Origin: an uncultured bacterium
GTDB taxonomy: Bacteria; Acidobacteriota; Aminicenantia; UBA2199
Assembly (NCBI GenBank): GCA_942492175.1
Contig: CALODR010000009.1
Span: forward strand, 353,850-417,849
Reading direction: 5' to 3'
DNA: 64,000 nt
In this document: positions 1 through 64,000 of the stretch, one piece after another
Layout of the letters: the number at the start of each line of letters is the position of its first letter
Position numbering within the stretch: the first letter of the stretch is position 1
The notes under the pieces: model-generated
Seen by the model: only the letters and a program-made list of their open reading frames with translations
What the model was told of the DNA's origin: nothing
Database searches by the model: none
Program-made: the position numbers and the translations under genes

Positions 1-1787
1 AGATCAAAGGACTCCGAAAAAATATGATACAGGGACTTACTGCATCATTGAATGAAAACAAAGTTCTCCGGGAACTGATTGTAAAACTATCTCCGTTCGG
101 TATCGGTGATGAAACGGCTTTCAAGATCCATAAAGAGTTCGGTAATGAAACTTTTGGAGTTTTGTCTGCGAATCCGTATATGATGATCGGGAGAATAAGC
201 GGGATCGGTTTTAAGCGTGCTGATATGGTCGCCCGGGGATTCGATATTGCTCCTGATGACCCTTTCAGAATTATGGCAGGTCTTAAGTTCATCCTGTCCG
301 GAAATGAAGACAGAAATGGAGATCTTTATATGTTAAGGGAGGAGTTGTCTATATCTGGCGAGAGGCTTCTCGGTGTAGACATGCTGAAAGTTGAGGAAGG
401 GGTAAATGACCTGCTCCAGAGAAATGAAGCTGCGTCAGAAAAGATCCCTGAAGAAATAATTCTTCTATTCAATAATTTTCTCATAGAGAAAGCCATTGCG
501 AGATATCTCTTTAAACTTAATTGTGAGGATTCTGATAAAATTGACGATGTGATTGATACAGGGCCTGTGACCAGCCGCCTTGAAGTTGATCTTACCCCGG
601 AACAAAAGAATGCCGTGGAGAGTGCTGTCAATAATAAAATTACTATTATTACCGGTGGCCCGGGTACGGGTAAAACAACAATAATCAGGGCTATAATTGA
701 AGCTTTTGAGAGCGTGGGGAATCTTGTTCAGATCGCTGCACCAACCGGGAGAGCTGCAAAAAGGATCGAGGAGGCTACTTCCTGTCAAACATCAACTATT
801 CACAGAATGTTGAAGATAAGCCCTGAAACGAGGACCTTCGTTCATGATGAATCGAATCCGCTTAAAGCGGATGCAATTATTATAGATGAATTTTCAATGG
901 TGGATACAAATATATTTTTCTCTCTGCTTAAGGCAATTCCTGTATCTGCAAAACTCATTATTATAGGGGATAAGGACCAGCTCCCTTCAGTCGGTCCCGG
1001 AAATGTTCTGAGAGACCTGATAACCTCAGGATATTTTGAGACAATCTATCTGAACAGAAATTTCAGACAGAGTGAGAACAGTCTTATCATAGATAATGCC
1101 TACAGGATCAATAAAGGGGAAGAACCTTCATACAGTCCTTATAGTGATGATCTCGATTTTGTTTTTATCAATTATCAGAAGCCGTCTGATATTCCAGGTA
1201 AGGTGATGAAGATAATCGAATATTACGATCAGGAGTTTGATTTCAATTCGATGTCATATCAGATATTGTCTCCTCAATACAGAGGGGAGTCCGGGATTGA
1301 TAATCTGAATCTGATAGTTCAGGAGAAATTCAATAAAAAGGGATTTGTATATAAGAGTGAGAAACTGAAACTTAAGGAAGGCGATAAAGTGATGCAGCTG
1401 AAGAATAACTATGAAAAAGAGGTTTTCAACGGTGAGCACGGACTTGTTGAAAAGTATAACAATAAAACAGGAATTCTTGCAGTAAATTATGACGGCAGCC
1501 TCATTGAATATTCCAGAGATGAGTTTGATGAAATAACTCTCTCATATGTCATCTCTATTCACAAATCCCAGGGGTCAGAGTATGACTATCTTATTCTGGT
1601 CCTTTCTCCAGCCCATTCCATGATGCTCAACCGGGAGCTTTTATATACTGCTGTAACCAGGGCAAAGAAAAAGATATTCCTTATTTCTGACAGAGAGACA
1701 ATAGCCGCTTCCGTGCAGAGATCAACTCCCGGGGTGAGAAAGACCCTCCTTAAAAGAAGGCTTGATGAAATTTTTGTAAACACCTGA
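1..1787 (+). CDS. recD2: ATP-dependent RecD-like DNA helicase (RecD2 family), 5' partial; the frame is open to the window start
   Basis: Walker A 'GGPGTGKTT', 'IIIDEFSMVD' helicase motif II, helix-hairpin-helix region and C-terminal SH3-like region. No stop between nt 1 and the ATG at 24. Confidence 0.85.
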   Translation, partial: IKGLRKNMIQGLTASLNENKVLRELIVKLSPFGIGDETAFKIHKEFGNETFGVLSANPYMMIGRISGIGFKRADMVARGFDIAPDDPFRIMAGLKFILSGNEDRNGDLYMLREELSISGERLLGVDMLKVEEGVNDLLQRNEAASEKIPEEIILLFNNFLIEKAIARYLFKLNCEDSDKIDDVIDTGPVTSRLEVDLTPEQKNAVESAVNNKITIITGGPGTGKTTIIRAIIEAFESVGNLVQIAAPTGRAAKRIEEATSCQTSTIHRMLKISPETRTFVHDESNPLKADAIIIDEFSMVDTNIFFSLLKAIPVSAKLIIIGDKDQLPSVGPGNVLRDLITSGYFETIYLNRNFRQSENSLIIDNAYRINKGEEPSYSPYSDDLDFVFINYQKPSDIPGKVMKIIEYYDQEFDFNSMSYQILSPQYRGESGIDNLNLIVQEKFNKKGFVYKSEKLKLKEGDKVMQLKNNYEKEVFNGEHGLVEKYNNKTGILAVNYDGSLIEYSRDEFDEITLSYVISIHKSQGSEYDYLILVLSPAHSMMLNRELLYTAVTRAKKKIFLISDRETIAASVQRSTPGVRKTLLKRRLDEIFVNT

Positions 1788-1829
1788 AGCTGTTTGCCCG
1801 TCACCTCCTATTGTAATATAATGCCGTAA

Positions 1830-2600
1830 ATGGAAAAATTGAAAGCTTTAAAGAACGTCAGCATAATTCTGGTTGAACCGAAAAATCCCGGAAATATAGG
1901 CTCTGCGGTCAGGGCGATGAAAAATATGGGGTTTTATGACCTGAGGCTTGTTAATCCCGTTGAGTACAGAGATGTGGTGGAGCAGAGGAAAATGGGATAC
2001 AGATCTCAGGAGATAATAGAGAGCAGCAGAGAGTTTAAATCACTGAAAGATGCTGTAAGTGATCTTTCTCTTGTTTTTCTGACAACAACAAGAAAAGGTA
2101 AATGGAAAAAAGATTTCCTCTCACTCGAAGATTCTGCCGAACTTATTAATAAACAAGCAGGGAAAGAGAAGATCGGTGTGATATTCGGCCGAGAGGATTC
2201 CGGTGTTACCATTGATGAGAGTCAGTACGCCAACTTTTGTATTAATATTCCTGCAGCGGTCAAATATCCGTCATTAAATCTTTCTCAGGCAGTTATGGTT
2301 ACAGTTCACGGGATATATTCTGAAATGATAAAAGGAGAGATAGTCCCCCCGTTTCCGAAAACTGCCCGTAAAAAATCTTTTGACCGTCTGGCTGAAAATA
2401 TTTATGATCTTATGGAGAGTATACATTTTGTTGAAGAAGAGAAGGGACTTTTTCACCGTTCTCTTAAAAGAGCATTGAACAGAACGAGATGGACAAATGC
2501 TGATATTGCCGTTTTTGACAGAGTATGTAAACAGATGAGATGGTATATGGATAACAGCGGAGAGCTTAAAAACAGAAATGAAAGCTCCGGAAAATCCTGA
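1830..2600 (+). CDS. SpoU/TrmH-family RNA 2'-O-methyltransferase
   Basis: N-terminal 'ILVEPKNPGNIGSAVRAMKNMGF' SPOUT motif; ~256 aa, typical of TrmJ/TrmH-like enzymes. Confidence 0.7.
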   Translation: MEKLKALKNVSIILVEPKNPGNIGSAVRAMKNMGFYDLRLVNPVEYRDVVEQRKMGYRSQEIIESSREFKSLKDAVSDLSLVFLTTTRKGKWKKDFLSLEDSAELINKQAGKEKIGVIFGREDSGVTIDESQYANFCINIPAAVKYPSLNLSQAVMVTVHGIYSEMIKGEIVPPFPKTARKKSFDRLAENIYDLMESIHFVEEEKGLFHRSLKRALNRTRWTNADIAVFDRVCKQMRWYMDNSGELKNRNESSGKS

Positions 2601-3687
2601 AGCAATCAACCGGCCGGAAGATAAAGTTTCGGCGCTTTACATACATATCCCTTTTTGCAGAAGAGAGTGCTACTACTGTAATTTCACAAAATTCAAATAT
2701 GAAAAGGCGGGTGCTGAAAAGTATGTTCAGTATTTATGCCGGGAATTACAACTTAAAAAAAACATAGCTGTTCCGATAAAAACAGTATATTTCGGAGGCG
2801 GGTCCCCTGCGTTAATACCTGATAAATTTTTAGAAGAGATAGTTACCACAATTAAGAAGAATTATAATACAAAAGAAGTTTCGGAAATGACAATTGAGAT
2901 TAATCCTGAAGAGTGTAGTCAGGGAAAATTCAGTTTTTTTAAGGAGCTTGGATTTAACAGGGTAAGTGTGGGAGTTCAGTCATTCTCTGATGAGGATCTG
3001 AAATATCTTAATAGAAACCATGATGCCGGAAGAGGCAGGAAGGCATTAACTGAAGCGATAAATGCCGATTTTAAATCTGTCAATGCAGATCTTATAATCG
3101 GGCTTCCCTGTCAAACTGAAAAGTCCCTGGATGAAAGTATCAAGATCATTTCAGATTTGGGTGCAGATCATATTTCCGCTTATATACTGGAGGGGGTAAA
3201 AAGTTTCGGTAAGAGGGAAATTCCTGATCCGGATCAACAGAGCTATCTCTATGATCATTTTAGAGAAAAGGCGGGATCGTCGGGATTTAAGCAATATGAA
3301 GTGTCAAATTTCTGCAGGGATAATAAGATCTCAATTCATAATATGAATTACTGGGAGGGGGGAAGTTATATTGGTGCCGGATTATCTGCATCCGGATTTG
3401 AACTTGGAGAGGATTATACGAATTTTTCAGATTTGGATCCCTATTTCAGATCATTGGAAGAGGGTAAAATTCCGGTTGAGATCAGAACAAAACATGAAAT
3501 ATTAACAAGGTCACTGGTGGTTGGGTTGAGACTTGTGAGAGGTATCAGTAAAGACAGGTTTTCCCCTTTCAAATCCCGTATCCTTGAACTTATTGAGGAG
3601 GGGTTTCTTGAAGAGACAGACAAATTTTACAAAGTTGTCCCCTCAAGACTGGTGGTGCTAAATGAGATACTTTCCTATCTTATCTGA
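2578..3687 (+). CDS. hemW: Radical SAM HemW/HemN-like protein (oxygen-independent coproporphyrinogen oxidase-like / heme chaperone)
   Basis: 'YIHIPFCRRECYYCNF' CxxxCxxC radical SAM cluster motif; length and C-terminal HemN_C-like region. Confidence 0.75.
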   Translation: MKAPENPEAINRPEDKVSALYIHIPFCRRECYYCNFTKFKYEKAGAEKYVQYLCRELQLKKNIAVPIKTVYFGGGSPALIPDKFLEEIVTTIKKNYNTKEVSEMTIEINPEECSQGKFSFFKELGFNRVSVGVQSFSDEDLKYLNRNHDAGRGRKALTEAINADFKSVNADLIIGLPCQTEKSLDESIKIISDLGADHISAYILEGVKSFGKREIPDPDQQSYLYDHFREKAGSSGFKQYEVSNFCRDNKISIHNMNYWEGGSYIGAGLSASGFELGEDYTNFSDLDPYFRSLEEGKIPVEIRTKHEILTRSLVVGLRLVRGISKDRFSPFKSRILELIEEGFLEETDKFYKVVPSRLVVLNEILSYLI

Positions 3688-3688
3688 A

Positions 3689-4186
3689 CTATCTAATAGT
3701 TTGTTCTCTTCTCTCTTCCCTGATCTGAGGTTTTTCCCACAGACCTTTTCCGAAATTATCTCTTAATATAACAACTCTTCCCTTAACTTCAATCTGCATT
3801 GTTTTTATTTCCTGGGAATTTTCAGGTTTGAACACTTTTAACTTAATAATATCTTCATTCTGAAGGATAACTCCTTTAAGCCTGAGAAAATGACCCGGTG
3901 CGACCTGAATTGAGTGTTCCTGTCCGGTTTTATCATCTTTTATCTTAACTTTTACGAATGGAGCCGGGGCCGAACCGCCCACAACGGGTCCTGTAGGGAT
4001 GCCTGTCATTATCGCATTTATTTTCCCTGATATCTCCATTATCTTTGATGCCGGTACCGGTGTAGGCAGATTTTTTTCATTGGAAATAAGATTACCTGCA
4101 AAAATTAGCATAAAAATAGAAATAAGTATTATTGTTTTTTTCATTTTTTTCTCCTTGTCTTTATATAAAATAAAAGGGTTGTGCAT
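3689..4186 (-). CDS. hypothetical small secreted protein; the likely real start is the internal MKKTIILISIF at about 4144
   Basis: Signal-peptide-like hydrophobic N-terminus; no recognisable domain. Confidence 0.4.
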   Translation of the reverse strand: MHNPFILYKDKEKKMKKTIILISIFMLIFAGNLISNEKNLPTPVPASKIMEISGKINAIMTGIPTGPVVGGSAPAPFVKVKIKDDKTGQEHSIQVAPGHFLRLKGVILQNEDIIKLKVFKPENSQEIKTMQIEVKGRVVILRDNFGKGLWEKPQIREERREQTIR

Positions 4187-4198
4187 CTCAAAAAAAAA

Positions 4199-5359
4199 TT
4201 AATTAATTGCAAATTTCAGACCGGCTAAGTAAGCGAAACCTTCTGCTCCGGAAAACACAGATTCTCTTAATCTGTCATTCTCTATTAGAATACCCGCAAA
4301 AAGGTTGAATTCTTTTGTGAAATTGTAAATAATTTTTAAGATACCTCTTTTTACCGGAGGATCGTGATAAGGGTCTCCTATCTCTTCCGGATGAAATTCT
4401 CCATAATTGAGATCGAGAATAAATTTTTTGTTATGATAACGGAGCCCCAAATATCCGCCTATTCCGGTGATAGGTGTTTCCGATTTAAAGAATTGGTCCC
4501 TGTAATATAAACTTTTTCCCCAGAAGATATCATTGCTGTTGAATTCTTTCCTGAATCCGTACTCGTCATAGATCCCTTCAGCATATATAAAGAAGTTCCC
4601 GGATCTTACGGATAGGTCAAAACCGATATGGTTCTTGTACTGTTTTTGCCATTCGGATCCGATACCGTCCTGAATCTTTGCAGAGATACCGAATGTAATG
4701 TTCTTCAGCTCTATCCCTCCTCTCGCAACAGCTGCTTTGCTGGAATTTGTATCTTTATCGGGTCCTCCGTTCACTATAGAGAGATCCAGACGCAATATGC
4801 CCGAACTATATCCTATAAAAATTCCGGTCTCCCACCAGAGTATTGATTCCGTTCTTATAAACGGCTGAAATATTTCGCTATTTGTAAAATGAAGAAAGTT
4901 ATCTCTTCCGAAAACCGATTTTCTTTTGCCAAGTGAAATTTCGATATTTCTGGTTTTAAATCCCACAAAGATCCGGGCAATCTGAAAACGGTCAACTTTA
5001 AAATTTTGAAGATATTGTTCTCTGTATTCATCAACAAGGATGTTATTGTCAAATGACTGATTTATCCTGAATTCTCCACCGGCAAATATTTCAGATCTTC
5101 CGACCTTACGGCTTACATTTCCATGGAGGACTGCTTCCGCCGCAAATGTAGCCTCCACACCGCTCCACTGGATCCTCTGATCATTTGAAAAATATGATCT
5201 TGCATCAATTTCCAGATCATATTTCAATTTGGATCCCTCTTTCCCGGCAGGGAAGTTAAGTGAAAAAATCAGTAAAGATATTATAACGAATGTTATTGTT
5301 TTTTTTACGCTCATACCCAATTTTACTATAAACTTGAAAATTAATAAAAGTTTTGACAT
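4199..5359 (-). CDS. hypothetical outer-membrane (porin-like) protein
   Basis: Signal peptide; alternating amphipathic beta-strand-like composition rich in G/Y/F/N. No family recognised. Confidence 0.4.
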   Translation of the reverse strand: MSKLLLIFKFIVKLGMSVKKTITFVIISLLIFSLNFPAGKEGSKLKYDLEIDARSYFSNDQRIQWSGVEATFAAEAVLHGNVSRKVGRSEIFAGGEFRINQSFDNNILVDEYREQYLQNFKVDRFQIARIFVGFKTRNIEISLGKRKSVFGRDNFLHFTNSEIFQPFIRTESILWWETGIFIGYSSGILRLDLSIVNGGPDKDTNSSKAAVARGGIELKNITFGISAKIQDGIGSEWQKQYKNHIGFDLSVRSGNFFIYAEGIYDEYGFRKEFNSNDIFWGKSLYYRDQFFKSETPITGIGGYLGLRYHNKKFILDLNYGEFHPEEIGDPYHDPPVKRGILKIIYNFTKEFNLFAGILIENDRLRESVFSGAEGFAYLAGLKFAIN

Positions 5360-5402
5360 TTTTGTGGCATAGTGTTACGATTTTAAAAAACGTAACACGG
5401 AG

Positions 5403-6164
5403 GTGGTTGTGGCAAATTTGAAGGCAGTTCTTATATATTTTCTGTTATCCGGTTCTTTTTTTCTTTATTCACATCACGCGATGGAATATATTGAGATGGA
5501 AAGCTATTCAACAGCGAGGAGAGGCGAAATGATCTTTCATTTACATTTTGATTATATGGTAGATGATTTTTCAGATTCTTCACTTGATCATTGGGAATAT
5601 ACACCTGGATTGTCAATAGGAATTACTGACAGGCTTATGATAGATGTTCATACTCACTATGCAGGATTCGGTGCGGGTCATATCAACAATATTCAAACTG
5701 ATAATGATAACCTTTCAGGCCTTTCACCTTTTATTGAAGCTGCTGCATTTTCGATTCAATACAGGATAACGGAAGGTAGATCTGTAAATTTTGCAATGGC
5801 CGCTGCATATGAGGTCCCTTTTCAAAGGAGTAAAGAGGTGCTGGGCGGGAAAGAGGTATTTGAGGGGATGCTGATTGGAGCCTATGAGTTCGGTAATCAT
5901 TCAAATATGACTATTAATATAACAGCGGGATATGAAGGCTCAGAGTTTTATACGGAGTGGGCCTTTGGTGTAAAAACCGCCCTGACTACCGACCCGCATG
6001 GAATAGCAGGCGGTTTGGAGTTCTTTGGAGGTTTCTCGGGAGGTGTTTCAGTTCTGGCAGGTGTTTATTTCCCTCTCGGATCTGAAAATATTATTTTTAA
6101 AACAGGGTTGGAGTTCAGTTCCGGCAGCAGCAGAGCAAATACAACAATGATGTACAGGTTTTAA
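5403..6164 (+). CDS. hypothetical outer-membrane beta-barrel protein
   Basis: Hydrophobic N-terminus, Gly/aromatic-rich strands, C-terminal '...MMYRF' terminal Phe typical of OMPs. Confidence 0.4.
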   Translation: MVVANLKAVLIYFLLSGSFFLYSHHAMEYIEMESYSTARRGEMIFHLHFDYMVDDFSDSSLDHWEYTPGLSIGITDRLMIDVHTHYAGFGAGHINNIQTDNDNLSGLSPFIEAAAFSIQYRITEGRSVNFAMAAAYEVPFQRSKEVLGGKEVFEGMLIGAYEFGNHSNMTINITAGYEGSEFYTEWAFGVKTALTTDPHGIAGGLEFFGGFSGGVSVLAGVYFPLGSENIIFKTGLEFSSGSSRANTTMMYRF

Positions 6165-6180
6165 GAAAGGGGAGATCAGA

Positions 6181-6834
6181 ATGAAAAAATCATTGCTTCT
6201 GCTGTTAATGTTGTTTTTGTTCTCGCTGCAAATCTATTCTCATTACCAGTGGATTGTATACCGGACTGAGATTACGGGGCAGGTAAGTAAAGGACATTTT
6301 ATGATAGGGTGTGGACACATGTTCCCGGAAAGTGAATTATTACTTAAAAGGGATATGATCAGTGGGGTTTTTTTGAGAAAGGGTGAAAATTCCATCCCTC
6401 TTAATATTAATGAAAATGGAAAATTCTGGGAAGGGTATGTGGAAAAAGATAATAATCTTCCTTATATCATTGAATACACTTTAACAAAAAGAATTTCAAA
6501 AAAACCGTTTTTTCTGGCCAGGGCTCTTGTTTCCCCTCCCGATTTTCAAAAAAGCACACTGAAAATTTTTACAGGGAAAGGGCTTGAAATAATTCCTGAA
6601 AATCTTCACATGACAAAAAAAACAGATCATCTTACTTTTAAAACTTATATTGACGGTAACCCTGTGCCTGCCAAACTGATCGTTTTTCCGGAGGGGAAAA
6701 AGCCTTTATATCTGTATCCGGACAGAAACTGTCAAAGCCGGGTTAAATTAAATTACAGCGGAATATATCTTGTCAGCACTTTCTACAAAGGTAAAGGTGG
6801 ATCGATCACTTTTTATGTGAGAGAGATAAAATAA
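6181..6834 (+). CDS. hypothetical secreted protein (possibly DUF4198-like)
   Basis: Signal peptide 'MKKSLLLLLMLFLFSLQIYS'; no confident domain. Confidence 0.35.
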   Translation: MKKSLLLLLMLFLFSLQIYSHYQWIVYRTEITGQVSKGHFMIGCGHMFPESELLLKRDMISGVFLRKGENSIPLNINENGKFWEGYVEKDNNLPYIIEYTLTKRISKKPFFLARALVSPPDFQKSTLKIFTGKGLEIIPENLHMTKKTDHLTFKTYIDGNPVPAKLIVFPEGKKPLYLYPDRNCQSRVKLNYSGIYLVSTFYKGKGGSITFYVREIK

Positions 6835-6864
6835 ATCTCTTAATGTCATCCGAGGTTCTCAATA

Positions 6865-9168
6865 CTATTTTATAAGTTTAGGAAGGTTTATGTTCATTTT
6901 TTTAGGCATTCTGCTAAGATTGAAATCCACTCTTGTTTTGTTTGTCCCGGTTTTATAGTCCGAAAGTATAATTATTGTAAACGCATTGACCATAGTGGAT
7001 GTATTCATAGTGAAATTTACCAGGCCCCAAATGTTTTTGTTCTTCAGTGATCCGCTTTCTCTTCCCGCTTTGATCTCTGTATCATATTTGAACCCCATGC
7101 CCTTAAGTTCAGATATCAAATATTTGAATACTTCCAATTTCGGACTGTCATATTCCAGTAATGCATTACAGAGATTTGATTGTGGTGTACAATCATCACA
7201 TTTTATTACCCTTGGGTTTTTACCTTTTGGGATAATTGTTTTAAATGTTCCATTGAGCTCTCCTGATATGGCAGATGTGGTTTTGATAACATGAGGAGTT
7301 TCTGACAATAATCCTTTTCCACCGAGCAATTTAAAGAGGCTAAAATATTTTTTCTTTTTTGCTATATCTATGGCTGTATCTCCATTATTGTTCTTGGCGT
7401 TTTGTAAAGCCCCCATTTTTATCAATTTTTCCGCGAGTTGAGGCTGATCATATTCAATTGCTATCATAAGTGGTGTCCAGCCGAATTTATTGCCTAAATT
7501 TATATTAACGCCGGATTTTAATAAAATAGCTGCTATCTCAGGATGGTTATATCTGAGAGCAAGAAGCAGTGGAGTCCAGCCTTCAGCAGTCACATCGTCC
7601 AGGTTAAGTTTTTTCCTTTTTATTATTGATATTGCGGCTGCCGGCATATTGTATCTAACGGCCAGGTGGAGGGTTGACCATCCGTCCTTTGTGAATCCAT
7701 TAACGGTTGCACCTTTTTCTAACAGGAGTAATGCTGCATCAGGCTGATCATATCTTAAAGCTACCATAAGAGGGGTCCATCCATATCTTGTTACTTTGTC
7801 AAGCCCTTTGCCTTTCCTGATTATGATATCAGCAATTTCGGGGAACTTATATTCAAGTGCAAAATGGAGCGGAGTGTTCCCGTCTCTTTCAGTAGCGAGT
7901 GTATCAGCTCCGCTCTCAATGAGTTTCTTAGCACACTTTCCGGCACCGTTTCTCAATGCAAAAAGGAGCGGCGTCCATCCGTTTTTGTTGGAGGCGTTAA
8001 TGTCTTTATCTTTTTCTATCATCTTTTCGGCGAGTTTGTTTTTCCCATAACGGAGAGCATACATTAGGGGGGTCCAGTTCTCATTATCTTTGACATTTAT
8101 CTCAGCGCCCTTTCTATACAATGAATCAGCTAACTCCTCATTCCGGTAGCAGAGGGCCATCATCAGTGGTGTCCATTTATTATCTTTAGGTTTATTTATT
8201 TTACACCCTTTCTCAAGGAGCATATCCAATAATTCCATATCACAACCGTTCCGGAGGGCCATGAAGAGATTGTTCCATCCGCCGGAAATTTCTCCTGTAA
8301 CATCAATACCTTTATTTATTAAAAGTTTTGCCGGTTCTATCATATTATATCTTGTGGCAAACATCAGATGGTCCCATCCGCTTTTAGTTTTAATGGAGAT
8401 ATCGGGATCCATACTTATAAGAAATTTTGCAATCTCTTCATTTTTAAATTCCAGAGATGTCATCAATAATGTTTGACCGTTTTCCCATATTTTATTCAGG
8501 ATATCTCCTTTTTTTAGAAATTTTTCCAGAGATACCTTGTCTCCGTTTTCTACTGCTTTGAGTGCATTGTATTCGTTGCTGTATTGCCCCTTCGCAGAGG
8601 GTTGATATATGGGGATAAGAATTTTCCCTCTTGTTTTTTCGAGATAATCTCTCGGGCTGTTGCTGTTTATAAGACCTTTTAATACAGTATTGGAAGTGAA
8701 ATTAAGTTTTTTAAAATTTGTATCAATATGTATTTTATATGAATAATTTTCAAGACTTTCTTTAATAATAGTGATCTTGATATTGCCAAGATAGTTCAGG
8801 TCGGATTTGTTAACGTAGAATTTCTTGTCTATCTTATAATACTTTTTCCCGAAGAAGATATCTTCTATCTTGAACAGTCCGTCAACATTTTGTATCAGGA
8901 AATATTTCCCATTTCCGGCAGTGATCGTATCTGACTTCTTTTCCCCGTCTTTTCGTATTCTGATACTAATTTCCTCCCCCGGTCCGACAAGCTTTTTCTT
9001 CTTGAGAAAGGAGATACTTCCAAATGAGATAGAATTAAAATTTGAATTTTTAAATTTCCCGTTCTGTAATTCACTGACAAACGGGCCTTCATATTTTTTT
9101 ACTTCCGAGAATAGACCAATTGATAAAAATAGAGCAAAACATACAGAAATTGTTATTATTTTCTTCAA
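6865..9168 (-). CDS. secreted ankyrin-repeat protein (>=12 ANK repeats) with ~290-aa N-terminal domain of unknown function
   Basis: Repeated 33-aa units 'GWTPLMxALRYxxxxxAxxLLxKGAxxN'; N-terminal signal peptide 'MKKIITISVCFALFLSIGLFS'. Confidence 0.85.
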   Translation of the reverse strand: MKKIITISVCFALFLSIGLFSEVKKYEGPFVSELQNGKFKNSNFNSISFGSISFLKKKKLVGPGEEISIRIRKDGEKKSDTITAGNGKYFLIQNVDGLFKIEDIFFGKKYYKIDKKFYVNKSDLNYLGNIKITIIKESLENYSYKIHIDTNFKKLNFTSNTVLKGLINSNSPRDYLEKTRGKILIPIYQPSAKGQYSNEYNALKAVENGDKVSLEKFLKKGDILNKIWENGQTLLMTSLEFKNEEIAKFLISMDPDISIKTKSGWDHLMFATRYNMIEPAKLLINKGIDVTGEISGGWNNLFMALRNGCDMELLDMLLEKGCKINKPKDNKWTPLMMALCYRNEELADSLYRKGAEINVKDNENWTPLMYALRYGKNKLAEKMIEKDKDINASNKNGWTPLLFALRNGAGKCAKKLIESGADTLATERDGNTPLHFALEYKFPEIADIIIRKGKGLDKVTRYGWTPLMVALRYDQPDAALLLLEKGATVNGFTKDGWSTLHLAVRYNMPAAAISIIKRKKLNLDDVTAEGWTPLLLALRYNHPEIAAILLKSGVNINLGNKFGWTPLMIAIEYDQPQLAEKLIKMGALQNAKNNNGDTAIDIAKKKKYFSLFKLLGGKGLLSETPHVIKTTSAISGELNGTFKTIIPKGKNPRVIKCDDCTPQSNLCNALLEYDSPKLEVFKYLISELKGMGFKYDTEIKAGRESGSLKNKNIWGLVNFTMNTSTMVNAFTIIILSDYKTGTNKTRVDFNLSRMPKKMNINLPKLIK

Positions 9169-9354
9169 AATACCCCCCCTCCGCGGTTTTAAAAATCCGG
9201 GATAGAATTATTTACATTAAACCAAATCATACTGAATTTCAATATAAAGTTAAGGTTAAAATTTATTATCCCGAAAGATATGTTTTGTTAAGCCAAATTC
9301 AATACTATATTTAACTGCAATAATAATTTTGACTTTCAGAATCTGTTTATATCT

Positions 9355-10530
9355 TTATTTCAGCAAAATCCCTTTCAGACCGACAATTACGGATGGTGAG
9401 GAAGTTTTAAGAACGCGAAAAACAACTTTCCCTTTCTCTCTTCCGGGTACGGAAGTTTCAAATTCTCTCTTCTCTCCTTTTTTAACATCTCTGAACAATA
9501 ACTGGTCGACCATATTGTCATTAACCAGTACCTGAAGAATGATGTAATCCGAGTTATCTTTATATTCGACCGTACCCTTGATCAGAAGCATTTCAGATCC
9601 TGAAAAGATCCCCTCTTTTCTGATGGGAATGTTTTTCCCGCCCAGCCCGGTTACCTTGTTAAGTGTTATCTCTGCTTTTGCAATTATTATTTTGATCTCA
9701 TTAATACTGCTCTCACCGGTTACTTTGTCGAAAGAATCAAAAGATCTGACTCTCCAGTAAGTCCACCTGTTTCTCTTAAGCCCGTCCCAGATCTCTTTTC
9801 CCGGGGTGAAAGTGAGGCCCCCTCTGACATCATTCCAGACAAGAGAAGAGCTGTTGTTTAGAAGATCAAAAAGTGAGTTGGAAAAAGCGATCTGGTATCT
9901 TGCCGCACCTCCTCTTGGGACTGCCCATGAGAATTCGGGTATCTCATCCTCTTTTGCTACAAATCCATCTGGGGGTGTTAAGGTCTCCATGCTCTTCTCA
10001 AATGGGAGCACGTAGTATCTCAGTGTCGGAAACACAAGTTCGGTAGCCGGCCTGGTAAGCCGGAACGAGACAGTGTGTAAACCCGGTTCAATAGTGGGAA
10101 GCGGGCTTGCCTTGTCCAGAGTAATTTCCTTAACTTCACCCTGGCTTGATAACTCATTTATAAGGCCGAATACCGATCCGTCATATAACCAGTGCCCTGT
10201 GATAACCCCGGTCCCCTTCATTTTTAATTTTAATACCGGTTTAAGCTGATCCGAATTTCTGGGGACGACCATATAATATTTCCCGTTATCGAACTTGAGC
10301 TCAGCCAGATCGAGAATAACCTTATCCGTCAGTCCGAAGACCTTAACCATGGTTTCGAATGATTTTGTACTTTCTCCGCCTTCATCAACAGCAATGATCT
10401 TAAAATCTCCTGTCTGAGTGTAAGTGTGAGATATGGTATGACCTCCGATTACAACTGTTCCGTCACCGAAGTTCCATAAAATGGTATCTCCATTAAAATT
10501 GTAAGCAGTAACGGTAACCGGTTCTCCTAT
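9355..10530. repeat. ~1.2 kb direct repeat copy 1 (3' part of PKD paralog A), near-identical to 11151-12326
   Basis: Encoded proteins are 100% identical over ~250 aa and >95% over the remainder. Shadow ORFs 9806-10015 and 11605-11814 encode identical 69-aa peptides. Confidence 0.85.
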
Positions 10531-11148
10531 ATTGACCTCGGCAGTCGAGATCTGTATGAACCTGTCGTCCGGTGAGACTGTTACTACTGTTGAAATGGTC
10601 TCGTGTTTGATGTCAAGTTCTCTTACATTTACAGTATAAGTCCCCGGTGTCTGATATCTGTGTGTCTGGATATGACCTCCGTTCAAAACAGAACCGTCAC
10701 CAAAGTTCCAATATATTGTGGGGTTAAGAAAATGAAGTGCCTGGAGATATACCAGCTGATCAACCTTGGGAGTTGAAGGTGTTGCCGTAACCGCTCTTCT
10801 CGGTGCAATAGTAATATTTTTTGTGACGTTATATGCAGTAAAAACAAATCCGCATGACGGGGTCCACATGGCAACACCATGGGTATACCTTATTGTATAT
10901 GTACCCGGTAGATCAAATGAGTGGCTCTGCCAGCCATGATCCAGATCATCCGGGTATATTATAGTTGTGCCGTCACCGAAATTCCAGGTGGATGTCCCTC
11001 TGGCCGAGTCATGACAACTCTTGTTGAAACCTATTTTGTCACCTACAAAATAAGGCCCGTTCCAGTTAACTACAATTTGTGCATTTAACGATTGCACTAA
11101 AACTAAAGAAAATAAACATATGAATGGTATCAGATATATCTTCTTCAT
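9355..11148 (-). CDS. secreted PKD-repeat protein, paralog A (3 PKD domains plus conserved C-terminal module)
   Basis: Signal peptide; repeated 'WNFGDGT' PKD signature; residues ~207-597 are near-identical to paralog B. Confidence 0.8.
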   Translation of the reverse strand: MKKIYLIPFICLFSLVLVQSLNAQIVVNWNGPYFVGDKIGFNKSCHDSARGTSTWNFGDGTTIIYPDDLDHGWQSHSFDLPGTYTIRYTHGVAMWTPSCGFVFTAYNVTKNITIAPRRAVTATPSTPKVDQLVYLQALHFLNPTIYWNFGDGSVLNGGHIQTHRYQTPGTYTVNVRELDIKHETISTVVTVSPDDRFIQISTAEVNIGEPVTVTAYNFNGDTILWNFGDGTVVIGGHTISHTYTQTGDFKIIAVDEGGESTKSFETMVKVFGLTDKVILDLAELKFDNGKYYMVVPRNSDQLKPVLKLKMKGTGVITGHWLYDGSVFGLINELSSQGEVKEITLDKASPLPTIEPGLHTVSFRLTRPATELVFPTLRYYVLPFEKSMETLTPPDGFVAKEDEIPEFSWAVPRGGAARYQIAFSNSLFDLLNNSSSLVWNDVRGGLTFTPGKEIWDGLKRNRWTYWRVRSFDSFDKVTGESSINEIKIIIAKAEITLNKVTGLGGKNIPIRKEGIFSGSEMLLIKGTVEYKDNSDYIILQVLVNDNMVDQLLFRDVKKGEKREFETSVPGREKGKVVFRVLKTSSPSVIVGLKGILLK

Positions 11149-11150
11149 TT

Positions 11151-12326
11151 TTATCTCCGTAGTATTAAACCCTTTATTCCTACTATAACTGAAGGTGAGG
11201 AGGTTTTAAGAACGCGAAAAACAACTTTCCCTTTCTCTCTTCCGGGTACGGAAGTTTCAAATTCCCTCTTCTCTCCTTTTTTAACATCTCTGAACAATAA
11301 CTGGTCGACCATATTGTCATTAACCAGTACCTGAAGAATGATGTAATCCGAGTTATCTTTATATTCGACCGTACCATTGACCAGGAGTATTTCGGATCCT
11401 GAAAAGATACCCTCTTTTCTAATCGGGATATTTTTCCCCTCCAGTCCGGTCACCTTGTTAATCGTTATCTCTGCTTTTGCAATGATGATCTTGATCTCAT
11501 TGATACCGCTCTCACCTGTTACTTTGTCGAAAGAATCAAAAGATCTGACTCTCCAGTAAGTCCACCTGTTTCTCTTAAGCCCGTCCCATATCGCTTTTCC
11601 GGGGGTGAAAGTGAGTCCCCCTCTGACATCATTCCAGACAAGAGAAGAGCTGTTGTTTAGGAGATCAAAAAGTGAGTTGGAAAAAGCGATCTGGTATCTT
11701 GCCGCACCTCCTCTTGGGACTGCCCATGAGAATTCGGGTATCTCATCCTCTTTTGCTACAAATCCATCTGGGGGTGTTAAGGTCTCCATGCTCTTCTCAA
11801 ATGGGAGCACGTAGTATCTCAGTGTCGGAAACACAAGTTCGGTAGCCGGCCTGGTAAGCCGGAACGAGACAGTGTGTAAACCCGGTTCAATAGTGGGAAG
11901 CGGGCTTGCCTTGTCCAGAGTAATTTCCTTAACTTCACCCTGGCTTGATAACTCATTTATAAGGCCGAATACCGATCCGTCATATAACCAGTGCCCTGTG
12001 ATAACCCCGGTCCCCTTCATTTTTAATTTTAATACCGGTTTAAGCTGATCCGAATTTCTGGGGACGACCATATAATATTTCCCGTTATCGAACTTGAGCT
12101 CAGCCAGATCGAGAATAACCTTATCCGTCAGTCCGAAGACCTTAACCATGGTTTCGAATGATTTTGTACTTTCTCCGCCTTCATCAACAGCAATGATCTT
12201 AAAATCTCCTGTCTGAGTGTAAGTGTGAGATATGGTATGACCTCCGATTACAACTGTTCCATCACCGAAGTTCCATAAAATGGTATCTCCATTAAAATTG
12301 AAAGCGGTGACTGTAACCGGGGCTCC
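11151..12326. repeat. ~1.2 kb direct repeat copy 2 (3' part of PKD paralog B)
   Basis: See copy 1. Confidence 0.85.
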
Positions 12327-12962
12327 GATCGGTGTCTCTGATGTTGAAATTTGAATGAACCTGTCATCGGGAGATATAGTTACTGTTGCGTATATGGTCT
12401 CATGTTTTACATCCAGTTCTCTTGCCGTAATTGTGTACACTCCGGTTGACTGATACCTGTGGGTTTGAGTAAGACTTCCATTAAGTACAGTTCCGTCCCC
12501 GAAGTCCCAATAAACTGTGGTTCCCGTAAAATTCAGGGCCTGGATGTAGACAAGCTGATCAACCTTCGCGTTGGAGGGATAAGCTGTGACAGCCCTTTTT
12601 GGGTCAATAGTAATTCTGTATATAACGGTAAATGCATTTCCTGACCAGCTTCCATCATGACATATGGGAGTTGAAGAGGCAACACCATGGGTATACCTCA
12701 CTACATATGTCCCCGGTAGTGAATATGAGTGATACTGCCAGCCGTGATCATTGTCATCCAGATATGTGTAGGATGTACCGTCACCGAAATCCCAGGTGGA
12801 TGTTCCCCTGCTGGAATCATGACAGATTTTATTGAATCCGATTGTATCACCAACGTAATAGGGATCACTTTTATTAACTACAATTCCGGTTGGGAAAGAC
12901 TGAGCTTGAATTGAAACAGTAGTAAATATAGCAACTAATATTAATAAGTATGTCTTTTTCAT
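11151..12962 (-). CDS. secreted PKD-repeat protein, paralog B (tandem duplicate of A)
   Basis: Signal peptide; 'WDFGDGT/WNFGDGT' PKD motifs. The stop lies 2 nt from the start of paralog A. Confidence 0.8.
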   Translation of the reverse strand: MKKTYLLILVAIFTTVSIQAQSFPTGIVVNKSDPYYVGDTIGFNKICHDSSRGTSTWDFGDGTSYTYLDDNDHGWQYHSYSLPGTYVVRYTHGVASSTPICHDGSWSGNAFTVIYRITIDPKRAVTAYPSNAKVDQLVYIQALNFTGTTVYWDFGDGTVLNGSLTQTHRYQSTGVYTITARELDVKHETIYATVTISPDDRFIQISTSETPIGAPVTVTAFNFNGDTILWNFGDGTVVIGGHTISHTYTQTGDFKIIAVDEGGESTKSFETMVKVFGLTDKVILDLAELKFDNGKYYMVVPRNSDQLKPVLKLKMKGTGVITGHWLYDGSVFGLINELSSQGEVKEITLDKASPLPTIEPGLHTVSFRLTRPATELVFPTLRYYVLPFEKSMETLTPPDGFVAKEDEIPEFSWAVPRGGAARYQIAFSNSLFDLLNNSSSLVWNDVRGGLTFTPGKAIWDGLKRNRWTYWRVRSFDSFDKVTGESGINEIKIIIAKAEITINKVTGLEGKNIPIRKEGIFSGSEILLVNGTVEYKDNSDYIILQVLVNDNMVDQLLFRDVKKGEKREFETSVPGREKGKVVFRVLKTSSPSVIVGIKGLILRR

Positions 12963-13003
12963 GTTTTATCTCCGTAGTATAAAGCCCTTTTCATCTCAGT
13001 CTT

Positions 13004-14908
13004 TTAGAAAGCTATGTCTGCTTTCAGGTAAACTGAAGTGGAATCATTCGTCATTCCACTATTCTCATCTTTTTTATATGTCCCTTTCAAAGAGATTGAT
13101 GGTGTGATCTTATTTTTGAATAGTTTAGCCATGAAAAAATTAAGGCTGACGTCTGCAGAGAAGGTTTTTGAATCCGAATAAACGCTTTCACTGCTGTAAT
13201 ATGATGAAAAAATGGAAAGTGTGAAGATGTCGGGGATGAACTTAAGTTCTGAACTCAGGGTAGCATTAAGCATTTTTGATGTGGTGTCATCCTGATTGTC
13301 GGTCTTTGTATATGATGCAGACGGGGAAAGGGTAAGAAATTTTCCGATCGAAAATGACATTGAAAGGTTTGCATTCAGGTTGGAAGTGAAATTTTCAGAT
13401 TCGATCTTTCCGATTCCGAGTGATATAGAGTTGCTTCCCGAATAGTACCTGAGGTTAGTACCATAAGAGTTAGTGTTCATAGCGGTACCAGAGCTCTGGA
13501 GGCCTGAAGACTCATCATAGTTCAGATTGTTCCTTCCTAAATTTGCACTGAGGCTGAAATGATTTCCAATTGTCCAGTTAATATCGGTCTTAATCTCTTT
13601 TGTCCTTTCCGTGTTCCATTCTGTACTATTCAGATAGTTTTTTTCATCCCGGTAATTGACATTCCAGGTTATTTTTGTCAGGTTCAGCCCAATTGCGGTG
13701 TTAAGCCCTTCTCTATCGTTCAGCATCATCTGGTTTGCAATAGAGTAATAATTCGTACCTATTTTTTTATAATTTCCGTTTGCAGAGATCTTTCCCTTGT
13801 AAAAATTAAATCCGGCCTGCCAGGCACTGTCTTTTTCTTTTGATATATCATCACTGGTCTCACCTTTGCCGAAATTACTCTGTGCATATTCACCTTTCAG
13901 CGTAAGTGCACTTTTCATGAGTTTAAGTTCACCCCAGATCGAAATAATGTCACCTTCCCTGACAGGATCATCATTCGAATATAAGGTTTTACTATCGGTC
14001 TTATCTTTACCTGTTATGAATGAGGTTTTTATTGAAAATATCTGCCCTGATTTAAATCCTGTCGCTGCACCGAAAAGGTTTGCATCAGGTATCGGTATCC
14101 CGAATCCCTCAAAACCTGTTTTTTGCTGAGAGTTTACTGAAAACAGGTTGAAGTACAATTTATTTCCGGTCATTTCATAGTTTAACCCTCTTCTACTGAG
14201 CCATGAAGTTGAAAAATCTGAATGATTTATCGAAACATCACCAGCTTCAAATTTATGATTGCCTTTTTTGAACCTGACAATCATATTGGAAAGATTTATG
14301 TGGCTTTCATCAGGCCCGATCTGATCCAGGTAATTAAATGTGGATTCAAAATCGAACTGATATTCGTTGTCATAAATATTCCTGTATAATCTTATATTCC
14401 CGTTGTTTGAAAATGCTTTGCCCGGATAATCAGAATTGTCATGCAGTTTGGTGGTTGAAGAGTATGAGGGGCTTACTTTTAAAAAGGGATTCTTTGCTTT
14501 GGGCGTTGCTCCCCCTGATTCTGTATTTAAAAAATAGATCTCAGGTGATTCTTTCTTTGTAAAATTTGTGATAGTGAAGACCGGTGATAGGGGATTTTCC
14601 TTTCTTCTGTCTTTTTCAAAGATAAAGTATTCAATGTTTTTCCCGTAGAGGTTCTCAAGAGGCAATCTGTAGTAGATCTCCCCGTTTGCACTGACCTCCA
14701 TTTTCCTTACCTGATAATGATTCAGTCCCTCAGTTTTGTAGTAAATATAAAAATCATCTCCCCGGCTGAGTGTTGAAACTTTAATAGTTATTGCTTTTTC
14801 ACCCTTCTCAATTATCGGGAGGTAGTTGGAAAAGCCAAAGGATTTGCTTTGAACCGTCAAACTTAATAATAAAATCAGGATTAAAACACAGATAGGTTTT
14901 ATTCTCAT
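13004..14908 (-). CDS. outer-membrane beta-barrel protein (634 aa), family unknown
   Basis: Signal peptide 'MRIKPICVLILILLLSLTVQS'; long Ser/Thr/Asn/Gly/Tyr-rich amphipathic strands; C-terminal '...YLKADIAF' terminal Phe. Confidence 0.55.
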   Translation of the reverse strand: MRIKPICVLILILLLSLTVQSKSFGFSNYLPIIEKGEKAITIKVSTLSRGDDFYIYYKTEGLNHYQVRKMEVSANGEIYYRLPLENLYGKNIEYFIFEKDRRKENPLSPVFTITNFTKKESPEIYFLNTESGGATPKAKNPFLKVSPSYSSTTKLHDNSDYPGKAFSNNGNIRLYRNIYDNEYQFDFESTFNYLDQIGPDESHINLSNMIVRFKKGNHKFEAGDVSINHSDFSTSWLSRRGLNYEMTGNKLYFNLFSVNSQQKTGFEGFGIPIPDANLFGAATGFKSGQIFSIKTSFITGKDKTDSKTLYSNDDPVREGDIISIWGELKLMKSALTLKGEYAQSNFGKGETSDDISKEKDSAWQAGFNFYKGKISANGNYKKIGTNYYSIANQMMLNDREGLNTAIGLNLTKITWNVNYRDEKNYLNSTEWNTERTKEIKTDINWTIGNHFSLSANLGRNNLNYDESSGLQSSGTAMNTNSYGTNLRYYSGSNSISLGIGKIESENFTSNLNANLSMSFSIGKFLTLSPSASYTKTDNQDDTTSKMLNATLSSELKFIPDIFTLSIFSSYYSSESVYSDSKTFSADVSLNFFMAKLFKNKITPSISLKGTYKKDENSGMTNDSTSVYLKADIAF

Positions 14909-14984
14909 TTTTTCACCCCTTCCTTCTTATTTATAAAAAAAAAATAAAAATATTACAATACAAAATAAATGTCAGGTCATAATT

Positions 14985-17807
14985 TTACAGGATCTTAAAG
15001 AACAAGATATCAGAAACAGTTGATACGGATCCGGTTGCGTCAACTATTCTTACCTGCCAGTATATCCAGTCTCCAGATTTGTATTTTGCAGTTTCAAGGT
15101 CAAAAGATGTGTCTTCCCCTGTCTCTATCCAATTTATGCTATTGTCACTCTGGAGTTGGAATGGGATTTCGGATACGGCAATTTCGAACCTGTCCCCCTG
15201 CCTTTTCTTTTTCCATTTTAGTTTTATTATATCTTTACGTGTCAATTTTGATCCGGATAAAGGGGATATTGTTTTTATGGACCCGCTGTTGGTCACAAAA
15301 TATCTTAAAGTAGGGATCTTGCCCTCAAAATTATAATTTTCAAAATCTAAACTTAATGAATGAATTCCTGTTTCGAGTACAGGAAGTTTCGGGACTTCGC
15401 TGGCTTTTATGGTAATAAGGTTTCTTCCTGCCAGTAGTTTTGTGAATAAACCAAAAACCTTCCCGTCAAAAAGCCATTTACCGGTGATAATTCCTTTCCC
15501 GTTTATTTTCAGCTTTAACTGATAACCGGGGGAAAAGCTGTTAAGCGGAACGATCCTGTAGTATTTTCCATTGCTGAAAGTGAGCTCCAGAGCATTTATT
15601 CTGAAATCCTCCGTCTGCTCCCTGACCTTTACAGTTTTTGTGAACAATTTTTTTCCTTGGCCTTCATAGTCAACAGCTGTGATCTTATATGTACCTGTTT
15701 TGTTGAAAGTCTGTGTAATGGTTTTGGAGAGGATTTTGGGCGGGCTGCCGTCTCCCACATCCCATTTGACTGCATTACCATTAAAATTTTGTGCAGTCAG
15801 TTTAAGCGGTTCACCGATGAGGACGGTCTCTTCCCCGAGAATAAGTGATCTTGTGTCAGGTTGAACATTTATTGTTTTTACAACCGGCGGATAAAGTCCG
15901 GACCTGTCAGTTAAAATAATTTGTTTTACTCCGGGAGTGTTAAAGACTATTTCGCCCGGATTTTGTCCGGATACGGTTTTCCCCCCCTGAAATTTCCACT
16001 CATAATTCCCGCCTTGTGAGTTTTTCAACTGCATTGAAAACGGAACTCCGGCAATAATAGTTTTTCCTAATTCCAGCACACGGGAATCCCTGACAACATT
16101 TATGCTGAGTTCTATTTCCCTGGATCCTTTCCCGTCAAAATCTATAGCGGTTATTCTATAATTTCCGGGCATTTTATATTTATGAGTAATTCTTTTTGAG
16201 CCTCTCTGGTCCGAGCCGTCTCCAAAGATCCATCTTACTCTGTTGTCAGCGAAATTTCTTGCTTCAAATTCTGTTTCCGTGTCTGCGATAATAGTTCCCT
16301 TGCGGGATACTATTTCCCTGTTATCCCTTAAAACATTTATCCTCACCTTCACAGGAATTTTTGAAGTGCCGTCAAAATCAAATACCTGAACAACAAAATT
16401 TCCCGGTCTCATATACGTATAATTTATTTGATGCGAGCCATTCCTGATTGTTCCGTCTCCCATATCCCATTTAACTGAAGGAGAATTCAAATTGCGTCCT
16501 ATAATTTTTAATTCAGTTTTTTCAAAAATTTGACTATTTTCAACTTTGAGTTCTCTGTTATCGTTTATTGTAATAAATTCTCTTACGGGCGACTGCCCCT
16601 GTATATCAGCAATAACCTCAACTCTTCCAGGATCCTTGAATTTATGCTGGATCTCCAGTGGGGAATTGTTTGCGGGGTTTTCGTTTCCTATCTTCCAGGT
16701 TACAGTATTTGCAGAACTATTCTGAAGCTTAATCATTACCTGCTGCCCGACAAGTGCTGCCGGCGGCTGAATCAGGACCTTTCTTTTATCCTGATTTACA
16801 GATACCATCACCGTTACAAATGGAGAAGATGATCCGGCTTCCCTTGCTTTAATATTGAAGTTTCCCATGTTTGTAAAAGTGTGTTTTTCTGTCTGTCCGC
16901 CGGTTTTTTTATTGTTTTGGCCGAAATCCCACTCAATTGATCCTGAAGTAAAATTGACTGCATTAAATGTAACTTCTTCATAAAGTGAGGGGTTTTGCGG
17001 AGATATATTTATAGATCTGTTGTCAGGTGAAACGTTTACGGTTTCTTCAATAAAGCTGTTCGGACCTATTGCCATGTCTGTTACCCTGACCTTAAAGTTA
17101 CCCTGAGATGAAAATATATGAGTCATTGATTGTCCGCCGTTCTGTATTGCTCCGTCCCCGAAATCCCATTTAAGGTTTGCGGAAAAATTTACCGCCTGGA
17201 AAGCTATTTCCCTCCCTGCCATCGGAGATGAGGGTTGATAATTTACAGAACGGTTATCTGGTGCTATTGATATTGTGCAGGTTATAACTGAAGATGAATT
17301 TCCAGCGTAATCTTTTACTTTTATTGTATAATTACCTGGATTTGAATAAGTATGCTCCCTGCTCTGCTGACCGTTATTTACTGTTCCGTCTCCGAAATCC
17401 CAGTTCAGAGTATTTTCAACAAAATAATTTGTGTTAAATAAAACAGGATTTCCGGCCATAAAAGAGCTACCACTAGGTTCAACAGTTCTCCTTTCTGTAA
17501 CATTAATTATTGATGTCAACAGAGTCGGTTGGCCGCCTGCAGGGGTTTTTTCACAAGTTACTTCATAATTTCCCGGTTCTTTATAAATATGGTTTGCTTG
17601 AGATTGGGCCCCCTCAACAGGTGGAGTTCCGTCCCCGAAATTCCATTTGTAGTTAAATTGAGATGAAGGAGGTCCCCCTCCCTGAATTCCAAAAGTCACC
17701 TGTGTACCCGGGAACACCTGGTTAGGTTGGTTGTGGATGTTCTCACTATTTAATTGGTTGAATAAAAGCAGGAATACTAACGATACAAAAATGAGGTTTT
17801 TTTTCAT
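14985..17807 (-). CDS. large secreted PKD-repeat protein C (~8 PKD domains plus the C-terminal module shared with A and B)
   Basis: Many 'WDFGDGT/WNFGDG' motifs. The start is probably the internal ATG at 17807 (MKKNLIFVSLVFLLLF) preceded by GGAG, not 17858. C-terminal ~210 aa are homologous to A/B ('LTFSNGKYYRIVP' vs 'LKFDNGKYYMVVP'; 'GKWLFDGKVFGL' vs 'GHWLYDGSVFGL'; 'PTLRYFV' vs 'PTLRYYV'). Confidence 0.8.
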   Translation of the reverse strand: MKKNLIFVSLVFLLLFNQLNSENIHNQPNQVFPGTQVTFGIQGGGPPSSQFNYKWNFGDGTPPVEGAQSQANHIYKEPGNYEVTCEKTPAGGQPTLLTSIINVTERRTVEPSGSSFMAGNPVLFNTNYFVENTLNWDFGDGTVNNGQQSREHTYSNPGNYTIKVKDYAGNSSSVITCTISIAPDNRSVNYQPSSPMAGREIAFQAVNFSANLKWDFGDGAIQNGGQSMTHIFSSQGNFKVRVTDMAIGPNSFIEETVNVSPDNRSINISPQNPSLYEEVTFNAVNFTSGSIEWDFGQNNKKTGGQTEKHTFTNMGNFNIKAREAGSSSPFVTVMVSVNQDKRKVLIQPPAALVGQQVMIKLQNSSANTVTWKIGNENPANNSPLEIQHKFKDPGRVEVIADIQGQSPVREFITINDNRELKVENSQIFEKTELKIIGRNLNSPSVKWDMGDGTIRNGSHQINYTYMRPGNFVVQVFDFDGTSKIPVKVRINVLRDNREIVSRKGTIIADTETEFEARNFADNRVRWIFGDGSDQRGSKRITHKYKMPGNYRITAIDFDGKGSREIELSINVVRDSRVLELGKTIIAGVPFSMQLKNSQGGNYEWKFQGGKTVSGQNPGEIVFNTPGVKQIILTDRSGLYPPVVKTINVQPDTRSLILGEETVLIGEPLKLTAQNFNGNAVKWDVGDGSPPKILSKTITQTFNKTGTYKITAVDYEGQGKKLFTKTVKVREQTEDFRINALELTFSNGKYYRIVPLNSFSPGYQLKLKINGKGIITGKWLFDGKVFGLFTKLLAGRNLITIKASEVPKLPVLETGIHSLSLDFENYNFEGKIPTLRYFVTNSGSIKTISPLSGSKLTRKDIIKLKWKKKRQGDRFEIAVSEIPFQLQSDNSINWIETGEDTSFDLETAKYKSGDWIYWQVRIVDATGSVSTVSDILFFKIL

Positions 17808-17854
17808 TGTAAAATTCTCCTTAAAGTTTATATAAGAAAATTGTTGAATATATC

Positions 17855-20641
17855 TCATTTTTTTATAAAAAACTTATAAAGGTTAAAATTTGCCCATATC
17901 ATGGGATGAGAAAATGACAACTTTCTTCCGTTTCCCAGTTCAATGATTCTTTTTCTGAAAGATATTTTAACATTCCTTAATATAGTAGCGAGGTCATCCG
18001 CCCGCCCTTTTTCATTCTTGAGCTCTGTATAGAAAGGGACAATGATTTCTGAACTAAACTCATTGACAGGCCATAAACTCGCTATCATCGATTCTGCTCC
18101 GGAATTATAAAGTGTTGCTGTAATACCGCTTATCAACTGTTCCCCCATGAGATGATTTTCCAGGCTTCCGCAGGTGCTTAAAAAGATCAGGTCGCAATTC
18201 AATCTCAGTCTGGAAATATCGGAAACAAAATATAATGGATCGTTTTCCTTCCGGGCGGAGAACAGAAACATTGAATACCATGGGTATTTCCTGTTACTAA
18301 CAAAATGTGTTGCCAGATGAATTATTCTTGAAACTGTTGCAGTTTTATTGAAATTTTCCTTTGTGAATTCTTTCCCGGTATAAAATCTCCCCCTCTTATC
18401 TCCCCAGATATTTTTTATTTTTCTGATCTCTTCCTTTGATGAAGGGAGTAGGGTGAAAATAGAGTTACCCTTTTCAGAAAAATCAGAAAGCCATTTGTTC
18501 TTAGGGTCTATTACGGGAAATCCGAAGGCACTTATATCATATTTTTTCCTTCCTTTTTTTTTGTTATTTTTAAGGTGGAAAATGGAGAACAGGTATTCGA
18601 TGGAATATCTGTCAATAAGGAATTGAGTGTTCTCATATTCAGAAAAGATCACATTTTTTATTCTATAACTTCTCTTTTTTTTTGTTATTAAAGCCTCAAA
18701 CGGGATCTTGAAAAGGGCATCGTCAGGAATAATTATGAGCTTTTCCTTATCTTTATGAAACTCCAGAACATCATGAAGAAGGATATTATACAATTCAGCT
18801 GATTTCTCCTGGTCATATTTGATCCGCAGGAAGTCCACTTCGTTATTTTCATATCTTTGAATTGGGGATAATAGGGATCCTATAAGATTTTTTATATATT
18901 TGCTCCCCTTTTCTAGTTTTTTATATCCGGCGGATTTGTGATCGATAACAAAAGCATACGTATTATCTTCGAGCACGATGAACCTAACCACAAGAGTATC
19001 CCTGTCAAGTATATTCCTGATTTTTGTCAGATCCAGTTCAGAGATCAGAAATCTTTTGTATCTTTTCGGGAACTCAAGAATAAGGTCTTCAAGCTCTATA
19101 AGTTCTGTTTTCAGTGAATCTACCATTTTTTTATAAGATATGATCCTGGATTCTTTAATATGTCCTTTTAAAATTTTCTCTTCAGCTGCCCTGACCTCAT
19201 TTTCGACTCTGGTTTTTTCTTTTTCTATACTTTGTATGCGGCGGTCCCCGTCAGATATTCTCCTGAACATATAAGGATTCTTAACCTCTCCTGAGTAAAA
19301 AGCCATTCTGAGATATTTCAGTTCATTTGTCTTATCAAACATTCTGAAGTTAAACCTTGCTATCCTTGAATAAATGAAGGTGATCTCCTCCCTGTATGGA
19401 TAATGTCTGAGGTGATTCAATTCAGAAAAAAAATAGTTAAGGCTCCTGAATGTTTTTTCATAATATTCACCTGCAACTTCCGGTTTCCCGATTTTTTCAT
19501 TCAGCATACCTCTGAGAAAATAGTAGAAAAAATATCCGCGGTAGAACGGAGTGTAAATCTTACTCATTTTATTCAGATAAGCCATCGCCTCTTCCGGGTT
19601 GTTATAATGAATAGCCCTTTTTATAAACTCGTAGAGAACCGGCATAAGGTGTTCGTAAGATTCATTGTTGATGCCGAAATCCGCAGTGTTCTTCAGAATA
19701 GTTAGTCCGCTGATATCCTGATCATTATAAAAAAATAATTTAGATCTCATAAAATAGGCATTTAGAATAAGTTCCGGGAAATTTTTTTTCTCTCCAATTG
19801 CGATGCTTCTTCTGTTGTATTGTTCAGCTTTGTTGTAATTCGCTTCAGACATGAAAACTTCTGTATAGATATTAAATATCCACATTTTCAGATGTTCATT
19901 CCTGAATTTTTCAGCATAATTCAGTGATCTTCCGAGAAATTTAAGAGCAAGCTTGTTTTTCCCCAGATGGAAAAAAGCTTTTGCTATCCTGTTATAAATA
20001 TACCCGCTGCTTGAAGCTTCCATTTTTTCTGAATATTTTATCGCTTCAAAAAAAAACTGCAGTGATCTCAGAAAATTGTTTTCATGAAGGTGATAATCTC
20101 CGAGGGTAATAAATAATTGCTTCAGTGAGTCATTGTCTTTATATTTCTTTCTTAATTCTGCCTGGTTCTCAAGATATAATATCTCCCTTTTGATGTCACC
20201 GTTTCTCCTGTGAAATTCATGCAGTTTTATAAGTGATTCGAGTCTATCCCTGTCATTTCCGGAGTTTGCCAGTGCTTTCTTTAGATAATTCTCATTGTTT
20301 TTATCTGATATTTTTGCCAATTGAAGGTATATATAGTAATAAACTTTTTTGAATTTTTTTTTTCTCAAAATCTTTTTAAAAAAATCAGATGTTTTCTGAA
20401 CGTTTTTCAATATTTTTGAATTCCGGCCTACCATAAGGAGTTTGTGTTTTAAAATTTCGACACTTTGATCAGGTTCGAATTCTGAGATTTCAACCATAAG
20501 TTTCTCCTGATCTACTTCTGTAAATTTTTTTGTACTTAATTGTGCAGGACAAATTAAAATCAAGGAAAACATGAAGAAGAGGAGAGGGGGAATATATCTC
20601 ATTTCATATAAAAGTTTAATTAATAAGAAAAAAAAATTCAA
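17855..20641 (-). CDS. secreted TPR-repeat / CHAT-domain (clan CD, caspase-like) peptidase
   Basis: N-terminal hydrophobic signal, TPR-like helical repeats (residues ~100-420), coiled coil, C-terminal CHAT with the His ('IIHLATHF') and Cys ('IFLSTCGSLE') dyad regions. Confidence 0.8.
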   Translation of the reverse strand: MNFFFLLIKLLYEMRYIPPLLFFMFSLILICPAQLSTKKFTEVDQEKLMVEISEFEPDQSVEILKHKLLMVGRNSKILKNVQKTSDFFKKILRKKKFKKVYYYIYLQLAKISDKNNENYLKKALANSGNDRDRLESLIKLHEFHRRNGDIKREILYLENQAELRKKYKDNDSLKQLFITLGDYHLHENNFLRSLQFFFEAIKYSEKMEASSSGYIYNRIAKAFFHLGKNKLALKFLGRSLNYAEKFRNEHLKMWIFNIYTEVFMSEANYNKAEQYNRRSIAIGEKKNFPELILNAYFMRSKLFFYNDQDISGLTILKNTADFGINNESYEHLMPVLYEFIKRAIHYNNPEEAMAYLNKMSKIYTPFYRGYFFYYFLRGMLNEKIGKPEVAGEYYEKTFRSLNYFFSELNHLRHYPYREEITFIYSRIARFNFRMFDKTNELKYLRMAFYSGEVKNPYMFRRISDGDRRIQSIEKEKTRVENEVRAAEEKILKGHIKESRIISYKKMVDSLKTELIELEDLILEFPKRYKRFLISELDLTKIRNILDRDTLVVRFIVLEDNTYAFVIDHKSAGYKKLEKGSKYIKNLIGSLLSPIQRYENNEVDFLRIKYDQEKSAELYNILLHDVLEFHKDKEKLIIIPDDALFKIPFEALITKKKRSYRIKNVIFSEYENTQFLIDRYSIEYLFSIFHLKNNKKKGRKKYDISAFGFPVIDPKNKWLSDFSEKGNSIFTLLPSSKEEIRKIKNIWGDKRGRFYTGKEFTKENFNKTATVSRIIHLATHFVSNRKYPWYSMFLFSARKENDPLYFVSDISRLRLNCDLIFLSTCGSLENHLMGEQLISGITATLYNSGAESMIASLWPVNEFSSEIIVPFYTELKNEKGRADDLATILRNVKISFRKRIIELGNGRKLSFSHPMIWANFNLYKFFIKK

Positions 20642-20701
20642 TTTATTGATAATAATTATCCTTTCCTTTAAAATTAAAGTGGTTTATTTAAAGGCCGGGA
20701 G

Positions 20702-21262
20702 ATGAAAGAGAGCCATACAATTATCAATCTACTCAAGTCAAATGACTTGCCAGCCGAAACCATGCTTGTCAAAAAATTTAATTCAAGACTATTTACATAC
20801 TTCCGCTCCAGGATAAAAGGTGAGGATAATTATGAGGATCTTGTCCAGGAGGTATTTGTATCGTTTTTTAATGCTGTCAAAAAAGATAAAATACACAGCG
20901 ATGATTTTATCGCTCCTTTTATATTCGGTATTGCCAAAAGAGTTGTATACAATTACTTTTATAAGAAAAAAAAAGGAGAAAATATAAAAAAGAAAGCGGA
21001 AAATGAACACAATCCCTTTGTTGATTTTTCCGGAGAGCAGAACCTTTGGAATGAGAGGATGATCAATATCATAAATGAACATATAAAAAATTTGAAAGAT
21101 ATTGACAGGGTAATCCTGAAAGAATTTTTTTTTAACGATAACACAATCAGCGAAATATCCGTATTAACAAACAGGTCGAAGCATTATGTTAGTGTGAGAA
21201 AAGAAAGAGCAATAAAAAAAATAAAAAGTGAGATATTGAATGCAGAAGGTGTATTTAAGTAA
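20702..21262 (+). CDS. ECF-type RNA polymerase sigma factor (sigma-70 family regions 2 and 4)
   Basis: 'DLVQEVFVSFF' region 2.x-like and C-terminal HTH 'ISEISVLTNRSKHYVSVRKERAIKKIK'; 186 aa. Confidence 0.8.
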   Translation: MKESHTIINLLKSNDLPAETMLVKKFNSRLFTYFRSRIKGEDNYEDLVQEVFVSFFNAVKKDKIHSDDFIAPFIFGIAKRVVYNYFYKKKKGENIKKKAENEHNPFVDFSGEQNLWNERMINIINEHIKNLKDIDRVILKEFFFNDNTISEISVLTNRSKHYVSVRKERAIKKIKSEILNAEGVFK

Positions 21263-21273
21263 TAGAGGAAAAG

Positions 21274-21963
21274 ATGAAGTGCAAAGAATTTGAGTCTCTC
21301 ATAGGAAATTATCTTGAAGGGACAATAGAGGACAATAAAAGGGAAATATTTGAAGAGCATTATTTTGTTTGCGATGAATGTTATGCTTCATTGGTTTTAA
21401 TTGAGAACCTTCGTGAAAAAAATGTTAGGATAGTACCGGGAAAGCAAAGAAATTACTCGTTCACCTTCAGGCCGGCACTATTCTTCGCTTCATTGATCCT
21501 GGTAGTATTTACATCTCTCTTTGTTACAGATTTTAACAACAGAAAAGAAAAATTATTGGATATCTCGGATTTTTCTGCCCCCCTTTACGTGAAAGGAGAG
21601 AACAGAGGTGATGATTTTTCGGATATGTTCCATGAAGCTATGGATAATTATCAGAATAGTAACTATAAAAAAGCTTATATCATAATAGCATCTATAGAAA
21701 ACGGGAATCCGAAGACATGGTTTTTCAGGGGAATTCTTGCATTGCTTAACGGAAAAAATAAGGATGCACTCATACATTTTGATAAAATAATAGTTGAAAT
21801 GTCTCCATCTTACTATGACGAAGCCATATACTATCGGGGGATCTGCTACTTGAGACTGAACCGGAAACATGATGCAGTAAAGCAATTTAAAATGCTTGAG
21901 TCTATGTTCAGCCCTCTCCGTCAGAAAGCTGCTGAAATGGTAAAAAGAATCTTAAGCGTCTGA
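21274..21963 (+). CDS. anti-sigma factor (zf-HC2 type) with single TM and C-terminal TPR-like domain
   Basis: N-terminal 'CKEF...EEHYFVCDECY' putative zinc finger; TM 'PALFFASLILVVFTSLFV'; starts 12 nt downstream of the ECF sigma gene. Confidence 0.65.
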   Translation: MKCKEFESLIGNYLEGTIEDNKREIFEEHYFVCDECYASLVLIENLREKNVRIVPGKQRNYSFTFRPALFFASLILVVFTSLFVTDFNNRKEKLLDISDFSAPLYVKGENRGDDFSDMFHEAMDNYQNSNYKKAYIIIASIENGNPKTWFFRGILALLNGKNKDALIHFDKIIVEMSPSYYDEAIYYRGICYLRLNRKHDAVKQFKMLESMFSPLRQKAAEMVKRILSV

Positions 21964-22007
21964 AAACCATAATTGTAGTATTATAAACTCTATCTTATAA
22001 TCAGGTT

Positions 22008-22619
22008 ATGGGTCACAAAAAAAAAGAAAAAGACAATAAGATTCATATTCTCACCATTTATATATTCTTAATTATATTTACATTTATACCTGAATCTGTT
22101 TTATCAAAAAATTCCGGTTTTCTTCTAAACAAAAAGAGGTCATATATCAAAGTTAAAGCAAGTGTTTCTTCACTATATAGTTTTAAAGCGGTACTTGAAT
22201 CATTTGATACAGATATCCGATATGATGAGAAGTCTGATATTGTTCATAGAGCATATCTCCAGTTTGATTTTATTTCACTAAAAACCGGTATAAAAAAAAG
22301 AGATAAAAAAATGCTTAAATGGATTGAGTACGACCGTTTCCCTAAAGGTAGCTTTATAATGGTATCAGATTCAAAAAATGAAGGGGAACGACACCTAAAA
22401 GGGAATTTAAGGATACATGGAGTTGTAAGAGAAGTGAGTATTCCATATACATTATATAAGGATGGGGAAGAACTGGTAGTTAACGGGAGTTATACTTTTG
22501 ATTACAGAATATTTTCTCTCAAGCTCATTAGATTCCTTTTCCTCAAGGTCAAACCTGAATTAGAAATAAGCTTTCATTTTGAAGGCGAGTTGTTGCAGGA
22601 AAATCAAATTCCCGATTAA
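22008..22619 (+). CDS. YceI-like periplasmic protein (hypothetical)
   Basis: N-terminal TM/signal; size and the pattern 'LESFDTDIRYDEKSD...FDFISLKTGIKKRDKKM...' resemble the YceI family. Confidence 0.45.
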   Translation: MGHKKKEKDNKIHILTIYIFLIIFTFIPESVLSKNSGFLLNKKRSYIKVKASVSSLYSFKAVLESFDTDIRYDEKSDIVHRAYLQFDFISLKTGIKKRDKKMLKWIEYDRFPKGSFIMVSDSKNEGERHLKGNLRIHGVVREVSIPYTLYKDGEELVVNGSYTFDYRIFSLKLIRFLFLKVKPELEISFHFEGELLQENQIPD

Positions 22620-22674
22620 ACACATACTGTTTATACAGGAGTTATAAGTATATAATTGTTTTTCCGGAGGAGAC

Positions 22675-23937
22675 ATGGAGAAAGAATGCAAAATAGAAGT
22701 AGGGTCGGAGATCGGCAGGCTCGGAGGAGTGATACTGCATACACCCGGTAGAGAAGTTGAAAATATGACTCCCGGGAATGTTGAAAGGGCTCTTTACAGT
22801 GACATTCTGAATCTTTCGGTTGTATCAAAAGAGTATTCTCAAATGCGGGATGTTCTGAATAGTATTACAACCACATATCAGATAAGAGAACTTCTGGAAG
22901 AGGTTCTGCTTAACTCAAAGGTCAAGGAAACCCTTGTTGATAAAGTTTGTGATAACGAGAGTGTAAATGATATTAGAGATAAACTTTTGGAAATGGGAAG
23001 TGTTGAACTTGCTACATCTCTTATCGAAGGGATGGAAAAGAGGGCTGATTCCCTTACGAAATTTTTAAGTAAAGCCAGGTATTCACTTAAACCTCTACAT
23101 AATTTCTTCTTTGTAAGAGATTCCTCAGTATCCATTGGAAATTCGGTCCTGATCGGAAGAATGAAAAATAAAGTAAGGGGGAGAGAATCTCTGATAATGG
23201 AAACCCTTTTCGATTTTCATCCTATTTTTAAAACAAAAACGATGAATCCTTTAAGCAGTCCGAAGTTTTCTGAATGTTTATCTGTTGAGGGTGGTGATGT
23301 ACTTATTATAAGAGATGACATTCTGCTTATCGGAATAGGTGCCAGGACCTCTCCTCAGGGAGTTGACTATATTATAGAGAAGATGAATGAGCAGAAAAAA
23401 AAGATGGATATAATTGTCCAGGAGCTTCCTTTGGAACCGGAGTCATTCATTCATCTTGATATGGTGTTTACAATTCTAGATACAGATAAATGCATGGTCT
23501 ATGAACCAGCAGTCCTCAGTCCGAACAAGTATCAGACGGTAAGGATAAGTCTTGATAATGGTAAGGTGGTTTCAATTTCTGAAGAGAAAAATATACTGGA
23601 AATATTGGCAAAACTGGGACTCGATCTGGAACCGGTCTATTGCGGTGGCAGGAAGGACAGCTGGATTCAGGAGAGAGAACAATGGCACAGCGGAGCAAAC
23701 TTTTTTGCACTCGGAGAAGGGAAAGTGATAGGCTACGGAAGGAATAGTTACACAATAGATGAGATGAATTCCAAGGGTTTTGAAGTGTTGAAAGCTACTG
23801 ATATTATTAAAAACAAAATAAATGTTGAAGATTACAAAAAATATGTTATCACGATTGCCGGAGGTGAACTGTCACGGGGTGGAGGGGGATGCAGGTGTAT
23901 GACAATGCCTCTAAACCGGAGTTCAGTTAACTGGTAA
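22675..23937 (+). CDS. arcA: arginine deiminase
   Basis: N-terminal 'EVGSEIGRLGGVILHTPGREVENMTP' and C-terminal catalytic 'GGGGCRCMTMPL' motif; 420 aa. Confidence 0.8.
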   Translation: MEKECKIEVGSEIGRLGGVILHTPGREVENMTPGNVERALYSDILNLSVVSKEYSQMRDVLNSITTTYQIRELLEEVLLNSKVKETLVDKVCDNESVNDIRDKLLEMGSVELATSLIEGMEKRADSLTKFLSKARYSLKPLHNFFFVRDSSVSIGNSVLIGRMKNKVRGRESLIMETLFDFHPIFKTKTMNPLSSPKFSECLSVEGGDVLIIRDDILLIGIGARTSPQGVDYIIEKMNEQKKKMDIIVQELPLEPESFIHLDMVFTILDTDKCMVYEPAVLSPNKYQTVRISLDNGKVVSISEEKNILEILAKLGLDLEPVYCGGRKDSWIQEREQWHSGANFFALGEGKVIGYGRNSYTIDEMNSKGFEVLKATDIIKNKINVEDYKKYVITIAGGELSRGGGGCRCMTMPLNRSSVNW

Positions 23938-23944
23938 TCACAGT

Positions 23945-26377
23945 TTAATTGCTTTCACGGATTAAATTATCAAGACGCTTTTGCTGTGCAGGTCTCATGT
24001 TATTGTAGAATCTTTTTTTACATCTGTTGAACAGTTCAAAAGCTTTCTCTCTGTTGCCGGATCTGAGGTATACAATACCGAGATTAAAATAGACTTCAAT
24101 TTGGCCCGGGTCAATCTTCAGGGCTTTCTCTAAGTCTTTAATGGCTTCTCCTGTGTTTTTCAAAAATATTTGAATTGTACCTCTTCCTGAAAATGACTCT
24201 GCTAAAAGAGGATTTATGGAGATAGCTTTAGTGAAACTATCGTAGGCTTCGGTGAGCAGGGAGGGTTCCCTCTTCTGCATGAATATCATGAGCTTTGATA
24301 TTCCTAACTTGTTTAATGCATCGCTGTTTCTGGGGTCTTTTTTAAGTGCCTCGGTGAAATATTTAAGAGATTCTCCCTGTCTTCCGGTTTTAGACAGTAT
24401 GGTTCCATATGAGATATAAGGCTGTGGTTCATCCGGATGGAGCGAGATAAGTTGTTTCATTAATTCCAATCCCTTTTCCGGTGAGCCGGTATTGAGAAGC
24501 TGCATTGATATATCTGATAGAAATTCTATGTTGTCTTTATTGCTCCTGAATTGAATATCTCCAGACAATTTTTCAAGTATCTCTACTGCTTCTGTTTTGC
24601 GACCCATTTTTCTCAAGACCCGGGCTATACTCCTTTTTATTCCGAAATTCATAGGTTCTATAACTTCCGCTTTTCGGTATTCCTTTAGTGCACTCACATA
24701 ATCTTTTTTCATATTATAAATTTTCCCAAGCATTATTATTGCCTGGGTGCTGTTCTTGTATTTTTTCAATATGTTTCTACTTACTCTCTCTGCATCGCTT
24801 AATCGTCCTGATACAAAATAGGAGGTTGCCAGAAGGTCTGAGAAAGCAATGCTGTCGGGGAAATCTCTGACAGCCATCTCACGATATTTCAACAGATTTT
24901 TTTCATCTTCTTTGCTTCTGTAAAGGGCATCAAAAATTTCATAAACATGGATTGTGTCAATTCTGTTTTTTGAATAAAATATTTTTTTTAGATTCCTTTC
25001 TGCGGTAGACAACTTCCCCTCTGATACATCCGTTCTTATTGACCTTAATTTATTCAGATAGTCGACTCCGGTTTTAGGATCTATTTGTTTATCAGATCTT
25101 TTAAATGAGGATATATAGCCGAGTGATGCGAGATGGTCTCGGTCCTGCTTGCTCATTTCCCTTTTATTTGAAGAGGTGATGCCTGAGCTGCCGATATAAA
25201 AATCACTCAGTTTTCTGTCAAGATCTTTGGCGATATCCCTGTTCGAATTGAATATATTTGTCGATTCGCCGGGATCTGATTTAAGATTGTAAAGCTCCGG
25301 TTTTGGGAGTGATATATATTTGAATTCACGGCTGATGATTCCGGTAAGAGGGGCCCAGCCCATATGTTCATATGCATAGAGACTCTCAAAATAGAGGTCT
25401 CTCTGATCTCTATTTCCTCCTTTTGCAGAAGAGAGGAGGATAGAGCCTTTTTCCGTACCTGATCGATTTTCTGACATATCGGATATTGCCTGATAAATAT
25501 CAGTAAGTTTAACCCTGCTTTGGACCCGTTTCCCCGGCTTGATCCCCGGACAGTTCCAGATTATCAGAGGTACTCTTAATGTAACATCATAGCAGAATAT
25601 TCCGTGGCTGAACTCCCCGTGTTCCCCTTTATCCTCCCCGTGATCACCGACAATTACTATGATGGTGTTTTTCAGCAGCTTTCTCTGTTTCAGTAAATCT
25701 ACAATCTTACCAATGTATTGGTCCATATAAGCAATTTCGCCGAGGTAGGGGTCTTTCTCAAATTTAATTCTATATTCTCCCGGGGGGGAGTACGGTGTGT
25801 GTGGGTCATAAAAATGGACCCATCCGAAAAACTTTCTTTTCCCGGCCCTGTTCAGAAGAATTTTGAATTTATTAAAAACATTCTCTGCGGGAATTTGAGA
25901 AGATTGGGTTACATTAGCTTCACCGACATTAAGGGAGTCATCATAAATATCAAAACCTCTGGCAAGTCCGAATTTGGAAGCCAGAACGTAGGAGGATATA
26001 ACTGCAAAAGTGAAAAAGTTTTTTTCCTTTAAAAGTTCAGCAATGGTTTTGTGTTGATTTCCGAGGGAATACCATCCATTATTTCTGACCTTTAATACAA
26101 AGGGGTGTTTTCCCGTGAGGATGGATGAGTGTGCGGGGAGTGTCAGCGGGATATTTGAATAACAATTTTCAAAAACAACTCCTCCATCTCCCAATTTGTT
26201 AATATTGGGAGTGAAATTCAGGTTGCTGTTGTAACATCCCAAATGATCTGCTCTGGTAGTATCGAGTGTTATCAGGAGGATGTTCTTTTGTGCATTCTCT
26301 GACGGATGGGAGAATGATGGGATCATTATCAGAATAATTAATATAAAAAATAGTGATTTTTTTGCTATAAGTGCCAT
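23945..26377 (-). CDS. sulfatase-like (alkaline phosphatase superfamily) domain fused to C-terminal TPR repeats; secreted
   Basis: 'LLITLDTTRADHLGCYN' metal-binding motif, 'NIPLTLPAHSSILTG' (no CxPxR formylglycine motif), then ~8 TPR repeats; signal peptide. Confidence 0.75.
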   Translation of the reverse strand: MALIAKKSLFFILIILIMIPSFSHPSENAQKNILLITLDTTRADHLGCYNSNLNFTPNINKLGDGGVVFENCYSNIPLTLPAHSSILTGKHPFVLKVRNNGWYSLGNQHKTIAELLKEKNFFTFAVISSYVLASKFGLARGFDIYDDSLNVGEANVTQSSQIPAENVFNKFKILLNRAGKRKFFGWVHFYDPHTPYSPPGEYRIKFEKDPYLGEIAYMDQYIGKIVDLLKQRKLLKNTIIVIVGDHGEDKGEHGEFSHGIFCYDVTLRVPLIIWNCPGIKPGKRVQSRVKLTDIYQAISDMSENRSGTEKGSILLSSAKGGNRDQRDLYFESLYAYEHMGWAPLTGIISREFKYISLPKPELYNLKSDPGESTNIFNSNRDIAKDLDRKLSDFYIGSSGITSSNKREMSKQDRDHLASLGYISSFKRSDKQIDPKTGVDYLNKLRSIRTDVSEGKLSTAERNLKKIFYSKNRIDTIHVYEIFDALYRSKEDEKNLLKYREMAVRDFPDSIAFSDLLATSYFVSGRLSDAERVSRNILKKYKNSTQAIIMLGKIYNMKKDYVSALKEYRKAEVIEPMNFGIKRSIARVLRKMGRKTEAVEILEKLSGDIQFRSNKDNIEFLSDISMQLLNTGSPEKGLELMKQLISLHPDEPQPYISYGTILSKTGRQGESLKYFTEALKKDPRNSDALNKLGISKLMIFMQKREPSLLTEAYDSFTKAISINPLLAESFSGRGTIQIFLKNTGEAIKDLEKALKIDPGQIEVYFNLGIVYLRSGNREKAFELFNRCKKRFYNNMRPAQQKRLDNLIRESN

Positions 26378-26441
26378 ACTCTATTTTAACACAGGTAAGT
26401 CATGAAAAATAAACTGAGGTGCAGTTGATTGTCTCTGCGTT

Positions 26442-27299
26442 TCAGATCCGGAGGTCGAAAACACCGTTCTTAGTAATAATTTTTTTATTATATTCCCCAC
26501 TATCTATTACAAGATCATTGGTGACGATCGATTCAGATATAAGCACATTGCCTTTGATCTTTGTTCCTGTCCAGATAATAGAGTTCAGGACTTCAGCCCC
26601 TTCTCCGATTGAAGTTCCGGGTGAAAGTGAGTTTCCATAAGGGATCCCATTAAGTTCTCTATATCTCCTTTCTGATATAAAATAATTTTCCGGAGTACCA
26701 AGATCTGACCAGTGTCCTTTATATTCAACTATTCCGATACGGCCCCGTGAAGTTTCAAGTGAGTCAAAAAGATTCTCCTCCTTCAGCTTGTACAGGAATT
26801 CGTTCTTGAATATAGAAACTCCTGCATACATAAGATTAGATGCTACCGGGTCCTTATCCCGCTTTTTGAAAGTATCCCCCTCTCTGATTATCGAGGAATA
26901 GACTCCGTCTTTCTTTCTAACCACAATAATGCCGTCAATATTTTCAGTGTTAATTTTTTTTTCAAGTATATTTACCGGTATGTCCAGGAAAGTGTCGCCA
27001 TTTATTACCAGCAGGTTATTACTGGTTCTGTTTCTGCATCCGGCAAGTATCCTGTTTCCCGACAATTTCTTTTCCTTTATATATTGAATTTCAGGTTCTG
27101 AAAAAGTGAGGCCGGTTATTGATGAGGCAAGATGATGAACATTTACAAACCCTTTGTTAAGGCCTGATTTTTTCATTTGATCAATAATAATGCTCAACAG
27201 AGGTTTCCCGTTCAGAGGGAACAGTGGTTTCGGAAGGTGAAAAGTCAGGGGTTCCGCCCTTTTACCATACCCTCCGGCAAGAATAAAAAAGTCTGTCAA
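26442..27299 (-). CDS. sugar-phosphate nucleotidyltransferase (NTP_transferase family) with C-terminal left-handed beta-helix
   Basis: 'ILAGGYGKRAEPLTFHLPKPLFPLNGKPLL' G-x-G-x-R signature motif. Confidence 0.7.
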   Translation of the reverse strand: MTDFFILAGGYGKRAEPLTFHLPKPLFPLNGKPLLSIIIDQMKKSGLNKGFVNVHHLASSITGLTFSEPEIQYIKEKKLSGNRILAGCRNRTSNNLLVINGDTFLDIPVNILEKKINTENIDGIIVVRKKDGVYSSIIREGDTFKKRDKDPVASNLMYAGVSIFKNEFLYKLKEENLFDSLETSRGRIGIVEYKGHWSDLGTPENYFISERRYRELNGIPYGNSLSPGTSIGEGAEVLNSIIWTGTKIKGNVLISESIVTNDLVIDSGEYNKKIITKNGVFDLRI

Positions 27300-28276
27300 T
27301 ATTCTCTAAACCTGATGAAGTCAAGAAGACCTCTCAATGAATCTCTATAGTCGGAAGGGGGGAATCTGTTAAGGAATTTCAGGCAATTATTATAATACTC
27401 ATCAACTTTATCATGTGATCTGTCACGGATTTTATATTTGTCAAAAAGCTCTAGCAGTTTTTCACTATTTTCTACTGAAAAATAACCCGTTACATCAATA
27501 CCGGCTGCAGCTTCCTGAAGCAGGATAAAAGGGAGTGTTATTTTCCCTTCCTGAAGGTCTCTGAATCTGTCTTTCCCGGAACTGGTGGAAAAAATATCGA
27601 TAAGGTCATCAATTATTTGGAAGATATTCCCGAAATTAATTCCAAATTCCTGAAATTCTTTTTCAGTCCTTTTGTCTTTGTTGTTCATCACTGCGGCCAT
27701 TTGTGAAACAGCGCCGAAAAGAGAGGATGTTTTTCTCTTTATCACCTCCAGGTAAGTTTCCAGTTTGACACTATAGTTGAAGTTATTGTCAATTTCCTGA
27801 AGCTGTCCCTCCACCATGATCTGCGTCGCCTCCAGAAGGATGTCCATCAGTACCGGTTTTCTTATATTGTTCATCAGGTTCAATGAATTTACAAAGAGAA
27901 AATCCCCACCAAGCACAGATATCAGGTTGCCCTGCTCATTGTTCAGGGTACTTTCTCCCCTCCTCAGTACCGCATTATCAATAATGTCATCGTGTATCAG
28001 ACTTGAAAGGTGGAAGAGTTCGATCGAAGATGCTATGACCGGCAGGTCTTCTGAAATTTTGCCGGAAGCACCTCCAAGAAGAAACAGAAGTGTGGACCTG
28101 ACTTTTTTCCCTTTTGAAACAGGGACTATCGACTTGATCTGATTAATGAGGTTCACATCGCTGTTAATTGCTGAACTGAGAATTGATGTGGTTTTGTCCA
28201 GCATACTTTGAACAGGGGCTTGTATTTCTTCTAAAATCATTTGAGATAGTTTATCATCCATTGAAATATTTTGCAA
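27296..28276 (-). CDS. polyprenyl diphosphate synthase (trans-isoprenyl diphosphate synthase family)
   Basis: First DDxxD 'LIHDDIIDNAVLRRG' and second 'FQIIDDLIDIF' aspartate-rich motifs; overlaps the downstream gene by 4 nt. Confidence 0.85.
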   Translation of the reverse strand: MQNISMDDKLSQMILEEIQAPVQSMLDKTTSILSSAINSDVNLINQIKSIVPVSKGKKVRSTLLFLLGGASGKISEDLPVIASSIELFHLSSLIHDDIIDNAVLRRGESTLNNEQGNLISVLGGDFLFVNSLNLMNNIRKPVLMDILLEATQIMVEGQLQEIDNNFNYSVKLETYLEVIKRKTSSLFGAVSQMAAVMNNKDKRTEKEFQEFGINFGNIFQIIDDLIDIFSTSSGKDRFRDLQEGKITLPFILLQEAAAGIDVTGYFSVENSEKLLELFDKYKIRDRSHDKVDEYYNNCLKFLNRFPPSDYRDSLRGLLDFIRFREY

Positions 28277-28305
28277 TTTGAAACTGCTCCAATTATAATG
28301 ATCGG

Positions 28306-28722
28306 ATGATCTATTCCGGTCAGATTAATATCAGCACTCAGGGAGATAATGAGATAGTTGATATTACAGGAGATGTCAGGACCCTTTTAAGCGAATCGGG
28401 AGTGTTAAATGGGACTTTGCTTGTGTTTGTCCCGGGAGCAACCGGAGCTGTAACTACTATAGAATTTGAAACTGGACTAATTAATGATCTTCCGTTGCTT
28501 ATGGAGAGCCTGATACCGGAAAGATTCTCTTATTCTCACAATGAAACATGGGGTGACGGGAACGGCCATTCCCATCTGAGGTCATCACTGATAGGGCCCT
28601 CCCTGACAATACCTGTAATCGGAGGCGAACCTGTTCTCGGGACCTGGCAGCAGATAGTTTTTCTGGAGTTTGACAACAAACCCCATGAGCGGAAGCTGGT
28701 AGTTCAGATATCGGGAGAATAA
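28306..28722 (+). CDS. YjbQ/UPF0047 family protein (secondary thiamine-phosphate synthase-like)
   Basis: 'HNETWGDGNGHSHLRSSLIGPSLTIPVIGGEPVLGTWQQIVFLEFD' conserved core. Confidence 0.7.
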   Translation: MIYSGQINISTQGDNEIVDITGDVRTLLSESGVLNGTLLVFVPGATGAVTTIEFETGLINDLPLLMESLIPERFSYSHNETWGDGNGHSHLRSSLIGPSLTIPVIGGEPVLGTWQQIVFLEFDNKPHERKLVVQISGE

Positions 28723-28789
28723 TCAAAACCATCCTTGACAATATCCGTTTTTTTCCATATATTTATTATTCAGAACAAAGGAGAAATTA

Positions 28790-30250
28790 ATGGATAATGT
28801 TTCCCATGAAAAAACAAAAGATATTTTAAAATGGTTTGAAGAAATAACCAGAATACCCAGATGCTCAAAGAAAGAAGATAAGATAGTTAACTATCTCATT
28901 GAATGGTCAAAAGAGAACGGGTTTGAATATAAGATTGATGATGTCCAGAATCTTGTAATTAAAGTCCCTGCATCTGCAGGCAAGGAAAACTCTCCAGTGG
29001 TTGTTATTCAGGGCCATATGGATATGGTTTGTGAAAAAACCCCCGATTCAGATCACGATTTTACTAAAGATCCCATAAAACTTGTTTATGATGGCGACTG
29101 GCTTACTGCGGACAGGACAACATTAGGTGCGGATAATGGTATTGCGATCGCAATGGCAATGGCAGCTGCACTTGATAAAGACCTTGTTCACCCTCCGCTG
29201 GAACTCCTTTTCACTGTGGATGAAGAGACCGGACTGACAGGAGCAAATGCTCTCCAACCCGGATTTATTGAAGGGAAACTGCTTATAAATGTGGACTCTG
29301 AAGATGAAGGTGTTTTCACGGTCGGCTGTGCAGGAGGAATCAATACTGACCTTACGCTTCCTGTGGACCAGGAGAATACGCCGTCAGGATACGGAACATT
29401 CAAACTGCTTACAGGCGGAATGAAGGGAGGCCATTCAGGAATAGACATAGCTCTGGAAAAAGCCAATGCGATCAAAGTTCTTGCAAGGACTCTTACCTCG
29501 ATCGTTGATGCAGGATATGATGTTTTTCTTACAAATATTAAAGGTGGAAGTGCCCATAATGCGATTCCGAGGGATGCTGAGTCAGAACTTCTGATCAAAG
29601 AAAATGATCTTGAAAAGATCAAATCGATTGTAAGTGATGATGAACAGACAATCAGGTTTGAGCATGCTTCAACTGATCCGGATCTCGAGATCAAATTGGA
29701 TAAGGTGGACGACACTTCTGAAACCAAGGCAGTTAATTCCGCCGGGATAAAAAAGTTATGTGATTTTGTACTTGCTATTCCCCATGGTGTTTTTGCTATG
29801 TCGACAGATATAGATGATCTGGTGGAAACATCCAATAACCTGGCAAATATTAAGCTTGAGGATGGCAAAGTGAAGATTCTGACAAGTCAGAGGAGCTCAC
29901 TTGTTTCAAGGCTCGATAATTTAACGAACAGTATTGAGGCAATAGCCAGACTGGCAGGTGGTGAAGGGAAAAGCAGTGACGGTTATCCCCCGTGGGAACC
30001 TAACATGGACTCTCTCCTGCTCGACAAGAGTGTGAAATTATATGAAAAAATGTATAACAAGAAACCGGTTGTTGAGGTAATTCATGCAGGACTTGAATGC
30101 GGTATTATCGGAGATAAAAATCCTGGAATGGATATGATCTCGATAGGACCTACTTTAAAATATCCCCATAGCCCGGACGAGAAGGTCCATATTGGAACTG
30201 TAGGCCTGGTATGGGACTTCATGGCTGAACTTATTAAGGAGCTTGCCTAG
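28790..30250 (+). CDS. pepD: Xaa-His dipeptidase / aminoacyl-histidine dipeptidase (M20 family)
   Basis: 486 aa; 'VIQGHMDMVCEK', 'GADNGIAIA', 'TVDEETG' M20 metal-ligand motifs. Confidence 0.8.
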   Translation: MDNVSHEKTKDILKWFEEITRIPRCSKKEDKIVNYLIEWSKENGFEYKIDDVQNLVIKVPASAGKENSPVVVIQGHMDMVCEKTPDSDHDFTKDPIKLVYDGDWLTADRTTLGADNGIAIAMAMAAALDKDLVHPPLELLFTVDEETGLTGANALQPGFIEGKLLINVDSEDEGVFTVGCAGGINTDLTLPVDQENTPSGYGTFKLLTGGMKGGHSGIDIALEKANAIKVLARTLTSIVDAGYDVFLTNIKGGSAHNAIPRDAESELLIKENDLEKIKSIVSDDEQTIRFEHASTDPDLEIKLDKVDDTSETKAVNSAGIKKLCDFVLAIPHGVFAMSTDIDDLVETSNNLANIKLEDGKVKILTSQRSSLVSRLDNLTNSIEAIARLAGGEGKSSDGYPPWEPNMDSLLLDKSVKLYEKMYNKKPVVEVIHAGLECGIIGDKNPGMDMISIGPTLKYPHSPDEKVHIGTVGLVWDFMAELIKELA

Positions 30251-30252
30251 AA

Positions 30253-31308
30253 TTATTTAACTCCCTGTCTCTGGTTGAGAAGGTTTTTCGCAAATTTCAT
30301 TACAACCGGATTTGCGTTTCTATCCCTTGACAGAACCACCAGATCTCTATGATGAAGATTTCTGGTTAAACGCATGGCCTCGGTTACCGGGGTTTTCGGG
30401 TTATGTACAAGTCCCTGAACGACAGGATATTTTTTTGTCCACTCTTTGCTTTTTGCTATTTTACCGATAAATTCTTTGTCTATACTTTTAATCTTAAGGA
30501 AGATCAATATCTCATCTTCAGATATTTTCGGACTTCCCAACACTGCTTTCACAACGACTTTGCTCGGATCTCTGAGCAATATCATCCGTTCGGTTTTTGT
30601 CCCTTCAAGAGCAAGCTTAACTTTGTCAGGCAGTTTCATGTTATTTATCTTCTGGAGAGTTGAGAGGGTTTTTTCTTCGACTGTTATTTCAGCAAGCCAA
30701 TTATCTTCATCAACCTTTTCAAGGATCTCTTTGATTTCAGCTGAATCAGCTATATCCTGAAGATCTTCAAGAATTTCTTCTTTCAGGATGGGTTTGATTT
30801 CCTCTTGCTGAAGGTAATATTCTCTTATTTCGCTTATCTTACCTTTGATAAACGAGTCTGCAGAAGCGTTCTTCTCGATAGCTTCCATAATTTCAGGGTA
30901 AGCTATCATTTTGATCTGGTTCTCAAGAAGGGCTGTCAGGACAATATAAGAACCCTGCTCTGCTATCATCATAAGGATGTCAACCGGAAGGGCCTGGTTA
31001 TTAACAGCAGCTATCATGATTTCATTATCTTCTGTGTGAAGTGCATTTGTCAGGATAAATCTGGCAACGTTGTGATTGGCTTCCTTTTTCTTTATATATG
31101 TAAGTTTCACGGAAGGGGGAATTTTTACAAAATTTTCTCCCGCTCTATTGCTGTAATTTTTTTTCGGAATTACGAATACAAGTGTTTCGAGGTATTCTTC
31201 ATCTCTCAGAGGGAGATTCTTTGAAAGAAGTAGTTCAAGGAGTTCTTCTCCGGGATTTCCATTAACGATCTTCTCAACGATCGGATCTTTTGATATCAGG
31301 GGTTCCAA
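30253..31308 (-). CDS. hypothetical protein (helical-repeat-like)
   Basis: No recognised motif; overlaps the upstream RodZ-like gene by 13 nt. Confidence 0.4.
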   Translation of the reverse strand: MEPLISKDPIVEKIVNGNPGEELLELLLSKNLPLRDEEYLETLVFVIPKKNYSNRAGENFVKIPPSVKLTYIKKKEANHNVARFILTNALHTEDNEIMIAAVNNQALPVDILMMIAEQGSYIVLTALLENQIKMIAYPEIMEAIEKNASADSFIKGKISEIREYYLQQEEIKPILKEEILEDLQDIADSAEIKEILEKVDEDNWLAEITVEEKTLSTLQKINNMKLPDKVKLALEGTKTERMILLRDPSKVVVKAVLGSPKISEDEILIFLKIKSIDKEFIGKIAKSKEWTKKYPVVQGLVHNPKTPVTEAMRLTRNLHHRDLVVLSRDRNANPVVMKFAKNLLNQRQGVK

Positions 31309-32033
31309 TTTATTATCCTGTCGATTGTTCCAGGTGTGATCTTAACAATAGCAGTCCCGGAAAAATTTTTATATTTCAAAGTTTTTTTCCCATTTATAAT
31401 AATATCAACAACGGATGGGTTGCCAATTATAAGCTGGAACTCATATCCCCTTATATTAAAATTCTCACCTGAAAGAAAAACTTTCTCCTTGATTATCTCC
31501 CTGCCCCTCGAAATTCTTACCCAGCAATCTTCCGAAAATTGAAGATCAATATTGATCGGAGAGAAATCCGGTTCATATTCAGGAATTCCCGTAAATGAAA
31601 CTCCTGTTTCGGGAAGGGTTATTTCCTCCGGTTCGAAGAATGAAAAAAGAAGTCCTTTGTTGATAAATGTCAGATATATAATAACGGCAAGGATAATGCC
31701 GATGATCAATCCTTTGATAATCAGTTTTCTATTCCTGAACTTGCTATACCTGAGCCCGGTCATAGATTTAATAAGTTGATTATTATCTTTTTCTTTAAAA
31801 AAAACCAGTTCTTCTGAAAATTCAGAATAGAATCTCTCTCTGTCTATCTCAAGAAAATCGAGATAATTATTAAGAAAATTTGTAAAATAAAATGAACTGC
31901 TGAAAAAATCGAAGTTTTCATTCTCAAGTGCGTTAAGGACATTTTCATTCAGAGATGTGTGCAGAACAACGTACTCTGATGTTATACCCTTATTCCTTCT
32001 CCTCTCCCTGAGGTAATTTCCAAAATTTCCCAT
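31296..32033 (-). CDS. rodZ: RodZ-like protein (N-terminal HTH, TM, C-terminal DUF4115-like domain)
   Basis: 'LRERRRNKGITSEYVVLHTSLNENVLNALENENFD' HTH; TM 'GLIIGIILAVIIYLTFI'; C-terminal 'LIIGNPSVVDIIINGK'. Confidence 0.5.
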   Translation of the reverse strand: MGNFGNYLRERRRNKGITSEYVVLHTSLNENVLNALENENFDFFSSSFYFTNFLNNYLDFLEIDRERFYSEFSEELVFFKEKDNNQLIKSMTGLRYSKFRNRKLIIKGLIIGIILAVIIYLTFINKGLLFSFFEPEEITLPETGVSFTGIPEYEPDFSPINIDLQFSEDCWVRISRGREIIKEKVFLSGENFNIRGYEFQLIIGNPSVVDIIINGKKTLKYKNFSGTAIVKITPGTIDRIINWNP

Positions 32034-32122
32034 TATTCCCTATATTTTAGTAAATAAATTTATTATGTCAATGATACTTATTCCGGAAAACGTAAATTTA
32101 TTTTTTGAATCTTGAACCGCAC

Positions 32123-32152
32123 TTGACAAGATGCAATTGTTAAAATTATAAT
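32123..32152 (+). promoter_or_regulatory. sigma-70-like promoter (TTGACA, 18 nt spacer, TATAAT) with AGGAGG RBS 10 nt before the ATG at 32178
   Basis: TTGACA at 32123-32128, TATAAT at 32147-32152, AGGAGG at 32163-32168. Confidence 0.55.
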
Positions 32153-32177
32153 CTACCAAACCAGGAGGAGATGTAAG

Positions 32178-33029
32178 ATGAAAAGGAAAATTTCGTTTTT
32201 ATTATGGCTGATAGCATTTTTTCTTACTGTAACCATTGTTTTATATCAGAGGATGACGGGACCGACATATCCGATCAAAGGAACAGAACAAATTGGAACG
32301 GCCGGGATCAGCTATAAATTATTAAGGAGTCATACATCTTTCGAATTACTTCCTGTTGAAGTGAAGTCGAATGATCCTGGTGTGACCGGATTTGTAAAAT
32401 ACAGAAGGTATAAAAGTAATGATGACTGGACAGAAATAGAGATGAAAAGAGGAGATGGATCGCTCATTGCAGAACTCCCCGGGCAGCCGAGTGCAGGAAA
32501 GGTCGAGTATACAATCAAAATTCATCATGGAGAGAATGATCTTATCCTTAACAATGGCAGAACAATAATTGCCAGATTCAAGGATAAGGTCCCGGCAATA
32601 TTTCTGATTCTACATATAATTTTTATGATATTAAGCTTCCTTTTTGCTATCAGGACGGGACTTGAGGCTCTAAGGAAGAACGGGAATTATATGAGACTTG
32701 TTAATTGGACTCTCGGTATTGTTTTTGTTGGAGGAATGATACTCGGCCCGATAGTTCAGAAATATGCTTTCGGTGATTTCTGGACAGGAATCCCTTTCGG
32801 AACCGATCTTACAGACAACAAAACACTTTTTGCTTTTATTTTCTGGATTGCGGCATTTTTTCTTAAAAGGAAAAGTAAGTGGTGGGTATTCGCAGCTACG
32901 ATAATGATGATCGTTGTATATCTGATACCTCACTCCACACTTGGATCTGAATTGGATTATACTACCGGGCAATTGAAAAACAAGTATTCAAATGTATTGA
33001 TAATCAAAGGGCCGGAAGGGATAACCTGA
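32178..33029 (+). CDS. hypothetical integral membrane protein (1 plus 4 TM, ~130-aa extracytoplasmic domain)
   Basis: Hydrophobic segments; no family recognised. Confidence 0.45.
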   Translation: MKRKISFLLWLIAFFLTVTIVLYQRMTGPTYPIKGTEQIGTAGISYKLLRSHTSFELLPVEVKSNDPGVTGFVKYRRYKSNDDWTEIEMKRGDGSLIAELPGQPSAGKVEYTIKIHHGENDLILNNGRTIIARFKDKVPAIFLILHIIFMILSFLFAIRTGLEALRKNGNYMRLVNWTLGIVFVGGMILGPIVQKYAFGDFWTGIPFGTDLTDNKTLFAFIFWIAAFFLKRKSKWWVFAATIMMIVVYLIPHSTLGSELDYTTGQLKNKYSNVLIIKGPEGIT

Positions 33030-33034
33030 CAAAA

Positions 33035-33292
33035 TTATTGTTCAGGTTCTCTTGAAATAACACCTTTTTCTATAAGGATATCCACCTGTTTGTTGACAGC
33101 TTCCGCATAACGTAGGAAATGGGGAATTGTCAGGTGAAGATATGAGTGGACTTTAACAGTATTCGGGTCTTTAACATCCCTGACGCCCAAACCCATGCAG
33201 ACCTCCTCAGGATTGATGTTAAATGAGATAAGGTTGGTAAAAAGATTTACTGCTTCATCATCTAAAATTGTCAGTTTATCATTTTCAGCCAT
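33035..33292 (-). CDS. DUF3467-like small protein
   Basis: 85 aa; 'NLFTNLISFNINPEEV...LTIPHFLRYAEAVNKQV' resembles the DUF3467 pattern. Confidence 0.45.
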   Translation of the reverse strand: MAENDKLTILDDEAVNLFTNLISFNINPEEVCMGLGVRDVKDPNTVKVHSYLHLTIPHFLRYAEAVNKQVDILIEKGVISREPEQ

Positions 33293-33304
33293 TTAATGCT
33301 CCCA

Positions 33305-33985
33305 TCAGCTGCAGCTTTTCTTCTCGAGTTTTTTCAGATGCTTGTATAACCTGATCTCATCATCAGTGAGAACAATGCCGCTGTTCTCCTGGGTCCTGTG
33401 GCCTTTCTTCATTACATCAAGATTAACATTGAGCCCGAGTTTTTTAAACCCTTTTTTCACACTTTCTCTCCCTTCTATAATTGATTCATAGCTGATAACA
33501 ATACTTTTCGGTATGTTTTCATGAGCAGCAATAAGAGCATTGTTATTCTCGAACCAGCTTAACTTGAATTGTGATATCCCTCTCCTGAACATACTGGATT
33601 TCACATCGGAAGGGTTTCTGTAGATGAATACAACTCTCATGTTTTTTGCTATATGGCTGTAGAAAAAAATTGCCGGTATATGAACTATCTTCAGGCCGGT
33701 CAGGCCTGATGTGGAGTTTAGAGTCTTTACAACTTTGTTCAGCTCCAGAATATTTTTGTCGGTCATTGCTTCATCGATTAGTGATTTTTCCAGTTCCTTC
33801 GCATCTGCCATCTCAAAATATCCCTCTTTATTGTAGATATCAGAGCCCAGGTCAGACGGAAATGAAACACCTGAGCTCTCAACCAGCTGGCATGCCAGTG
33901 AGGTCCCGCTTCTCGGATGTCCTGCAACTATAATTCCGTTCTTAAGTATAAGCGGAGCTACTTCTTTTTTCTTTTTTTCAGCCAT
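33305..33985 (-). CDS. sulfotransferase-family protein (P-loop 'GHPRSGTS')
   Basis: N-terminal 5'-PSB-like motif 'AGHPRSGTSLACQL'; 226 aa. Confidence 0.5.
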   Translation of the reverse strand: MAEKKKKEVAPLILKNGIIVAGHPRSGTSLACQLVESSGVSFPSDLGSDIYNKEGYFEMADAKELEKSLIDEAMTDKNILELNKVVKTLNSTSGLTGLKIVHIPAIFFYSHIAKNMRVVFIYRNPSDVKSSMFRRGISQFKLSWFENNNALIAAHENIPKSIVISYESIIEGRESVKKGFKKLGLNVNLDVMKKGHRTQENSGIVLTDDEIRLYKHLKKLEKKSCS

Positions 33986-34067
33986 TTATTGTTCCTCCAT
34001 TGAGATAATATTCTGAATTAAGGGATAATTATACGATATTTGTTCTGTTTGACAAAATAACACTTAT

Positions 34068-34973
34068 TTAATGGTCAGATAATAATTGTCCCTGCCGGAG
34101 ATCCAGATCTTCCATCCGTTTGTGAATTTCATTTATTACTTTCACTTTGTCTGCAGCCCATTCGGGGGCGTGGAATATTTCAGAATCCCTGTCTCCAGTA
34201 AGCCGGTGTACGACAATCTCCTCATCAAGTGTAGTCAGAAGTTCAACTATTATGTCAATGTATTCATCTTTTTCCATTAGTTTTATTTCGCCTTTCTTGA
34301 ACATATTAAACAACTTAGTATTTTTGAGAACATGGAGTAAGTGAAATTTTATCCCGGCCGGCTTTATCCGGTTCATTTCCCTCACAGTAGCCATCATATC
34401 AGCTTTGCTCTCTCCCGGAATACCGATAATGAGGTGAACTATCACATCTATACCCGAAGATTTTAGTCTGTCAAAAGTGTTTATGAATTGTTCATAAGAG
34501 TGGTTCCGGTTCAGAATGTCAAGACTCTTAGCATGGATAGATTGGAGTCCCAACTCAACTGAAAGGTAGGTTTTGTCAGCAAGTTTTTCAAGAACCGGGT
34601 AGATATTTTCAGCAATTGAATCCGGCCTGGTCCCGATGAACAGTCCCACAATATCTTTATATTCAAATGGTATACTATATTTCTCTTCAAGCTCTTCCTT
34701 TGAAGCATATGTGTTTGTATGTGCCTGATAATATGCAATAAATTTTTTCCCTTTATTTGCAGATGTGAATATTTCGATCTGTTTACGGATAGGTTGAGTA
34801 AATGTGGAGATCGGTCCTGAGCCGTATTTATCACAGAAAATACAGCCTTCATCAGATATATCCCCGTTTTTATTAGGGCAGGGGAATCCGGCATTGATAG
34901 GAATTTTTCTGATCTTCTCACCAGGGAACCTTGTTTTCAGAAACGAACTGAATGAATTATACCTGGACTTCAT
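34068..34973 (-). CDS. radical SAM protein, TIGR01212 (YhcC-like) family
   Basis: 'INAGFPCPNKNGDISDEGCIFCD' characteristic CPN...C.FC cluster motif. Confidence 0.7.
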   Translation of the reverse strand: MKSRYNSFSSFLKTRFPGEKIRKIPINAGFPCPNKNGDISDEGCIFCDKYGSGPISTFTQPIRKQIEIFTSANKGKKFIAYYQAHTNTYASKEELEEKYSIPFEYKDIVGLFIGTRPDSIAENIYPVLEKLADKTYLSVELGLQSIHAKSLDILNRNHSYEQFINTFDRLKSSGIDVIVHLIIGIPGESKADMMATVREMNRIKPAGIKFHLLHVLKNTKLFNMFKKGEIKLMEKDEYIDIIVELLTTLDEEIVVHRLTGDRDSEIFHAPEWAADKVKVINEIHKRMEDLDLRQGQLLSDH

Positions 34974-35331
34974 CTAATATCGATTTTATTTTGGAATGGA
35001 GATCATTAAGATCGAATGGTTTTTTTGCAAAATATTTCACATTCGGGTCTTTCATCATATCAAAGATCTCATTTTCGTCATAGACACCGGACACCAGGAT
35101 GATAGGTGTTATGAAGTTATGTCCTTTCATTTTTATCAGATCCATCCCATGCTCACCCGGAAGAAGAGCATCTATTATTAAAATGTCGAAACTTTTGTTC
35201 CGAAGTATCTCTGCAGCGGACCTGCCGTCCTCTGCTACTGTGATAACATATCCTTTTCCTTCAAGAAATTTCTTCAAAAGGGTCCGGATATCATATTCGT
35301 CCTCAACTATTAAAATTTCTTTTTTTGTCAT
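34957..35331 (-). CDS. single-domain response regulator (CheY-like receiver); the likely start is the internal ATG at 35331
   Basis: 'ILIVEDEYDIRTLL...DILIIDALLPGEHGMDLI' receiver motifs with phospho-acceptor Asp. Confidence 0.75.
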   Translation of the reverse strand: MTKKEILIVEDEYDIRTLLKKFLEGKGYVITVAEDGRSAAEILRNKSFDILIIDALLPGEHGMDLIKMKGHNFITPIILVSGVYDENEIFDMMKDPNVKYFAKKPFDLNDLHSKIKSILDEVQV

Positions 35332-35870
35332 GTTTCCCTCAAATATACAAACAAATATTCTATCCATGACCACAGCAGAAAGTTCAGTGTAAATATAGAT
35401 ACGAACTTTTTTAAAAGGTCAATATCGGATCCCGGGTTCATCCCTACAATATAAAGAAAAATGAGAAAACTCAGACTGGCAAATGCTATCTTTCCTATGA
35501 TTATAGACGGCTTGATCTCCCTGCTTTTCCTGTAGATAAAGAAGCTTGCAAGAAGGATCAGGAAATCTCTCAGAAAAATAGGGGCTGCTATCCAGAGTGG
35601 GAAATCTGTTTTAATAATTAGAGCTATCAGGATAAAGAACATCAACAATTTGTCAGCTACAGGGTCAAGAATCCTTCCCATATCTGTTTCCATGGAATAC
35701 CGTCTTGCAATGTATCCGTCAAGAAAATCGAATAAAATGGAAAAGAAGTATACTGCAATAAGCAAGCAGTAATTTCCGGGTGTAGAGTAGATGATCAGAA
35801 CAAAAATCGGTGCTATAAGGAGAATCCTCATAATGCTCAATGTATTAGGTATGTTCAGAATAAACCGCAT
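35328..35870 (-). CDS. pgsA: CDP-diacylglycerol--glycerol-3-phosphate 3-phosphatidyltransferase (CDP-alcohol phosphatidyltransferase)
   Basis: 'DFLDGYIARRYSMETDMGRILDPVADKLL' D-G-x2-A-R...G-x3-D-x3-D motif. The start is probably the internal 'MRFILNIPNTL' at 35870; the ORF track extends to 35972. Confidence 0.8.
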   Translation of the reverse strand: MRFILNIPNTLSIMRILLIAPIFVLIIYSTPGNYCLLIAVYFFSILFDFLDGYIARRYSMETDMGRILDPVADKLLMFFILIALIIKTDFPLWIAAPIFLRDFLILLASFFIYRKSREIKPSIIIGKIAFASLSFLIFLYIVGMNPGSDIDLLKKFVSIFTLNFLLWSWIEYLFVYLRET

Positions 35871-35983
35871 AGAAAAAATATAATATAATAATTCATTTAA
35901 ATCAATATTAAATGGACTTTGATTTCCAAAAAGGCATTCAGGATAGAACTTTCCAGCATCAATATTGACCATGGAATAAAAAA

Positions 35984-36244
35984 GTGTTAAATATAATTAT
36001 ACTGATTAGAGGTGAAATAATGATTATTGGTGAAATCGAAAGAAATGATACGGAAAGACTCAGAGTTGAAGCAAGTAATTACAAAGGGTCGGATTTCATT
36101 TCCGTGAGGATCTATTACCTCGCCGACAACGGAGAATGGAGACCAACGAAAAAGGGGATAACTGTAAAACCGGACAAAGTTGAGGAACTGATTGGATTCC
36201 TTACAGAAGGGAAAAGCAAGATCGATAAAAAAGAGATTGAATAG
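35984..36244 (+). CDS. small PC4/YdbC-like putative ssDNA-binding protein
   Basis: 86 aa; 'RLRVEASNYKGSDFISVRIYYLADNGEWRPTKKGITVKPDKVEELIGFL' resembles the bacterial PC4-like fold family. Confidence 0.35.
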   Translation: MLNIIILIRGEIMIIGEIERNDTERLRVEASNYKGSDFISVRIYYLADNGEWRPTKKGITVKPDKVEELIGFLTEGKSKIDKKEIE

Positions 36245-36255
36245 GGGGACCCTGA

Positions 36256-37617
36256 ATGAAAGATGTAGCACTGGAAAAACTGCTGAGATTTACAAAGCAG
36301 TTTATCAAACTGCGTACCCTGGGGCATTTGTGGAATGCTCTAAAGAAACTTCACTATGCAGATGTTGCTACATTAATTGAGCATTTAAATAGTTCTGAAC
36401 GGCAAATAGTTTTCCAGCTTTTCTTTGATAAAAAACTTGAACTACCTAAATTTGCCGAAATAATAAGTGAAATAAAACCGGAATTAGCAGTTGAGATCAT
36501 GTCCGGATTTAATCTCAAAGAAATTGTCCCGATTCTGAATGAGTTGTCCTCAGATGATGCGGCATCGCTGATCCCTCTCTTCAACGAGGATCTTCAGATA
36601 GATATTCTTAAGAAAATGAAGAACGAGGAGGTAGTAGATCTCCAGGAACAGCTTTCTTACCCTGAGGAATCGGCAGGAAGGATCATGTCCTCTGACTTTC
36701 TTGCACTGTCGGGGGTGACTTCCGCTGCAGATGCGATCTCTGCAATTCAGCTTGCAGGCGAAGAGGTAGAGGTGCCTTTTTACCTTTATGTTATAGATGA
36801 TGAGGAGAGGCTGGTAGGAGTTGTCTCCCTGAAACAACTGATCCTGATCAAGTCTAAAATGACTCTGAAAGATATTATGAACACAGATGTCTATAAAGTG
36901 GATGTTTTCACGGATCAGGAAGAAGTTGCGAAAGTTGTTGCCAATTATAATCTGCTTGCAATTCCGGTAGTTGATGATCTTAACAAACTTGTCGGAGTTG
37001 TAACCGTAGATGATGTTATTGATATTATCCACGATGAGGCGACGGAGGATATATATAAGTTAGCCGGTGTTACTCAGGACTATAGCGTTGAACTCAGTGT
37101 CGGGAAATCAATTATTAAAAGGATGCCCTGGTTATTCCTCAGTCTTTTTACAACTTCTCTGTCTGCTGTTGTTATATCTTTGTTCAAAGGAACCATAGAG
37201 CAATTTATCCTTATAGCAGTTCTTATGCACATCGTCCCTGCTATCGGAGGGGTTGTAGGAAATCAGACTGTTGCGATTATGGTTCGGGAAATTGTTATTG
37301 GGACTCTTGAGTGGAAGAGATCGAAGAAGATACTTTTTAAGGAAGTTTTTGTCAGTTTGGGAAATGGTTTGATCATCGGCGGAATTTCCTCGATACTCAC
37401 ATTTCTCCTTTTCAAAAAATGGGAGGTAGGCCTGATATTCGGCGGAGCAATTGTTTTCAACCTGATAATGGGTTCTCTATTCGGAACGATCATTCCGATA
37501 GCACTTAAAAAGTTCAGAATGGACCCGGCTCTTGCTTCCGGAATGATTGTTACCATGCTGACAGATGTGCTCGGGTTGTTCTTCTTCCTCGGGATCTCGA
37601 CTCTGGTCCTGATCTAG
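36256..37617 (+). CDS. mgtE: magnesium transporter MgtE
   Basis: MgtE_N helical domain, tandem CBS domains, five C-terminal TM helices. Confidence 0.9.
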   Translation: MKDVALEKLLRFTKQFIKLRTLGHLWNALKKLHYADVATLIEHLNSSERQIVFQLFFDKKLELPKFAEIISEIKPELAVEIMSGFNLKEIVPILNELSSDDAASLIPLFNEDLQIDILKKMKNEEVVDLQEQLSYPEESAGRIMSSDFLALSGVTSAADAISAIQLAGEEVEVPFYLYVIDDEERLVGVVSLKQLILIKSKMTLKDIMNTDVYKVDVFTDQEEVAKVVANYNLLAIPVVDDLNKLVGVVTVDDVIDIIHDEATEDIYKLAGVTQDYSVELSVGKSIIKRMPWLFLSLFTTSLSAVVISLFKGTIEQFILIAVLMHIVPAIGGVVGNQTVAIMVREIVIGTLEWKRSKKILFKEVFVSLGNGLIIGGISSILTFLLFKKWEVGLIFGGAIVFNLIMGSLFGTIIPIALKKFRMDPALASGMIVTMLTDVLGLFFFLGISTLVLI

Positions 37618-37620
37618 AAT

Positions 37621-38358
37621 ATGCCCCTGGAATCCGCACAGGCAATTGTAATCGGATCTTATGTATTCAATGAACAGGATAAGATCGTACATCTTTTAAC
37701 TTCCGGAGACGGGATAATTAAAATTGTGGCTCCGGGCTCTTCCAAAGGGAAGAACCGTTTCGGCTCCATGTTGGAACTATTTACCGAAGGGGAATTTTTT
37801 TTCTACAGAAAAGAGGACAGAGATCTGGCTACTCTATCAAAAGGGGATGTGATCACAAGTTATTTTGAAACAGTTTCCAATCCGGGGCGAATATTCTACT
37901 TTTATCTTATTGCTGAGATTCTCATGAAATTTATTCCTCAGAATTTTAATACTGAAAGAATATATAAACTAACAAAGTCTATCCTCGTAAGCAGCGAAGA
38001 GGAGGTTGATATGACTCAGCTGCTTTTATATTTTATGATCTGGATACTGCGTATCGAAGGCATGATGTTTGAGACAAAAAGATGCTTAGCCTGCCATCGG
38101 ACAGATCTGCTGAAAGGTTGGGTTATGCCTGACTACCGCGGCATTGTATGCGAACGGTGCAGAAGAGATGAGCCGGTTATCCTGAGGAAGACCGGGCTGG
38201 AATTTATTGAATGGACCAAAAGAAATGAGGCGTCAGGAAGTTTTGAAGTTATGTCTGATGAAGACCGGAAGAATGTTTTCATGGTCCTTAAGAACAAAAT
38301 AGAATACCATGGGGAGTTCAGTCTTAATTCCCCCAGATATCTTTCAGCCCTTATCTGA
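37621..38358 (+). CDS. recO: DNA repair protein RecO
   Basis: 245 aa; N-terminal OB-fold region, C-terminal 'CLACHR...CERC' zinc-finger; immediately follows mgtE. Confidence 0.7.
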   Translation: MPLESAQAIVIGSYVFNEQDKIVHLLTSGDGIIKIVAPGSSKGKNRFGSMLELFTEGEFFFYRKEDRDLATLSKGDVITSYFETVSNPGRIFYFYLIAEILMKFIPQNFNTERIYKLTKSILVSSEEEVDMTQLLLYFMIWILRIEGMMFETKRCLACHRTDLLKGWVMPDYRGIVCERCRRDEPVILRKTGLEFIEWTKRNEASGSFEVMSDEDRKNVFMVLKNKIEYHGEFSLNSPRYLSALI

Positions 38359-38361
38359 CTA

Positions 38362-39558
38362 CTATTCCTCAGGTATGGACCATAGATTATTTTTTACTTC
38401 AAGTTTCACATTATCAAGCCATACTGCTCTTCCGGCCCCTCCCGGTCTGAAGTCGGTCACTATATCAACATGCTGAGCAGATCTGTTCGCTTTCCCTTCC
38501 GAATAGAATTTTTCCAGTTTGTCTTTGTTACTCTCATCTCCCGGATTGTCGACATAACACTCCGGATATGAATCTCCTATGGCAATATGGAGAGTTCCTC
38601 CCACCTTCTCAACAAATAGAGGATGTTTGAGTGCTGTTTTTAAACCGCTGTTCATCCCCAATGCAACTTCTCCGAGCCGTTTAGAACCCTCATCTGTCTC
38701 AATTATTTTTTTCAGTGTTTCAAATTCCTTTTCCGCTTTGTATTCAGTAATACACCCATCTTTGAACTTCAGATAGATCCCCTGGATCGTAACACCGTTA
38801 TAATAAACCGGGAGGTCGACAAATATCTCTCCCTCAACTGAATTTGCATCAGGACTTGTGAATACTTCTCCATCAGGGAAGTTCCTGAGTCCGGTACACT
38901 TAATAATATTTCTGTCTGAAATATCCATTCTTAATTCCAGAAGCCTGCCGTCAGTGAAATTTTCCGTTTCTATTCTTATTTTGTCAGTGCTGTTAAGGAT
39001 ACGGTAGACAGGTTCTTCAACTTCATCAAGAAATGCAGGATCTGTAACTGAAGCTCCGACAACAATATCGCTGTACTCATCCAATGACAGGTCTTCCATG
39101 TCTGCAAAAGCTTGTGTGGGATAAAGTGTAAGCACCCAGTTCTTTCCCATGCGGATTTTTTTAAAAGAAAGATCAGCCCTTGAAAGGGCAATGGATGTCT
39201 CTTCAGGAAGGTCTGCAAAGAGTTCTGGCGACTCTGACCCCAGGATCTCTATATATTTGGTCATTGATTCATACCTGATCTTATGCCATTCCGGAGTTCT
39301 CTCGATCTGTTCAACACTCCCGTTCCTGGTAATTGATGCACCCCACACCTGCCCTCTGTTATTATCGGGAGCGACAATATTTACATCTGCAATTCCTCCG
39401 GCACGAAAGACCTTGTCCTGAAGAACGGATATCAGAGGCCATGCAATATGCTCCCCTTTTATCATTACGACATCTTCCTGTGTGATACCTCCGAGTGAAT
39501 GATCAAGTATGAAGTCAGCCCATTTTTCAAGTTTATTTTTTTCGATTTCTACTTTCAT
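38362..39558 (-). CDS. M29 family aminopeptidase (AmpS/PepS-like)
   Basis: C-terminal 'SKRLGEVALGMNSG...GTLHIAIGDSYPE...ANRSAQHVDIV' matches the thermophilic aminopeptidase T family. Confidence 0.7.
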   Translation of the reverse strand: MKVEIEKNKLEKWADFILDHSLGGITQEDVVMIKGEHIAWPLISVLQDKVFRAGGIADVNIVAPDNNRGQVWGASITRNGSVEQIERTPEWHKIRYESMTKYIEILGSESPELFADLPEETSIALSRADLSFKKIRMGKNWVLTLYPTQAFADMEDLSLDEYSDIVVGASVTDPAFLDEVEEPVYRILNSTDKIRIETENFTDGRLLELRMDISDRNIIKCTGLRNFPDGEVFTSPDANSVEGEIFVDLPVYYNGVTIQGIYLKFKDGCITEYKAEKEFETLKKIIETDEGSKRLGEVALGMNSGLKTALKHPLFVEKVGGTLHIAIGDSYPECYVDNPGDESNKDKLEKFYSEGKANRSAQHVDIVTDFRPGGAGRAVWLDNVKLEVKNNLWSIPEE

Positions 39559-40000
39559 TCTCCCTCCTGCTGTTGTAGTGAAATAAAATTATATATCCGG
39601 GAATAAGGAGCAGAAGATCTCTGATTAGGAGAAAATAAACATTGCTCCCGGTTCCCTGTGAAGTGGAAAAACATCCGCAGTCAAAATTAATTCCCCTAAT
39701 AAGGTTAATTGTGATCGCTGAAATAAATACAATAAGCAGCCCGTTAAGTATTATAGATGAACCCCGGACAAATATTCCCGCGATTAAAAAAGACCCGGCT
39801 ACGAGTTCTATCCAGGGCAATAAAAGAGCGGGGGCATAAATAAGAAAATCGGGCAGCAGTTTGTAATTAGAAAGGATTGCAGCAAAGGCTTCAGGATTGA
39901 AGATCTTGTCTGCGGAAGCATATATAAAAACTGACCCGAGGATGATACGGCAGATCAGAATAAATAACTGATTTTTGATCAGGTTTTTTATTTTAAACAT
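39533..40000 (-). CDS. MauE/DoxX-like membrane protein with CGC motif
   Basis: 4 TM; 'NFDCGCFS' motif typical of the MauE/DoxX-like thiol-redox membrane proteins. Confidence 0.5.
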   Translation of the reverse strand: MFKIKNLIKNQLFILICRIILGSVFIYASADKIFNPEAFAAILSNYKLLPDFLIYAPALLLPWIELVAGSFLIAGIFVRGSSIILNGLLIVFISAITINLIRGINFDCGCFSTSQGTGSNVYFLLIRDLLLLIPGYIILFHYNSRRENESRNRKK

Positions 40001-40006
40001 ATTTTA

Positions 40007-40528
40007 CTATATACCTTCTCCTTCGGTCTTGAAACCCCTTTCTATCCATTCCTCCATTCCGCCCGGGAATACGAAGATATCTTTAATCCCCTTCTCTGAC
40101 AGCTTTACCGCAAGTTGTCTGGAATCTTCACACGTAGGGCCGGAACAATATATCAGTACGGTTTTTCCCAACTTCAGCAGTTCACCCCTCTCACTGAACA
40201 ATGCATCAAAGTTGTTAATACTGAAACTGCTTGCACCTGGTATGTGACCTGACCTGAAATCACTCTCCGGCCTTGCATCCAGAACAATACTCCCCTCTTT
40301 ATTCAGGTAAAATCTGAATATCTCAATATCAATTTTTTCAATATTATATGCCGGGTTAACAGGTTCAACTTTTTTATATGTTTTTGTTATGCTTATCCTG
40401 TTTCCCGAAGCGATATTGAATATAAAAGCAGCAATTACCGCAATTGTGATGACTGATAAAATATCGATAAAGATCTTCTTCATTTTTCCCCGAAATGAAA
40501 TAATACTTTTTTTTTGTTGTGTTTTCAA
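40007..40528 (-). CDS. membrane-anchored rhodanese-domain sulfurtransferase
   Basis: N-terminal TM; 'VLIYCSGPTCEDSRQ' active-site Cys loop. Confidence 0.75.
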   Translation of the reverse strand: MKTQQKKSIISFRGKMKKIFIDILSVITIAVIAAFIFNIASGNRISITKTYKKVEPVNPAYNIEKIDIEIFRFYLNKEGSIVLDARPESDFRSGHIPGASSFSINNFDALFSERGELLKLGKTVLIYCSGPTCEDSRQLAVKLSEKGIKDIFVFPGGMEEWIERGFKTEGEGI

Positions 40529-40559
40529 TTATCAGGGAAGGATAAATTAAGAAATTTTA

Positions 40560-42143
40560 TTATGGCAACCCGGGAATGATCAGTTCCCTGGAAAATTCAA
40601 TAGAGTAGGAATATAAGATGGTCTTTTTTTCATCAGGCGCTACATTGATATGCCATTCAAAACGGTTCAGGTCATCTGCTTCTGAGGTGTCCGGTGAACA
40701 TTTATCGAGACGGACCTTAATATCTTCATGGGTGGGAATCGGGATCTGATCTTTAACAATTACTTCTTTTGATTCGGGTGAAAAATTTTCGATGGCAATT
40801 TCAAATGAATAATCGATCTTTTTTCTGTCACGGAGCAGTTTTTTATCAACCTCTCTTGAAATAAGCTCTCTTTTAACCTTTAACCTGTCATCACTTCCTG
40901 CAAATATTTTAAATTTTTCACCGGGGGATGTGTGATCGATCAAAACCGGCCCGATATATTCTTCATCTTCAAATATCTGTCCTTTTCCCGGCAGAAGAAA
41001 AAGCTGATCGTTCACGGCTTCGGCGATCCTGAATATCCGTTCATCTTTTCCCGGTGCGGTTATATATTTCAGCTCTTTTTTCAGTTGCAAACCGGATATG
41101 CTGACCTTATGAAAAGTTCCGTCTGAGGGGATTGAAACAGGTTCTTTTAACCGGTAGGTGATAGAAGTCTCAGTAGAAATGACACCGGCATCTTCGAATT
41201 TTGAATCGATTACTTCAGGGAACTCTTCTTTCAGCACATCAGAGTAGGACATTTTTTCATCCGGCATCATTATTGCGGAAGCGGCAAAAGAACTGCTGTC
41301 TCTGGTTTCATCAAGACTTCCTGCTTTGCCTTTTGCCGGTGATATAAACCAAGGGTCAAGTTCGGGAACTGATGAAGTCCCTGAAGGCGAAAATGTAGAT
41401 AATTGGATTTCCACATTTTTCCATTCTTCGCCGGTCCTCTGTTTTACAGATGCCATATAATCTATCTGGAGGTCAGCTTTTCCGATCCTTATATCGTACT
41501 CCGGATTCCAGGATGCTCCCCGTACATTGTATGTCAATTCTAAATTGAATTTACATGGTTTCTCCGCATTAACTGATATATCTGCTGCATATCTTTCCCT
41601 CGGTTTTGAATTGTTCGCCAGCTCAAGCTCTTCCTGCAGCTTCTTTATTTCTTTGTCCAGATCTTTTTCTTCTCTCTCCTTTTTCCTTTTTTCATTCAGG
41701 AGGATATCCCCCTCCTTCATAAGGAATTCCGTCAAATTTTTGTGGCTTTCTATAGAAATTTCACCTTTTGCAAAGCCGGAAGCGAAGATTCTGGTAGATT
41801 TCCATAATCCGTCAAAATGCTTCTGTTTTCTATCCAGTTGATCTTTCTGATCACACAGCTTAGTCTTTTTTTCTTTAAGTTTTTCAATTTTGTCAGTAAG
41901 TTCTTTTACAACTCCCTCAGGTATATCTTTTGAGAATGTTCTCCTGACATCTATTCCGAACATTTTAACAGGGGAAGATCCTGTACCTTTTACCCTTACC
42001 GAATCCGGATCCAGTCCCTGGGGAAGCCCCGAGACCGAGATCAACTCTTTTCCCTGATTCAGGGATAAATGGCCGGATCTTCTGATTTTTGCTTTGTTGA
42101 TAAATACTGTAACTTCTGTGATGCTGGTATTGATCTCTTTCAT
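40560..42143 (-). CDS. DUF4140/DUF4139 family protein (mucoidy-inhibitor MuiA-like) with central coiled coil
   Basis: N-terminal 'VTVFINKAKIRRSGHLSLNQGKELISVSGLPQGLDPDSVRVKG' DUF4140-like; long K/E coiled-coil; ~527 aa. Confidence 0.55.
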   Translation of the reverse strand: MKEINTSITEVTVFINKAKIRRSGHLSLNQGKELISVSGLPQGLDPDSVRVKGTGSSPVKMFGIDVRRTFSKDIPEGVVKELTDKIEKLKEKKTKLCDQKDQLDRKQKHFDGLWKSTRIFASGFAKGEISIESHKNLTEFLMKEGDILLNEKRKKEREEKDLDKEIKKLQEELELANNSKPRERYAADISVNAEKPCKFNLELTYNVRGASWNPEYDIRIGKADLQIDYMASVKQRTGEEWKNVEIQLSTFSPSGTSSVPELDPWFISPAKGKAGSLDETRDSSSFAASAIMMPDEKMSYSDVLKEEFPEVIDSKFEDAGVISTETSITYRLKEPVSIPSDGTFHKVSISGLQLKKELKYITAPGKDERIFRIAEAVNDQLFLLPGKGQIFEDEEYIGPVLIDHTSPGEKFKIFAGSDDRLKVKRELISREVDKKLLRDRKKIDYSFEIAIENFSPESKEVIVKDQIPIPTHEDIKVRLDKCSPDTSEADDLNRFEWHINVAPDEKKTILYSYSIEFSRELIIPGLP

Positions 42144-42234
42144 TCTGATCTCCCCTGTATATTTTAGTGAAAACAGGAAAATATTTCAATCCTGCCGGGT
42201 TTACTTTCATCCTGTGGAATGGGATAATCTGCCC

Positions 42235-43005
42235 ATGAGAGAAGAAGAATGTATCATCGTTTCCAACACTGAAATTCATAAAAGATATTTTCTTATGAAG
42301 ATCAGATCTGAATATATATCAGATAATTGCAGTCCAGGAAATTTTGTTATGATCGCTGTGTCTGGAGAGAACGACCCTCTTCTGAAAAGGCCTTTTGGTA
42401 TTTTCAGGAAGGATAAAGATTGTTTTTATATTTACTATGAGGTTGTCGGGAAAGGCAGTCTGCTCCTTGCAGGCAAAAGAGAAGGAGACTTACTAATGGT
42501 AGTTGGTCCCCTGGGCAATTCATTCCCTGAATACACTAACAAAAATATTTTATTGGTTGGGGGGGGCAGAGGGATAGCCCCGCTGTTTTTTGCTGCTGAG
42601 AAATTTTCAGCTTCAAATAATGTATCACTGATCTATGGTGCAAGATCAAAAGGTGATCTCCTGTTCACAAAGGAATTGGGGGGATTCCCTTTAAAAGAGA
42701 CAGCACTTTATACGGACGACGGTTCAGCATTTAATAAAGGATCGGTTGTTACAGATATAAAAAAAATAATAGAGAGAAATGATATAAGTGTAACTTTCTC
42801 CTGCGGACCGGATAAAATGTTCGAATCTCTGCATAAGGAGATTGGAAGCGTTGAAACCGATAACTTCGTGTCGCTTGAAGCTTTTATGGGGTGCGGATTC
42901 GGGATCTGCTACAGTTGTGTTGTGAAGGGGAGTGACGGGAAATACAAAAAAGTCTGTTCGGACGGCCCGGTTTTCAGAATGGAGGAGATCGAATGGCAGA
43001 CCTGA
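42235..43005 (+). CDS. pyrK: dihydroorotate dehydrogenase electron-transfer subunit
   Basis: FAD/NAD-binding ferredoxin-reductase-like fold; C-terminal 2Fe-2S 'CGFGICYSCV'. The start is trimmed to the ATG at 42235; the ORF-track start 42094 overlaps the convergent upstream gene. Confidence 0.8.
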   Translation: MREEECIIVSNTEIHKRYFLMKIRSEYISDNCSPGNFVMIAVSGENDPLLKRPFGIFRKDKDCFYIYYEVVGKGSLLLAGKREGDLLMVVGPLGNSFPEYTNKNILLVGGGRGIAPLFFAAEKFSASNNVSLIYGARSKGDLLFTKELGGFPLKETALYTDDGSAFNKGSVVTDIKKIIERNDISVTFSCGPDKMFESLHKEIGSVETDNFVSLEAFMGCGFGICYSCVVKGSDGKYKKVCSDGPVFRMEEIEWQT

Positions 43006-43904
43006 CTGCTGACCTCGGATTTTCGAAGTTGAAAAATCCGGTAATTCCTGCTTCCGGCACTTTCGGTTACGGTTCAGAGTTCCTTGAATTCTTCGACCTC
43101 GATCTTCTGGGTGCTTTTGTGATGAAAGGGGTCTATAGAGATGAGAGGGGTGGGAACCCTCCGCCGAGGATATGGGAAACACCATCAGGCCTGTTGAATT
43201 CTATCGGTCTTGCAGGACCCGGTGCCGAAGGGCTTGTTCCTGTTATCAGGGATGTCGCTTCAAAAACTTCAACCCCGATAATTGTAAATGTCTGCGGTGG
43301 TTCAGATGAAGAGTATCTCGAAGTAGCAAAGGTTTTTGATGTTATGGATGAGGTCTCGATGCTTGAGCTTAACATATCGTGTCCGAATGTCCGGGCCGGA
43401 GGAAGCTGCCCGGCTCAGAGTATTCACGACACAAAGAGAGTAGTAAAACTTGTAAAAGAGAACACCAAAAAGCCATTGATAGTAAAACTGTCACCCAATG
43501 TTTCAGATGTGGCTTCAATTGCCTGTTCTGCGGAAGAAGCAGGAGCTGATGCAATTTCGGTTGTTAATACTTTTCTCGGGCTGGCCCTTGATGTTAAAAA
43601 CAGAAAGCCAATCTTTAATAATTTTTTTGCCGGGCTGTCCGGGCCGGCTATTAAACCTCTTGCATTAAAAATTGTGTGGGAAGTTGCAAGTGCTGTGAAT
43701 ATTCCTGTAATAGGGATAGGGGGAATTATGACGGGAATGGATGTCCTTGAATTTATCCTTGCCGGTGCTGCTGCGGTCCAGACAGGTACAGTAAATATCG
43801 TAGAACCTACAGGTTCGGTCAGGATTATAAATGAGACCGGGGCATTGATGGATGAATTAGGAATAAATAATTTGGAGGATATCAGAGGAGGACTTGAGAT
43901 ATGA
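42993..43904 (+). CDS. pyrD: dihydroorotate dehydrogenase (class 1B) catalytic subunit
   Basis: 'LELNISCPNV' active-site motif, TIM-barrel FMN-binding 'GIGGI'. Confidence 0.9.
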   Translation: MADLTADLGFSKLKNPVIPASGTFGYGSEFLEFFDLDLLGAFVMKGVYRDERGGNPPPRIWETPSGLLNSIGLAGPGAEGLVPVIRDVASKTSTPIIVNVCGGSDEEYLEVAKVFDVMDEVSMLELNISCPNVRAGGSCPAQSIHDTKRVVKLVKENTKKPLIVKLSPNVSDVASIACSAEEAGADAISVVNTFLGLALDVKNRKPIFNNFFAGLSGPAIKPLALKIVWEVASAVNIPVIGIGGIMTGMDVLEFILAGAAAVQTGTVNIVEPTGSVRIINETGALMDELGINNLEDIRGGLEI

Positions 43905-44590
43905 GAGAGAGAATAATAGTTGCTCTTGATTTTGACAGGTTTGAGGTTGCGCAGGCTCTGGTTGAAACTTTGAAGGAGGCGACTTTTTATAAGGTTGGAC
44001 TGCAGGCATTTCTGAACTACGGCCCGGAGATCCTAAATTTGTTAAAAAAAAAGAAAAAAAATGTATTTCTCGACCTGAAATTCAAGGATATTCCGAATAC
44101 GGTCTTCTGGGCAGTAAAATCATCAATGATTTATGACCCCAGGTTCTTATCGATACATCTCAGCGGCGGCAGAGAGATGATAAAAAAAGCCGTACTCGCA
44201 TCAAAGGATTCCACCGATATGAAGATTCTCGGAGTATCGGTGCTTACCTCTTTTTCCGATGAGGATCTGTCTCAAACCGGTGTTGAAATGACAACAAATG
44301 ATGCGGTTGTGAAGTTATGTTCACTGGGAGTTGAATCCGGACTTGATTCATTTGTATGTTCACCGATGGAGATAAAACCGTTGAGAGAGAAGTTCAGAGG
44401 ACAGATCAGGCTGGTCACTCCGGGGATAAGGCCTCACTGGGCGGCAAAAGGGGATCAGAAGAGGGTTTTTACTCCGAAAATGGCAGTAGAAGCAGGGGCG
44501 GATTATCTTGTTATAGGCCGCCCGATAACTGCAAGTAAAGATCCGGCAGGGGCTTTTGCTGTTATCCTTAAAGAGATTATCGGACAATAA
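43901..44590 (+). CDS. pyrF: orotidine 5'-phosphate decarboxylase
   Basis: 'DLKFKDIPNTV' signature; overlaps pyrD by 4 nt. Confidence 0.85.
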   Translation: MRERIIVALDFDRFEVAQALVETLKEATFYKVGLQAFLNYGPEILNLLKKKKKNVFLDLKFKDIPNTVFWAVKSSMIYDPRFLSIHLSGGREMIKKAVLASKDSTDMKILGVSVLTSFSDEDLSQTGVEMTTNDAVVKLCSLGVESGLDSFVCSPMEIKPLREKFRGQIRLVTPGIRPHWAAKGDQKRVFTPKMAVEAGADYLVIGRPITASKDPAGAFAVILKEIIGQ

Positions 44591-47153
44591 TTGTCAGAGG
44601 GTTCTCAGGTCCCAGATATTTCTTTGCTACTCTCTTTACATCCGCCGCTTCTGTATTTTTCAATTTTTTAAAAAATTCATTATCAGAGTTTATATCTCCG
44701 TTGAAATAAAGCGAATGTGATAAATAATATGCTCTGTTAATGCTTGAAAGCCTCCTGAATTTCATTCTTCCGAGATACATGCTGATAAGTCTCTCAAGTT
44801 CTTTATCGGTAAGTTTATCGGCGGAATTTTTTTTGAAAAAACCGGGAAAATCGGGGAGAAGCTTATCCCTGTTCTCAGGGCGTGTTCCCATGTTGATATA
44901 AAACAATGCTTTGTCCCCCTTCAAATTTATGCCTGCGCTCATTCTATATGCCATACCCCTCTTCTCCCTGATGTCAAAAACAATTTTGTCTGAAAGGAAT
45001 AATGAGAGGGCCTGAAGAGCAGTTCTGTCTCCGGGATCTGTTTTTTTTGTGTAGCCCCAGAAAAGGTATGACCTTTTACCCATACCGTCCTTTTCGATCT
45101 TTACGGATTTTTCTCTCATACTGAAGCCGGGATCCCATGGTGATGTTTCATCAGGTTTTTCACCTGTGAAAAAGTTGTCGAATGATTTGTTTACAACCTC
45201 CGTTTTTTCCGGAGATGAAACAGCAATGATCACATTACCTGAGTTGAAATATTCTTCTGAAAATTTAATAAGGTTATCATAAGTTATATCGTCCGGCCCG
45301 GGTTCGTATCTGTTTTTTTCAATTACTTCTGAAGAATATATTCTATCGAATAATTTCTTTGCCATGTCACCCATCATCATAGGTGACCTCATACGCTTGA
45401 TCTCGGAGTATGCTTTTTTAAATTCTTCCTCTGATGGTGTGAACTTTTTTAATTCCGAATTGAGAATCCTGATCACGGCCGGGACATCTTTTGCAATTCC
45501 TTCTACCCTGATATAACCAAAATCCGGATGGAGATATATATCATCCATAGGGAAGAAAGGGTTGTCGTTCACTTTGTAAGTAAGACCGAATTCAGAGGTC
45601 TTATCTGATATCTCCGGGGATTTCAATCTGTTACCGAAACACTGATGAAGTACAGTAGCTATGTTTTTCCCGAATCTGGATTCCAGCATTGCCTTGTGCT
45701 TGAACATATAGTGTATAGCGAGAAGCTCAGGTCCTCCGTTATCAGTGATTATAAGGGATTTCCCCTTTTCAGCATCACTGAATATCTCTGTTTTTGTGCT
45801 CCCGCTTTCAGTTTCAGTTGTATCTTTTTGCGAAGGGTTCTGAATAAGGGTGACGGGAGAAGACAAGAATTTGATCTCTTTCAGCTCTGAAGCAGCATTT
45901 TTAAGTTCAGCACCGCTGTACAGCGACAGGACGGACTCTATTCCATGAACAGCCAGGTTGTATGCGTTATAGATCCCGAACATATGAGGTTTCTCAATAT
46001 TTTTCAGATAGTCGGTCTTTGACTTGAGGGTTTCGGAGATTATTATTTCATCATTCGGGTTTAGAATAAGAGTGCCCATAAAAGATCTCACTCTTTTAGA
46101 AATTTTTTCTGCGTCCATCTTCTTTTTTAATGTAGTTTTGATCTCGACGAAATTTCTGAAGGGAGAATTGCGGAGGGTCATTTTTACATCTTTCAGGTTT
46201 TCCGGAAATTCAGAATTCAGTATTTTAAATATTTTTTTTGATTCATCTTTTAATAATAATTCAATAAGTTTTACATGGGGGGGGGTGAGATCCGGCCTAA
46301 CCAAATAGAGATCATGAATTATCAGTTCATTTCCTCCGTAAGATCTGTACCAGATACCTGAAGGGAGGTCCTCTGCAATGTTTTTTCTGAAACCGGTCAG
46401 CCATTCCGGGTTGACGGGTCTGTTAACGTTAGTTGCCTGACGGCTTCCATACACCCTGTTTATCAAATCAAGCATTTCAGTGGTTTTAAAATCCCCGACC
46501 ACACTCAGTATCATATTGTTCGGAACATAGTTGTTTTTAAAAAAGGAATATACTTCATCTCTGTTCATAGCTTTGATCGTCGAATAAGTCCCGAGAGTGG
46601 GGAGAGAGAGTGCATGTCCCTTATAGATAATTGAAATCAGATTTCTCTCTATCTGTTCTCTTGGTTCTGCAAGGCTTTTGGATATTTCCTCAAGAACTAT
46701 CCCTTTCTCCTTTTCGAATTTTTTTTCCGGAAGAATTGAATTAAAAAGCATATCCGCCTGTAGGACCAGACCTCTTTCAAAATTTTCTGCAGGTGTGACC
46801 ATCATAAAATTAGTATAATAATCTGAAGTATTGGCGTTATTGTATCCGCCGATCCTGTCTGTTTCATCATATAACTCTTTTTGCGTCCTTGTGGTTGTAC
46901 CATTAAAAAGGAGATGCTCAAGCATATGGCTCATTCCGCTTGATGCAAATGTTTCATATGCTGATCCGACTTTGACGATCATGTTCGCACCTGTCATCGG
47001 GAGCCCCGGATTTTTTATAAGAAGGACTTCCATACCGTTATCCAGTCTGTGAATTGATACTCCGGGGGGTAGTGTTTCAGCTGGCGAAAATGTATATATA
47101 ATAATTAAAATAATAATTATGAACAATGAATTGGTTCTTTTATTTTGTGTCAT
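44577..47153 (-). CDS. secreted M16-family (insulinase/pitrilysin-like) zinc peptidase, double-module
   Basis: Inverted zinc motif 'HMLEHLLFNGT' (HxxEH); signal peptide; 858 aa with two M16 halves. Confidence 0.8.
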   Translation of the reverse strand: MTQNKRTNSLFIIIILIIIYTFSPAETLPPGVSIHRLDNGMEVLLIKNPGLPMTGANMIVKVGSAYETFASSGMSHMLEHLLFNGTTTRTQKELYDETDRIGGYNNANTSDYYTNFMMVTPAENFERGLVLQADMLFNSILPEKKFEKEKGIVLEEISKSLAEPREQIERNLISIIYKGHALSLPTLGTYSTIKAMNRDEVYSFFKNNYVPNNMILSVVGDFKTTEMLDLINRVYGSRQATNVNRPVNPEWLTGFRKNIAEDLPSGIWYRSYGGNELIIHDLYLVRPDLTPPHVKLIELLLKDESKKIFKILNSEFPENLKDVKMTLRNSPFRNFVEIKTTLKKKMDAEKISKRVRSFMGTLILNPNDEIIISETLKSKTDYLKNIEKPHMFGIYNAYNLAVHGIESVLSLYSGAELKNAASELKEIKFLSSPVTLIQNPSQKDTTETESGSTKTEIFSDAEKGKSLIITDNGGPELLAIHYMFKHKAMLESRFGKNIATVLHQCFGNRLKSPEISDKTSEFGLTYKVNDNPFFPMDDIYLHPDFGYIRVEGIAKDVPAVIRILNSELKKFTPSEEEFKKAYSEIKRMRSPMMMGDMAKKLFDRIYSSEVIEKNRYEPGPDDITYDNLIKFSEEYFNSGNVIIAVSSPEKTEVVNKSFDNFFTGEKPDETSPWDPGFSMREKSVKIEKDGMGKRSYLFWGYTKKTDPGDRTALQALSLFLSDKIVFDIREKRGMAYRMSAGINLKGDKALFYINMGTRPENRDKLLPDFPGFFKKNSADKLTDKELERLISMYLGRMKFRRLSSINRAYYLSHSLYFNGDINSDNEFFKKLKNTEAADVKRVAKKYLGPENPLTIIVR

Positions 47154-47283
47154 TTTTTTCTCCTGAAATAACAGAATATTTTACAGTAATTTGCCGACAA
47201 AAACAATTTTTAACAAAATAAATAATGTAAGTTCCGGCAGGCTGCAGGGTATCATTAAGTCTGGTAATAAAAGTCCTGCTGAC

Positions 47284-48738
47284 TTATACTTCTTTTTTTT
47301 TAAGGACAAATGCAGATATTACAGCGACCAATCCCGTTACAAAAAAGTTGAGCAGCCGTGAGGTTATTACCTCGTCCATTCCCGTAAGACTCCACAAGAT
47401 AGTGAACAGAAGTCCTGATATTAGGGTTACCAATACTGCTTTGCCATGAAATCTTTTCCAGAACAGGGTCAGGAGGATAATAACAGAGAATGTACCTCCA
47501 ACACCTGCCCATACCCACCCGACCAGGGAAAAAATCAATTGTGAAGGTGAGACATATGCAAGGATCAATGCTATTGAAGCCAGCAACGCGGTCACAATCC
47601 TGGATCTGGTAAGGGAGTTCTTTTCTGTGTTTTTCCCCGGTTTTGTCAGAGGTTTGATCAGATTCTCCGACAATTCGGTAGCGGATAGAATGAGGAGGGA
47701 ATCAGCTGTTGAGATCATAGCTGCGATGGCGCCGGTTATCAGAACTGCAGCTATGGCGGGCGGGAATATTTTCAACAGAACTGCAGGCATTACATACTCC
47801 TGATCCGCAAGACCGCTAGGTCCGAATATGGCAATTCCGATCCAACCTATAGATAGAGCTCCGATATATGCAATTACAGTCCAGGCAATGCCTATATTTC
47901 TGGCCTTTCTGGCCTGTTTAGCATTCTTGATTGCCATGAACCTCATACTTAGCTGCGGCTGGCCCCCCAGGTATCCGAAAAACCAGGAAAATCCTGCCAG
48001 TATAACTACTCCGGCTGCGAATCCTGAGGCGGCGCCTGTTAAGGACGTGTAGTCGGTTCCGGCCCTGGAGAGGGCTTCGGGAATTGATTTGGCAAACAGG
48101 GTATTGTGGCTGGATATGTACCAGATACCTACCAGCGGACCGACTATCAGAGTAGTTATCATAACGATCGCCTGAATCACATCGGTGTACACGACACTGC
48201 GGAAACCTCCGTAAATAGTGTATGGAATTATTATAATTGCAGTGATCAGCATGCCCCATTTCGGATCTATTCCGAACATTGTATGTAAAGTTTTGCCACC
48301 CCCGAGGAATTGTGCTCCAACATAAAAGAAAAAGAAAAATACAATGGTCATACTTCCGATTATTCTTATCCATTTGGACATTTCACTGTGTTTTTTGGCA
48401 ATATATTCTGTATAGGTGTTTACATTGTATTTTTCCGCCTCGCTGCGCAGACGCCAGGCAAGAGCAGCCCAGGCTGTGATAATACCAGCCACACAGCCGA
48501 TTGCGGTCCAGATCTCAGTAAGGCCTGTAGCGTATGCTGCACCAGGCAGCCCCAGAAGAGCCCATGATGATTCTCCGGTAGCCCGCTCGGAGAGCGCAGC
48601 TACCCATCCTGGAAGATCTCTGCCCGCAATAGCATAGTCAGAGCCGGTTTTAACTTTTCTGCCCTGGTATAATCCCCAGAGAACCAGAAGGGTCATATAT
48701 CCGAACATGACCAGTAATATCTGTGTCTGATGTTCCAT
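47284..48738 (-). CDS. sodium:solute symporter (SSF family)
   Basis: ~13 TM, SSF-type topology and Gly-rich helices; GC-richer than the flanking DNA. Confidence 0.8.
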   Translation of the reverse strand: MEHQTQILLVMFGYMTLLVLWGLYQGRKVKTGSDYAIAGRDLPGWVAALSERATGESSWALLGLPGAAYATGLTEIWTAIGCVAGIITAWAALAWRLRSEAEKYNVNTYTEYIAKKHSEMSKWIRIIGSMTIVFFFFFYVGAQFLGGGKTLHTMFGIDPKWGMLITAIIIIPYTIYGGFRSVVYTDVIQAIVMITTLIVGPLVGIWYISSHNTLFAKSIPEALSRAGTDYTSLTGAASGFAAGVVILAGFSWFFGYLGGQPQLSMRFMAIKNAKQARKARNIGIAWTVIAYIGALSIGWIGIAIFGPSGLADQEYVMPAVLLKIFPPAIAAVLITGAIAAMISTADSLLILSATELSENLIKPLTKPGKNTEKNSLTRSRIVTALLASIALILAYVSPSQLIFSLVGWVWAGVGGTFSVIILLTLFWKRFHGKAVLVTLISGLLFTILWSLTGMDEVITSRLLNFFVTGLVAVISAFVLKKKEV

Positions 48739-48863
48739 AATTATCTCCGATTGTTTTTATGTGATTTGATTGTCAGTCTATATTTTATCGAGTAAAAATA
48801 CATAATTGATTATATGTGAATAAAAATGGACTTTCAATATTTGCCGGGCAATAAAAATTGACA

Positions 48864-49661
48864 CTAATTTAAACCGGACAATAGTCTGTCCAGCTGATTT
48901 CTGCTTCGCTGATTCAATTTTTGGTAAAACTTTTCCTTCAGGATATCCAGATAGTGCCGGGCTTCAGCTCTCTCCCCTGTCTCCATAAGTGTGATACCCA
49001 GATTGAAATAAACTTCAATAAAATCGGGTTTGTACTTTATGGCATCTTTCCAGTATCTAATTGCCTCTTTTTTGTCTCCGGAAAATCTATAGGCCGCACC
49101 TATCCCGTTCAGGGCGGAAGGGAGTCTGCTGTTCAGTGAAAGAGCTTTTTTGAAGTACAGAAGAGCATTCTCTTTAAAGTAAGGATCCTTTCCCTTAAGG
49201 TATTTTCTAAGAAAAAGTGTTCCAAGGTTGTTGAACAGAACAGCATTTGTACTGTCAATTTTTTCAGAATTTCTGTAAGCTTCCAGTGCTTTGTCCATCA
49301 GGCCGCGTTTGAAGAATGAGATGCCGAGATAGTTCCATGCTTCACCTATTTCCGGGTCTTTTTTCAGTAAATCCTGAAGAATCGCTTCGCCCTCTCCTAA
49401 CTGATTATCAACCACCAGCAGGATCCCTTTTCTGAGCAGCAATTCTGTGTTTGTGGGACTTTTAGTCAGCCCCTCTTCGATTGTATCCAGTCCGTCTTTG
49501 ACCCTGTTTGTTTTATGGTAAAGCTCTGCCATATTTACATAAGTGCTAATGTTTTCGGGTTTTTGGGCCTTAACTTCCATGAAGATCTCAAGAGCTTCCT
49601 GGTGCTTCCCCTTATTTTCAAGAGATCTGGCTTTTGTAAGTTTAAGCTGTATGGGGAGCAT
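48864..49661 (-). CDS. TPR-repeat protein; probable C-terminal fragment of a frameshifted sulfatase-like-TPR fusion
   Basis: ~6 TPR repeats. The frame remains open upstream to ~49890 and encodes a linker homologous to the intact paralog at 23945-26377. Confidence 0.6.
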   Translation of the reverse strand: MLPIQLKLTKARSLENKGKHQEALEIFMEVKAQKPENISTYVNMAELYHKTNRVKDGLDTIEEGLTKSPTNTELLLRKGILLVVDNQLGEGEAILQDLLKKDPEIGEAWNYLGISFFKRGLMDKALEAYRNSEKIDSTNAVLFNNLGTLFLRKYLKGKDPYFKENALLYFKKALSLNSRLPSALNGIGAAYRFSGDKKEAIRYWKDAIKYKPDFIEVYFNLGITLMETGERAEARHYLDILKEKFYQKLNQRSRNQLDRLLSGLN

Positions 49662-49833
49662 TACTTTCAGGTCATCCTCTTTAGTGAAAACCGATTTTTT
49701 CTTCTGTACAACCCCAGTCAGGTAACCAAATGTTTTTAGCTTTTTTAGTGCTTTAGGGTCAATTTTCTTTTTTGAAAGATCCCTGTCCGCTCCGGTCAGG
49801 CTTGAGATCAGAGGTGTGAGAGTATTGAAAAGC

Positions 49834-50934
49834 TCAGCAATCTGTAACTCCTGAAATAATATTCCTCTTTTCAGAAAAATCTTTTTTGAGGTCGTAAAGT
49901 TCTTTTATAGGCTGATTGATAAACTTCTGGTCCTCTTTTATAAAACCGTCAAGGGGAGCCCAGCCTCTGCTGTAATAGGCTAGTTTTGACTCGAAATATA
50001 TTGTCTCCTCTTCCCACGTTTCTCCTTTCATCAATGGGAGAAGAGACTTCCCCTGGATGTGTGAAGGAGTGCTGACTTTTGCAAGATTGCACAGGGTTGG
50101 AAAGATATCAATATGTGAAACATTGTTGCATATGGTTGAGCTTTTGATAGAGGGATCGTAAATAATTAGGGGGATATGGATTGTCGAGTTGTACGCGAAG
50201 TAACCATGTTCCAGTTCGTAGTGGTCACCAAGGGCCTCTCCATGATCTCCGGTAATTACTATTGATGTGTTTTTCATGAGCCCGGAATCTTCCATGAAGT
50301 CGAACAATGTCCCGAGTTGAGAATCAGTGTAGGCGACTTCTCCGGAATACAGATCTGAACTGAACCGGGTTTTAAAAGGTTCCGGTGGTGAATATGGGGT
50401 GTGAGGGTCCCAGACATGAATCCAGAGAAACCATGGGCCTTTATTGTCCCTTATCCATTTAACTGAAGGTTTTATGATCTCCTCAGCTTTCAGCTCATTG
50501 CTTTTCTCCGGGCCGCTGTAGAGATCGAACCCCTGATTTAATTTAAAGTATTCATTAAGTACAAAAGAAGCTGTGAACGCAGCAGTTTTATATCCATTCT
50601 TTTTCAGATGTTCGGCAAGTGTAAGAAATTTGTCATCCAAGCGGAACCTGTTGTTATCACTTATCCCGTGATAAAGCGGGGTTGTGCCGGTGAGAATATT
50701 TGCATGCGATGGGAGAGTTATCGGAGTATGGGCAAATGCTCTTTCAAAAACCGCCCCCTTTTTTGCCAGATTATCTATATTCGGGGTTTTCACGAACTTA
50801 TCATTGTAAATACTTAATCTGTCATACCTCAATGTGTCAATTGTTATCAATAAGATGTTCTTCTTACCCTGCCCCTGAAGGAAAAGGGAGAAAAATATCA
50901 GGAAGAAAACTTGAATTATTATATACTTTTTCAT
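49834..50934 (-). CDS. sulfatase-like (alkaline phosphatase superfamily) protein; probable N-terminal fragment of the frameshifted fusion
   Basis: 'LLITIDTLRYDRLSIYN', 'TPITLPSHANILTG'; signal peptide. It ends where the paralog continues into a linker and TPR region. Confidence 0.75.
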   Translation of the reverse strand: MKKYIIIQVFFLIFFSLFLQGQGKKNILLITIDTLRYDRLSIYNDKFVKTPNIDNLAKKGAVFERAFAHTPITLPSHANILTGTTPLYHGISDNNRFRLDDKFLTLAEHLKKNGYKTAAFTASFVLNEYFKLNQGFDLYSGPEKSNELKAEEIIKPSVKWIRDNKGPWFLWIHVWDPHTPYSPPEPFKTRFSSDLYSGEVAYTDSQLGTLFDFMEDSGLMKNTSIVITGDHGEALGDHYELEHGYFAYNSTIHIPLIIYDPSIKSSTICNNVSHIDIFPTLCNLAKVSTPSHIQGKSLLPLMKGETWEEETIYFESKLAYYSRGWAPLDGFIKEDQKFINQPIKELYDLKKDFSEKRNIISGVTDC

Positions 50935-51233
50935 TTTATTTGCCTTTGATAAGAATTATACGATATTTTCATGGCAAAATAAATTTTAAGCAACAGTATT
51001 TGCAGGAGATTCAAGTTTATTATGAAGTTCAGTTTAGTCTCTCATCAGGAGATTGTATACAAAAAAGTGTATTGAATTCACACATTTTGTAATATTGTTC
51101 ATCAATTTGAAGTATAAATTCAAAATATTGGATTAAGTATCAACTGAAACCATAATTGCTTTATATATAGGCACTTTAAAGAATTGGTATCAATATTGCT
51201 GATTATAAGCCCATAAACTTAAAGGAGGTTTAT

Positions 51234-52334
51234 ATGAAAAAGCTATTCACACTGCTCGTAGCGGTTGCAGTTCTTTCAGGACTGGGATTCGCACAGGGCG
51301 CATCAGCTGACATCTACGGTACAGTAGTACTGCCTGATGGATCAGCCATCCCCGGAGTTGCAGTAACCTTAACCGGTGAACAGATCGGTAAGAAAGTTAC
51401 AGTTACTTCCGAACAGGGAAACTTCAGATTCCTTCAGGTTCCCCCGGGAGTCGTTGAATTAAAGTTTGAGCTCGAAGGGTTCAAAACTGTAATTCAGAAG
51501 GCTATCAGACTTTATGTTGGTAAGAACAAGACATTTAACGTACAGATGGAGACGACCCAGTTGAAAGAGGTTGTCGAAGTTAAAGGTCAGGCCAGCGCAG
51601 TTGACACAAGGAAGACAACAGTTTCAGTTAACGTCTCGAAAGAGATGATCCAGTCACTTCCTACCGCAAGGAACCCATGGACAGTAATGAACCTGGTTCC
51701 CGGTATGATGATGGACAGAGAAGACGTTGGTGGAGCCGAGTCAGGTCAGCAGTCCTCAATGTACGGTCATGGAGCATCAGATGATGATACGACATGGAAC
51801 GTTGACGGTGCTAACATTACAGACCCGTCTGCAATCGGAGCTGCACCCGGATATCTGAACGTTAATGCTTATGAAGAACTTCAGATCACCCTGGGCAACA
51901 ACGATATTACAGCTCAGACAGGTGGTGTACAGCTGAACTTCGTTTCAAAGAGAGCAGGTAACAGATACAGCGGCGACTTTCACCTTTATGTGGAAGATGA
52001 AGCTTGGGAAATGACCCAGGATCTTCCTGACTACTATGTAGCCAGAGGCTGGAACTCCCCCGGAATCAACAGGTTATACCAGTATGGTATCAACTTTGGT
52101 GGTCCTATTGTAAAGGATAAATTATGGTTCTTCGGATCATATGCTATTCAGGACATTCACGGAAGAACACTTGTTGGCGACGAAGATGCCACATGGCTGG
52201 TATCCGGTTATGTAAAAGCTAACTTCCAGCTTGGCAACACATCAGGTGACTTACATCTGTCACACGATGCAAAGAAGAAATGGGGAAGAACCAGTTCTTT
52301 CAAGAGCACAGCAGGATGCAGGTACACTGTTTGA
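51234..52334 (+). CDS. Oar-like TonB-dependent-receptor family OMP, N-terminal part (signal peptide, carboxypeptidase-regulatory-like domain, plug-like region)
   Basis: 'DIYGTVVLPDGSAIPGVAVTLTGEQ' CarbopepD_reg-like; 'QSLPTARNPWTVMNLVPGM'; strong RBS AAAGGAGGT. Confidence 0.65.
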   Translation: MKKLFTLLVAVAVLSGLGFAQGASADIYGTVVLPDGSAIPGVAVTLTGEQIGKKVTVTSEQGNFRFLQVPPGVVELKFELEGFKTVIQKAIRLYVGKNKTFNVQMETTQLKEVVEVKGQASAVDTRKTTVSVNVSKEMIQSLPTARNPWTVMNLVPGMMMDREDVGGAESGQQSSMYGHGASDDDTTWNVDGANITDPSAIGAAPGYLNVNAYEELQITLGNNDITAQTGGVQLNFVSKRAGNRYSGDFHLYVEDEAWEMTQDLPDYYVARGWNSPGINRLYQYGINFGGPIVKDKLWFFGSYAIQDIHGRTLVGDEDATWLVSGYVKANFQLGNTSGDLHLSHDAKKKWGRTSSFKSTAGCRYTV

Positions 52335-54111
52335 CCAGGATGGACCGGGCTGGGTATACACAGGATCATTACAGCATGTAATGGGCAACCTGATGTTAAC
52401 AGCTAAGTTCGCTTATACAGATGGCGGATTTGTTCTCGATCCAAGAGGATCAGATCTCGATGAGAATAACATCAATGCCGGTGCTGAGTGGCAGTATTTC
52501 TATTCACCATTGTACTACGGTGGATCACTGTATCACTATATCACCAATAGGAACACACTTAACCTTTCAGTGAATGGTAACTACTTCGCAGAAGGCGTTA
52601 TTGGCGGTGACCATGAGATCAGGTTTGGTGTCGACTATTACAATGGCACAACAACCACACAGACAATGTATCCCAACCAGAGGATAGCTTTCTATTATCC
52701 TTCGTCACCTACAGGTGCATGGCTGATTCCCAACCCTTTCTATAATGCAGACTTCAACAGAATGTCTTTGTACATATCAGACACGGCAACATTCGGTAAA
52801 CTTACCGTTAACCTCGGTGTTAGATATGACCATGAAAGCGGTACACTTAATGAACAGCTTCAGCAGGGATTTACCTGGTATGAACCGGGAAGTCCTCATC
52901 ATGGTGAAAAAATGTTCAATAATGTTCTGGGCGACCTGCTCGTTCAGGGCGGAGACTCACCTCAGGAATATAAAGTTATCTCACCAAGACTTTCACTTAC
53001 ATATGACATAGGCGGCGACGGCAAAAATGTTGTAAAAATGTCAGTTGCAAGATATGGCGGACAGAGTGGTAACGCTTTGACCAACAGATTCTGGCCCTAC
53101 AGAGAAACAGATGTATGGTGGAAGGGTGACTTCAACAATGATGATATGATCAATTATGATGAGATCGCTGATTATTATTATTGGTGGAACACAGATAAGA
53201 TCGACTATTCAAAAGGCTGGAACAAACATCAGACAGATCCGGACTTCAACTCACCTCTTCTTGATGAGTTGACCGTATCATTTGAGAAAGCTTTTGGTAC
53301 AGATCTTGCGGTTGGTATCACAGGTTTTTACAAAAAGAACCACAACCTGGTAAGATATATTGCTCTTTTCGAAGATGGGACACAGGAGAGCGCAGCTAAC
53401 TTCTATGAAGGAACATACACATTTGATGATGGCTCAACAGTTCCTCTTTATAACAGGTATGCAAGGCCTGCATCATTTGGTTATTACACCAACTATGATG
53501 GTGACACCAACTATGAATACATGGCATTGCAGTTCATCTTTTCAAAGAAGTTCTCAGACAAATGGATGCTTGACGCTTCATTCACATATGCAGATTGGAA
53601 AGCTAACTATGCAAAGGCCGATTACAACAATGGCGATCTGACCAACTATGAATACTTTAACGGTGCTGTAAGAGCGCCTGCAGTTTCAGGTTCATCAGGT
53701 CTTTCAGGCATCTATGTTAACGCAAGATGGCAGTTCAAACTATCAGGACTCTATCAGTTACCATGGGGCATCAATGTAACTGGTGTTTTCCAGGCAAGAG
53801 AAGGATATGTTCTTCCGTTCCACGAAAGTGTTTACAGAGGAAACGGCCTTGGCTGGACAAATATGTATCCTGCCGGCGAGAAGTTCGGCGACAACAGGCT
53901 TCCGACATTCTGGATGCTTTCACTCGGACTTGAGAAGACATTCAAGGTATCAGATACAGTAACAACAACATTCTTCGTTGACGGTTACAACGTAACCAAT
54001 AACAACACAACACTGCTTGTTGAAACATCACTCACGGCTTCTAACTATAATGAGCCTCTGAGAATTCTGAATCCCGGAATCTTCCAGTTCGGTATCAGAG
54101 TTAACTTCTAA
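52231..54111 (+). CDS. Oar-like TonB-dependent-receptor family OMP, C-terminal beta-barrel part (frame +1 relative to 51234-52334)
   Basis: Long beta-barrel-like region ending '...GIFQFGIRVNF' (terminal Phe). It overlaps the upstream ORF by ~100 nt in another frame. Confidence 0.65.
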   Translation: MATHQVTYICHTMQRRNGEEPVLSRAQQDAGTLFDQDGPGWVYTGSLQHVMGNLMLTAKFAYTDGGFVLDPRGSDLDENNINAGAEWQYFYSPLYYGGSLYHYITNRNTLNLSVNGNYFAEGVIGGDHEIRFGVDYYNGTTTTQTMYPNQRIAFYYPSSPTGAWLIPNPFYNADFNRMSLYISDTATFGKLTVNLGVRYDHESGTLNEQLQQGFTWYEPGSPHHGEKMFNNVLGDLLVQGGDSPQEYKVISPRLSLTYDIGGDGKNVVKMSVARYGGQSGNALTNRFWPYRETDVWWKGDFNNDDMINYDEIADYYYWWNTDKIDYSKGWNKHQTDPDFNSPLLDELTVSFEKAFGTDLAVGITGFYKKNHNLVRYIALFEDGTQESAANFYEGTYTFDDGSTVPLYNRYARPASFGYYTNYDGDTNYEYMALQFIFSKKFSDKWMLDASFTYADWKANYAKADYNNGDLTNYEYFNGAVRAPAVSGSSGLSGIYVNARWQFKLSGLYQLPWGINVTGVFQAREGYVLPFHESVYRGNGLGWTNMYPAGEKFGDNRLPTFWMLSLGLEKTFKVSDTVTTTFFVDGYNVTNNNTTLLVETSLTASNYNEPLRILNPGIFQFGIRVNF

Positions 54112-54138
54112 TATCGTAAACCAACGGTATTAACATAC

Positions 54139-54168
54139 GGGCCGTCCCTTCGGGGACGGCCTTTTTTT
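54139..54168 (+). terminator. Rho-independent terminator
   Basis: Perfect 9-bp stem GGCCGTCCC/GGGACGGCC with TTCG loop followed by T8. Confidence 0.8.
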
Positions 54169-54247
54169 TATCTTCTGACTTTCCTTGAATATTTCCTCCT
54201 CTTGAATTATTTTCAGTTAAGGTATAGTTAATATTATCAGGAGAATA

Positions 54248-55672
54248 ATGATGTCAAATAAGAAATATCCTCTATATTTGGGCGGGAGACCCGTTTTTAC
54301 CCGAAGACAGCTTCCGGTGTTTGATAAGTACACCGGTGATAAGTATGCCGAGGTTTCTCTTGCAGATGAGAAAATGATCGCTGATGCTATCAGTAACGCA
54401 TTTGATGCCAGGAGATCAATGGCAGACTTTCCTTCTTATAAGAGACGTGATGTACTTGAATTTTGTATAAAAAAGTTCTCCGGGATGAAAGATGAATTGG
54501 CTAATGTGCTGTGCATAGAGGCAGGGAAACCGATAAAGGACAGCAGGGGGGAAGTGGGTAGGCTTATTGATACTTTTAGAATTGCAGCAGAAGAATCTGT
54601 CCGGATCGGAGGCGAAATAATCCCTATGGATATTTCTGAAAGAGGTAAAGGGATCAGGGGGATGTGGAAGCGGTTTCCGGTAGGAGTAGTTTCACTTATA
54701 TCGCCGTTTAATTTCCCCCTTAACCTGGTTGCTCATAAAATTGCTCCGGCCATTGCAGCAGGATGCCCTTTTGTCCTTAAACCGGCATCACTCACTCCTG
54801 TCGGTGCATTAATAATTGGTGAAATATTAGCTGAAACCGATATTCCCAAAGGGGCTTTCTCTATTCTGCCGGTTCCCGGGGCTGAAGCCGGAAATTTAGT
54901 GAAAGATGAGAGGATAAATCTATTAAGTTTTACAGGTTCTCCTTCCGTCGGGTGGGATTTGAAGTCTAAAGCTGGGAAGAAAAAGGTTGTTCTGGAGCTT
55001 GGAGGTAATGCTGCGTGTGTGGTGGATCATGATGCGGATCTGGATGATGCTTCTGACAGAATAATTTCAGGAGCTTTTTATCAATCCGGTCAGAGCTGTG
55101 TCAGTGTTCAGAGGATAATGGTTCATGATGATGTTTATGATAAATTCAAAAAAATTCTTGTTGAAAAAACCGTGAAATTAAAGAGTGGAGATCCAAAAGA
55201 GGAGGATGTTTTTATTGGCCCGATGATATCTGAAAAAGAAGCGGAAAGGTTGTCCGGATGGATAAAAACTGCTGTCTCGTCCGGCGGTAGGATATTATGC
55301 GGTGGAAATAGAAATGGATCAGTACATGAGGCAACTTTACTTGAGAATGTACCCAAAAGTGCAGACATATGCAGGAGAGAAGCTTTCGGACCTGTTGCGG
55401 TACTTTCCGGATTTAATGATTTTGATTCACTTCTTGATGAGATCAATGACAGTGTTTACGGACTTCAGGCGGGGCTGTTCATAAAGGATATTTACAAGAT
55501 AAATAAAGCGTGGGACAGGCTGGATGTAGGAGGAGTGATTATCGGGGATGTTCCCTCGTGGAGGATCGATCATATGCCTTATGGCGGAGTGAAAGAGAGC
55601 GGTATTGGCCGGGAGGGGATCAGGTATGCAATGGAGGATATGACCGAAATAAAAATGCTTGTTATCAGATAA
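54248..55672 (+). CDS. NAD(P)-dependent aldehyde dehydrogenase (GapN/succinate-semialdehyde DH-like)
   Basis: Catalytic Glu in 'LELGGNA' and Cys in 'GQSCVSVQR'; 474 aa. Confidence 0.85.
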   Translation: MMSNKKYPLYLGGRPVFTRRQLPVFDKYTGDKYAEVSLADEKMIADAISNAFDARRSMADFPSYKRRDVLEFCIKKFSGMKDELANVLCIEAGKPIKDSRGEVGRLIDTFRIAAEESVRIGGEIIPMDISERGKGIRGMWKRFPVGVVSLISPFNFPLNLVAHKIAPAIAAGCPFVLKPASLTPVGALIIGEILAETDIPKGAFSILPVPGAEAGNLVKDERINLLSFTGSPSVGWDLKSKAGKKKVVLELGGNAACVVDHDADLDDASDRIISGAFYQSGQSCVSVQRIMVHDDVYDKFKKILVEKTVKLKSGDPKEEDVFIGPMISEKEAERLSGWIKTAVSSGGRILCGGNRNGSVHEATLLENVPKSADICRREAFGPVAVLSGFNDFDSLLDEINDSVYGLQAGLFIKDIYKINKAWDRLDVGGVIIGDVPSWRIDHMPYGGVKESGIGREGIRYAMEDMTEIKMLVIR

Positions 55673-55731
55673 GATATACCGGTATTAAATATTCAAAATA
55701 TGAAACATGAGGGGATGAAACAGAAGCCCTG

Positions 55732-55941
55732 CTATCTTTTATCTTTTACCAGAAAAGCTACTTTCAGGTTCGTACGGTACTCTACGATCTTACCTTTGGA
55801 AACTTTCGCTGTCTGCGCCAGAACTTCCACACCGGTAATACCGCTAATGGTTTTTGATGCTTCTTCCACTGCATTCTGTGCAGCATCTTCCCAGTTCTTT
55901 TTTGAATTACCTATGAGTTCAACTATTTTAATTGTTTCCAT
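55732..55941 (-). CDS. dodecin-family flavin-binding protein
   Basis: 69 aa; 'KIVELIGNSKKNWEDAAQNAVEEASKTISGITGVEV...' typical dodecin fold sequence. Confidence 0.65.
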   Translation of the reverse strand: METIKIVELIGNSKKNWEDAAQNAVEEASKTISGITGVEVLAQTAKVSKGKIVEYRTNLKVAFLVKDKR

Positions 55942-56045
55942 ATAATTCTCCTTTTATACATATAATTTTGTAAAAAAATAATTTTTTAATTAAGAGGATT
56001 AAATAAAACTTTTTAGTACAGATATAGACAATTTCTCATAAAGCT

Positions 56046-56072
56046 CTTATTCCCCCGCAAGGGGGGAATAAG
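56046..56072. terminator. perfect 11-bp hairpin (CTTATTCCCCC-GCAAG-GGGGGAATAAG) between hup and the dodecin gene
   Basis: Perfect inverted repeat immediately downstream of the hup stop; weak U-tract, so it may be a terminator or regulatory hairpin. Confidence 0.4.
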
Positions 56073-56103
56073 ATGTATTTATGCTTTATGTTTTTCCTGT
56101 CTC

Positions 56104-56397
56104 TTATTTGGCTACTCTGTCTTTGAGAGTTTTTCCTGCTTTGAACGTGGGATAGTTCTTTGCAGCTATCTGGATCTTTTGGCCGGTTTTCGGATTGATT
56201 CCGGTACGTGCTTTTCTGGCGACAGTTTTGAACACTCCAAATCCAGGAATTGTTACTTTTCTGCCGGCATCAAGCTCGACAGCAACGATACCTTCGCCCG
56301 GTTTTGCATCAAAAATTGCATTTACTGCAGCTTCGGAATCCTTCATTGTCAAACCTGTTTTTTTCGCCAGTTTTTGAATTAGCTCTGTTTTGTTCAT
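56104..56397 (-). CDS. hup: DNA-binding protein HU
   Basis: 'MNKTELIQKLAKKTGLT...GFGVFKTVARKARTGINPKTGQKIQIAAKNYPTFKAGKTLKD' HU/IHF signature. Confidence 0.9.
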   Translation of the reverse strand: MNKTELIQKLAKKTGLTMKDSEAAVNAIFDAKPGEGIVAVELDAGRKVTIPGFGVFKTVARKARTGINPKTGQKIQIAAKNYPTFKAGKTLKDRVAK

Positions 56398-56598
56398 AGT
56401 TCTTCCTCCTAATTTATTCTCAAGCCTCCATCAAGGCTGAATCTCCCACAACTTAATGATATCAAAATTTTTTCATTAATATTAAAACAAAAAAAAAAAA
56501 AAATATCTATAAAAAAAAACAAAAACTTTATTTTTCAATATTAACACAAATTATCCAGAAGTCAATACCACACTTGCAAATCTCAGTTTTGTCAGTTA

Positions 56599-57717
56599 CT
56601 AATTCCCATAACCGTGGTAACCGGCCCGGTTAAGATCATTAATAGTTTTAAGGATGAAAGGGGGCTTTAATCTGGATGCAAGAAAATTGTAGATCTTTAA
56701 CCTTATTTTTTTTGCCATCATCAGGTCGAGGCGGTCAAAACTGTGTCCTCCGGGAGCATCTTTAAATATTTCGTATTCAAATTTTTTCCCTGCCGCTTTT
56801 AAAGATTTGATAAGGTGTTCAACTTCAAGAACATTAACATCGTCATCTGAAGTATTTGTATGGATGAGAAGCGGGGTTTTGAGTTTTTCAGCATTCCAGG
56901 CGGGAGATCTTCTTTTGTATTCGTTTACGTTCTCGTTTGCAGTTTTACCGATGTGATAAGGGGCGGAATAAAGTTTCCTGTAGCTGTCAGTCATATAACC
57001 CATCCTTGCTATCAGATCACTGACAGGGACACCGGCATATGCTACTTTATATTTTTCCGGATAATTGAAAATATTCATAAGAGTGATCAAACCTCCATGG
57101 CTCCATCCAAGAATACCGACCCTCTCTTTATCTATAAACGTATAGTTTTCAAGCATATACTTTCTGCTCTCATTTGCATCATCAATTTCTCTTCCACCGT
57201 AATCTATCAGCTCATATGTTGATCTTCCATAACCGGTGCTTCCTCTGTATTCAGGGGCGATAATTATATATTTCTGGGCAATCAGTTCCCGTACAATGTG
57301 GGTGTAATAAGTGCTGAAATTACTATGTACGCCTCCGTGGGGGAACACCAGGAGAGGGTACTTATTTTTTATGTTTATATCTCTTGGGATAAATATATAT
57401 GAGTAGAATTTAACCGGGTTTGAAGCACCCATTGCTGTCGGGTTTTTTATATTTGCAGGGGGAGGTCCGGTATGTCTTACTTTGTCAATATAGGCAATAT
57501 CGCTTACTTTGTTATACCAGAGAATGTCATCAGAGATCTTTTCAAGTGTATCGAGCCTGTGACGTAAATTATCGATTGATGACATAAGTTTATCAAGCTT
57601 TTTTTCTATCTTTTCTCCGCTATAGTTGTCTGAAAAAGCAGGATTACTGATACAGAGGATTAAGAAAAAAAATGCGGTAAAAAAAATAATAGGTTGTTTC
57701 ATTGGGATTACCTCCAA
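56599..57717 (-). CDS. secreted alpha/beta-hydrolase (S9 prolyl-oligopeptidase / dienelactone-hydrolase-like)
   Basis: Signal peptide; nucleophile elbow 'GWSHGG'; C-terminal Asp/His region. Confidence 0.65.
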   Translation of the reverse strand: MEVIPMKQPIIFFTAFFFLILCISNPAFSDNYSGEKIEKKLDKLMSSIDNLRHRLDTLEKISDDILWYNKVSDIAYIDKVRHTGPPPANIKNPTAMGASNPVKFYSYIFIPRDINIKNKYPLLVFPHGGVHSNFSTYYTHIVRELIAQKYIIIAPEYRGSTGYGRSTYELIDYGGREIDDANESRKYMLENYTFIDKERVGILGWSHGGLITLMNIFNYPEKYKVAYAGVPVSDLIARMGYMTDSYRKLYSAPYHIGKTANENVNEYKRRSPAWNAEKLKTPLLIHTNTSDDDVNVLEVEHLIKSLKAAGKKFEYEIFKDAPGGHSFDRLDLMMAKKIRLKIYNFLASRLKPPFILKTINDLNRAGYHGYGN

Positions 57718-57830
57718 AGAGATTTTAAATTAACCCGATATGATTTTCAATGTAATATATTATTTATTATAAGTTCATAAATTAAAATGTTAGGGTAGAC
57801 TAAAATTTTCGAGTATGGTAAAATGTAACC

Positions 57831-59921
57831 ATGAAAAAGAGAAACTTTTTAACTATATCTATTTTAATAATAATAACCTCTCCATTGGCAGCTTATGTGG
57901 GTCCTGGAGCAGGCTTCGCATTTGCAGGGTCATTTCTGTTCATTTTCCTCGCTTTCTTTCTTGCGATCTTTAATTTTCTCACTTTCCCTATTCGTGCATT
58001 TATCCAGTTCCTGAAGAGGATTAAAACACTCAAGAACGCAAAGTTTAAAAGAACTATCATTATAGGATTTGACGGGATGGACTATAACCGCTTGAATAAG
58101 TTCATGAAAGAGGGTGAAAAATACCCCAGTTTTGAAAAACTGATGAAAGACGGAACATTCTCCCCGCTCCAGAGTACTGAGCCTCCGATCTCACCTGTAG
58201 CATGGTCTTCATTTTCGACAGGAGTTAACCCCGGTAAGCATAATATCTTCGACTTCCTGGCAACTGACAGAAATACCTACATGCCTAAGATGTCAGGTTC
58301 TGATATTATCCCACCGAAAAAAACCCTGAAAATAGGAAAATATGTAATACCTCTTTCAAAAGCTAAAGTGGAGTTAATGAGGAAAAGTAAAAGTTTTTGG
58401 AAAATAGTTGGCAGTAAAGGGATATTTTCTTCAGTCTTAAGAATTCCTTATTCGTTTCCACCCGAGAAATTTTATGGCTTAATGCTTTCCGGATTGGGAA
58501 CACCTGATCTTAGAGGAACACAGGGCAGCTTCAGTTTTTATTCCAGTGAAAAGAAAACCGATACAGGGATAGTAGAGGGTGTGATTCAGGAAGTGCATGA
58601 GGTATCAGCAGGAGTATTTAACGCAACATTGAAAGGGCCGGGAAATCCTTTTATAAAAAGCAGCCCTCCGCTTGTAGAGAAACTCTCTATAGAAATAAAT
58701 AAAGAAAAGAATGGTGCAAAGATAAAGGTAGGCCGTGATGAGTTCTGGGTGGAAAAGGGAAAGATCACTGAATGGAAAAAAGTGAATTTTAAAGCAGGGC
58801 TGATAAAAATTGCAGGTATAGCCCAATTTTTCCTTGAAGATATTGATCCGCTTAAGCTTTATGTGTCACCTATCAATATAGATCCGGGTTCACCTTCAAT
58901 GTCTGTATCACATCCCAAAATATTCTCAGTATATCTTTCAAAACTGATTGGCGGGTATGCAACACTTGGAATGGCTGAAGATACCTGGGCTCTGAATGAG
59001 AGAGTTCTTTCTGAAGATGGTTTTATTCAGCAGGTTTATTCGTACCAGGCAGAGAGAGAAAAAATGTTCTGGGATACATTTAAGAAATTTAAAAAAGGTC
59101 TTCTTGTTCAGGTATATGAAGAGACTGACAGGATACAGCATATGTTCTGGAGATATCTGAATGATTCAGGATCCCCAGCAGAAACACCTTCAAAAGAGGA
59201 CCATATTGTAAACGCAATTAAACTGAGCTATAAGAGGATGGATGATTTTCTGGGCAGGCTTATGCCGAAACTGGGGAAGAATGATCTTCTGATGATAGTA
59301 TCAGATCATGGATTTAATAAAGTTAACAGGGATTTCCACCTTAACTCATGGCTTCATAAAGAGGGATTCCTTGTTCTCAAAGATGGTAAAAAGAGCAGTG
59401 ATAAATTTTATCAGGATGTTGACTGGTCGAAGTCAAGAGCATACGGTCAGGGACTTCATGGTATTTTTATCAATATGAAGGGGAGAGAAAGACTGGGTAT
59501 TGTTTCTCCCGGAAAAGAAGCAGAAGACCTCAAAGAAGAGATCAAACAGAAATTAAAAGATCTGAAAGACATAGAAAAAGATGATGTTGTTGCAAAAGGA
59601 GTTTATAAAAGGGAAGAGTTATACAAAGGCCCCTATACAAAGAATGCTCCGGATATAGTCATCGGATATAATCTCGGATACAGAGTATCACCTGAGTCGG
59701 CAGTTAATTATGTAGGGGATACCATTGTTTCCGACAATACAAGGATGTGGAGCGGTGACCATTCGTTTACAAGGGCATTTGTCCCGGGTATTTTCTTTTG
59801 TAATAAAAAGATTAAGAAACAACATCCTTCAATTATGGATATCTCTCCTACGATTCTTTCTGCTTTCGGTATAAAAAAACCGTCATTTATAGATGGCAGT
59901 GACCTGGAGGTAGTAGTATGA
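57831..59921 (+). CDS. nucleotide pyrophosphatase/phosphodiesterase-family (alkaline phosphatase superfamily) protein, membrane-anchored paralog 1
   Basis: N-terminal 2 TM; 'IIGFDGMDYNRL', 'PPISPVAWSSFSTGVNPGKHNIFDF', 'IVSDHGF' metal-site motifs. Confidence 0.7.
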   Translation: MKKRNFLTISILIIITSPLAAYVGPGAGFAFAGSFLFIFLAFFLAIFNFLTFPIRAFIQFLKRIKTLKNAKFKRTIIIGFDGMDYNRLNKFMKEGEKYPSFEKLMKDGTFSPLQSTEPPISPVAWSSFSTGVNPGKHNIFDFLATDRNTYMPKMSGSDIIPPKKTLKIGKYVIPLSKAKVELMRKSKSFWKIVGSKGIFSSVLRIPYSFPPEKFYGLMLSGLGTPDLRGTQGSFSFYSSEKKTDTGIVEGVIQEVHEVSAGVFNATLKGPGNPFIKSSPPLVEKLSIEINKEKNGAKIKVGRDEFWVEKGKITEWKKVNFKAGLIKIAGIAQFFLEDIDPLKLYVSPINIDPGSPSMSVSHPKIFSVYLSKLIGGYATLGMAEDTWALNERVLSEDGFIQQVYSYQAEREKMFWDTFKKFKKGLLVQVYEETDRIQHMFWRYLNDSGSPAETPSKEDHIVNAIKLSYKRMDDFLGRLMPKLGKNDLLMIVSDHGFNKVNRDFHLNSWLHKEGFLVLKDGKKSSDKFYQDVDWSKSRAYGQGLHGIFINMKGRERLGIVSPGKEAEDLKEEIKQKLKDLKDIEKDDVVAKGVYKREELYKGPYTKNAPDIVIGYNLGYRVSPESAVNYVGDTIVSDNTRMWSGDHSFTRAFVPGIFFCNKKIKKQHPSIMDISPTILSAFGIKKPSFIDGSDLEVVV

Positions 59922-61897
59922 AAAGAAGAGATTTTATAAAAACAACCGGAACAATAGCTGCGGCATCACCGTTCATGAATTTTGGTGCCGGTATAAATAA
60001 TAATAAGAGAATGATCGTTCTTGGGTTTGACGGAATGGATCCTTTAATCGCGTATGACCTGATACAGAGAGGAGAACTTCCCAACCTGAAAAGACTTGCA
60101 CAGAGCGGTGTTTTCTCGATGATGAGGACGACAATTCCTCCTCAGAGCCCTGTGGCATGGGGAAGTTTTATTACCGGTTCAGACCCCGGCAAGTATGGAC
60201 TTTTTGATTTTGTTCATCGTGATCCTGAAACATATTTTCCGATGACATCGGGTGCTGAAACGATCCCTGCTAGCCTGAATATCAAATTGGGCAAATATAA
60301 AATACCTTTGAAACCCGGAAAAATAGTTCTACAGCGTGAAGGGAAGGCTTTCTGGGATTACCTTGAAGAGAAAGATGTGGAAGCCACAATCTTTAAGATA
60401 CCCTCAAATTATCCCCCTTCAAAATCAAAACAGAGAACGGTTGCCGGAATGGGGACTCCGGATATTCACGGGACTTACGGAATATATTCATTATACACTT
60501 CGGATGAAAAAGAAGCGATGAAGGATATTGAGCCGAATAATCTCTATTATGCTTATTTTAATGAAGAAAATGTCCTTGAGGATGGAGAGATCCAGGGGCC
60601 TGTGAATGATCTGGTTGAAAATGGTGAGAAGACCAAAGTTAATTTTAAAGTATATCTTGATAAGGAAAATAAGACAGCGCGTATAGACATTGACGGGAAA
60701 GAGATATTAATTGCTGAAAAAGAATATTCGGACTGGGTTGAAATAGAGTTTCCTCTTATTAAGGGGATCAGCAGTATTACAGGAATGGTCAAATTCTTCC
60801 TGATGGATGTTGAAAAAAGTTTCCGTTTATATATTTCACCTGTTCATATAAGCCCGAAGAACCCCGCTGTGGAGATCAGTACGCCACCCGAATATGCAAA
60901 AGAACTTGCGGAAAAGGGAGGATTGTTCCATACAATAGGTCTTCCTGCCGATACAAAAGCATTGAGTCAGCAGACCTTCGGAGTTGAAGAGTTCCTGACA
61001 CAGTCAATGTCAGTATTCGAGGAAAGTAAAAAATTATTCGGAATAGAATATCAGAGATTCCTTAATAAAAATAGGGGATTCCTGTTCTTTTATTTCGGGT
61101 CACTTGATCAGGGACAGCATATGTTATGGGCTCTAACTGATAAAGATCACCCTTATTACCATCCAAAGGAATCAAAAAGGTTCGGATATATGAAGGATGA
61201 ACTTTACCGGGTACATGACCGTATTCTCGGTCATGTTTTGGATACAATGCCCAGGGATACCGGACTAATAGTACTTTCCGACCATGGATTCGGAACTTTC
61301 AGAAGAAAAGTGAACCTTAACACTTTCCTTTTTAATGAAGGATATCTGAAACTGGGGGTAAAAGAGATTGATACTGAAATATCTCTGATAGATGATTACA
61401 GTGAATATGATTGGGGTAACACTAAGGCATATGCTGTGGGTCTGAACGGATTGTACCTGAATATGAAAGGTAGAGAGGCTCAGGGTATTGTTACCAAAGG
61501 AGAGAGGCGGAAACTTCTTGAGGAGATACAGAGAAAACTCCTGACTATCAGAGACCCTGAAAATGGGAATCAAGTAATCACCGAGGCGTTTATTACTGAA
61601 GATCATTTCTCGCCTGACTTCCTTGAAAGATCACCTGACATTATTCTAGGATTCAACAGAGGTTACAGATCAAGTGATTCAAATGCGCTGGGCGGAGCAA
61701 CACGGGAGATAGTTGCAGATAATATGAATTGGTGGGCCGGAGATCATTGTATTAATCCGAGACACGTACCTGCAAGTTTCTTTTCAAATTTCCCAATCAA
61801 CAAGAAGATCCCGTCTATCAAAGATATGGCACCAACAATATTAAATTATTTCGGAATAAAAGAAACTCCAACTATGAACGGAGATTCCTTAATTTAG
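59918..61897 (+). CDS. nucleotide pyrophosphatase/phosphodiesterase-family protein, paralog 2 with TAT signal
   Basis: 'MKRRDFIKTTGTIAAASPF' twin-arginine motif; 'VLGFDGMDPLI', 'PPQSPVAWGSFITGSDPGKYGLFDF', 'VLSDHGF'. Overlaps paralog 1 by 4 nt. Confidence 0.7.
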   Translation: MKRRDFIKTTGTIAAASPFMNFGAGINNNKRMIVLGFDGMDPLIAYDLIQRGELPNLKRLAQSGVFSMMRTTIPPQSPVAWGSFITGSDPGKYGLFDFVHRDPETYFPMTSGAETIPASLNIKLGKYKIPLKPGKIVLQREGKAFWDYLEEKDVEATIFKIPSNYPPSKSKQRTVAGMGTPDIHGTYGIYSLYTSDEKEAMKDIEPNNLYYAYFNEENVLEDGEIQGPVNDLVENGEKTKVNFKVYLDKENKTARIDIDGKEILIAEKEYSDWVEIEFPLIKGISSITGMVKFFLMDVEKSFRLYISPVHISPKNPAVEISTPPEYAKELAEKGGLFHTIGLPADTKALSQQTFGVEEFLTQSMSVFEESKKLFGIEYQRFLNKNRGFLFFYFGSLDQGQHMLWALTDKDHPYYHPKESKRFGYMKDELYRVHDRILGHVLDTMPRDTGLIVLSDHGFGTFRRKVNLNTFLFNEGYLKLGVKEIDTEISLIDDYSEYDWGNTKAYAVGLNGLYLNMKGREAQGIVTKGERRKLLEEIQRKLLTIRDPENGNQVITEAFITEDHFSPDFLERSPDIILGFNRGYRSSDSNALGGATREIVADNMNWWAGDHCINPRHVPASFFSNFPINKKIPSIKDMAPTILNYFGIKETPTMNGDSLI

Positions 61898-61906
61898 GAG
61901 AACAAA

Positions 61907-62095
61907 ATGGCTAAAAAAGTAAAATTAACAAATGAGAACAGTCAAAAAGCTGATGAAATTATTGCGTTTCATGGGTATTCATCTATTGAAGAGCTGATCG
62001 GGAACCTGATCGACAGCGAATATGAAAAAATAAAATCAGATGATGATAAAGATGAGCAGGCCGATAAGCTGAGCGGACTGGGATATATCTCTTAA
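61907..62095 (+). CDS. small acidic hypothetical protein
   Basis: 62 aa; RBS GGAG upstream; no domain recognised. Confidence 0.3.
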   Translation: MAKKVKLTNENSQKADEIIAFHGYSSIEELIGNLIDSEYEKIKSDDDKDEQADKLSGLGYIS

Positions 62096-62098
62096 TCG

Positions 62099-62947
62099 AT
62101 GATCCATAAAATAAATTTTTTTCTGACAAAGGCTTTTAATGTTCTTCTCGCTCCATTTAATGGAGTTAATGACTTCTGGCCGGTTCTTATTTTAAGTGTG
62201 ATCCTATCCTTCATAATCTTGTATATACTGAAGTATATCTCTTTTCCAAAGAAGATAGTTGAGTCAAAGGAAAAGATAAAGGCAAATATATTTGCGATCA
62301 GAATATATAAGGATTTCTGGAAAGTGATAGTCTCTTCATTTTTTAAAAGTCTGTTTCATACTTTCAGGTATTTTATTTTCAACTTTGCACCATTCCTGAT
62401 AATTATACCTCTTCTTCTGCCTGTATTTTCACAAATGGAGGTCAGGTATGGGATGCGCCCGTTTTATCCTGGTGAAACATTTGTGCTCAAGGCAGATCTT
62501 GAAAAAGAGTATTTGAAAAGTGAAGTATCTCTGGAGAAAAATGAATTGGTGAAACCGAAGATGAGGCCTGTTTTTATCAATGCCTGGCTGGATGAAGAGA
62601 AAACAAAGTCCATCAGTGTTGTTAACTGGAAACTCGAAGCAGTTAAAGAAGGTAATTCGATGCTGGGGATCAGGATTGGAGACAGGGTTTTTTATAAAAA
62701 CATTTTAGTAGGGAAGTACAAAGATCCATTGTCTAATAGAAAGTACAGGGACTCAAATTTCAACCATTTCTTTTATCCTGCAGAAAAACTTATCGAAAGT
62801 AATGATATATTGAAATCAATTAAGATAAATTATCCAAGTAAACTTGTAGATTTTCTCGGTATTAAAATGCATTGGATATTGTGGAATCTAATAATTGTTG
62901 TAATAGTAATATTAGCTTTTAGAAAAAGATTCGGGGTTGAGTTCTAA
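62099..62947 (+). CDS. hypothetical integral membrane protein
   Basis: Several TM helices; no family recognised. Confidence 0.4.
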   Translation: MIHKINFFLTKAFNVLLAPFNGVNDFWPVLILSVILSFIILYILKYISFPKKIVESKEKIKANIFAIRIYKDFWKVIVSSFFKSLFHTFRYFIFNFAPFLIIIPLLLPVFSQMEVRYGMRPFYPGETFVLKADLEKEYLKSEVSLEKNELVKPKMRPVFINAWLDEEKTKSISVVNWKLEAVKEGNSMLGIRIGDRVFYKNILVGKYKDPLSNRKYRDSNFNHFFYPAEKLIESNDILKSIKINYPSKLVDFLGIKMHWILWNLIIVVIVILAFRKRFGVEF

Positions 62948-63525
62948 ACTGTTTCCACTATTTCTGTAATAGTTTCAAGGACCCTTGTGTTTAAAGATAC
63001 AAAGGATTTTTTGTCATATTTCAGTTTAAGAAATCCATCATCCCGTTTCATAAATTCTACTATTGAAACATTTTTCAATTGTACAAAATCATTATCTTCA
63101 AAATGTTTCAGAAATCCTGTGAAAACTCCTGTTATCTGATAATAGGAATTACCGACCGTTTTTGTTGTAAATTCAAAAGTATGGGTTTTTTTCTGAATAA
63201 TATCATTTGTTGGCAATGCAGTATCTTCAAATGAAGTGTTTTTCGGTTGATCTTCATCATAAGCGAAGAAAATATCTTCTTTTCTGAAAAGAAATTCCTT
63301 ATATTTTCTTGATTCCTGGTATTCTTTGTTATTATGCTCTGATATCGTAGCATCTGTTAATTTCATAAATCCTGTAAGGTTGAGATCAGACTCGGTGGAA
63401 GATCTGCTGCTAATCTTTCTGTTGAGTATGGAATGTGTCCGGGCATCTACCATCTTGCTTTCAACTTTAATATTTCCAACGATTATTTTACCCGGTATCC
63501 CTATAACGATCTTCCATTCTTTCAT
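62944..63525 (-). CDS. hypothetical protein
   Basis: No motif recognised. It lies immediately downstream of a pilin-like gene on the same strand. Confidence 0.35.
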   Translation of the reverse strand: MKEWKIVIGIPGKIIVGNIKVESKMVDARTHSILNRKISSRSSTESDLNLTGFMKLTDATISEHNNKEYQESRKYKEFLFRKEDIFFAYDEDQPKNTSFEDTALPTNDIIQKKTHTFEFTTKTVGNSYYQITGVFTGFLKHFEDNDFVQLKNVSIVEFMKRDDGFLKLKYDKKSFVSLNTRVLETITEIVETV

Positions 63526-63575
63526 AAGAACTCTCCTTAGGTTTATTATGTTTAATCAATTTTTTTTTGTCAATA

Positions 63576-64000
63576 TTATAAATCTCTGACTTTTATTCTC
63601 CCTGCAAAAGAGAGGGTTATGATCCGGGAATATTTACCATTTGATACTATTATTGAGCAGAGGGGTGAAGCAGCTCCTGTGGGAATGAACACAGGGGATG
63701 CGTTGGAACAAACATCAACCTTCCCTTTTATCCCGTAAGTCCTGAAATTATTCCACTTTTGATCTTCCAGTATCTGGAGGAGGATTTTATTCCCTGTTAT
63801 CTTAAATCTCACTTTTCTGCATTCTTCGAGAGAGAGGTATCTGGCACTACTGAGATACGATGTTATTGTTGTAACTGCACCTGAGATCTCTATTCTTGAC
63901 AGGAAGGATGCGGTTATTGATATTGTTGAGGTAAGAATTATCATTCCTATCATAACTCCGGCCAGAAGTTCAATAATTGTTAATCCCCTGCTACTATTCT
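63576..64000 (-). CDS. type IV pilin / pseudopilin-like protein, 5' end beyond the window
   Basis: Reading upstream of the ORF-track Met gives '...SRGLTIIELLAGVMIGMIILTS', a prepilin cleavage/methylation motif (G-[FL]-T-[LI]-IEL). Confidence 0.55.
   Translation of the reverse strand, partial: NSSRGLTIIELLAGVMIGMIILTSTISITASFLSRIEISGAVTTITSYLSSARYLSLEECRKVRFKITGNKILLQILEDQKWNNFRTYGIKGKVDVCSNASPVFIPTGAASPLCSIIVSNGKYSRIITLSFAGRIKVRDL

Follow-up and report, generated by a model that had tools for sequence, protein, structure and literature searches.

Genes and features of the locus

The DNA analyzed here, a 64,000-nt stretch referred to as the window, originates from an uncultured Aminicenantes bacterium (GCA_942492175.1 CALODR010000009.1:353850-417849) and was compared with about 40 related loci, all from Aminicenantes-type MAGs. 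The ORF calls contain all eight genes that an earlier note had described as a surface-protein processing and export cluster, and their content and order could be confirmed with minor corrections of coordinates. The features are:

6865–9168, minus strand: secreted ankyrin-repeat protein (Pfam Ank, 224 bits)
9355–11148, minus strand: PKD-A, core part 2, with signal peptide, three PKD repeats (Pfam PKD) and a three-domain C-terminal module
11151–12962, minus strand: PKD-B, tandem paralogue of PKD-A, with the same three-domain module (nt 11154–12134)
13004–14908, minus strand: 634-aa outer-membrane barrel, core part 1, assigned from its predicted structure
14909–14984, minus strand: spacer between PKD-C and the barrel containing a promoter-like pair, TTGTAT ... 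TATAAA
14985–17807, minus strand: PKD-C, accessory, with signal peptide, about nine PKD repeats (Pfam) and a two-domain module (nt 14988–15626)
17855–20602, minus strand: secreted TPR-CHAT peptidase, accessory (Pfam PF12770; CHAT domain nt 17879–18808)
20603–20701, no strand: divergent spacer with back-to-back sigma70-like promoters, which are consensus matches only
20702–21262, plus strand: ECF (group IV) sigma factor (TIGR02937, 59.4 bits, cut-off 42.9; Sigma70_r2, 27.1 bits, cut-off 24)
21274–21963, plus strand: anti-sigma factor of 229 aa (zf-HC2, 25.4 bits, cut-off 22.2; TPR_2)

Sec export is predicted for all products. The six minus-strand genes indeed share the order and orientation described before, but not the tiny gaps throughout, as the ankyrin gene is preceded by 186 nt. 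Because of this gap and of the conserved promoter-like pair in the PKD-C-to-barrel spacer, it is not established that the six genes share one transcript. The position of the pair is conserved among the loci of barrel clade II and clade I has a stronger extended -10 promoter with a TGAGATA element, and judged from its sequence the spacer may carry the own promoter of the barrel/PKD-A unit. The ankyrin gene was found in three loci only (the window, L005 and L045) and its product is a lineage-specific passenger and no core part; a YceI gene is a variable passenger as well.

The barrel and its PKD partner

The 634-aa protein has no match in Pfam or NCBIfam. In a moderately confident structure model (pTM 0.57) a signal peptide is followed by a predicted beta-sandwich (aa ~30–115, nt 14564–14821), a disordered linker and a predicted barrel of 26 strands (aa 144–634, nt 13007–14479), and the C-terminal residue is an invariant phenylalanine. 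The model thus shows the general features of an outer-membrane beta-barrel, namely a signal peptide, an even number of antiparallel strands and a C-terminal aromatic beta-signal. The best TM-score was obtained with MtrB (0.47) and the best Foldseek E-values with ushers, with FimD reaching E = 2e-8 yet a TM-score of just 0.37, and every structural comparison remained below a TM-score of 0.5. The barrel has no family-level sequence matches and is of a previously undescribed type. Distant relatives of it show sub-threshold matches to Porin_4 and SlpA_C.

All three PKD proteins carry the homologous C-terminal module that had been proposed, with residues 275–488 of PKD-A aligning to residues 745–957 of PKD-C within a longer alignment of 435 aa (31% identity, E = 1e-51). 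Its length, given before as ~210–390 aa, had to be corrected to ~210 aa and two domains in PKD-C and ~325 aa and three domains in PKD-A and PKD-B. In PKD-A the module (aa 271–597, nt 9358–10338) comprises three beta-sandwiches, the third of which is missing in PKD-C, whose ORF reaches up to 17858 with the signal peptide beginning at the ATG at 17807. A module HMM run over the 64-kb window matched exactly three ORFs, each at the extreme C-terminus. The confidently predicted fold is a tandem of FN3/Ig-like beta-sandwiches (pLDDT 89.8, pTM 0.76). PKD-A and PKD-B are 84% identical at the amino acid level and share a 620-nt block with 100% identity; L004 and L037 likewise have two A-type copies.

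In all 32 informative loci (32/32) the gene immediately downstream of the barrel encodes an A-type PKD protein. The module is restricted to the immediate neighbours of the barrel, always at their extreme C-terminus, and does not occur on diverse cargo, while the number of PKD repeats and the protein length (560–1102 aa) vary. In 18 loci, among them all members of one barrel clade, barrel and module-bearing PKD-A have no CHAT, PKD-C or ECF/anti-sigma genes within 7–10 kb; a CHAT gene may lie elsewhere in these genomes. Comparative genomics has thus shown that the barrel and a PKD-A-type protein form a two-gene outer-membrane unit specific for Aminicenantes. Sulfatase-family genes lie beside barrel and PKD-A in L003, L010, L011, L013 and L037, and the window (23945–26377), L044 and L045 share a sulfatase-TPR gene in syntenic position close to the anti-sigma gene.

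We propose that the triple FN3/Ig-like module would be the cognate partner of the barrel and would dock in or on it, similar to LptE in LptD, MtrA in MtrB or type-B CTD cargo on PorP/SprF; the resemblance to MtrB and ushers was counted in favour of docking because these barrels hold protein in their lumen. The docked module would keep the variable PKD stalk on the cell surface, where it would serve in binding or capture, possibly of sulfated polymers in view of the recurrent sulfatase neighbours.

The CHAT peptidase and the sigma/anti-sigma pair

The CHAT domain matches PF12770 with 125.3 bits (E = 4e-36, cut-off 24) over profile positions 2–286 of 289. The catalytic dyad of H779 (nt 18305–18307) and C824 (nt 18170–18172; numbering from the 928-aa ORF) is present and invariant. 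Both residues lie in motifs, HLATH and LSxC (LSTC in the window), that are unchanged in 14 orthologues, and the residues themselves are invariant in 23 wider TPR-CHAT sequences as well. All CHAT orthologues have signal-peptide-like N-termini. The start is most likely M14 at 20602 and not the previously assigned 20641, since the former is conserved across loci, which widens the distance to the sigma gene from 60 to 99 nt. Sequence comparison of the CHAT domain with PDB entries detected no likeness to DdvA, Csx29 or separase, and its profile finds no CHAT-containing chain at E <= 10.

The sigma factor consists of the sigma2 and sigma4 regions only, as expected for ECF group IV, and matches the ECF superfamily model, with region 4 (20.6 bits) slightly under its cut-off of 24.1. 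The anti-sigma gene follows after 11 nt. Its product has one transmembrane segment (aa ~66–86), then the conserved juxtamembrane motif ISxFsPPx[YF]..ExR (aa 101–116), and its periplasmic part is a short TPR domain of ~130 aa. An alignment of 10 anti-sigma orthologues shows conservation of the N-terminal zinc motif (HYFxCxxC, of the Hx3Cx2C form) and of the hydrophobic segment, identifying the protein as a ZAS anti-sigma factor. The divergent spacer contains the putative promoters TTGAAT-17-TAAACT on the CHAT side and TTGATA-17-TAAAAT (20646–20674) on the sigma side, a pair conserved in position in eight loci. No ECF-type promoter was recognised in this spacer or in that between PKD-C and barrel, and with both divergent promoters being sigma70-like the classic ECF-controlled regulon claimed before is unproven.

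CHAT, PKD-C and the ECF/anti-sigma pair occur in a single barrel clade only (16 loci), some members of which have lost them; a C-type protein directly upstream of the barrel occurs in barrel clade II only. CHAT is accompanied by the ECF/anti-sigma pair in 13/13 loci and by PKD-C in 16/16, the latter always in the same orientation and with a gap of <=50 nt. Two loci, L002 and L010, encode a PKD-C-type protein without CHAT. Conservation of the neighbourhood, which the earlier note had named as a check, was found for the whole block from ECF/anti-sigma to CHAT, PKD-C, barrel and PKD-A, with gene order and orientation kept even where barrel identity falls to 42% and the flanks differ.

A possible signalling layer and its relation to known systems

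Our best, still tentative reading is that an autonomous barrel/PKD surface complex is combined with a signalling unit of TPR-CHAT, ZAS anti-sigma and ECF sigma that resembles a split DdvA. The 18 loci without nearby CHAT and the invariable tie of CHAT to the sigma pair point in this direction, and by analogy CHAT looks more like a signalling protease than like a sortase removing the module. PKD-C, periplasmic TPR-CHAT and the divergent sigma/anti-sigma pair would form a second layer, added in one barrel clade, and would be a split version of DdvA, where anti-sigma factor and TPR-CHAT are a single fused protein. Free CHAT would serve as sensor and site-1 protease, being triggered by the state of PKD-C or of the barrel, and would cut the juxtamembrane segment or the TPR domain of the anti-sigma factor, which would release the ECF sigma factor. 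Since the CHAT domain shows no sequence similarity to DdvA in the PDB, the parallel is one of architecture only.

As CHAT and PKD-C are co-operonic, PKD-C could also be the substrate rather than the signal. CHAT would then mature or turn over PKD-C, for example by stalk release or activation, with the ECF pair regulating the operon in response to an unrelated envelope signal. The constant adjacency of both genes and the missing third sandwich of PKD-C would fit, and sigma genes divergent from neighbouring target operons are common, but CHAT is absent beside the PKD-C-type proteins of L002 and L010, the divergent promoters do not look ECF-type but sigma70-like and there would be no reason for CHAT never to occur without the anti-sigma factor, so that we regard this explanation as unlikely. 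Equally based on the neighbourhood is the idea of a PUL-like nutrient capture, with the barrel as uptake channel, the PKD/FN3 proteins as glycan binders, sulfatases processing sulfated polymers and the ECF pair sensing the substrate as in ECF-regulated Bacteroides PULs, CHAT being accessory. It draws on the recurrent and syntenic sulfatase genes and on the sub-threshold porin-type matches of distant barrel relatives; the cluster, however, lacks plug, TonB box, SusD and CAZyme genes, the sulfatase neighbours are not universal and no binding sites were identified, making it improbable. As it is about the physiological role, it can in part be reconciled with the signalling reading.

The earlier note had favoured a new secretion system similar to the T9SS, in which the module is a sorting signal removed by CHAT in the manner of PorU and the barrel is translocon or anchor. 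Clustered and Sec-exported components, the intact dyad, the conserved module, the block being co-conserved in 16 loci and a barrel wide enough for folded Ig-like domains to pass would all agree with this. The model was nevertheless not borne out, and we consider it very unlikely: barrel and PKD-A persist without nearby CHAT in the 18 loci mentioned, PKD-C-type proteins do so in L002 and L010, no diverse cargo shares the module, and CHAT tracks the sigma pair perfectly instead. The module has an ordinary FN3/Ig fold without CTD-like sequence or structure and no match to Por_Secre_tail or TIGR CTD models, and the consensus at the PKD/module junction is not CHAT-specific, as it was built from module homologues family-wide and not just from CHAT-bearing loci. 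That surface-protein genes, peptidase and sigma pair are adjacent by mere chance would suit the variable ankyrin and YceI passengers but is hardly credible with order and orientation preserved despite such divergent barrels and flanks.

Returning to the split DdvA-like unit, a more far-reaching version, which we think is rather doubtful, would see barrel and C-terminal triple-sandwich module as a so far unrecognised, self-contained device by which a diderm outside Bacteroidota exports folded Ig-like repeat proteins to the surface or anchors them there. In clade II it would be monitored by the free periplasmic CHAT, which would fire the ECF sigma factor through cleavage of the anti-sigma factor, for example on undocked PKD-C. 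If true, a new surface-display system would possess its own caspase-like circuit for quality control and signalling.

With the T9SS type-A/PorU system the locus has in common a clan-CD peptidase, cargo with C-terminal beta-sandwiches and the location at the outer membrane. The peptidase, however, belongs to PF12770 and not to C25 and most members of the family can do without it, the module is limited to one protein family and the phylum lies outside Bacteroidota; no T9SS components (PorU-type C25, PorV/SprA/PorLMN) were present among the 19 window ORFs scanned. In type-B T9SS, CTD cargo is anchored by adjacent PorP/SprF-like barrels (PMC9143113). Only this logic of adjacency, a cargo gene with a special CTD next to its cognate barrel, is common to both, whereas the barrel described here has 634 aa and ~26 strands and the module two to three domains (210–325 aa). 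Without any Pfam match of the barrel a PorP_SprF-type pair was rejected, as were the chaperone-usher pathway (no Usher or PapD Pfam matches in the cluster, low TM-score with FimD) and an MtrB/PioB porin-cytochrome system (no MtrB_PioB Pfam match and no cytochrome genes, the likeness being confined to strand number and TM-score). MtrB-MtrA, LptD-LptE and FimD/PapC likewise have barrels of 24–26 strands wide enough for a folded domain, and the N-terminal periplasmic domain is similar to that of ushers and LptD, but cytochromes, LptE, chaperone and plug domain are missing here.

On the signalling side, the periplasmic protease of the DegS-RseA-sigmaE pathway senses the status of outer-membrane proteins and cleaves a single-pass anti-sigma factor at site 1 (PMC10028731), as we propose for CHAT; DegS, in contrast, is a PDZ serine protease, while the candidate here belongs to the clan-CD cysteine peptidases and is linked to one particular barrel/PKD system. 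In Craspase, the TPR-CHAT peptidase Csx29 cleaves Csx30 and thereby relieves the inhibition of an ECF-type sigma factor (PMC10028731). By analogy, cleavage of an inhibitor by a TPR-CHAT peptidase would control the sigma factor here too, although Craspase is cytoplasmic, RNA-guided and CRISPR-associated and our locus has an exported peptidase and no Cas genes; PADLOC gave no match for CHAT, sigma factor or barrel. The closest architecture is that of DdvA, an anti-sigma factor with a periplasmic TPR-CHAT part that has been suggested to act itself as the site-1 protease; reports of similar proteins are limited to Myxococcota and a single Comamonas (PMC11506125). The anti-sigma factor of our locus is not of the DdvA type, as it has no fused TPR-CHAT, and the search of PDB sequences with the CHAT-domain profile gave no homology to DdvA. 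Both systems combine an ECF sigma factor with a single-pass anti-sigma factor carrying an N-terminal zinc finger, and in both the genes of the sigma pair are firmly linked to a periplasmic TPR-CHAT whose His/Cys dyad is conserved; the proposed logic of both is a protease-triggered regulated intramembrane proteolysis. They differ in that TPR-CHAT is here separate, secreted and divergently encoded with the 229-aa anti-sigma factor keeping only the ~130-aa TPR, that the host phylum is Aminicenantes and that PKD proteins and an outer-membrane barrel are the linked genes instead of CBASS or CRISPR.

Gene content of the locus

All eight open reading frames listed in the earlier note were found at their places, and its domain calls were backed throughout by Pfam and NCBIfam searches. 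From the names of the homologues the organism can be placed in Candidatus Aminicenantes (Acidobacteriota). Rfam and tRNA scans gave no matches.

Genes of the locus, by position in the window
6865-9168, minus strand: ankyrin protein (Pfam Ank)
9355-11148, minus strand: PKD-A (Pfam PKD)
11151-12962, minus strand: PKD-B (Pfam PKD)
13004-14908, minus strand: 634-aa barrel protein, no family match in Pfam or NCBIfam
14985-17858, minus strand: PKD-C (open reading frame), with a signal peptide from the ATG at 17807
17855-20641, minus strand: TPR-CHAT peptidase (open reading frame), CHAT domain PF12770 nearly full length (E = 4e-36)
20702-21262, plus strand: ECF sigma factor, sigma70-ECF TIGR02937 above cut-off
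21274-21963, plus strand: anti-sigma factor, zf-HC2 above cut-off, followed by TPR

Conservation across loci puts the true start of the CHAT protein at M14 (nt 20602), where the signal-peptide-like segment of all orthologues begins. Its catalytic residues, H779 and C824, are invariant on alignment. A YceI-like gene (22008-22619, plus strand) lies 44 nt past the anti-sigma gene. It probably stands outside the system, because it is absent from that position in the related loci L003, L044 and L045, where ADI directly follows the anti-sigma gene.

The barrel and its PKD partner

We compared 37 loci around barrel homologues and five from exact-protein look-ups, and placed the window proteins on them by tblastn, blastp and an HMM of the C-terminal module of the PKD proteins. 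In all 32 loci with enough downstream DNA, the barrel is directly followed by a PKD-A-type protein that carries all three domains of the module. The sole apparent exception is a frameshifted gene: in L001/L033 (11927-13940) a PKD-A-type gene is split and the adjoining alanine racemase gene is fragmented too, likely an error of the long-read assembly, from which gene callers derived a spurious 293-aa protein. Such ‘module-only’ proteins were accordingly discarded as candidates. The module is limited to the immediate neighbours of the barrel and always forms the extreme C-terminus, while the number of PKD domains and the total length vary widely. Two clades of barrels can be distinguished. Clade I has only barrel and PKD-A; in clade II a PKD-C-type gene lies upstream of the barrel, in most cases with CHAT and the divergent ECF/anti-sigma pair ahead of it. 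The ankyrin gene is limited to the window, L005 and L045.

The flanks consist of syntenic housekeeping genes: RecD2, SpoU and radical SAM at one end, ADI and a sulfatase-TPR gene at the other. The sulfatase-TPR gene, which encodes an 810-aa secreted protein, keeps its syntenic place close to the anti-sigma gene in the window, L044 and L045. Sulfatase-family genes recur next to barrel/PKD-A genes (window 23945-26377, minus strand; L003 11953-14115; L010, L011, L013, L037, L044 and L045), in L003 between barrel and PKD-A and in L037 between two PKD-A copies. The records of many metagenome-assembled genomes with this Aminicenantes-type locus name ‘uncultured Clostridia’, ‘Victivallales’ or ‘Chrysiogenia’ in their titles (L005, L006, L011, L014, L015, L031 and others); their taxonomy is probably wrong, or the contigs are mis-binned.

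In an AlphaFold2 model built from a 40-sequence alignment (pLDDT 78, pTM 0.57) the barrel protein starts with a signal peptide and a beta-sandwich (aa ~30-115); a disordered linker leads on to 26 strands (aa 144-633), and the chain ends in an invariant Phe. Searching 1.84 billion representatives with the barrel profile gave 382 clusters at E <= 1e-3, and distant family members show sub-threshold matches to SlpA_C and Porin_4. Some distant relatives (proteins P0271, P0276 and P0297) have a barrel with Big_5, Big_13 or PKD domains fused to its N-terminal side, which suggests that the association of Ig-like domains with this barrel type predates the Aminicenantes pair.

The PKD-A tail (aa 271-597) was confidently modelled as three beta-sandwiches (pLDDT 89.8, pTM 0.76); PKD-C shares this C-terminal region and has the first two sandwiches only. 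That the module might be a known domain of the T9SS CTD type found no backing, as Pfam gave no relevant match even at E <= 10. PKD-A and PKD-B are 84% identical and share a block of ~620 nt with 100% nucleotide identity (gene positions ~680-1300), whereas its flanks reach only 55-99%, a pattern that indicates recent gene conversion or an assembly collapse.

Ten clade-I loci (L016, L018, L020-L022, L024, L026, L028, L031 and L038) share an element that lies ~40-110 nt ahead of the barrel start, TTATAAtAAAAA..TTGAGATA, 8-10 nt, TTGAAa, 15 nt, TGnTAtttT. It reads as a well conserved extended -10 promoter of the sigma70 type, with TGAGATA in front of it as a possible operator.

The CHAT peptidase and its sigma/anti-sigma pair

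CHAT is present in 16 loci, with PKD-C between CHAT and barrel in every one, and is accompanied by the ECF/anti-sigma pair in 13 of the 13 loci where the DNA reaches far enough. Both CHAT and ECF are missing within 7-10 kb in 18 loci; two of these, L002 and L010, nevertheless carry a PKD-C-type gene. In its distribution CHAT behaves like an accessory gene tied to the ZAS anti-sigma/ECF pair. The earlier note had proposed that CHAT trims the module as a sorting signal, as PorU does in T9SS, and that the barrel translocates the cargo. On that model the peptidase would be expected to go with the barrel/module pair and the module to mark diverse cargo, and neither is the case.

The anti-sigma factor comprises the ZAS motif, a single transmembrane segment, the TPR domain and, between the latter two, a strongly conserved juxtamembrane motif. 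This motif, ISxFsPPx[YF]..ExR (aa 101-116, window 21574-21621), lies just outside the membrane and makes a candidate site for recognition or cleavage.

Three of the more distant CHAT-bearing loci, L011 (5061-5465, minus strand), L032 (1330-1725, minus strand) and L012 (equivalent region), seemed to have an additional gene between sigma and CHAT. It turned out to encode a small secreted protein of 131-134 aa upstream of the sigma gene, whose start it adjoins, and is missing from the window. The distant TPR-CHAT proteins P0180, P0182 and P0186 were dropped as informative relatives, their neighbourhoods being unrelated.

The spacer between CHAT and sigma holds back-to-back sigma70-like promoters whose position is kept in eight loci, and the spacer from PKD-C to barrel also keeps a promoter-like pair. 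A search for ECF-type promoters recognised sigma70-like hexamers only. No intrinsic terminator was found between the genes, and overall scan counts for promoters and terminators equal those of shuffled controls; the genes may form one transcript or several units (CHAT-PKD-C; barrel-PKD-B-PKD-A; ankyrin).

Proposed functions and comparison with known systems

Aminicenantes are abundant uncultured fermenters of sediments and the subsurface, and the barrel/PKD family could show how their cell surface is assembled or how they capture polymers. A PUL-like role in nutrient capture is one alternative for the system, suggested by the recurrent sulfatase neighbours; another is that CHAT matures PKD-C. 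While associations of genes, identities of domains and conserved residues were observed, we infer that barrel and PKD protein make up an autonomous surface complex with the module as docking element, and that in a signalling add-on a free periplasmic CHAT would cut the anti-sigma factor, possibly triggered by the status of PKD-C or the barrel. We favour this docking complex with a split DdvA-like add-on. Two published systems tie TPR-CHAT peptidases to ECF-type sigma control: DdvA, whose periplasmic TPR-CHAT is fused to the anti-sigma factor and proposed to be its own site-1 protease (PMC11506125), and Craspase, in which Csx29 cuts Csx30, an inhibitor of the sigma factor (PMC10028731).

A profile of the CHAT domain gave no matches among PDB chains, and with a profile of the whole protein TPR matches drowned out all else, so no sequence link to DdvA, Csx29 or separase was obtained. 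To our knowledge no anti-sigma factor with a linked periplasmic TPR-CHAT has been studied other than DdvA, for which both signal and cleavage step are unproven. In the literature the only ECF group that we found to have CHAT neighbours was DdvS, and we found no paper on PKD proteins or barrels of Aminicenantes, and PADLOC gave no defence-system match for CHAT, sigma, barrel or PKD proteins; barrel family and module are unannotated.

Chaperone-usher, MtrB, LptD and PorP/SprF membership of the barrel locus was considered and rejected on membership tests. The locus contains bona fide members of the CHAT, ECF, ZAS and PKD families and is a non-member of the T9SS (type A or B), chaperone-usher, MtrB and DdvA families, since it lacks a defining feature of each. 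In DdvA the TPR-CHAT is fused to the anti-sigma factor, whereas here both are separate proteins. We regard the locus as a variation on known designs, with TPR-CHAT and anti-sigma factor split and with a barrel next to its cognate cargo. Such a natural split would make the idea of CHAT as site-1 protease directly testable in vitro and would extend the DdvA design from Myxococcota to a candidate phylum.

Follow-up and report, generated by a model that had tools for sequence, protein, structure and literature searches.

Partial concerted evolution of a tandem pair of secreted PKD-domain genes in an uncultured Aminicenantes bacterium, probably by interlocus gene conversion

Two adjacent genes for secreted PKD/Ig-like proteins, here named A and B, display a sharp mosaic of identity in the window analysed in this study, a stretch of 64,000 nt from an uncultured Aminicenantes bacterium. 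We propose that A and B are old tandem paralogs, the final two genes in an envelope operon that is conserved in Aminicenantes, and that their 3′ two-thirds have repeatedly been homogenised by interlocus gene conversion, while the N-terminal types were kept distinct. As a whole, we give this explanation a probability of roughly 80%. The pattern itself is a textbook case of concerted evolution through interlocus gene conversion, which took place in each of two lineages separately; the mechanism is ordinary and not new, and the gene family is uncharacterised.

Both genes lie on the minus strand, A at 9355–11148 (597 aa, ‘A-type’ N-terminus) and B at 11151–12962 (603 aa, ‘B-type’ N-terminus), and the preliminary description of the locus had correctly placed both ORFs and recognised their PKD domains. 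The products match the PKD families PF00801/PF18911 above the gathering threshold, with PF00801 scores of 67.2 bits for A and 69.1 bits for B (cutoff 23.5) and two to three matched stretches in each, and a profile built from the A/B family matched the PKD domains of ColH collagenase in the PDB. The AF2 model of B (pLDDT 90.8) contains a signal helix, three PKD domains and about four further beta-sandwich domains, and PKD1 of B carries a CHDGSW insertion. We picture both proteins as Sec-exported, all-beta ‘beads-on-a-string’, in which three PKD domains would be followed by about four further Ig-like domains. Both genes are full-length with their own start codon, signal peptide and ribosome-binding site. 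Only 2 nt separate the stop codon of B from the start codon of A, and the two are probably co-translated. The diverged 3′ tail of B (11149–11178, minus strand, encoding the terminal KGLILRR and the stop), which was aligned with normal gene 3′ ends and the leader element described below, holds a GGAG ribosome-binding site 6 nt before the ATG of A.

The pairwise comparison called for in the preliminary description, a global DNA alignment, revealed that divergence is not uniform along the genes but forms a sharp three-zone mosaic. Columns 1–668 (the first ∼670 nt) are 55–75% identical along the stretch and ∼65–70% overall, with indels, columns 669–1307 (639 nt) contain a single mismatch, and columns 1308–1800 (the last ∼490 nt) are 82–100% identical per 60-nt window and ∼93% overall, the final ∼20 nt being diverged. 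The longest exact match comprises 599 nt (A 9863–10461, B 11662–12260) and is far beyond chance: after shuffling the mismatch positions 2000 times, the longest identical run had a mean of 38 nt and a maximum of 82 nt. Based on alignment and shuffle test, the middle zone represents the putative most recent conversion tract at 9863–10501 of A (its one mismatch lies within the 40 nt that end at 10501) and 11662–12300 of B, both on the minus strand, which in A codes for most of PKD3 and the next two or so beta-sandwich domains. On the same strand, it is flanked by a probably older, patchily homogenised 3′ zone (A 9372–9862, B 11171–11661), in which nearly all differences are synonymous, and by an apparently unconverted 5′ zone (A 10502–11148, B 12301–12962) with the signal peptide, PKD1, PKD2 and the start of PKD3.

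At the protein level, the N-terminal parts of A and B are 64.4% identical (222 aligned residues), a perfect run extends over 235 aa (A217–451, B222–456), and the C-terminal 375 residues are 97.1% identical; the ∼1.13-kb 3′ block shows 96.6% DNA identity with 38 mismatches. These values essentially agree with the earlier estimates of ∼60% identity at the N-terminus, complete identity over ∼250 aa, and more than 95% identity up to the C-terminus for protein and DNA. The near-identity of the 3′ block, as first described, is real, but the block is not uniform, since it consists of a near-identical core of ∼640 nt and then an older, patchy tail of ∼490 nt. As an internal control, the other tandem paralog pair in the window (57831–59921 and 59918–61897) is uniformly diverged, with 34% amino acid identity.

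Breakpoints are abrupt and silent-site divergence is uneven along the gene. In the 5′ zone, dS between A and B is saturated (1.58) with a dN/dS of 0.15, in the core dS is 0.014, and in the 3′ zone it amounts to 0.30 overall and 0.77 in a patch at codons 484–531, with a dN/dS of 0.05–0.07. As dN/dS does not exceed 0.2 in any zone and is 0.10–0.20 in the N-terminal one, the N-terminal region of both types is under purifying selection. Due to the saturated dS (∼1.6) and the low dN/dS of the 5′ zone, we can rule out that the genes were duplicated recently and their N-termini then changed fast. We suggest at least three ages of homogenisation, represented by a tract of no less than 640 nt homogenised very recently, the older patchy 3′ tail and the unconverted 5′ zone. 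The direct repeats, 1.8 kb apart, would recombine in such a way that sequence is copied between the genes without exchange, and through repeated conversion the two copies would stay nearly identical from PKD3 onwards, right up to the C-terminus. The 5′ third (signal peptide, PKD1 and PKD2), with 65–70% identity and indels, would be too diverged to be invaded and would therefore persist as two N-terminal types, A and B. The same array could also change its copy number via unequal crossing-over within the identical block. A point against conversion is that the core could owe some of its exact identity to consensus polishing.

A syntenic tandem pair (603 and 595 aa) is present in a second Aminicenantes MAG, GCA_029938635.1, at locus L002. 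We refer to this pair as G2_B and G2_A, and to B and A of the window as W_B and W_A. The proteins of the flanking genes are only 58–85% identical between W and G2, and the homogenised blocks only ∼70%. Within the G2 pair, an exact block of 1,355 nt starts one PKD domain further upstream than the block of the window, with the breakpoint at codon 151 in G2 and at codon 226 in W; both breakpoints are located 6–9 codons 5′ of a conserved PKD motif coding for WNFGDGT. Separate tracts with different breakpoints are thus found in two lineages.

In trees of the N-terminal segment, an A-type clade (W_A, G2_A and a fragment from locus L028) has a bootstrap support of 91–96% and a B-type clade (W_B, G2_B and P0002) of 98%, W_B and G2_B alone forming a group with only 54–56%. 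In trees of the C-terminal segment, W_A groups with W_B and G2_A with G2_B (100% each), and the W and G2 pairs sit on different branches (95–100%), each alongside single-copy relatives. Paralogs are therefore closest within a genome in the C-terminal segment, while the N-terminal segment groups by orthology. Two discrete and old types of N-terminal region can be distinguished, and each of them is conserved over distances at the genus level. The initial suggestion that gene conversion homogenises the constant part is strongly supported by the zone-wise dS, the incongruent segment trees (91–100% bootstrap) and the second genome with its different breakpoint.

It was also considered that, after a recent tandem duplication, one copy had its 5′ third replaced by a foreign A-type cassette, which arrived via homologous recombination with DNA of related Aminicenantes, so that the identical block would be a young duplicate and not converted. 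In agreement with this, the N-terminal types track neither the species tree nor a fixed position (L028 has an A-type gene in first position, L018 a B-type gene in a rearranged context), most relatives among the matches listed are single-copy, and the conserved leader and PKD motifs could act as crossover points. However, one recent duplication cannot yield both the silent divergence of the 3′ zone and a core dS near 0, the same event would be needed twice, in W and G2, with homologous B-to-A junction elements, and there is no sign of a recent donor, as W_A shares only ∼77% DNA identity with the nearest A-type 5′ zone known. We regard such an import as unlikely. Independent duplications in W and G2 are ruled out by the CHDGSW insertion shared among the B-type, the shared A-type clade and the homologous junction element. 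The homology of the B-to-A spacer between W and G2 argues for one ancestral tandem arrangement.

The distribution of the pair speaks against an old array subject to conversion. A genome scan returned at least 15 loci, with one genome carrying a tandem pair among the matches listed; counting the window, the pair was found in only two genomes, and the relatives between W and G2 (L004, L019, L006, L007 and L009) have a single copy among the matches listed. An ancient duplication therefore requires several losses or collapsed assemblies. A metagenome scan with protein A yielded 8 loci, none of them from the population of the window and none with a new tandem pair. Searching the contig index for exact matches to proteins A, B and P0001 gave none, the population of the window was not found in other assemblies, and its own proteins are on record from one NCBI contig only.

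The leader upstream of B (12963–13003, minus strand) contains a vestigial copy of the gene 3′ end together with a ribosome-binding site (AAAGGGCTTTATACTACGGAGATAAAAC), 25 of 28 nt of which match B's own 3′ tail and the B-to-A spacer of G2. This vestigial element is absent from the first-position leaders of the other genomes compared, and judged from these matches the leader may be the scar of a lost array member. The near-identical public contig L001 equals L002 minus exactly one repeat unit of 1,862 nt, with the 5′ end of B and the 3′ end of A retained, which also fits a change in copy number of the array. Thus, the risk of assembly collapse, which had been pointed out from the outset, is real, and copy number and N-terminal type are unreliable in short-read MAGs at this locus.

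An assembly or polishing artefact would mean that the tandem or the perfect identity was made in silico from a strain-mixed MAG with alternative N-termini. The sequence indeed stems from a metagenome-assembled lineage, identical repeats of 0.6–1.4 kb are difficult for short reads, several short-read contigs of relatives break near residues 169–205 of the gene, and the one-unit difference of L001 fits the same picture. Nevertheless, such an origin is very improbable, since a strain bubble would not create the unique B-to-A junction, where the diverged 3′ tail of B carries the ribosome-binding site of A, the 3′ block shows 38 differences between the copies and silent sites of the 5′ zone are saturated, and an independent MAG shares this architecture but differs in junction and breakpoint.

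The preliminary description had interpreted the locus in terms of variable surface proteins. In a programmed system of this kind, reshuffled N-terminal cassettes would alter an antigen or phage receptor exposed at the surface. In favour of this, the proteins are secreted and Ig-like, their genes adjoin that of a predicted outer-membrane barrel, N-terminal dN is ∼1.5–2 times core dN in between-genome comparisons, and the N-terminal types are spread patchily among relatives. However, the low N-terminal dN/dS does not indicate a diversifying or hypervariable region, and only two types exist, each conserved between distant genomes. Both genes are full-length, and the 64 kb contain neither silent or truncated cassettes nor other copies except a distantly related 957-aa gene; there is no recombinase, invertase or reverse transcriptase among the annotated neighbours, and PADLOC gave no matches for the operon proteins. 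As the observed recombination homogenises the constant part and does not diversify the variable part, programmed variation is hardly credible and the earlier interpretation is not supported.

In Neisseria pilE/pilS, Borrelia vlsE and Anaplasma msp2, non-reciprocal recombination between related surface-gene sequences draws on many silent partial cassettes that serve a single expression site, and conversion affects the variable region. A and B share with these systems non-reciprocal recombination in surface-protein genes, but they are two complete genes with a converted constant region and a variable region under purifying selection. Helicobacter pylori babA/babB and related Hop paralogs encode outer-surface proteins with near-identical termini and a divergent function-specifying segment, and interlocus conversion is documented for them. 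Whereas A/B resemble babA/babB in their near-identical terminal segments, divergent specifying segment and conversion between loci, Bab loci are dispersed and not tandem, their conversion swaps the functional middle and alters adhesion, and fold and context differ.

The tufA/tufB genes are an example of concerted evolution of duplicated bacterial genes. In contrast to this type, only part of A/B is homogenised, while the 5′ third escapes as two ancient types in a stable mosaic. Concerted evolution is documented in prokaryotes with a catalogue of recurrent cases, in which paralogs of one genome resemble each other more than orthologs from different genomes do, recurring in separate lineages via RecA-type recombination (Wang & Chen 2018, PMC6053082). 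The closest counterpart of A/B is Leptospira ligA/ligB, a tandem pair whose identical block ends within an Ig-like domain and is attributed to gene conversion aided by the tandem arrangement (PMC7821625). Both pairs are tandem paralogs for secreted strings of bacterial Ig-like domains with a block of near-identity ending abruptly inside such a domain. However, in lig the block runs from –266 to +1890, so that it covers the promoter and the 5′ part, while the A/B block is the 3′ two-thirds of genes predicted to be co-transcribed. Lig domains are of the Big_2 type, and a Pfam scan of A/B gave PKD families only and no Big_2 (PF02368) repeats, the other domains being unclassified beta-sandwiches. 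Lig proteins are host-binding virulence factors, while A/B derive from an uncultured Aminicenantes of the environment, for which no host is known. A/B resemble the Lig proteins in how they evolve and do not belong to their family.

Upstream of the pair, a predicted outer-membrane protein of 634 aa (13004–14908, minus strand) has a signal peptide, a small N-terminal beta domain, a putative 26-strand beta-barrel and a C-terminal Phe, and its gene is syntenic in all related loci. The AF2 model (pLDDT 80.7) comprises only the N-terminal beta domain and the 26 strands; no Pfam or NCBIfam match was found, and Foldseek returned, with modest scores, MtrB as best hit (TM 0.49), then FimD/PapC ushers (TM 0.32–0.38), SlpA and LptD. 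Like MtrB of the MtrCAB complex and the ushers, which are outer-membrane barrels that accommodate or export partner proteins, it is predicted to be a large barrel, here with its small N-terminal beta domain in the periplasm, and its operon partners are Ig-like proteins. Strand count and best fold match would fit an MtrB/PioB-type conduit, though no operon protein contains a CxxCH haem motif; for a chaperone-usher system, family signature, plug and C-terminal usher domains are missing, and no chaperone gene is found among the annotated neighbours. The operon further includes the multi-PKD protein of 957 aa (14985–17858, minus strand), with a C-terminal part homologous to residues ∼138–498 of A and B (31% identity), and as first gene a TPR-CHAT protein of about 915–928 aa (17855–20641, minus strand; Pfam CHAT 4e-36, TPR_12) with an N-terminal hydrophobic signal, which is syntenic in related loci. 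Divergently oriented on the plus strand are genes for an ECF-type sigma factor (20702–21262, Sigma70_r2/r4) and a zf-HC2/TPR anti-sigma factor (21274–21963, Pfam zf-HC2 and TPR), and their position beside the operon is conserved in L001, L004 and L028. Promoter and terminator counts did not differ between the surroundings of the operon and shuffled sequence, Rfam and tRNA scans of the window were empty, NCBIfam and PADLOC gave nothing specific for the operon proteins, and the literature search found nothing relevant on Aminicenantes PKD proteins or on CHAT proteins together with ECF factors and the outer membrane.

Gene context and predicted structures suggest that the constant C-terminal module may dock to partners common to both proteins (the 26-strand barrel, the TPR-CHAT protein or both), and that PKD1-2 may form the distal, type-specific end. 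More speculatively, and rather doubtful at present, the sigma/anti-sigma pair, the exported TPR-CHAT protein, the large PKD protein, the MtrB/usher-like barrel and one or two PKD proteins of ∼600 aa could constitute an outer-membrane apparatus, not described before, that displays or exports Ig-like proteins. The C-terminal module of A/B would then be the common docking part and the two ancient N-termini alternative functional tips, while gene conversion would keep both tips compatible with one machine.

The locus provides a clean, well-controlled case of partial concerted evolution in an uncultured phylum, in which two lineages keep the same two N-terminal types and each homogenises the remainder, with breakpoints at equivalent positions of successive PKD domains. 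It also draws attention to a widespread and entirely uncharacterised envelope operon of Aminicenantes and Acidobacteriota.

The genes A (9355-11148, minus strand, ORF of 597 aa) and B (11151-12962, minus strand, ORF of 603 aa) are adjacent, and both products match PKD domain families far over threshold in a Pfam scan. In a global DNA alignment the pair falls into three zones: a 5' zone (columns 1 to ~668) with 55-75% identity and several indels, a core (columns 669-1307) with a single mismatch, and a 3' zone (columns 1308-1800) with 82-100% identity per 60-nt window; the final ~20 nt show no relation. The longest exact match comprises 599 nt (A 9863-10461 = B 11662-12260), while shuffling of the mismatches (263 positions, 2000 trials) gave identical runs of at most 82 nt every time. 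At the protein level, identity amounts to 64% over the N-terminal 222 aligned residues and 97% over the C-terminal 375 residues, including a perfect run of 235 residues. Alignment, exact run and protein identities thus agree with the mosaic identity proposed in the preliminary description. The 1.2-kb block described there is present but not uniform, since it is composed of a ~640-nt near-identical core and an older, patchy tail of ~490 nt.

Nei-Gojobori estimates of the divergence between A and B gave a saturated dS of 1.58 with a dN/dS of 0.15 for the 5' zone, a dS of 0.014 for the core, where dN/dS is not meaningful, and a dS of 0.30 with a dN/dS of 0.07 for the 3' tail, in which a patch at codons 484-531 reaches a dS of 0.77 (dN/dS 0.05). 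Had the gene duplicated recently and its N-terminus then changed fast, dS in the 5' zone should be low and dN/dS high; the reverse was observed. A and B are old paralogs, and homogenisation has reset their 3' two-thirds on more than one occasion. The window also holds an internal contrast to this homogenised pair, namely two tandem paralogs (plus strand, 57831-59921 and 59918-61897, 4-nt overlap) whose products belong to the type I phosphodiesterase / nucleotide pyrophosphatase family; they share 34% identity and are uniformly diverged, without a homogenised block.

Among the matches listed, the nearest database proteins derive from Candidatus Aminicenantes MAGs. One of these MAGs (GCA_029938635.1, locus L002) carries this operon as well, again with two tandem members, P0124 (603 aa, here G2_B) and P0004 (595 aa, G2_A), whose genes are exactly identical over 1,355 nt (L002 8103-9457 = 9941-11295). 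The identity starts at codon 151 in the G2 pair versus codon 226 in the window pair, a shift of one PKD domain towards the 5' end. Compared across the genomes, the DNA of the blocks is only ~70% identical, and flanking housekeeping proteins show 58-85% identity, so the organisms are distant. The N-terminal DNA tree places A and G2_A together (96%), and the N-terminal protein tree resolves an A-type clade of A, G2_A and a fragment from locus L028 (91%) and a B-type clade of B, G2_B and P0002 (98%), the latter with a common CHDGSW insertion in PKD1. In the C-terminal trees, A groups with B (100%) and G2_A with G2_B (100%) on separate, well-supported branches, the window pair beside sequences of loci L019, L004 and L021 (95-96%) and the G2 pair beside P0002 and P0007 (98-100%). 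Segment trees that conflict in this way are the hallmark of concerted evolution through interlocus gene conversion, which occurred independently in two lineages. The zone-wise dS, the segment trees and the second genome therefore support the earlier proposal that gene conversion homogenises the constant part.

The WNFGDGT-coding motif, the most conserved DNA of the repeats (repeat family D3), follows each 5' breakpoint at a distance of 6-9 codons; it is the motif of PKD3 in the window pair and that of PKD2 in the G2 pair. Our mechanistic reading builds on what is established for RecA-dependent recombination and anti-recombination by mismatch repair: conversion tracts would start and end only at sites of sufficient local identity, and the 5' zone, being 65-70% identical and rich in indels, would form a self-reinforcing barrier to conversion.

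The stop codon of B and the ATG of A are separated by 2 nt, and the diverged tail of B (…KGLILRR-stop) holds a GGAG 6 nt upstream of the ATG of A. Due to this arrangement the two genes are almost certainly co-transcribed and translationally coupled, which also accounts for homogenisation ending ~20 nt short of the gene ends. A 28-nt element, AAAGGG(C/T)TT(T/A)AT(A/G)CTA(C/A)GGAGATAAAA, directly precedes the ATG of A, B and G2_A; it is lacking 5' of G2_B and of the single-copy genes in other genomes, with their short TAGGAG leaders. The element aligns with the regular gene 3' end, and in our reading it is the remnant of a former gene end. The B-to-A junction would then be homologous in the two genomes, pointing to a single tandem arrangement in the ancestor, and the copy 5' of B would be the scar of a lost array member. 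A remnant of a gene 3' end followed by GGAG occupies the B leader of the window (12963-13003, minus strand) and the B-to-A spacer of L002 (9474-9523). The window remnant forms an 11-codon mini-ORF (MKRALYYGDKT, then stop), whose stop overlaps the ATG of B, and L019 has a similar mini-ORF, of 18 codons, in front of its single gene. The remnants and mini-ORFs of the window, L002 and L019 are probably scars of lost array members.

The identical block was also regarded as a risk for assembly collapse, and an actual example exists. Locus L001 (JGI 3300021514, contig Ga0190293_1000010) and L002 are public assemblies of almost one and the same strain, with flanks that are 99.7-99.97% identical on both sides, but L001 (10001-11812 versus 7662-11311 of L002) lacks exactly one 1,862-nt repeat unit and contains, in place of the tandem pair, a single hybrid gene with the 5' end of B and the 3' end of A. 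This difference reflects either unequal crossing-over in the identical block or assembly collapse. Several independent short-read contigs of relatives start or stop at gene residues ~169-205, between PKD2 and PKD3 (L028 9030-9536; L023 5-1231; P0016, P0017 and P0113), which fits repeat-induced breaks from unresolved identical tandem blocks but proves nothing. In L028 the first-position gene is A-type rather than B-type.

The AlphaFold model of B, built from an 81-sequence alignment (pLDDT 90.8), begins with a signal helix, followed by three PKD domains (residues ~27-120, ~124-197 and ~202-276) and then by some four further beta-sandwich domains that extend to residue 602; a fold search retrieved only generic chains of Ig-like domains. 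Each mature protein has two cysteines only, both family-invariant and both in PKD1 (A residues ~45-99, window ~10850-11015; B residues ~47-103, window ~12650-12825). The pair is suggestive of a disulfide bond, in keeping with an extracytoplasmic position of the proteins. PKD1 combines an invariant C-H-D motif with the second invariant Cys, and the B-type insertion (TPxCHDGSW) creates a second CHD; this could be a disulfide or a metal/ligand site that sets the two types apart.

The operon is kept in Aminicenantes and Acidobacteriota loci. Its first gene (17855-20641, minus strand) codes for a TPR-CHAT (caspase-like) protein with an N-terminal hydrophobic signal, predicted to be exported, and divergent from the operon lie genes for an ECF sigma factor and a zf-HC2/TPR anti-sigma factor (20702-21963, plus strand); no description of this association was found in the literature searched. 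The 957-aa multi-PKD protein is 31% identical in its C-terminal part to residues ~138-498 of A/B. The following 634-aa protein (13004-14908, minus strand) has no match in Pfam or NCBIfam and shows 41-92% identity among Aminicenantes and Acidobacteriota. In its structure model (pLDDT 80.7) the signal peptide is followed by a small beta domain at the N-terminus and by 26 long strands, with Phe as the last residue, which predicts an outer-membrane barrel. The best fold match is MtrB (TM 0.49), besides FimD/PapC ushers, SlpA and LptD, although no cytochromes are encoded near this gene and the operon proteins lack haem motifs. A defence-system search with the operon proteins gave no matches. The gene directly downstream of A (6865-9168, minus strand) encodes a protein of 767 aa whose N-terminus is signal-like and which has about 12 ankyrin repeats; these repeats are probably the reason for its match to the PADLOC candidate family PDC-M72A (E 7e-59). 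Only some relatives (L007, L009, L018) have this protein at the same position. Elsewhere in the window, an 810-aa fusion of a sulfatase and a long TPR region (23945-26377, minus strand) is 40% identical in its sulfatase part to a stand-alone 366-aa ORF ~24 kb away (coordinates listed with the fusion: 48864-49661 and 49834-50934).

The surface-antigen variation initially suggested finds no support: purifying selection acts on the variable zone, which exists as two stable ancient types, no cassette archive was found in the window and no dedicated recombinase among the annotated neighbours, and recombination evens out the constant part but does not diversify the variable one. The closest analogue is Leptospira ligA/ligB, tandem genes for surface proteins with Ig-like domains, which are identical from -266 to +1890, up to a point within the seventh Ig-like domain, an identity for which gene conversion, promoted by the tandem position of the genes, is explicitly given as the cause (PMC7821625). 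In ligA/ligB, however, the 5' block is identical, whereas in A/B it is the 3' block, and the domain family (Big_2 instead of PKD) and the biology differ as well. Recurrent concerted evolution is documented in prokaryotes, yet described as uncommon (PMC6053082).

As a working model, we propose that A and B may be outer-membrane-associated Ig-like proteins, in which the shared C-terminal module would bind common partners and PKD1-2 would form a type-specific distal end. The mosaic of A and B is genuine, and ordinary recombination explains it well; its value is modest, as a clean example of this process, as a caveat for assemblies and as a lead to an envelope operon that is uncharacterised.

What the first reader, a model, noticed from the sequence alone, without database searches (positions are those of the whole stretch)
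14985..15650. Uncharacterised C-terminal module shared by all three PKD proteins; A and B carry an extra ~110-aa tail that C lacks
After the last PKD domain each protein has a homologous segment: 'LxFxNGKYYxxVPxNS...KLKxxGxGxITGxWLxDGxVFGL...PTLRYxV...' followed by an Ig/Fn3-like 'YW(R/Q)VR' stretch. Protein C stops right after this ('...ILFFKIL'). A and B continue with 'IAKAEITLNKVTGLGGKNIPIRKEG...VFRVLKTSSPSVIVGLKGILLK'. A family-specific C-terminal module on otherwise unrelated PKD arrays is how sorting domains (T9SS CTD, PEP-CTERM, LPXTG) typically present. The optional extra tail suggests two anchoring or processing states.
Basis: seen in the sequence. Interest (0 to 1): 0.65.

Follow-up and report, generated by a model that had tools for sequence, protein, structure and literature searches.

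The report
Ig-like docking domains beside novel barrel
The shared C-terminal region of the three PKD proteins is real, but it is a string of two or three small immunoglobulin-like domains, not a sorting signal, and its first domain almost always sits next to a gene for a previously undescribed large outer-membrane barrel, which points to a new way of attaching surface proteins in uncultured bacteria.

Summary
Proteins A (9355-11148), B (11151-12962) and C (14985-17858), all on the minus strand, share a homologous region of about 215 aa after their PKD arrays (BLASTP E=2e-32). A and B add a tail of 109-110 aa.

The region is not a sorting signal. AlphaFold2 (pLDDT 85) shows three separate beta-sandwich domains:
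- M1 has no Pfam or PDB sequence match.
- M2 is a divergent Fn3-like Ig_Rha78A_N domain (PF25788).
- M3, the tail, has no match.

None has a C-terminal TM helix, an LPXTG or PEP motif, or a T9SS-CTD match. A profile search of 1.84 billion proteins found 944 relatives. M1 and M2 also occur at N-termini of giant proteins, in mid-protein, as stand-alone secreted proteins and, for M2, as tandem arrays.

The main result is genomic. M1-bearing genes lie beside gene X (13004-14908), an unannotated family predicted to form a 26-strand outer-membrane barrel; its best fold match is MtrB, followed by the FimD/PapC ushers. This held in 23/23 Aminicenantes loci and 6/7 distant loci. The C-type gene sits upstream of X and the tail-bearing type downstream, often after a CHAT protease gene. 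Tail and no tail are therefore two fixed paralogue lineages, not processing states.

My inference is that M1 docks Ig-repeat proteins to the X barrel.

The parts
14985..17858 (-). Protein C (957 aa as ORF; the likely true start is M18 'MKKNLIF', about 17807): signal peptide, PKD array, M1, M2, no tail
15282..15620 (-). C, domain M1 (aa 747-859): unannotated beta-sandwich; the domain that co-occurs with the X barrel
   Evidence: E=1e-41 to the M1 profile; no Pfam or PDB match
14988..15284 (-). C, domain M2 (aa 859-957): divergent Fn3-like Ig_Rha78A_N-type domain carrying the 'YWQVR' motif
   Evidence: (PF25788, E=0.0086)
13004..14908 (-). Protein X (634 aa): signal peptide, N-terminal beta-sandwich (aa 32-114), disordered linker, predicted 26-strand outer-membrane beta-barrel ending in Phe; unannotated family
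   Evidence: no family; 142 homologues of about 635 aa, none with a Pfam domain; AF2, pLDDT 75.5; best match MtrB 6r2q_B, then FimD/PapC
11151..12962 (-). Protein B (603 aa): signal peptide, 3 PKD domains, M1 (11796-12134), M2 (11484-11795), M3 tail (11157-11483)
9355..11148 (-). Protein A (597 aa): signal peptide, 3 PKD domains, M1 (9997-10335), M2 (9685-9996), M3 tail (9358-9684)
9358..9684 (-). A, domain M3 (the 'extra tail', aa 489-597): seven-strand beta-sandwich with the conserved motifs DQLLFRDVKKGE.R.FETS and VLK(T/S)SSPSV; found only in the genes downstream of X
17855..20641 (-). TPR-CHAT (caspase-like protease) protein with a hydrophobic N-terminus; first gene of the cassette
   Evidence: conserved upstream of the C-type gene in L004, L005, L008, L011, L024 and L035
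20702..21963 (+). ECF sigma factor (20702-21262) and zf-HC2/TPR anti-sigma factor (21274-21963), transcribed divergently from the cassette
   Evidence: the same pair lies beside CHAT in L035 (63% and 40% identity)
6865..9168 (-). Secreted ankyrin-repeat protein downstream of A; possibly the last gene of the cassette
   Evidence: conserved downstream of the A-type gene in L005

Best explanation
The shared region is not a signal peptide-like tag. It is a chain of independent Ig-like beta-sandwich domains that follows the PKD array: M1 and M2 in protein C, and M1, M2 and M3 in A and B.

M1 is a previously unannotated domain whose genes are almost always adjacent to gene X. X is a previously unannotated outer-membrane protein predicted to form a 26-strand barrel with an N-terminal beta-sandwich.

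Proposed mechanism (inferred):
- The proteins are exported by Sec, since all have type-I signal peptides.
- M1 docks to X, either in the wide barrel lumen or on its N-terminal domain.
- This tethers the variable PKD/Ig array to the outer membrane, probably threaded to or displayed at the cell surface.
- M2 is an Fn3-like spacer.
- M3 is an extra, highly conserved domain specific to the partner encoded downstream of X.
- The exported CHAT protease encoded at the head of the cassette may process or release the tethered proteins, and an ECF sigma/anti-sigma pair may regulate the cassette.

Shown: homology, domain structure, architectures and synteny. Inferred: physical docking, topology and the protease role.
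For: Homology is secure: C vs A E=2e-32.

The AF2 model has three discrete beta-sandwiches, mean pLDDT 85.4.

The profile search found 944 relatives. In the 150 best, the architectures were:
- M1-M2 at the C-terminus: 50 clusters
- M1-M2-M3: 16
- M1-M3: 25, of which 10 have further C-terminal sequence
- M1 followed by long C-terminal regions: 18
- M1-M2 with further C-terminal sequence: 5 (right after the signal peptide in P0108, P0117 and P0142); P0159 (1371 aa) and P0167 (4643 aa) likewise begin with M1

Stand-alone forms exist: signal peptide + M1-M2 or M1-M2-M3 proteins, and M1-only lipoproteins. The function is therefore independent of position.

Synteny:
- An X homologue lies directly upstream of the tail-bearing gene in all of L001-L024, which are 23 distinct loci, nearly all Aminicenantes MAGs.
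- The C-type gene lies directly upstream of X in 8 of these.
- In distant lineages with different architectures, X is again adjacent: L025, L026, L030, L031, L032 and L033/L034.
- Starting instead from an X homologue (L035), the order is CHAT, C-type, X, sulfatase, A-type.

X is predicted as a signal peptide, a beta-sandwich and 26 strands, ending in Phe. Its best PDB fold match is MtrB, followed by the FimD/PapC ushers. MtrB is a 26-strand barrel that sheathes a partner protein (PMC7198977).

The C-terminal modules are constant while the PKD region varies from 0 to about 600 aa among orthologues, as expected for a conserved anchor with a variable distal part.
Against: - No direct evidence of an M1-X contact. 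No complex prediction could be run.
- One C-type gene (P0059, L028/L029) has no X within 8 kb.
- 15 of the 23 Aminicenantes loci lack a C-type gene in the flank.
- Topology is unknown: which side of the membrane the PKD array faces was not established.
- The X model is of moderate confidence (pLDDT 75.5, pTM 0.56), and the strand count comes from DSSP on that model.
- A sulfatase gene inside or near the cassette fits a nutrient-uptake role equally well.
- Fold comparison of M1 and M3 as single domains could not be done.
Confidence: 0.6

Rival explanations
1. Cleavable C-terminal sorting domain: the module is recognised by a dedicated export or anchoring machine and is removed or covalently attached, as with the T9SS CTD, PEP-CTERM or LPXTG.
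For: In 50 + 16 of the 150 best clusters, M1-M2(-M3) lies within 15 residues of the C-terminus. M3 is a beta-sandwich of about 110 aa, similar in size and fold class to T9SS CTDs. A protease gene (CHAT) is in the cassette.
Against: - No match to the Por_Secre_tail, type-B CTD, PEP-CTERM or LPXTG models, even at permissive thresholds.
- No TM helix or motif.
- M1 and M2 also occur at the N-terminus or inside proteins.
- Stand-alone module proteins have no cargo.
- The 'cargo' is only Ig-type arrays.
- There is one tail-bearing locus per genome in the 22 genomes matched.
- The host lineage is Aminicenantes. To my knowledge T9SS is confined to Bacteroidota and relatives.
Confidence: 0.07
2. Substrate-capture accessory of an uptake channel. 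X is a large porin or transporter for a polymer-derived nutrient, and the PKD-M1-M2(-M3) proteins bind the substrate. This would work like SusE/F or SusD around SusC. M1 or M3 could be the binding head as well as, or instead of, the tether.
For: - PKD and Ig_Rha78A_N-type domains are common in glycoside hydrolases and other polymer-degrading enzymes (one search hits include the GH85_C, GH39_C and SusE families).
- A sulfatase gene lies between X and the A-type gene in L035, and a sulfatase-TPR gene lies 3.3 kb beyond the CHAT gene in the window (23945-26377).
- M1 has invariant or nearly invariant His, Trp and Asp residues that could form a binding site.
Against: - No enzyme or TonB-type plug domain is part of the conserved core.
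- The proteins lack lipoboxes, so surface exposure would still need X or another exporter.
- Distant versions attach M1-M2 to adhesin-sized proteins: P0167 is 4643 aa and the L033 gene product 4550 aa. That fits display better than uptake.
Confidence: 0.2
3. Passive spacers. M1-M3 are just more Ig-like stalk domains with no specific partner, and the adjacency to X reflects an inherited operon.
For: All three are generic beta-sandwiches. The Foldseek hits are generic Fn3, Ig and MG arrays. M2 forms tandem arrays of up to about 18 copies in other proteins.
Against: The M1-X adjacency survives complete reshuffling of architecture: C-terminal, N-terminal, M1-only lipoprotein, and PKD or He_PIG partners. 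M1 and M3 are more strongly conserved than the PKD part.
Confidence: 0.1

Closest known systems
MtrAB(C) porin-cytochrome complex (PDB 6r2q; PMC7198977)
   Same: The X model's best PDB fold match is MtrB (Foldseek E=1.7e-8, TMq 0.48). Both are 26-strand barrels encoded beside their partner proteins. MtrB sheathes one partner and another partner docks on its surface, which parallels the two M1 proteins that flank X.
   Different: There is no sequence similarity. The partners are Ig-like, not multihaem cytochromes, and A, B and C have no CxxCH motif. X has an extra N-terminal beta-sandwich.
Chaperone-usher pathway (FimD/PapC ushers)
   Same: The ushers are the second-best fold matches of X. They are large barrels with an N-terminal periplasmic domain that handle Ig-fold subunits exported by Sec.
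   Different: There is no Pfam usher match and no chaperone gene. No plug or C-terminal domains are predicted. The model has 26 strands, not 24. The partners are complete multi-domain proteins, not strand-deficient pilins.
LapA retention module / LapE pore / LapG protease (bioRxiv 10.1101/198937)
   Same: Functional analogy only. In that system a conserved terminal module lodges a repeat-rich adhesin in an outer-membrane pore, and a periplasmic cysteine protease releases it. Here a conserved module, a barrel and an exported caspase-like CHAT protease are encoded together. Distant versions put M1-M2 at the N-terminus of proteins of more than 4500 aa.
   Different: There are no T1SS genes. The proteins have Sec signal peptides. 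X is a beta-barrel, not a TolC-like pore. CHAT is unrelated to LapG. Nothing here is experimentally tested.
LptD/LptE plug-and-barrel
   Same: From my own knowledge, LptD is a 26-strand barrel occupied by the small lipoprotein LptE. The distant X loci encode a 160-175-aa M1-only lipoprotein right after X.
   Different: There is no LptD/OstA family match, and LptD is not among the 50 Foldseek matches listed. The window's M1 proteins are not lipoproteins.
T9SS C-terminal domain (Por_Secre_tail)
   Same: M3 is a C-terminal beta-sandwich of about 110 aa on a secreted repeat protein.
   Different: There is no sequence match. M3 occurs at one locus per genome in the 22 genomes matched. It is linked to gene X rather than to T9SS genes. 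The host is Aminicenantes.
Pfam PF25788 Ig_Rha78A_N (Fn3-like domain at the N-terminus of GH78 rhamnosidases)
   Same: M2 relatives in tandem arrays match it at E=3e-76. Of 19 M2 sequences from this family, 10 match it, and no other family was matched by more than one. The rhamnosidase 6i60 appears in both the sequence and the fold searches.
   Different: The window's own copies score below the gathering threshold: C 16.8 bits and A 13.5 bits against a cut-off of 27.4.

Membership tests
T9SS C-terminal sorting domain (type A TIGR04183/PF18962; type B TIGR04131) | Sequence match to the CTD models | tested here: not met
   No hit for A, B or C at E<=0.01 in Pfam or NCBIfam. No hit for 20 M3 or 19 M2 family members at E<=1.
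T9SS C-terminal sorting domain (type A TIGR04183/PF18962; type B TIGR04131) | Strictly C-terminal, attached to many different cargo proteins per genome | tested here: not met
   M1 and M2 also occur at N-termini and mid-protein. 10 of 25 M1-M3 clusters have C-terminal extensions. Partners are only PKD or He_PIG arrays. There is one tail-bearing locus in each of 22 genomes.
T9SS C-terminal sorting domain (type A TIGR04183/PF18962; type B TIGR04131) | Host encodes T9SS machinery (PorU/V, Sov/SprA and others) | not testable with these tools
   Only a 64-kb window is available. Relatives are Aminicenantes MAGs.
PEP-CTERM / LPXTG / other sortase-type signals | Short motif followed by a hydrophobic TM helix and a basic tail at the extreme C-terminus | tested here: not met
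   There is no LPxTG or PEP in the last 60 aa. Maximum 19-aa Kyte-Doolittle hydropathy is 1.0-1.2 and the longest uncharged run is 9-10 aa. The terminal residues are a beta-strand of a folded domain.
Pfam PF25788 Ig_Rha78A_N (for M2) | Score above the gathering threshold (27.4 bits) | tested here: inconclusive
   C scores 16.8 bits and A 13.5 bits, both below threshold. However, 10 of 19 family members match (best E=1.8e-6), and tandem-array relatives found by the M2 profile match at E=3e-76. M2 is a divergent relative.
PKD domain (PF00801/PF18911) for the N-terminal arrays | Score above the gathering threshold | tested here: met
   A 67 bits, B 69 bits, C 199-206 bits.
MtrB/PioB-type porin of porin-cytochrome complexes (for X) | 26-strand barrel fold | tested here: met
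   DSSP on the AF2 model gives 26 strands between aa 144 and 633. The top Foldseek hit is 6r2q_B. This rests on a prediction of moderate confidence.
MtrB/PioB-type porin of porin-cytochrome complexes (for X) | Sequence homology and an adjacent multihaem cytochrome partner | tested here: not met
   No Pfam, NCBIfam or PDB sequence match. No CxxCH in A, B, C, X or CHAT.
Fimbrial usher (PF00577) (for X) | Sequence match; cognate chaperone gene | tested here: not met
   No Pfam hit. No chaperone-like gene in the cassette. There is only fold-level resemblance.
Anti-phage defence systems containing CHAT or ankyrin proteins | Match to PADLOC models | tested here: not met
   No hit for CHAT, X, A or C. 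Only generic ankyrin-repeat hits for the Ank protein.

The most novel reading that the evidence does not exclude
X and the M1 domain define a previously undescribed outer-membrane display or secretion system. A dedicated 26-strand barrel would receive Sec-exported Ig-repeat proteins and giant adhesins through a position-independent docking domain (M1) and hold them at the cell surface. A second M1 protein or M1 lipoprotein would act as plug or co-receptor, and an exported CHAT caspase-like protease would act as the release switch under ECF-sigma control. The system would be present in Aminicenantes and in other lineages known only from metagenomes.
Probability: 0.3. Interest if true: 0.8.

Novelty: new variant of a known kind. 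Interest (0 to 1): 0.55.

Why it matters
Aminicenantes are abundant, uncultured subsurface bacteria, and nothing is known about their cell surface.

If M1 really docks proteins to X, three unannotated families (X, M1, M3) become a defined system for attaching Ig-repeat proteins and giant adhesins to the outer membrane. It would have no homology to the known secretion types or sorting signals.

It would also give a concrete extracytoplasmic role to a bacterial CHAT protease.

At the least, M1, M3 and X merit new family definitions. Together they annotate roughly a thousand 'hypothetical' or 'PKD domain-containing' metagenomic proteins: 944 clusters for the module profile and 142 for X.

The hypothesis can be tested directly by complex prediction and by heterologous co-expression.

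Tried and rejected
- **Pfam and NCBIfam scans of A, B, C and X.** They found nothing beyond PKD for the modules and nothing for X.
- **PADLOC scan.** No hit for the core proteins.
- **Profile searches of M1, M3 and X against PDB sequences.** Only chance-level hits.
- **Profile-profile comparison of M1 with M3, and of X with M1.** No relationship detected.
- **Foldseek of the three-domain model against PDB.** Only generic Fn3, Ig and MG arrays; it cannot resolve single domains.
- **Word-index search with the M1 profile.** Only 7 hits.
- **Cluster look-up for names and taxa.** No names returned.
- **Exact look-up of the window's own X protein.** No contig returned.
- **Promoter and terminator scan.** Counts were at chance level.
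- **Literature searches for Aminicenantes plus PKD or outer membrane.** Zero papers.

Ideas considered and rejected:
- A porin-cytochrome system: there are no haem motifs.
- A defence island: there is no PADLOC hit and all products are exported.
- C being a truncated A-type gene: 50 independent clusters end exactly after M2, and only 76 nt follow C's stop.
Full report
**1. The observation**

Six co-directional minus-strand ORFs lie between 6.8 and 20.6 kb:
- a TPR-CHAT protein (17855-20641)
- C (14985-17858, 957 aa)
- X (13004-14908, 634 aa)
- B (11151-12962, 603 aa)
- A (9355-11148, 597 aa)
- an ankyrin-repeat protein (6865-9168)

A, B and C have signal peptides and PKD arrays. C stops there, and only 76 nt remain before X. 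A and B carry a further 109-110 aa. No other ORF in the window carries these modules.

**2. Anatomy of the module**

An AlphaFold2 model of the 326-aa post-PKD region of A, built on a 17-sequence alignment, has mean pLDDT 85.4. It resolves three separate all-beta domains:
- M1, residues about 5-112
- M2, about 114-217
- M3, about 219-326

The final residues ('SVIVGLKGILLK') form the last strand of M3, not a membrane helix. Hydropathy, charge distribution and motif checks exclude a TM-anchored sorting signal.

M2 is a divergent Fn3-like domain of the Ig_Rha78A_N type (PF25788).
- C hits it at E=0.0086.
- 10 of 19 M2 sequences from the family hit it, and no other family was matched by more than one.
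- Proteins found through the M2 part of the profile as tandem arrays match it strongly, for example 10 M2 copies in P0046 at E=3e-76.

M1 and M3 have no significant match in Pfam, NCBIfam or PDB sequences, even with profiles. They are unrelated to each other and to X at the profile level. Foldseek of the whole model returns only generic Fn3, Ig and macroglobulin-domain arrays.

**3. Distribution and architectures**

A word-indexed search found only 26 close homologues. All were metagenomic, and one was labelled Aminicenantes. A full HMMER profile search of 1.84 billion cluster representatives found 944 proteins at E<=1e-3.

I dissected the best 150 with separate M1, M2 and M3 HMMs:

| Architecture | Clusters |
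|---|---|
| M1-M2 at the C-terminus (C-type) | 50 |
| M1-M2-M3 (A-type) | 16 |
| M1-M3 without M2 | 25 (10 with 168-659 further residues) |
| M1 followed by long C-terminal regions | 18 |
| M1-M2 with further C-terminal sequence | 5 |
| Tandem M2 arrays | 20 |

In three of the five clusters in the fifth row (P0108, P0117, P0142), M1-M2 comes right after the signal peptide. P0159 (1371 aa) and P0167 (4643 aa), counted under M1 by the strict HMM, likewise begin with M1.

Stand-alone forms also exist:
- signal peptide + M1-M2 proteins (P0054, P0057 and others)
- signal peptide + M1-M2-M3 proteins (P0015, P0018, P0041)
- 160-175-aa M1-only proteins with lipoboxes

Where an N-terminal extension exists, it is a PKD or He_PIG Ig-type array. 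Among A-type orthologues its length varies from about 0 to 600 aa while the C-terminal modules stay constant.

These features do not fit a C-terminal sorting tag. Such a tag should be strictly terminal, attached to diverse cargo, and never found alone.

**4. Genomic context: the main result**

A scan of GTDB species-representative genomes found 22 A-type loci, one per genome. Most records are labelled Candidatus Aminicenantes; the others carry generic or other labels.

- In all 24 fetched loci, which are 23 distinct because L002 and L022 are the same contig, an X homologue (41-85% identity) lies immediately upstream of the A-type gene.
- In 8 loci a C-type gene lies immediately upstream of X.
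- In 5 loci a CHAT gene lies upstream of that.
- Starting independently from an X homologue (L035), the order is ECF sigma/anti-sigma (divergent), CHAT, C-type, X, sulfatase, A-type.
- The window has the same sigma/anti-sigma pair at 20702-21963.

The link between M1 and X holds in distant lineages with different architectures:
- L026: X, then PKD-M1-M3
- L030: X, then PKD-M1-M3 with an extension
- L032: X, then He_PIG-M1-M2
- L025: signal peptide + M1-M2, then X
- L031 and L033/L034: X, then an M1-only lipoprotein, then a protein with N-terminal M1-M2. That protein is 832 aa in L031 (P0108) and 4550 aa in L033; only 495 aa of it fall on the short L034 contig.

One determinable exception is P0059 (L028/L029), which has no X within 8 kb.

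So M1 is the constant partner of X. M3 occurs only in genes downstream of X. 'Tail' versus 'no tail' marks two paralogue lineages at fixed positions, not two processing states.

**5. What X is**

X has 142 word-index homologues of about 635 aa. None has a Pfam domain and all are 'hypothetical'.

The AF2 model (34 sequences, pLDDT 75.5) shows a signal peptide, a beta-sandwich (aa 32-114), a disordered linker, and 26 transmembrane-length strands up to a C-terminal Phe.

Foldseek against PDB ranks MtrB first (6r2q_B, E=1.7e-8, TMq 0.48). The FimD/PapC ushers and the Deinococcus SlpA barrels follow. MtrB is a 26-strand barrel that sheathes a partner protein while another docks outside (PMC7198977). 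Ushers pass Ig-fold subunits.

There is no sequence homology to any of these. The partners have no haem motifs.

**6. Mechanism**

Shown:
- homology of the modules
- their three-domain Ig-like structure (predicted)
- positional independence of M1 and M2
- strict synteny of M1-bearing genes with X

Inferred: after Sec export, M1 docks on or in the X barrel and tethers the variable Ig array to the outer membrane. M2 acts as a spacer. M3 adds a second, highly conserved contact in the downstream partner, through its near-invariant DQLLFRDVKK...FETS and SSPSV motifs. CHAT, which has a hydrophobic N-terminus, may cleave or release the tethered proteins. That would be analogous in logic to the LapA retention module, LapE and LapG (bioRxiv 10.1101/198937).

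My confidence in this overall picture is about 0.6. It is higher, about 0.9, for 'not a canonical sorting signal'.

Rivals:
- A SusC/D/E/F-like substrate-capture assembly. Sulfatase genes near or in the cassette support this. Confidence about 0.2.
- Passive spacer domains. About 0.1.
- A cleaved sorting tag. About 0.07.

**7. Comparison with known systems, and novelty**

The proteins are members of none of the families they resemble; see the membership table. The logic, a large barrel plus a dedicated partner protein, is known from MtrAB, LptDE, the ushers and LapAE. I therefore class this as a new variant of a known kind, built from three unannotated families. Literature searches found nothing on it.

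**8. Limits**

- No complex prediction or single-domain fold search was possible.
- Only one window of the genome is available.
- Topology and the protease role are untested.

Noticed in passing
window 9355-12962 (genes A and B): A and B are tandem paralogues with a mosaic identity pattern. The first ~660 nt are ~50-80% identical per 60-nt block. Nt 661-1300 (third PKD domain, M1, start of M2) are identical apart from one mismatch. After that come patches of 83-92% identity. This looks like a recent gene-conversion tract or partial duplication. None of the related loci fetched shows a second A-type gene.
   Followed up: partly
window 20702-21262 (+) and 21274-21963 (+): An ECF-type sigma factor and a zf-HC2/TPR anti-sigma factor are transcribed divergently from the CHAT gene. 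The same pair (63% and 40% identity) sits beside the CHAT gene in L035, so the cassette may be under ECF control.
   Followed up: partly
window 23945-26377 (-); L035 11953-14115: The window has a sulfatase fused to a long TPR region 3.3 kb beyond the CHAT gene. In L035 a sulfatase gene is inserted between X and the A-type gene. This may hint at sulfated polymers as the biological context.
   Followed up: no
window 6865-9168 (-): A 767-aa ankyrin-repeat protein with an N-terminal signal or TM segment lies directly downstream of A. It is conserved in the same position in L005 (67% identity). An exported ankyrin protein is unusual in bacteria.
   Followed up: no
L033 2513-2995; L031 1640-2167; P0310, P0311: The small M1-only proteins (160-175 aa) encoded right after distant X homologues have lipoprotein signal peptides (LTGC, LCGC, ASSC, AAAC). 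This recalls the LptE lipoprotein that plugs the 26-strand LptD barrel.
   Followed up: partly
window 17807-17858: The ORF of C begins at an ATG that overlaps the CHAT stop codon. The signal peptide, however, starts at Met18 (MKKNLIFVSLVFLLLF), so the true start is probably near 17807.
   Followed up: no
window 5403-6834 (+); L035 16206-17632: A 253-aa protein with no Pfam family and a DUF4198 protein lie next to the cassette in the window. A gene pair of the same sizes and Pfam content (253 aa with no family, 213 aa DUF4198) lies next to the cassette in L035; I did not compare the sequences. The arginine deiminase gene beyond the sigma pair (22675-23937) is also shared. Synteny seems to extend beyond the cassette.
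   Followed up: no
P0071, P0072 (metagenome proteins): Two hits carry M3 directly after an unrelated N-terminal region or directly after PKD domains, with no M1. They may be assembly or frameshift chimeras rather than real architectures. L001 and L002 also show frameshifted X or A-type genes.
   Followed up: no

Follow-up and report, generated by a model that had tools for sequence, protein, structure and literature searches.

The window, by which we mean the whole 64-kb stretch of Aminicenantes DNA analyzed, carries on its minus strand a gene for a TPR-CHAT protein with a predicted export signal, and beside it the genes for an ECF sigma factor and a zinc-finger anti-sigma factor (Table 1). 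Proteins of this type, with Phe or Tyr after the putative catalytic His (ATH[F/Y] CHATs), have an almost constant sigma/anti-sigma adjacency, and the exported TPR-CHAT protein is therefore most likely an extracytoplasmic sensor or cutter that switches the sigma factor on. On balance, it is probably the detached half of a split DdvA, that is, a periplasmic sensor combined with a site-1 protease for the adjacent anti-sigma factor. The evidence comprises the domain composition, a conserved His/Cys dyad, a conserved signal segment, the predicted fold, and a gene linkage that extends to gene fusions.

Table 1. Features of the TPR-CHAT locus, with positions in the window
Feature	Position	Strand	Evidence
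Exported TPR-CHAT gene (predicted export)	17855..20602, stop codon included	-	ORF; conserved ATG; Pfam CHAT and TPR_12; AF2 model
Signal-like segment, residues 1-23, MRYIPPLLFFMFSLILICPAQLS	20534..20602	-	Sole hydrophobic segment; conserved; AF2
Helical TPR region, residues 29-440, 22 helices	19283..20518	-	AF2 secondary structure; TPR_12; family profile
CHAT (caspase-fold) domain, residues 599-908	17879..18808	-	PF12770
Putative catalytic His766 codon, HLATH-F	18305..18307	-	Invariant in three alignments
Putative catalytic Cys811 codon, FLSTC	18170..18172	-	Invariant in three alignments
CHAT operon promoter-like element: AATTGAAT, 17 nt, TAAACT	20613..20643	-	Conserved across 10 loci
Sigma-70-like promoter of the ECF sigma gene: TTGATA, 17 nt, TAAAAT	20646..20674	+	Consensus scan, 10/12 matches
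ECF sigma factor, 186 aa	20702..21262	+	TIGR02937, 59.4 bits (cutoff 42.9); Sigma70_r2; adjoins CHAT in related loci
Anti-sigma factor, 229 aa	21274..21963	+	zf-HC2, 25.4 bits (cutoff 22.2); TPR_2; one TM helix
Membrane-adjacent motif of the anti-sigma factor, residues 100-112, F-S-A-P-L-Y-V-K-G-E-N-R-G	21571..21609	+	20-homologue alignment
Multi-PKD signal-bearing protein, 940 aa from Met18 of the mechanical ORF, first cargo gene	14985..17807	-	PKD and PKD_4, E 1e-60; homologues align from Met18
Outer-membrane protein (predicted), 634 aa: signal peptide, N-terminal beta-sandwich, 26-strand beta-barrel	13004..14908	-	AF2, pLDDT 78
Two tandem paralogous PKD proteins, 603 and 597 aa, common C-terminal module	9355..12962	-	Pfam PKD

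An ORF of 928 aa at 17855..20641 had been given in the preliminary description; its span is correct, and its strand, left unsaid there, is minus. The length is that of the mechanical ORF opened by TTG at 20641. When the sigma/CHAT intergenic regions of 10 loci were aligned, the ATG at 20602 proved to be kept in all of them, and the TTG was rejected as start codon because it falls within the conserved -35-like AATTGAAT element; the most likely product is therefore a protein of 915 aa that starts with MRYIPPLLFF. The database protein P0001 (NCBI), 100% identical, has 880 aa and a start equivalent to MVEISEF, with the signal segment lost. The promoter-like pattern upstream of the CHAT gene (AATTGAAT, 17 nt, TAAACT) occurs twice in the window against 0.29 occurrences expected, and the ATG follows just 10 nt past the -10 element, so that the CHAT mRNA would be nearly leaderless. 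The promoter of the ECF sigma gene and the CHAT -35 element stand back to back. A common ECF-type promoter for the sigma gene and the CHAT operon was rejected, as both elements are sigma-70-like (TTGAAT/TAAACT and TTGATA/TAAAAT) and no motif of the GAAC...CGT type was seen at these conserved promoter elements.

TPR repeats followed by a CHAT domain were confirmed as a genuine TPR-CHAT architecture by Pfam (CHAT PF12770, 125.3 bits against a cutoff of 24, E 4.2e-36; TPR_12, E 1e-7, residues 202-271) and by the predicted fold. The TPR-CHAT family profile matched consensus TPR proteins at E 2.5e-22, and the AF2 model (pLDDT 86, pTM 0.81) showed a caspase-like fold of the CHAT domain, with Csx29 as the top fold match of the protein. 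The two regions previously named as catalytic, IIHLATHF (residues 760-767) and IFLSTCGS (residues 806-813), are indeed kept, with His766 and Cys811 present without exception in alignments of 16 close homologues, of 24 sequences including distant CHATs, and of 21 sequences including Bacteroidales CHAT-only proteins. This invariance reaches down to 25% identity and includes proteins without the TPR region, which argues for selection on catalysis. The dipeptides canonical for clan CD, His-Gly and Ala-Cys, are replaced in the TPR-CHAT protein by His-Phe and by Ser-Thr-Cys, and the putative peptidase activity could therefore be altered. Phe or Tyr after the catalytic His is the mark of the ATH[F/Y] clade; among more distant CHAT representatives, the motif was located in 94, and 44 of these have Gly at that place.

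The N-terminal hydrophobic signal noted earlier was recovered as the only hydrophobic segment of the protein (residues 1-25), and it is kept in 14 of 16 homologues, the remaining two having truncated called starts. It has the makings of a Sec-type signal, M-R followed by a hydrophobic core of 11 to 15 residues that is conserved family-wide and is too short for a membrane anchor, and AF2 modeled residues 4-16 as a low-confidence helix followed by coil. No clean AXA cleavage site was found in the N-terminal segment; the C-P-A-Q-L-S stretch has Pro at -2 and, in the 16-homologue alignment, no conserved lipobox Cys. A lipoprotein reading of LILIC was rejected, with Ile at -1 unfit for a lipobox and the Cys not conserved. 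On this heuristic of N-terminal hydrophobicity and conservation, the protein is predicted to be exported to the periplasm.

The gene neighbors, namely signal-bearing PKD proteins, an ECF sigma factor, and a zf-HC2 anti-sigma factor, were as previously described, and the sigma factor proved to be a recurrent partner. An ECF sigma gene was found within 1.2 kb at 32 of the 37 distinct ATH[F/Y]-type CHAT loci that had enough flanking sequence, many of the 32 being close relatives, so that the counts are not independent. Thirty of these were detected by local HMM search, and two (L061 and L069) were added by inspection, solely on the similarity of their upstream ORF to the ECF factor flagged in L059; the upstream ORF of L061 matched no Pfam family at E ≤ 0.01. 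The five related loci without a nearby sigma factor are L020, L028, L029, L043, and L068. Three unrelated signal-bearing TPR-CHAT proteins with ATHA or ATHS motifs, taken as context controls, all lacked a nearby sigma factor.

The linkage takes five gene arrangements in at least two phyla. In Aminicenantes, the sigma/anti-sigma pair is divergent to a CHAT-PKD-barrel-PKD operon; elsewhere it is divergent to the gene of a short, roughly 530-aa CHAT protein, which is followed by housekeeping genes. Bacteroidales have sigma factor, anti-sigma factor, and a signal-bearing CHAT-only protein in the same direction, and at L053 and L054 the sigma factor and zf-HC2 anti-sigma factor are followed by a signal-bearing TPR-CHAT protein. 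In the fifth arrangement, the sigma gene precedes a fused protein of about 1200 aa, with anti-sigma N-domain, TM, and TPR-CHAT. Such fusions provide a Rosetta-stone argument that would link the two functions, in line with DdvA-DdvS.

The anti-sigma factor of the window has a zinc finger (Cys3/His29/Cys33/Cys36) conserved in 20 homologues, a TM helix at about residues 65-84, and a TPR-like domain predicted to be periplasmic. In its membrane-adjacent motif, the residues F, P, E, and R each reach 90% conservation or more among the 20 homologues. R-[GSN] motifs, defined post hoc with the data already viewed, were present at comparable positions in all architecture classes, against a background of 0.07 per 60 aa. 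From the sequence, Arg111 (GENR|G) is a candidate site-1 cleavage site.

The cargo part of the operon encodes PKD proteins and a barrel. The genes of the tandem PKD paralogues, of which related loci have one or two copies, share a 300-nt repeat at 91% identity. The 634-aa barrel protein had no Pfam or NCBIfam match, and 142 of the candidates scored were homologues at E ≤ 1e-3; the best fold match of the barrel protein was MtrB (6r2q_B, TM 0.48), followed by the FimD and PapC ushers, at 8-12% identity. Barrels of the MtrB and chaperone-usher types serve a partner protein, which they either hold across the outer membrane or let through it, and this fits the constant pairing of barrel and PKD genes. 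Unlike those systems, the barrel gene has neither cytochromes nor pilus chaperones nearby.

Outside CRISPR loci, signal-bearing TPR-CHAT proteins are the common case: about 70,900 cluster representatives matched the TPR-CHAT profile at E < 1e-3, and about 73% of the nearest TPR-CHAT representatives have signal-like N-termini. The preliminary description had thus been wrong to frame the protein as unusual, and right about the absence of CRISPR from the window, where no CRISPR-like repeat array was found and the 40 other ORFs contained no cas gene in PADLOC and Pfam scans, only a RecD2 helicase. No cas genes or CRISPR were found in the flanks of about 10 kb at more than 15 related loci, and no anti-phage defense genes were found beside the CHAT locus. 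The term Craspase-like of the preliminary description was apt in part. Csx29 had no match by phmmer of PDB or with two profiles (E ≤ 1 to 10), so that the term holds for fold and domain order and not for sequence homology. The single TPR-CHAT sequence matched only a TPR protein in PDB, and with the single-sequence and profile searches weak or empty, no sequence-level membership in Csx29, separase, or DdvA is claimed.

Craspase (type III-E; Csx29 TPR-CHAT, Cas7-11, Csx30, and CASP-sigma; PDB 7Y9X and 8EEY) has the TPR-CHAT fold in common with the protein of the window and cleaves Csx30, an inhibitor of an ECF-like sigma factor (PMC10028731). Csx29 is cytoplasmic and activated by RNA via Cas7-11, whereas the protein here has a predicted export signal and no cas neighbors, and the inhibitor is a classical membrane anti-sigma factor instead of Csx30. 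A defense protease of the Craspase type, with its Cas7-11 partner encoded elsewhere in the genome, is accordingly very improbable, given a conserved export signal that implies a compartment other than that of a cytoplasmic RNA-guided complex, the lack of cas genes and arrays in the window and related flanks, and the lack of sequence similarity to Csx29. RNA-guided defense had been considered unlikely from the start, and we concur.

The closest known system is DdvA-DdvS of Myxococcus, in which a periplasmic TPR-CHAT is proposed as site-1 protease ahead of RseP, and self-cleavage of DdvA, itself only a proposal, as the trigger of sigma release (PMC11506125). No other periplasmic TPR-CHAT has been studied. 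DdvA-like proteins, combining a zinc-finger anti-sigma domain with a periplasmic TPR-CHAT, have been reported only in Myxococcota and one Comamonas species (PMC11506125), and a full-text literature search for CHAT paired with a sigma factor returned the DdvA and CRISPR papers only. The locus of the window, from a different phylum, likewise combines a CHCC zinc-finger anti-sigma factor with an adjoining ECF sigma factor on neighboring genes. DdvA is a single polypeptide that unites anti-sigma domain, TM helix, and TPR-CHAT, whereas here the CHAT protein has a signal segment and no anti-sigma domain, and the 229-aa anti-sigma factor is separate, with a small TPR domain of its own. With the module split into two genes, any cleavage would take place in trans, unlike the autoproteolysis within a dimer envisaged for DdvA. 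Further marks of the DdvA type are an arrow shape of that dimer and the lack of the three-helix motif in its CHAT domain. The surroundings also differ, a CBASS/CRISPR defense island for DdvA and PKD surface proteins with an outer-membrane barrel here. By sequence, DdvA was reached at a marginal E of 1e-3 with the full-length family profile, and a CHAT-only profile search of PDB gave nothing relevant.

In its layout, the locus also resembles the DegS-RseA-RseP-sigmaE pathway, which is regulated intramembrane proteolysis with a separate site-1 protease. Both have a separate periplasmic protease (predicted here) with a protein-binding sensor, a single-pass anti-sigma factor, and an ECF sigma factor, and a link to outer-membrane protein assembly may exist here too. 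DegS is a serine protease with a PDZ domain; the protein here has a predicted caspase/CHAT fold with a putative TPR sensor. Separase, the eukaryotic helical-repeat and caspase-fold protease, is nuclear or cytoplasmic and regulated by securin, and has no detectable sequence similarity to the TPR-CHAT protein.

In a split DdvA, the anti-sigma factor, through its CHCC zinc finger, single TM helix, and small periplasmic TPR domain, would keep the sigma factor at the membrane at rest. The TPR solenoid of the CHAT protein would sense an envelope signal, and the reading of this signal would align the His766/Cys811 dyad. One candidate for the signal is the assembly state of the 26-strand barrel and of the PKD surface proteins co-transcribed with the CHAT gene. 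The CHAT protease would then cut the anti-sigma factor in its conserved membrane-adjacent stretch, with Arg111 as the candidate site, and a site-2 protease would remove the membrane stub. The freed sigma factor would switch on a regulon that probably includes the CHAT-PKD-barrel-PKD operon. Several observations tell against a split DdvA: the CHAT gene is transcribed here with the cargo genes and not with sigma and anti-sigma genes, its promoter has no recognizable ECF-type motif, the sequence link to DdvA is marginal, five related loci have no sigma factor, the residues around the His and Cys are non-canonical, and proteolysis is only proposed even for DdvA.

Two candidate substrates, the PKD cargo and the anti-sigma factor, had been put forward in the preliminary description. 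The CHAT protein could be a downstream effector, acting in the periplasm as a processing or maturation protease or as a transpeptidase for PKD surface proteins that are exported or displayed via the barrel, with the ECF pair merely setting expression; PorU is a caspase-fold enzyme with a transpeptidase role. We hold this to be rather unlikely, as barrel and PKD pairs occur without any CHAT gene or the ECF sigma factor of the CHAT locus (L021 and L022), at least three architectures have sigma/anti-sigma/CHAT triads with neither PKD nor barrel genes, and fusions of TPR-CHAT to an anti-sigma domain would be hard to explain. Because CHAT is linked to sigma/anti-sigma genes at most loci, is fused to the anti-sigma domain in some, and is separable from PKD and barrel genes, comparative genomics favors the anti-sigma factor over the PKD cargo as the presumptive substrate.

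The conserved sigma linkage would fit equally well with regulation of the anti-sigma factor without cutting, in which the TPR solenoid binds a ligand or the periplasmic TPR domain of the anti-sigma factor and, in the manner of RseB, shields the anti-sigma factor from or exposes it to a different site-1 protease, the CHAT domain being a scaffold. The His-Phe and Ser-Thr-Cys motifs fit as well, as does the DdvA active site, described as incomplete and in a resting geometry (PMC11506125). We nevertheless give this little credence, in view of the invariance of His766 and Cys811 even in CHAT-only proteins and of Bacteroidales partners that have no TPR region at all. We think it just as improbable that the adjacency is functionally meaningless and the protein one of many stand-alone exported TPR-CHAT proteases, although the family is very large, most of its nearest members have signal-like N-termini, the generic members sampled stand alone, and five related loci have no sigma factor. 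Linkage at 32 of 37 loci, in five arrangements across at least two phyla and with fusions, stands against it.

The two-gene arrangement in Aminicenantes shows that the CHAT/anti-sigma partnership reaches further phyla and has several forms. More tentatively, and as a possibility that we would not yet call probable, exported ATH[F/Y] CHATs may form a widespread, unrecognized class of site-1 proteases that have a caspase fold and act on ECF anti-sigma factors, both fused (DdvA-like) and split, in Acidobacteriota/Aminicenantes, Bacteroidota, and soil lineages, which would cut after a conserved membrane-adjacent Arg and in Aminicenantes would tie sigma activation to the state of assembly of a new surface system of MtrB-like 26-strand barrel and PKD proteins. 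The split form separates the putative protease from its putative substrate, which makes a simple trans-cleavage assay the key step. If the proposal is not true, the gene encodes just another ordinary CHAT domain-containing protein. If it is true, a caspase-fold enzyme would join the few site-1 proteases listed for bacterial transmembrane signaling, and tens of thousands of exported TPR-CHAT proteins without a known role would gain a first functional handle.

In all Aminicenantes loci with enough flank, a common module was found in which the genes for an ECF sigma factor and a zf-HC2 anti-sigma factor are divergent from a CHAT operon, where the CHAT gene is followed by those for a PKD protein, a ~635-aa protein outside any Pfam family and then another one or two PKD proteins. 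This module was kept in the related loci L013-L015 despite a CHAT identity of only 32-36% and different wider flanks. With the family alignment as seed, a scan of metagenomes yielded 47 additional loci. Among the 37 distinct ATH[F/Y] CHAT loci with usable flank, an ECF sigma gene was present within 1.2 kb in 30 according to the local HMM, and in 32 when L061 and L069 were added by eye, many of the linked loci being closely related and the counts therefore non-independent. The upstream ORFs of these two loci resemble the ECF flagged in L059, and that of L061 matched no Pfam family.

Besides (a) the full Aminicenantes module, the linkage took the following arrangements: (b) a sigma/anti-sigma pair divergent from the gene for a short CHAT protein (~530 aa, signal-bearing), which has housekeeping genes downstream of it (L038-L048); (c) operons in Bacteroidales, where the sigma factor precedes a single-pass protein (254-269 aa) and a CHAT-only protein with a signal (~400 aa; L018, L019, L055, and L057); (d) sigma factor, a zf-HC2-like protein (~355 aa) and a TPR-CHAT protein of ~1,045 aa that bears a signal (L053 and L054); and (e) sigma factor followed by a ~1,200-aa protein built like DdvA from an anti-sigma-like N-domain, a single TM helix and TPR-CHAT (L059-L069). 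In the short-CHAT architecture, the sigma and CHAT genes are separated by a conserved small ORF, whose product (133-142 aa; signal-like N-terminus, no Pfam family) could be a further module component. Homologues of the 634-aa protein were paired with a PKD protein in L021 and L022, where neither CHAT nor a window-type sigma factor was found, and three generic signal-bearing TPR-CHATs with other motifs had no sigma factor nearby. On this distribution, the CHAT gene is assigned to the sigma/anti-sigma pair, while the genes for the PKD proteins and the barrel are lineage-specific cargo.

DdvA of Myxococcus xanthus is an anti-sigma factor of the CHCC zinc-finger type with one TM helix and, in the periplasm, ~900 residues that adopt a TPR-CHAT fold, the His/Cys site facing the linker of the partner protomer, and signal-induced CHAT autoproteolysis was proposed by its authors as the site-1 step ahead of RseP, DdvA-like proteins being reported from Myxococcota and one Comamonas species only (PMC11506125). 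In type III-E systems, Csx29 cuts Csx30, which inhibits an ECF-like sigma factor (PMC10028731). Within the full texts searched, only the DdvA and type III-E work was returned for CHAT together with sigma factors. Whereas the anti-sigma and TPR-CHAT parts are fused in DdvA, they are split into two genes at the window locus, one for an exported TPR-CHAT protein and one for a separate anti-sigma factor. Fused ~1,200-aa proteins directly downstream of a sigma-like gene were observed on metagenome contigs (L059, L060, L061, L063, L066, and L069); their N-domain lacks the zinc-finger Cys/His pattern, and their juxtamembrane linker carries conserved RP[LV]ExR and TRG motifs. The DdvA architecture appears to be distributed more widely than was found in the published survey, which dealt with zinc-finger forms.

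The 229-aa anti-sigma factor of the window contains the CHCC residues Cys3, His29, Cys33, and Cys36, followed by a TM helix (about residues 65-84) and a periplasmic TPR-like domain. In 20 anti-sigma homologues, F-x-x-P-x5-E-x-R-[GNS] was unusually conserved ~15-27 residues past the TM helix, its Arg corresponding to Arg111 in the window. [TN]-R-[GS] motifs are also present in the partners of the other architectures, which are otherwise unrelated in sequence; their distance from the TM helix is 21-37 residues in the fused proteins and in L053/L054, and 60-70 residues in Bacteroidales. For the Arg motif, the background rate is 0.07 per 60 residues, and the pattern was noticed after the fact. A preference for Arg at P1 is common in clan-CD peptidases (separase ExxR, gingipain R, and metacaspases), and the juxtamembrane Arg motif is offered in keeping with it as a candidate cleavage site.

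The TPR-CHAT reading frame reported at 17855..20641 was found, on the minus strand, which the preliminary description had left unstated. When the sigma/CHAT intergenic regions of 10 related loci were aligned, the motif AATTGAAT-17 nt-TAAACT and the ATG at 20602 proved to be conserved. The mechanical TTG start (20641) was rejected because it sits within this promoter-like element as part of the -35, and the protein was taken as 915 aa with the N-terminus MRYIPPLLFFMFSLILICPAQLS. With the ATG just 10 nt past the -10-like hexamer TAAACT, the CHAT operon appears to be nearly leaderless, and its start region contains no Shine-Dalgarno sequence. The divergent -35 elements of the sigma and CHAT genes form the inverted repeat TCAAT-N3-TTGA. 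Aligned to the ORF, the 880-aa NCBI protein P0001, 100% identical to the window protein, starts at a downstream internal Met and loses the signal segment; the N-termini of the database proteins P0003 and P0013 are shorter, too. The deposited proteins would give wrong localization predictions.

The TPR-CHAT protein has one hydrophobic segment only, at the N-terminus, and a basic residue followed by an 11-15-residue hydrophobic core was conserved in 14 of 16 homologues, the other two having truncated called starts. A core of 11-15 residues is more consistent with a cleavable signal than with a membrane anchor. The AF2 model showed a low-confidence helix and then coil, and a clean AXA site was absent. 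A lipoprotein was rejected, the Cys being not conserved and preceded by Ile. The proposed export signal was upheld; export is well supported, and cleavage of the signal may follow. Every downstream product of the CHAT operon also begins with a signal-like segment.

Pfam assigned residues 599-908 to CHAT (PF12770, E 4e-36) and gave a single TPR_12 match; consensus TPR proteins were matched by the family profile (E 2.5e-22). The catalytic-region motifs quoted previously were located at residues 760-767 and 806-813, and conservation of the dyad was confirmed by alignment: neither His766 nor Cys811 varied among 16 full-length homologues (37-73% identity), among 24 sequences with distant CHATs or among 21 sequences including Bacteroidales CHAT-only proteins. 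The putative catalytic His is followed by Phe in the window protein, by F or Y in its clade, and most commonly by Gly in more distant CHATs. The AF2 model built with 24 sequences (pLDDT 86, pTM 0.81) had 22 helices over residues 29-440, a middle region of mixed structure and a CHAT domain of alpha/beta type, and Foldseek matched it to Csx29, separase, and DdvA (E 1e-11 to 1e-15, 9-14% identity). None of these three was recovered by a sequence search with the single protein or matched by a CHAT-only profile, and DdvA was the sole CHAT structure matched by the full-length profile, at a marginal E of 1e-3. The earlier label "Craspase-like" therefore holds for fold and domain order but not for family membership.

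The 64-kb window contained no CRISPR-like array, and no cas genes were detected by PADLOC and Pfam among 40 other ORFs, the only matches being a RecD2 helicase and housekeeping genes, in agreement with the preliminary description; none occurred in related loci with 10-kb flanks. The strong PADLOC matches of the RecD2-type helicase (type IV RecD, PDC-S68), which stands alone among housekeeping genes, are probably family cross-matching and not a defence system. When 1.84 billion cluster representatives were searched with the profile, 70,900 matched at E < 1e-3 and 2,923 of them at E < 1e-30, only ~20 of the matching representatives belonging to the window protein's own subfamily. By a simple hydrophobicity test, N-termini were signal-like in 23 of 28 subfamily members, in 82 of 113 other close TPR-CHAT representatives and in 11 of 40 control ORFs from the window. 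By these numbers, an exported TPR-CHAT outside CRISPR is the usual case and not an oddity.

The 634-aa protein had 142 homologues at E <= 1e-3 among the candidates scored; the 120 listed were mostly ~635 aa, with a Pfam domain in none, and the protein itself matched no Pfam or NCBIfam family. Its AF2 model (pLDDT 78) predicts a signal peptide, a beta-sandwich at the N-terminus and a 26-strand outer-membrane barrel ending in Phe, with MtrB as the best fold match, then the FimD and PapC ushers. A PKD protein always follows it, even in genomes without a CHAT gene. The fold matches and this constant partner suggest that the predicted barrel holds or passes the PKD surface protein, and the two may form a pair for surface display or secretion that has not been described before. 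The tandem PKD paralogues are nearly identical over the C-terminal two-thirds (300-nt block at 91%; long identical protein stretches) and diverged in their N-terminal PKD regions, which resembles the outcome of a recent duplication, or of gene conversion while the exposed end diversified. Homologues of the ankyrin protein (59-67% identity) lie downstream of the sigma/CHAT/PKD module in L009 and L011; to our knowledge, exported ankyrin proteins are unusual in bacteria. A sulfatase gene related to that of the 810-aa window protein was located within the PKD/barrel operon in L001 and after the operon in L015.

Coordinates of features in the window and in three related loci of the short-CHAT architecture
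Feature	Sequence	Position	Strand	Description
RecD2-type helicase	Window	24-1787	+	
767-aa protein	Window	6865-9168	-	Signal-like N-terminus, ~10 ankyrin repeats
Tandem PKD paralogues	Window	9355-12962	-	603 and 597 aa
634-aa protein	Window	13004-14908	-	Predicted barrel
TPR-CHAT gene	Window	17855-20602	-	
CHAT operon start region	Window	20600-20643	-	
810-aa protein	Window	23945-26377	-	N-terminal sulfatase domain, long C-terminal TPR region, signal or anchor segment
Small ORF	L038	7409-7837	-	
Small ORF	L047	7374-7775	-	
Small ORF	L048	7087-7488	-	

The best-supported reading, which we favour slightly on balance, is a split DdvA-like arrangement in which the exported TPR-CHAT protein would sense a signal and then, as site-1 protease, cut the anti-sigma factor encoded next to it. 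This reading is weakened by promoters that are sigma-70-like, not ECF-like, and by the non-independence of closely related loci. It is also weakened by the co-transcription of CHAT with the cargo genes at the window locus. A protease that processes this cargo is rather unlikely, set beside the barrel/PKD pairs that occur without CHAT.

The non-canonical residues flanking the His/Cys dyad further weaken the site-1 reading and would agree with a non-catalytic regulator, a doubtful proposal for a protein whose two putative catalytic residues are invariant. Five ATH[F/Y] CHAT loci without a nearby sigma factor likewise count against site-1 cleavage and would fit a stand-alone protease for which adjacency to the sigma pair is meaningless, an equally doubtful option beside the linkage in five arrangements. 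A Craspase-type defence protease is highly improbable, no cas gene having been detected in the window or in the 10-kb flanks of related loci. By itself, the TPR-CHAT gene is ordinary; the split arrangement reduces the mechanistic proposal made for DdvA to a simple experiment.
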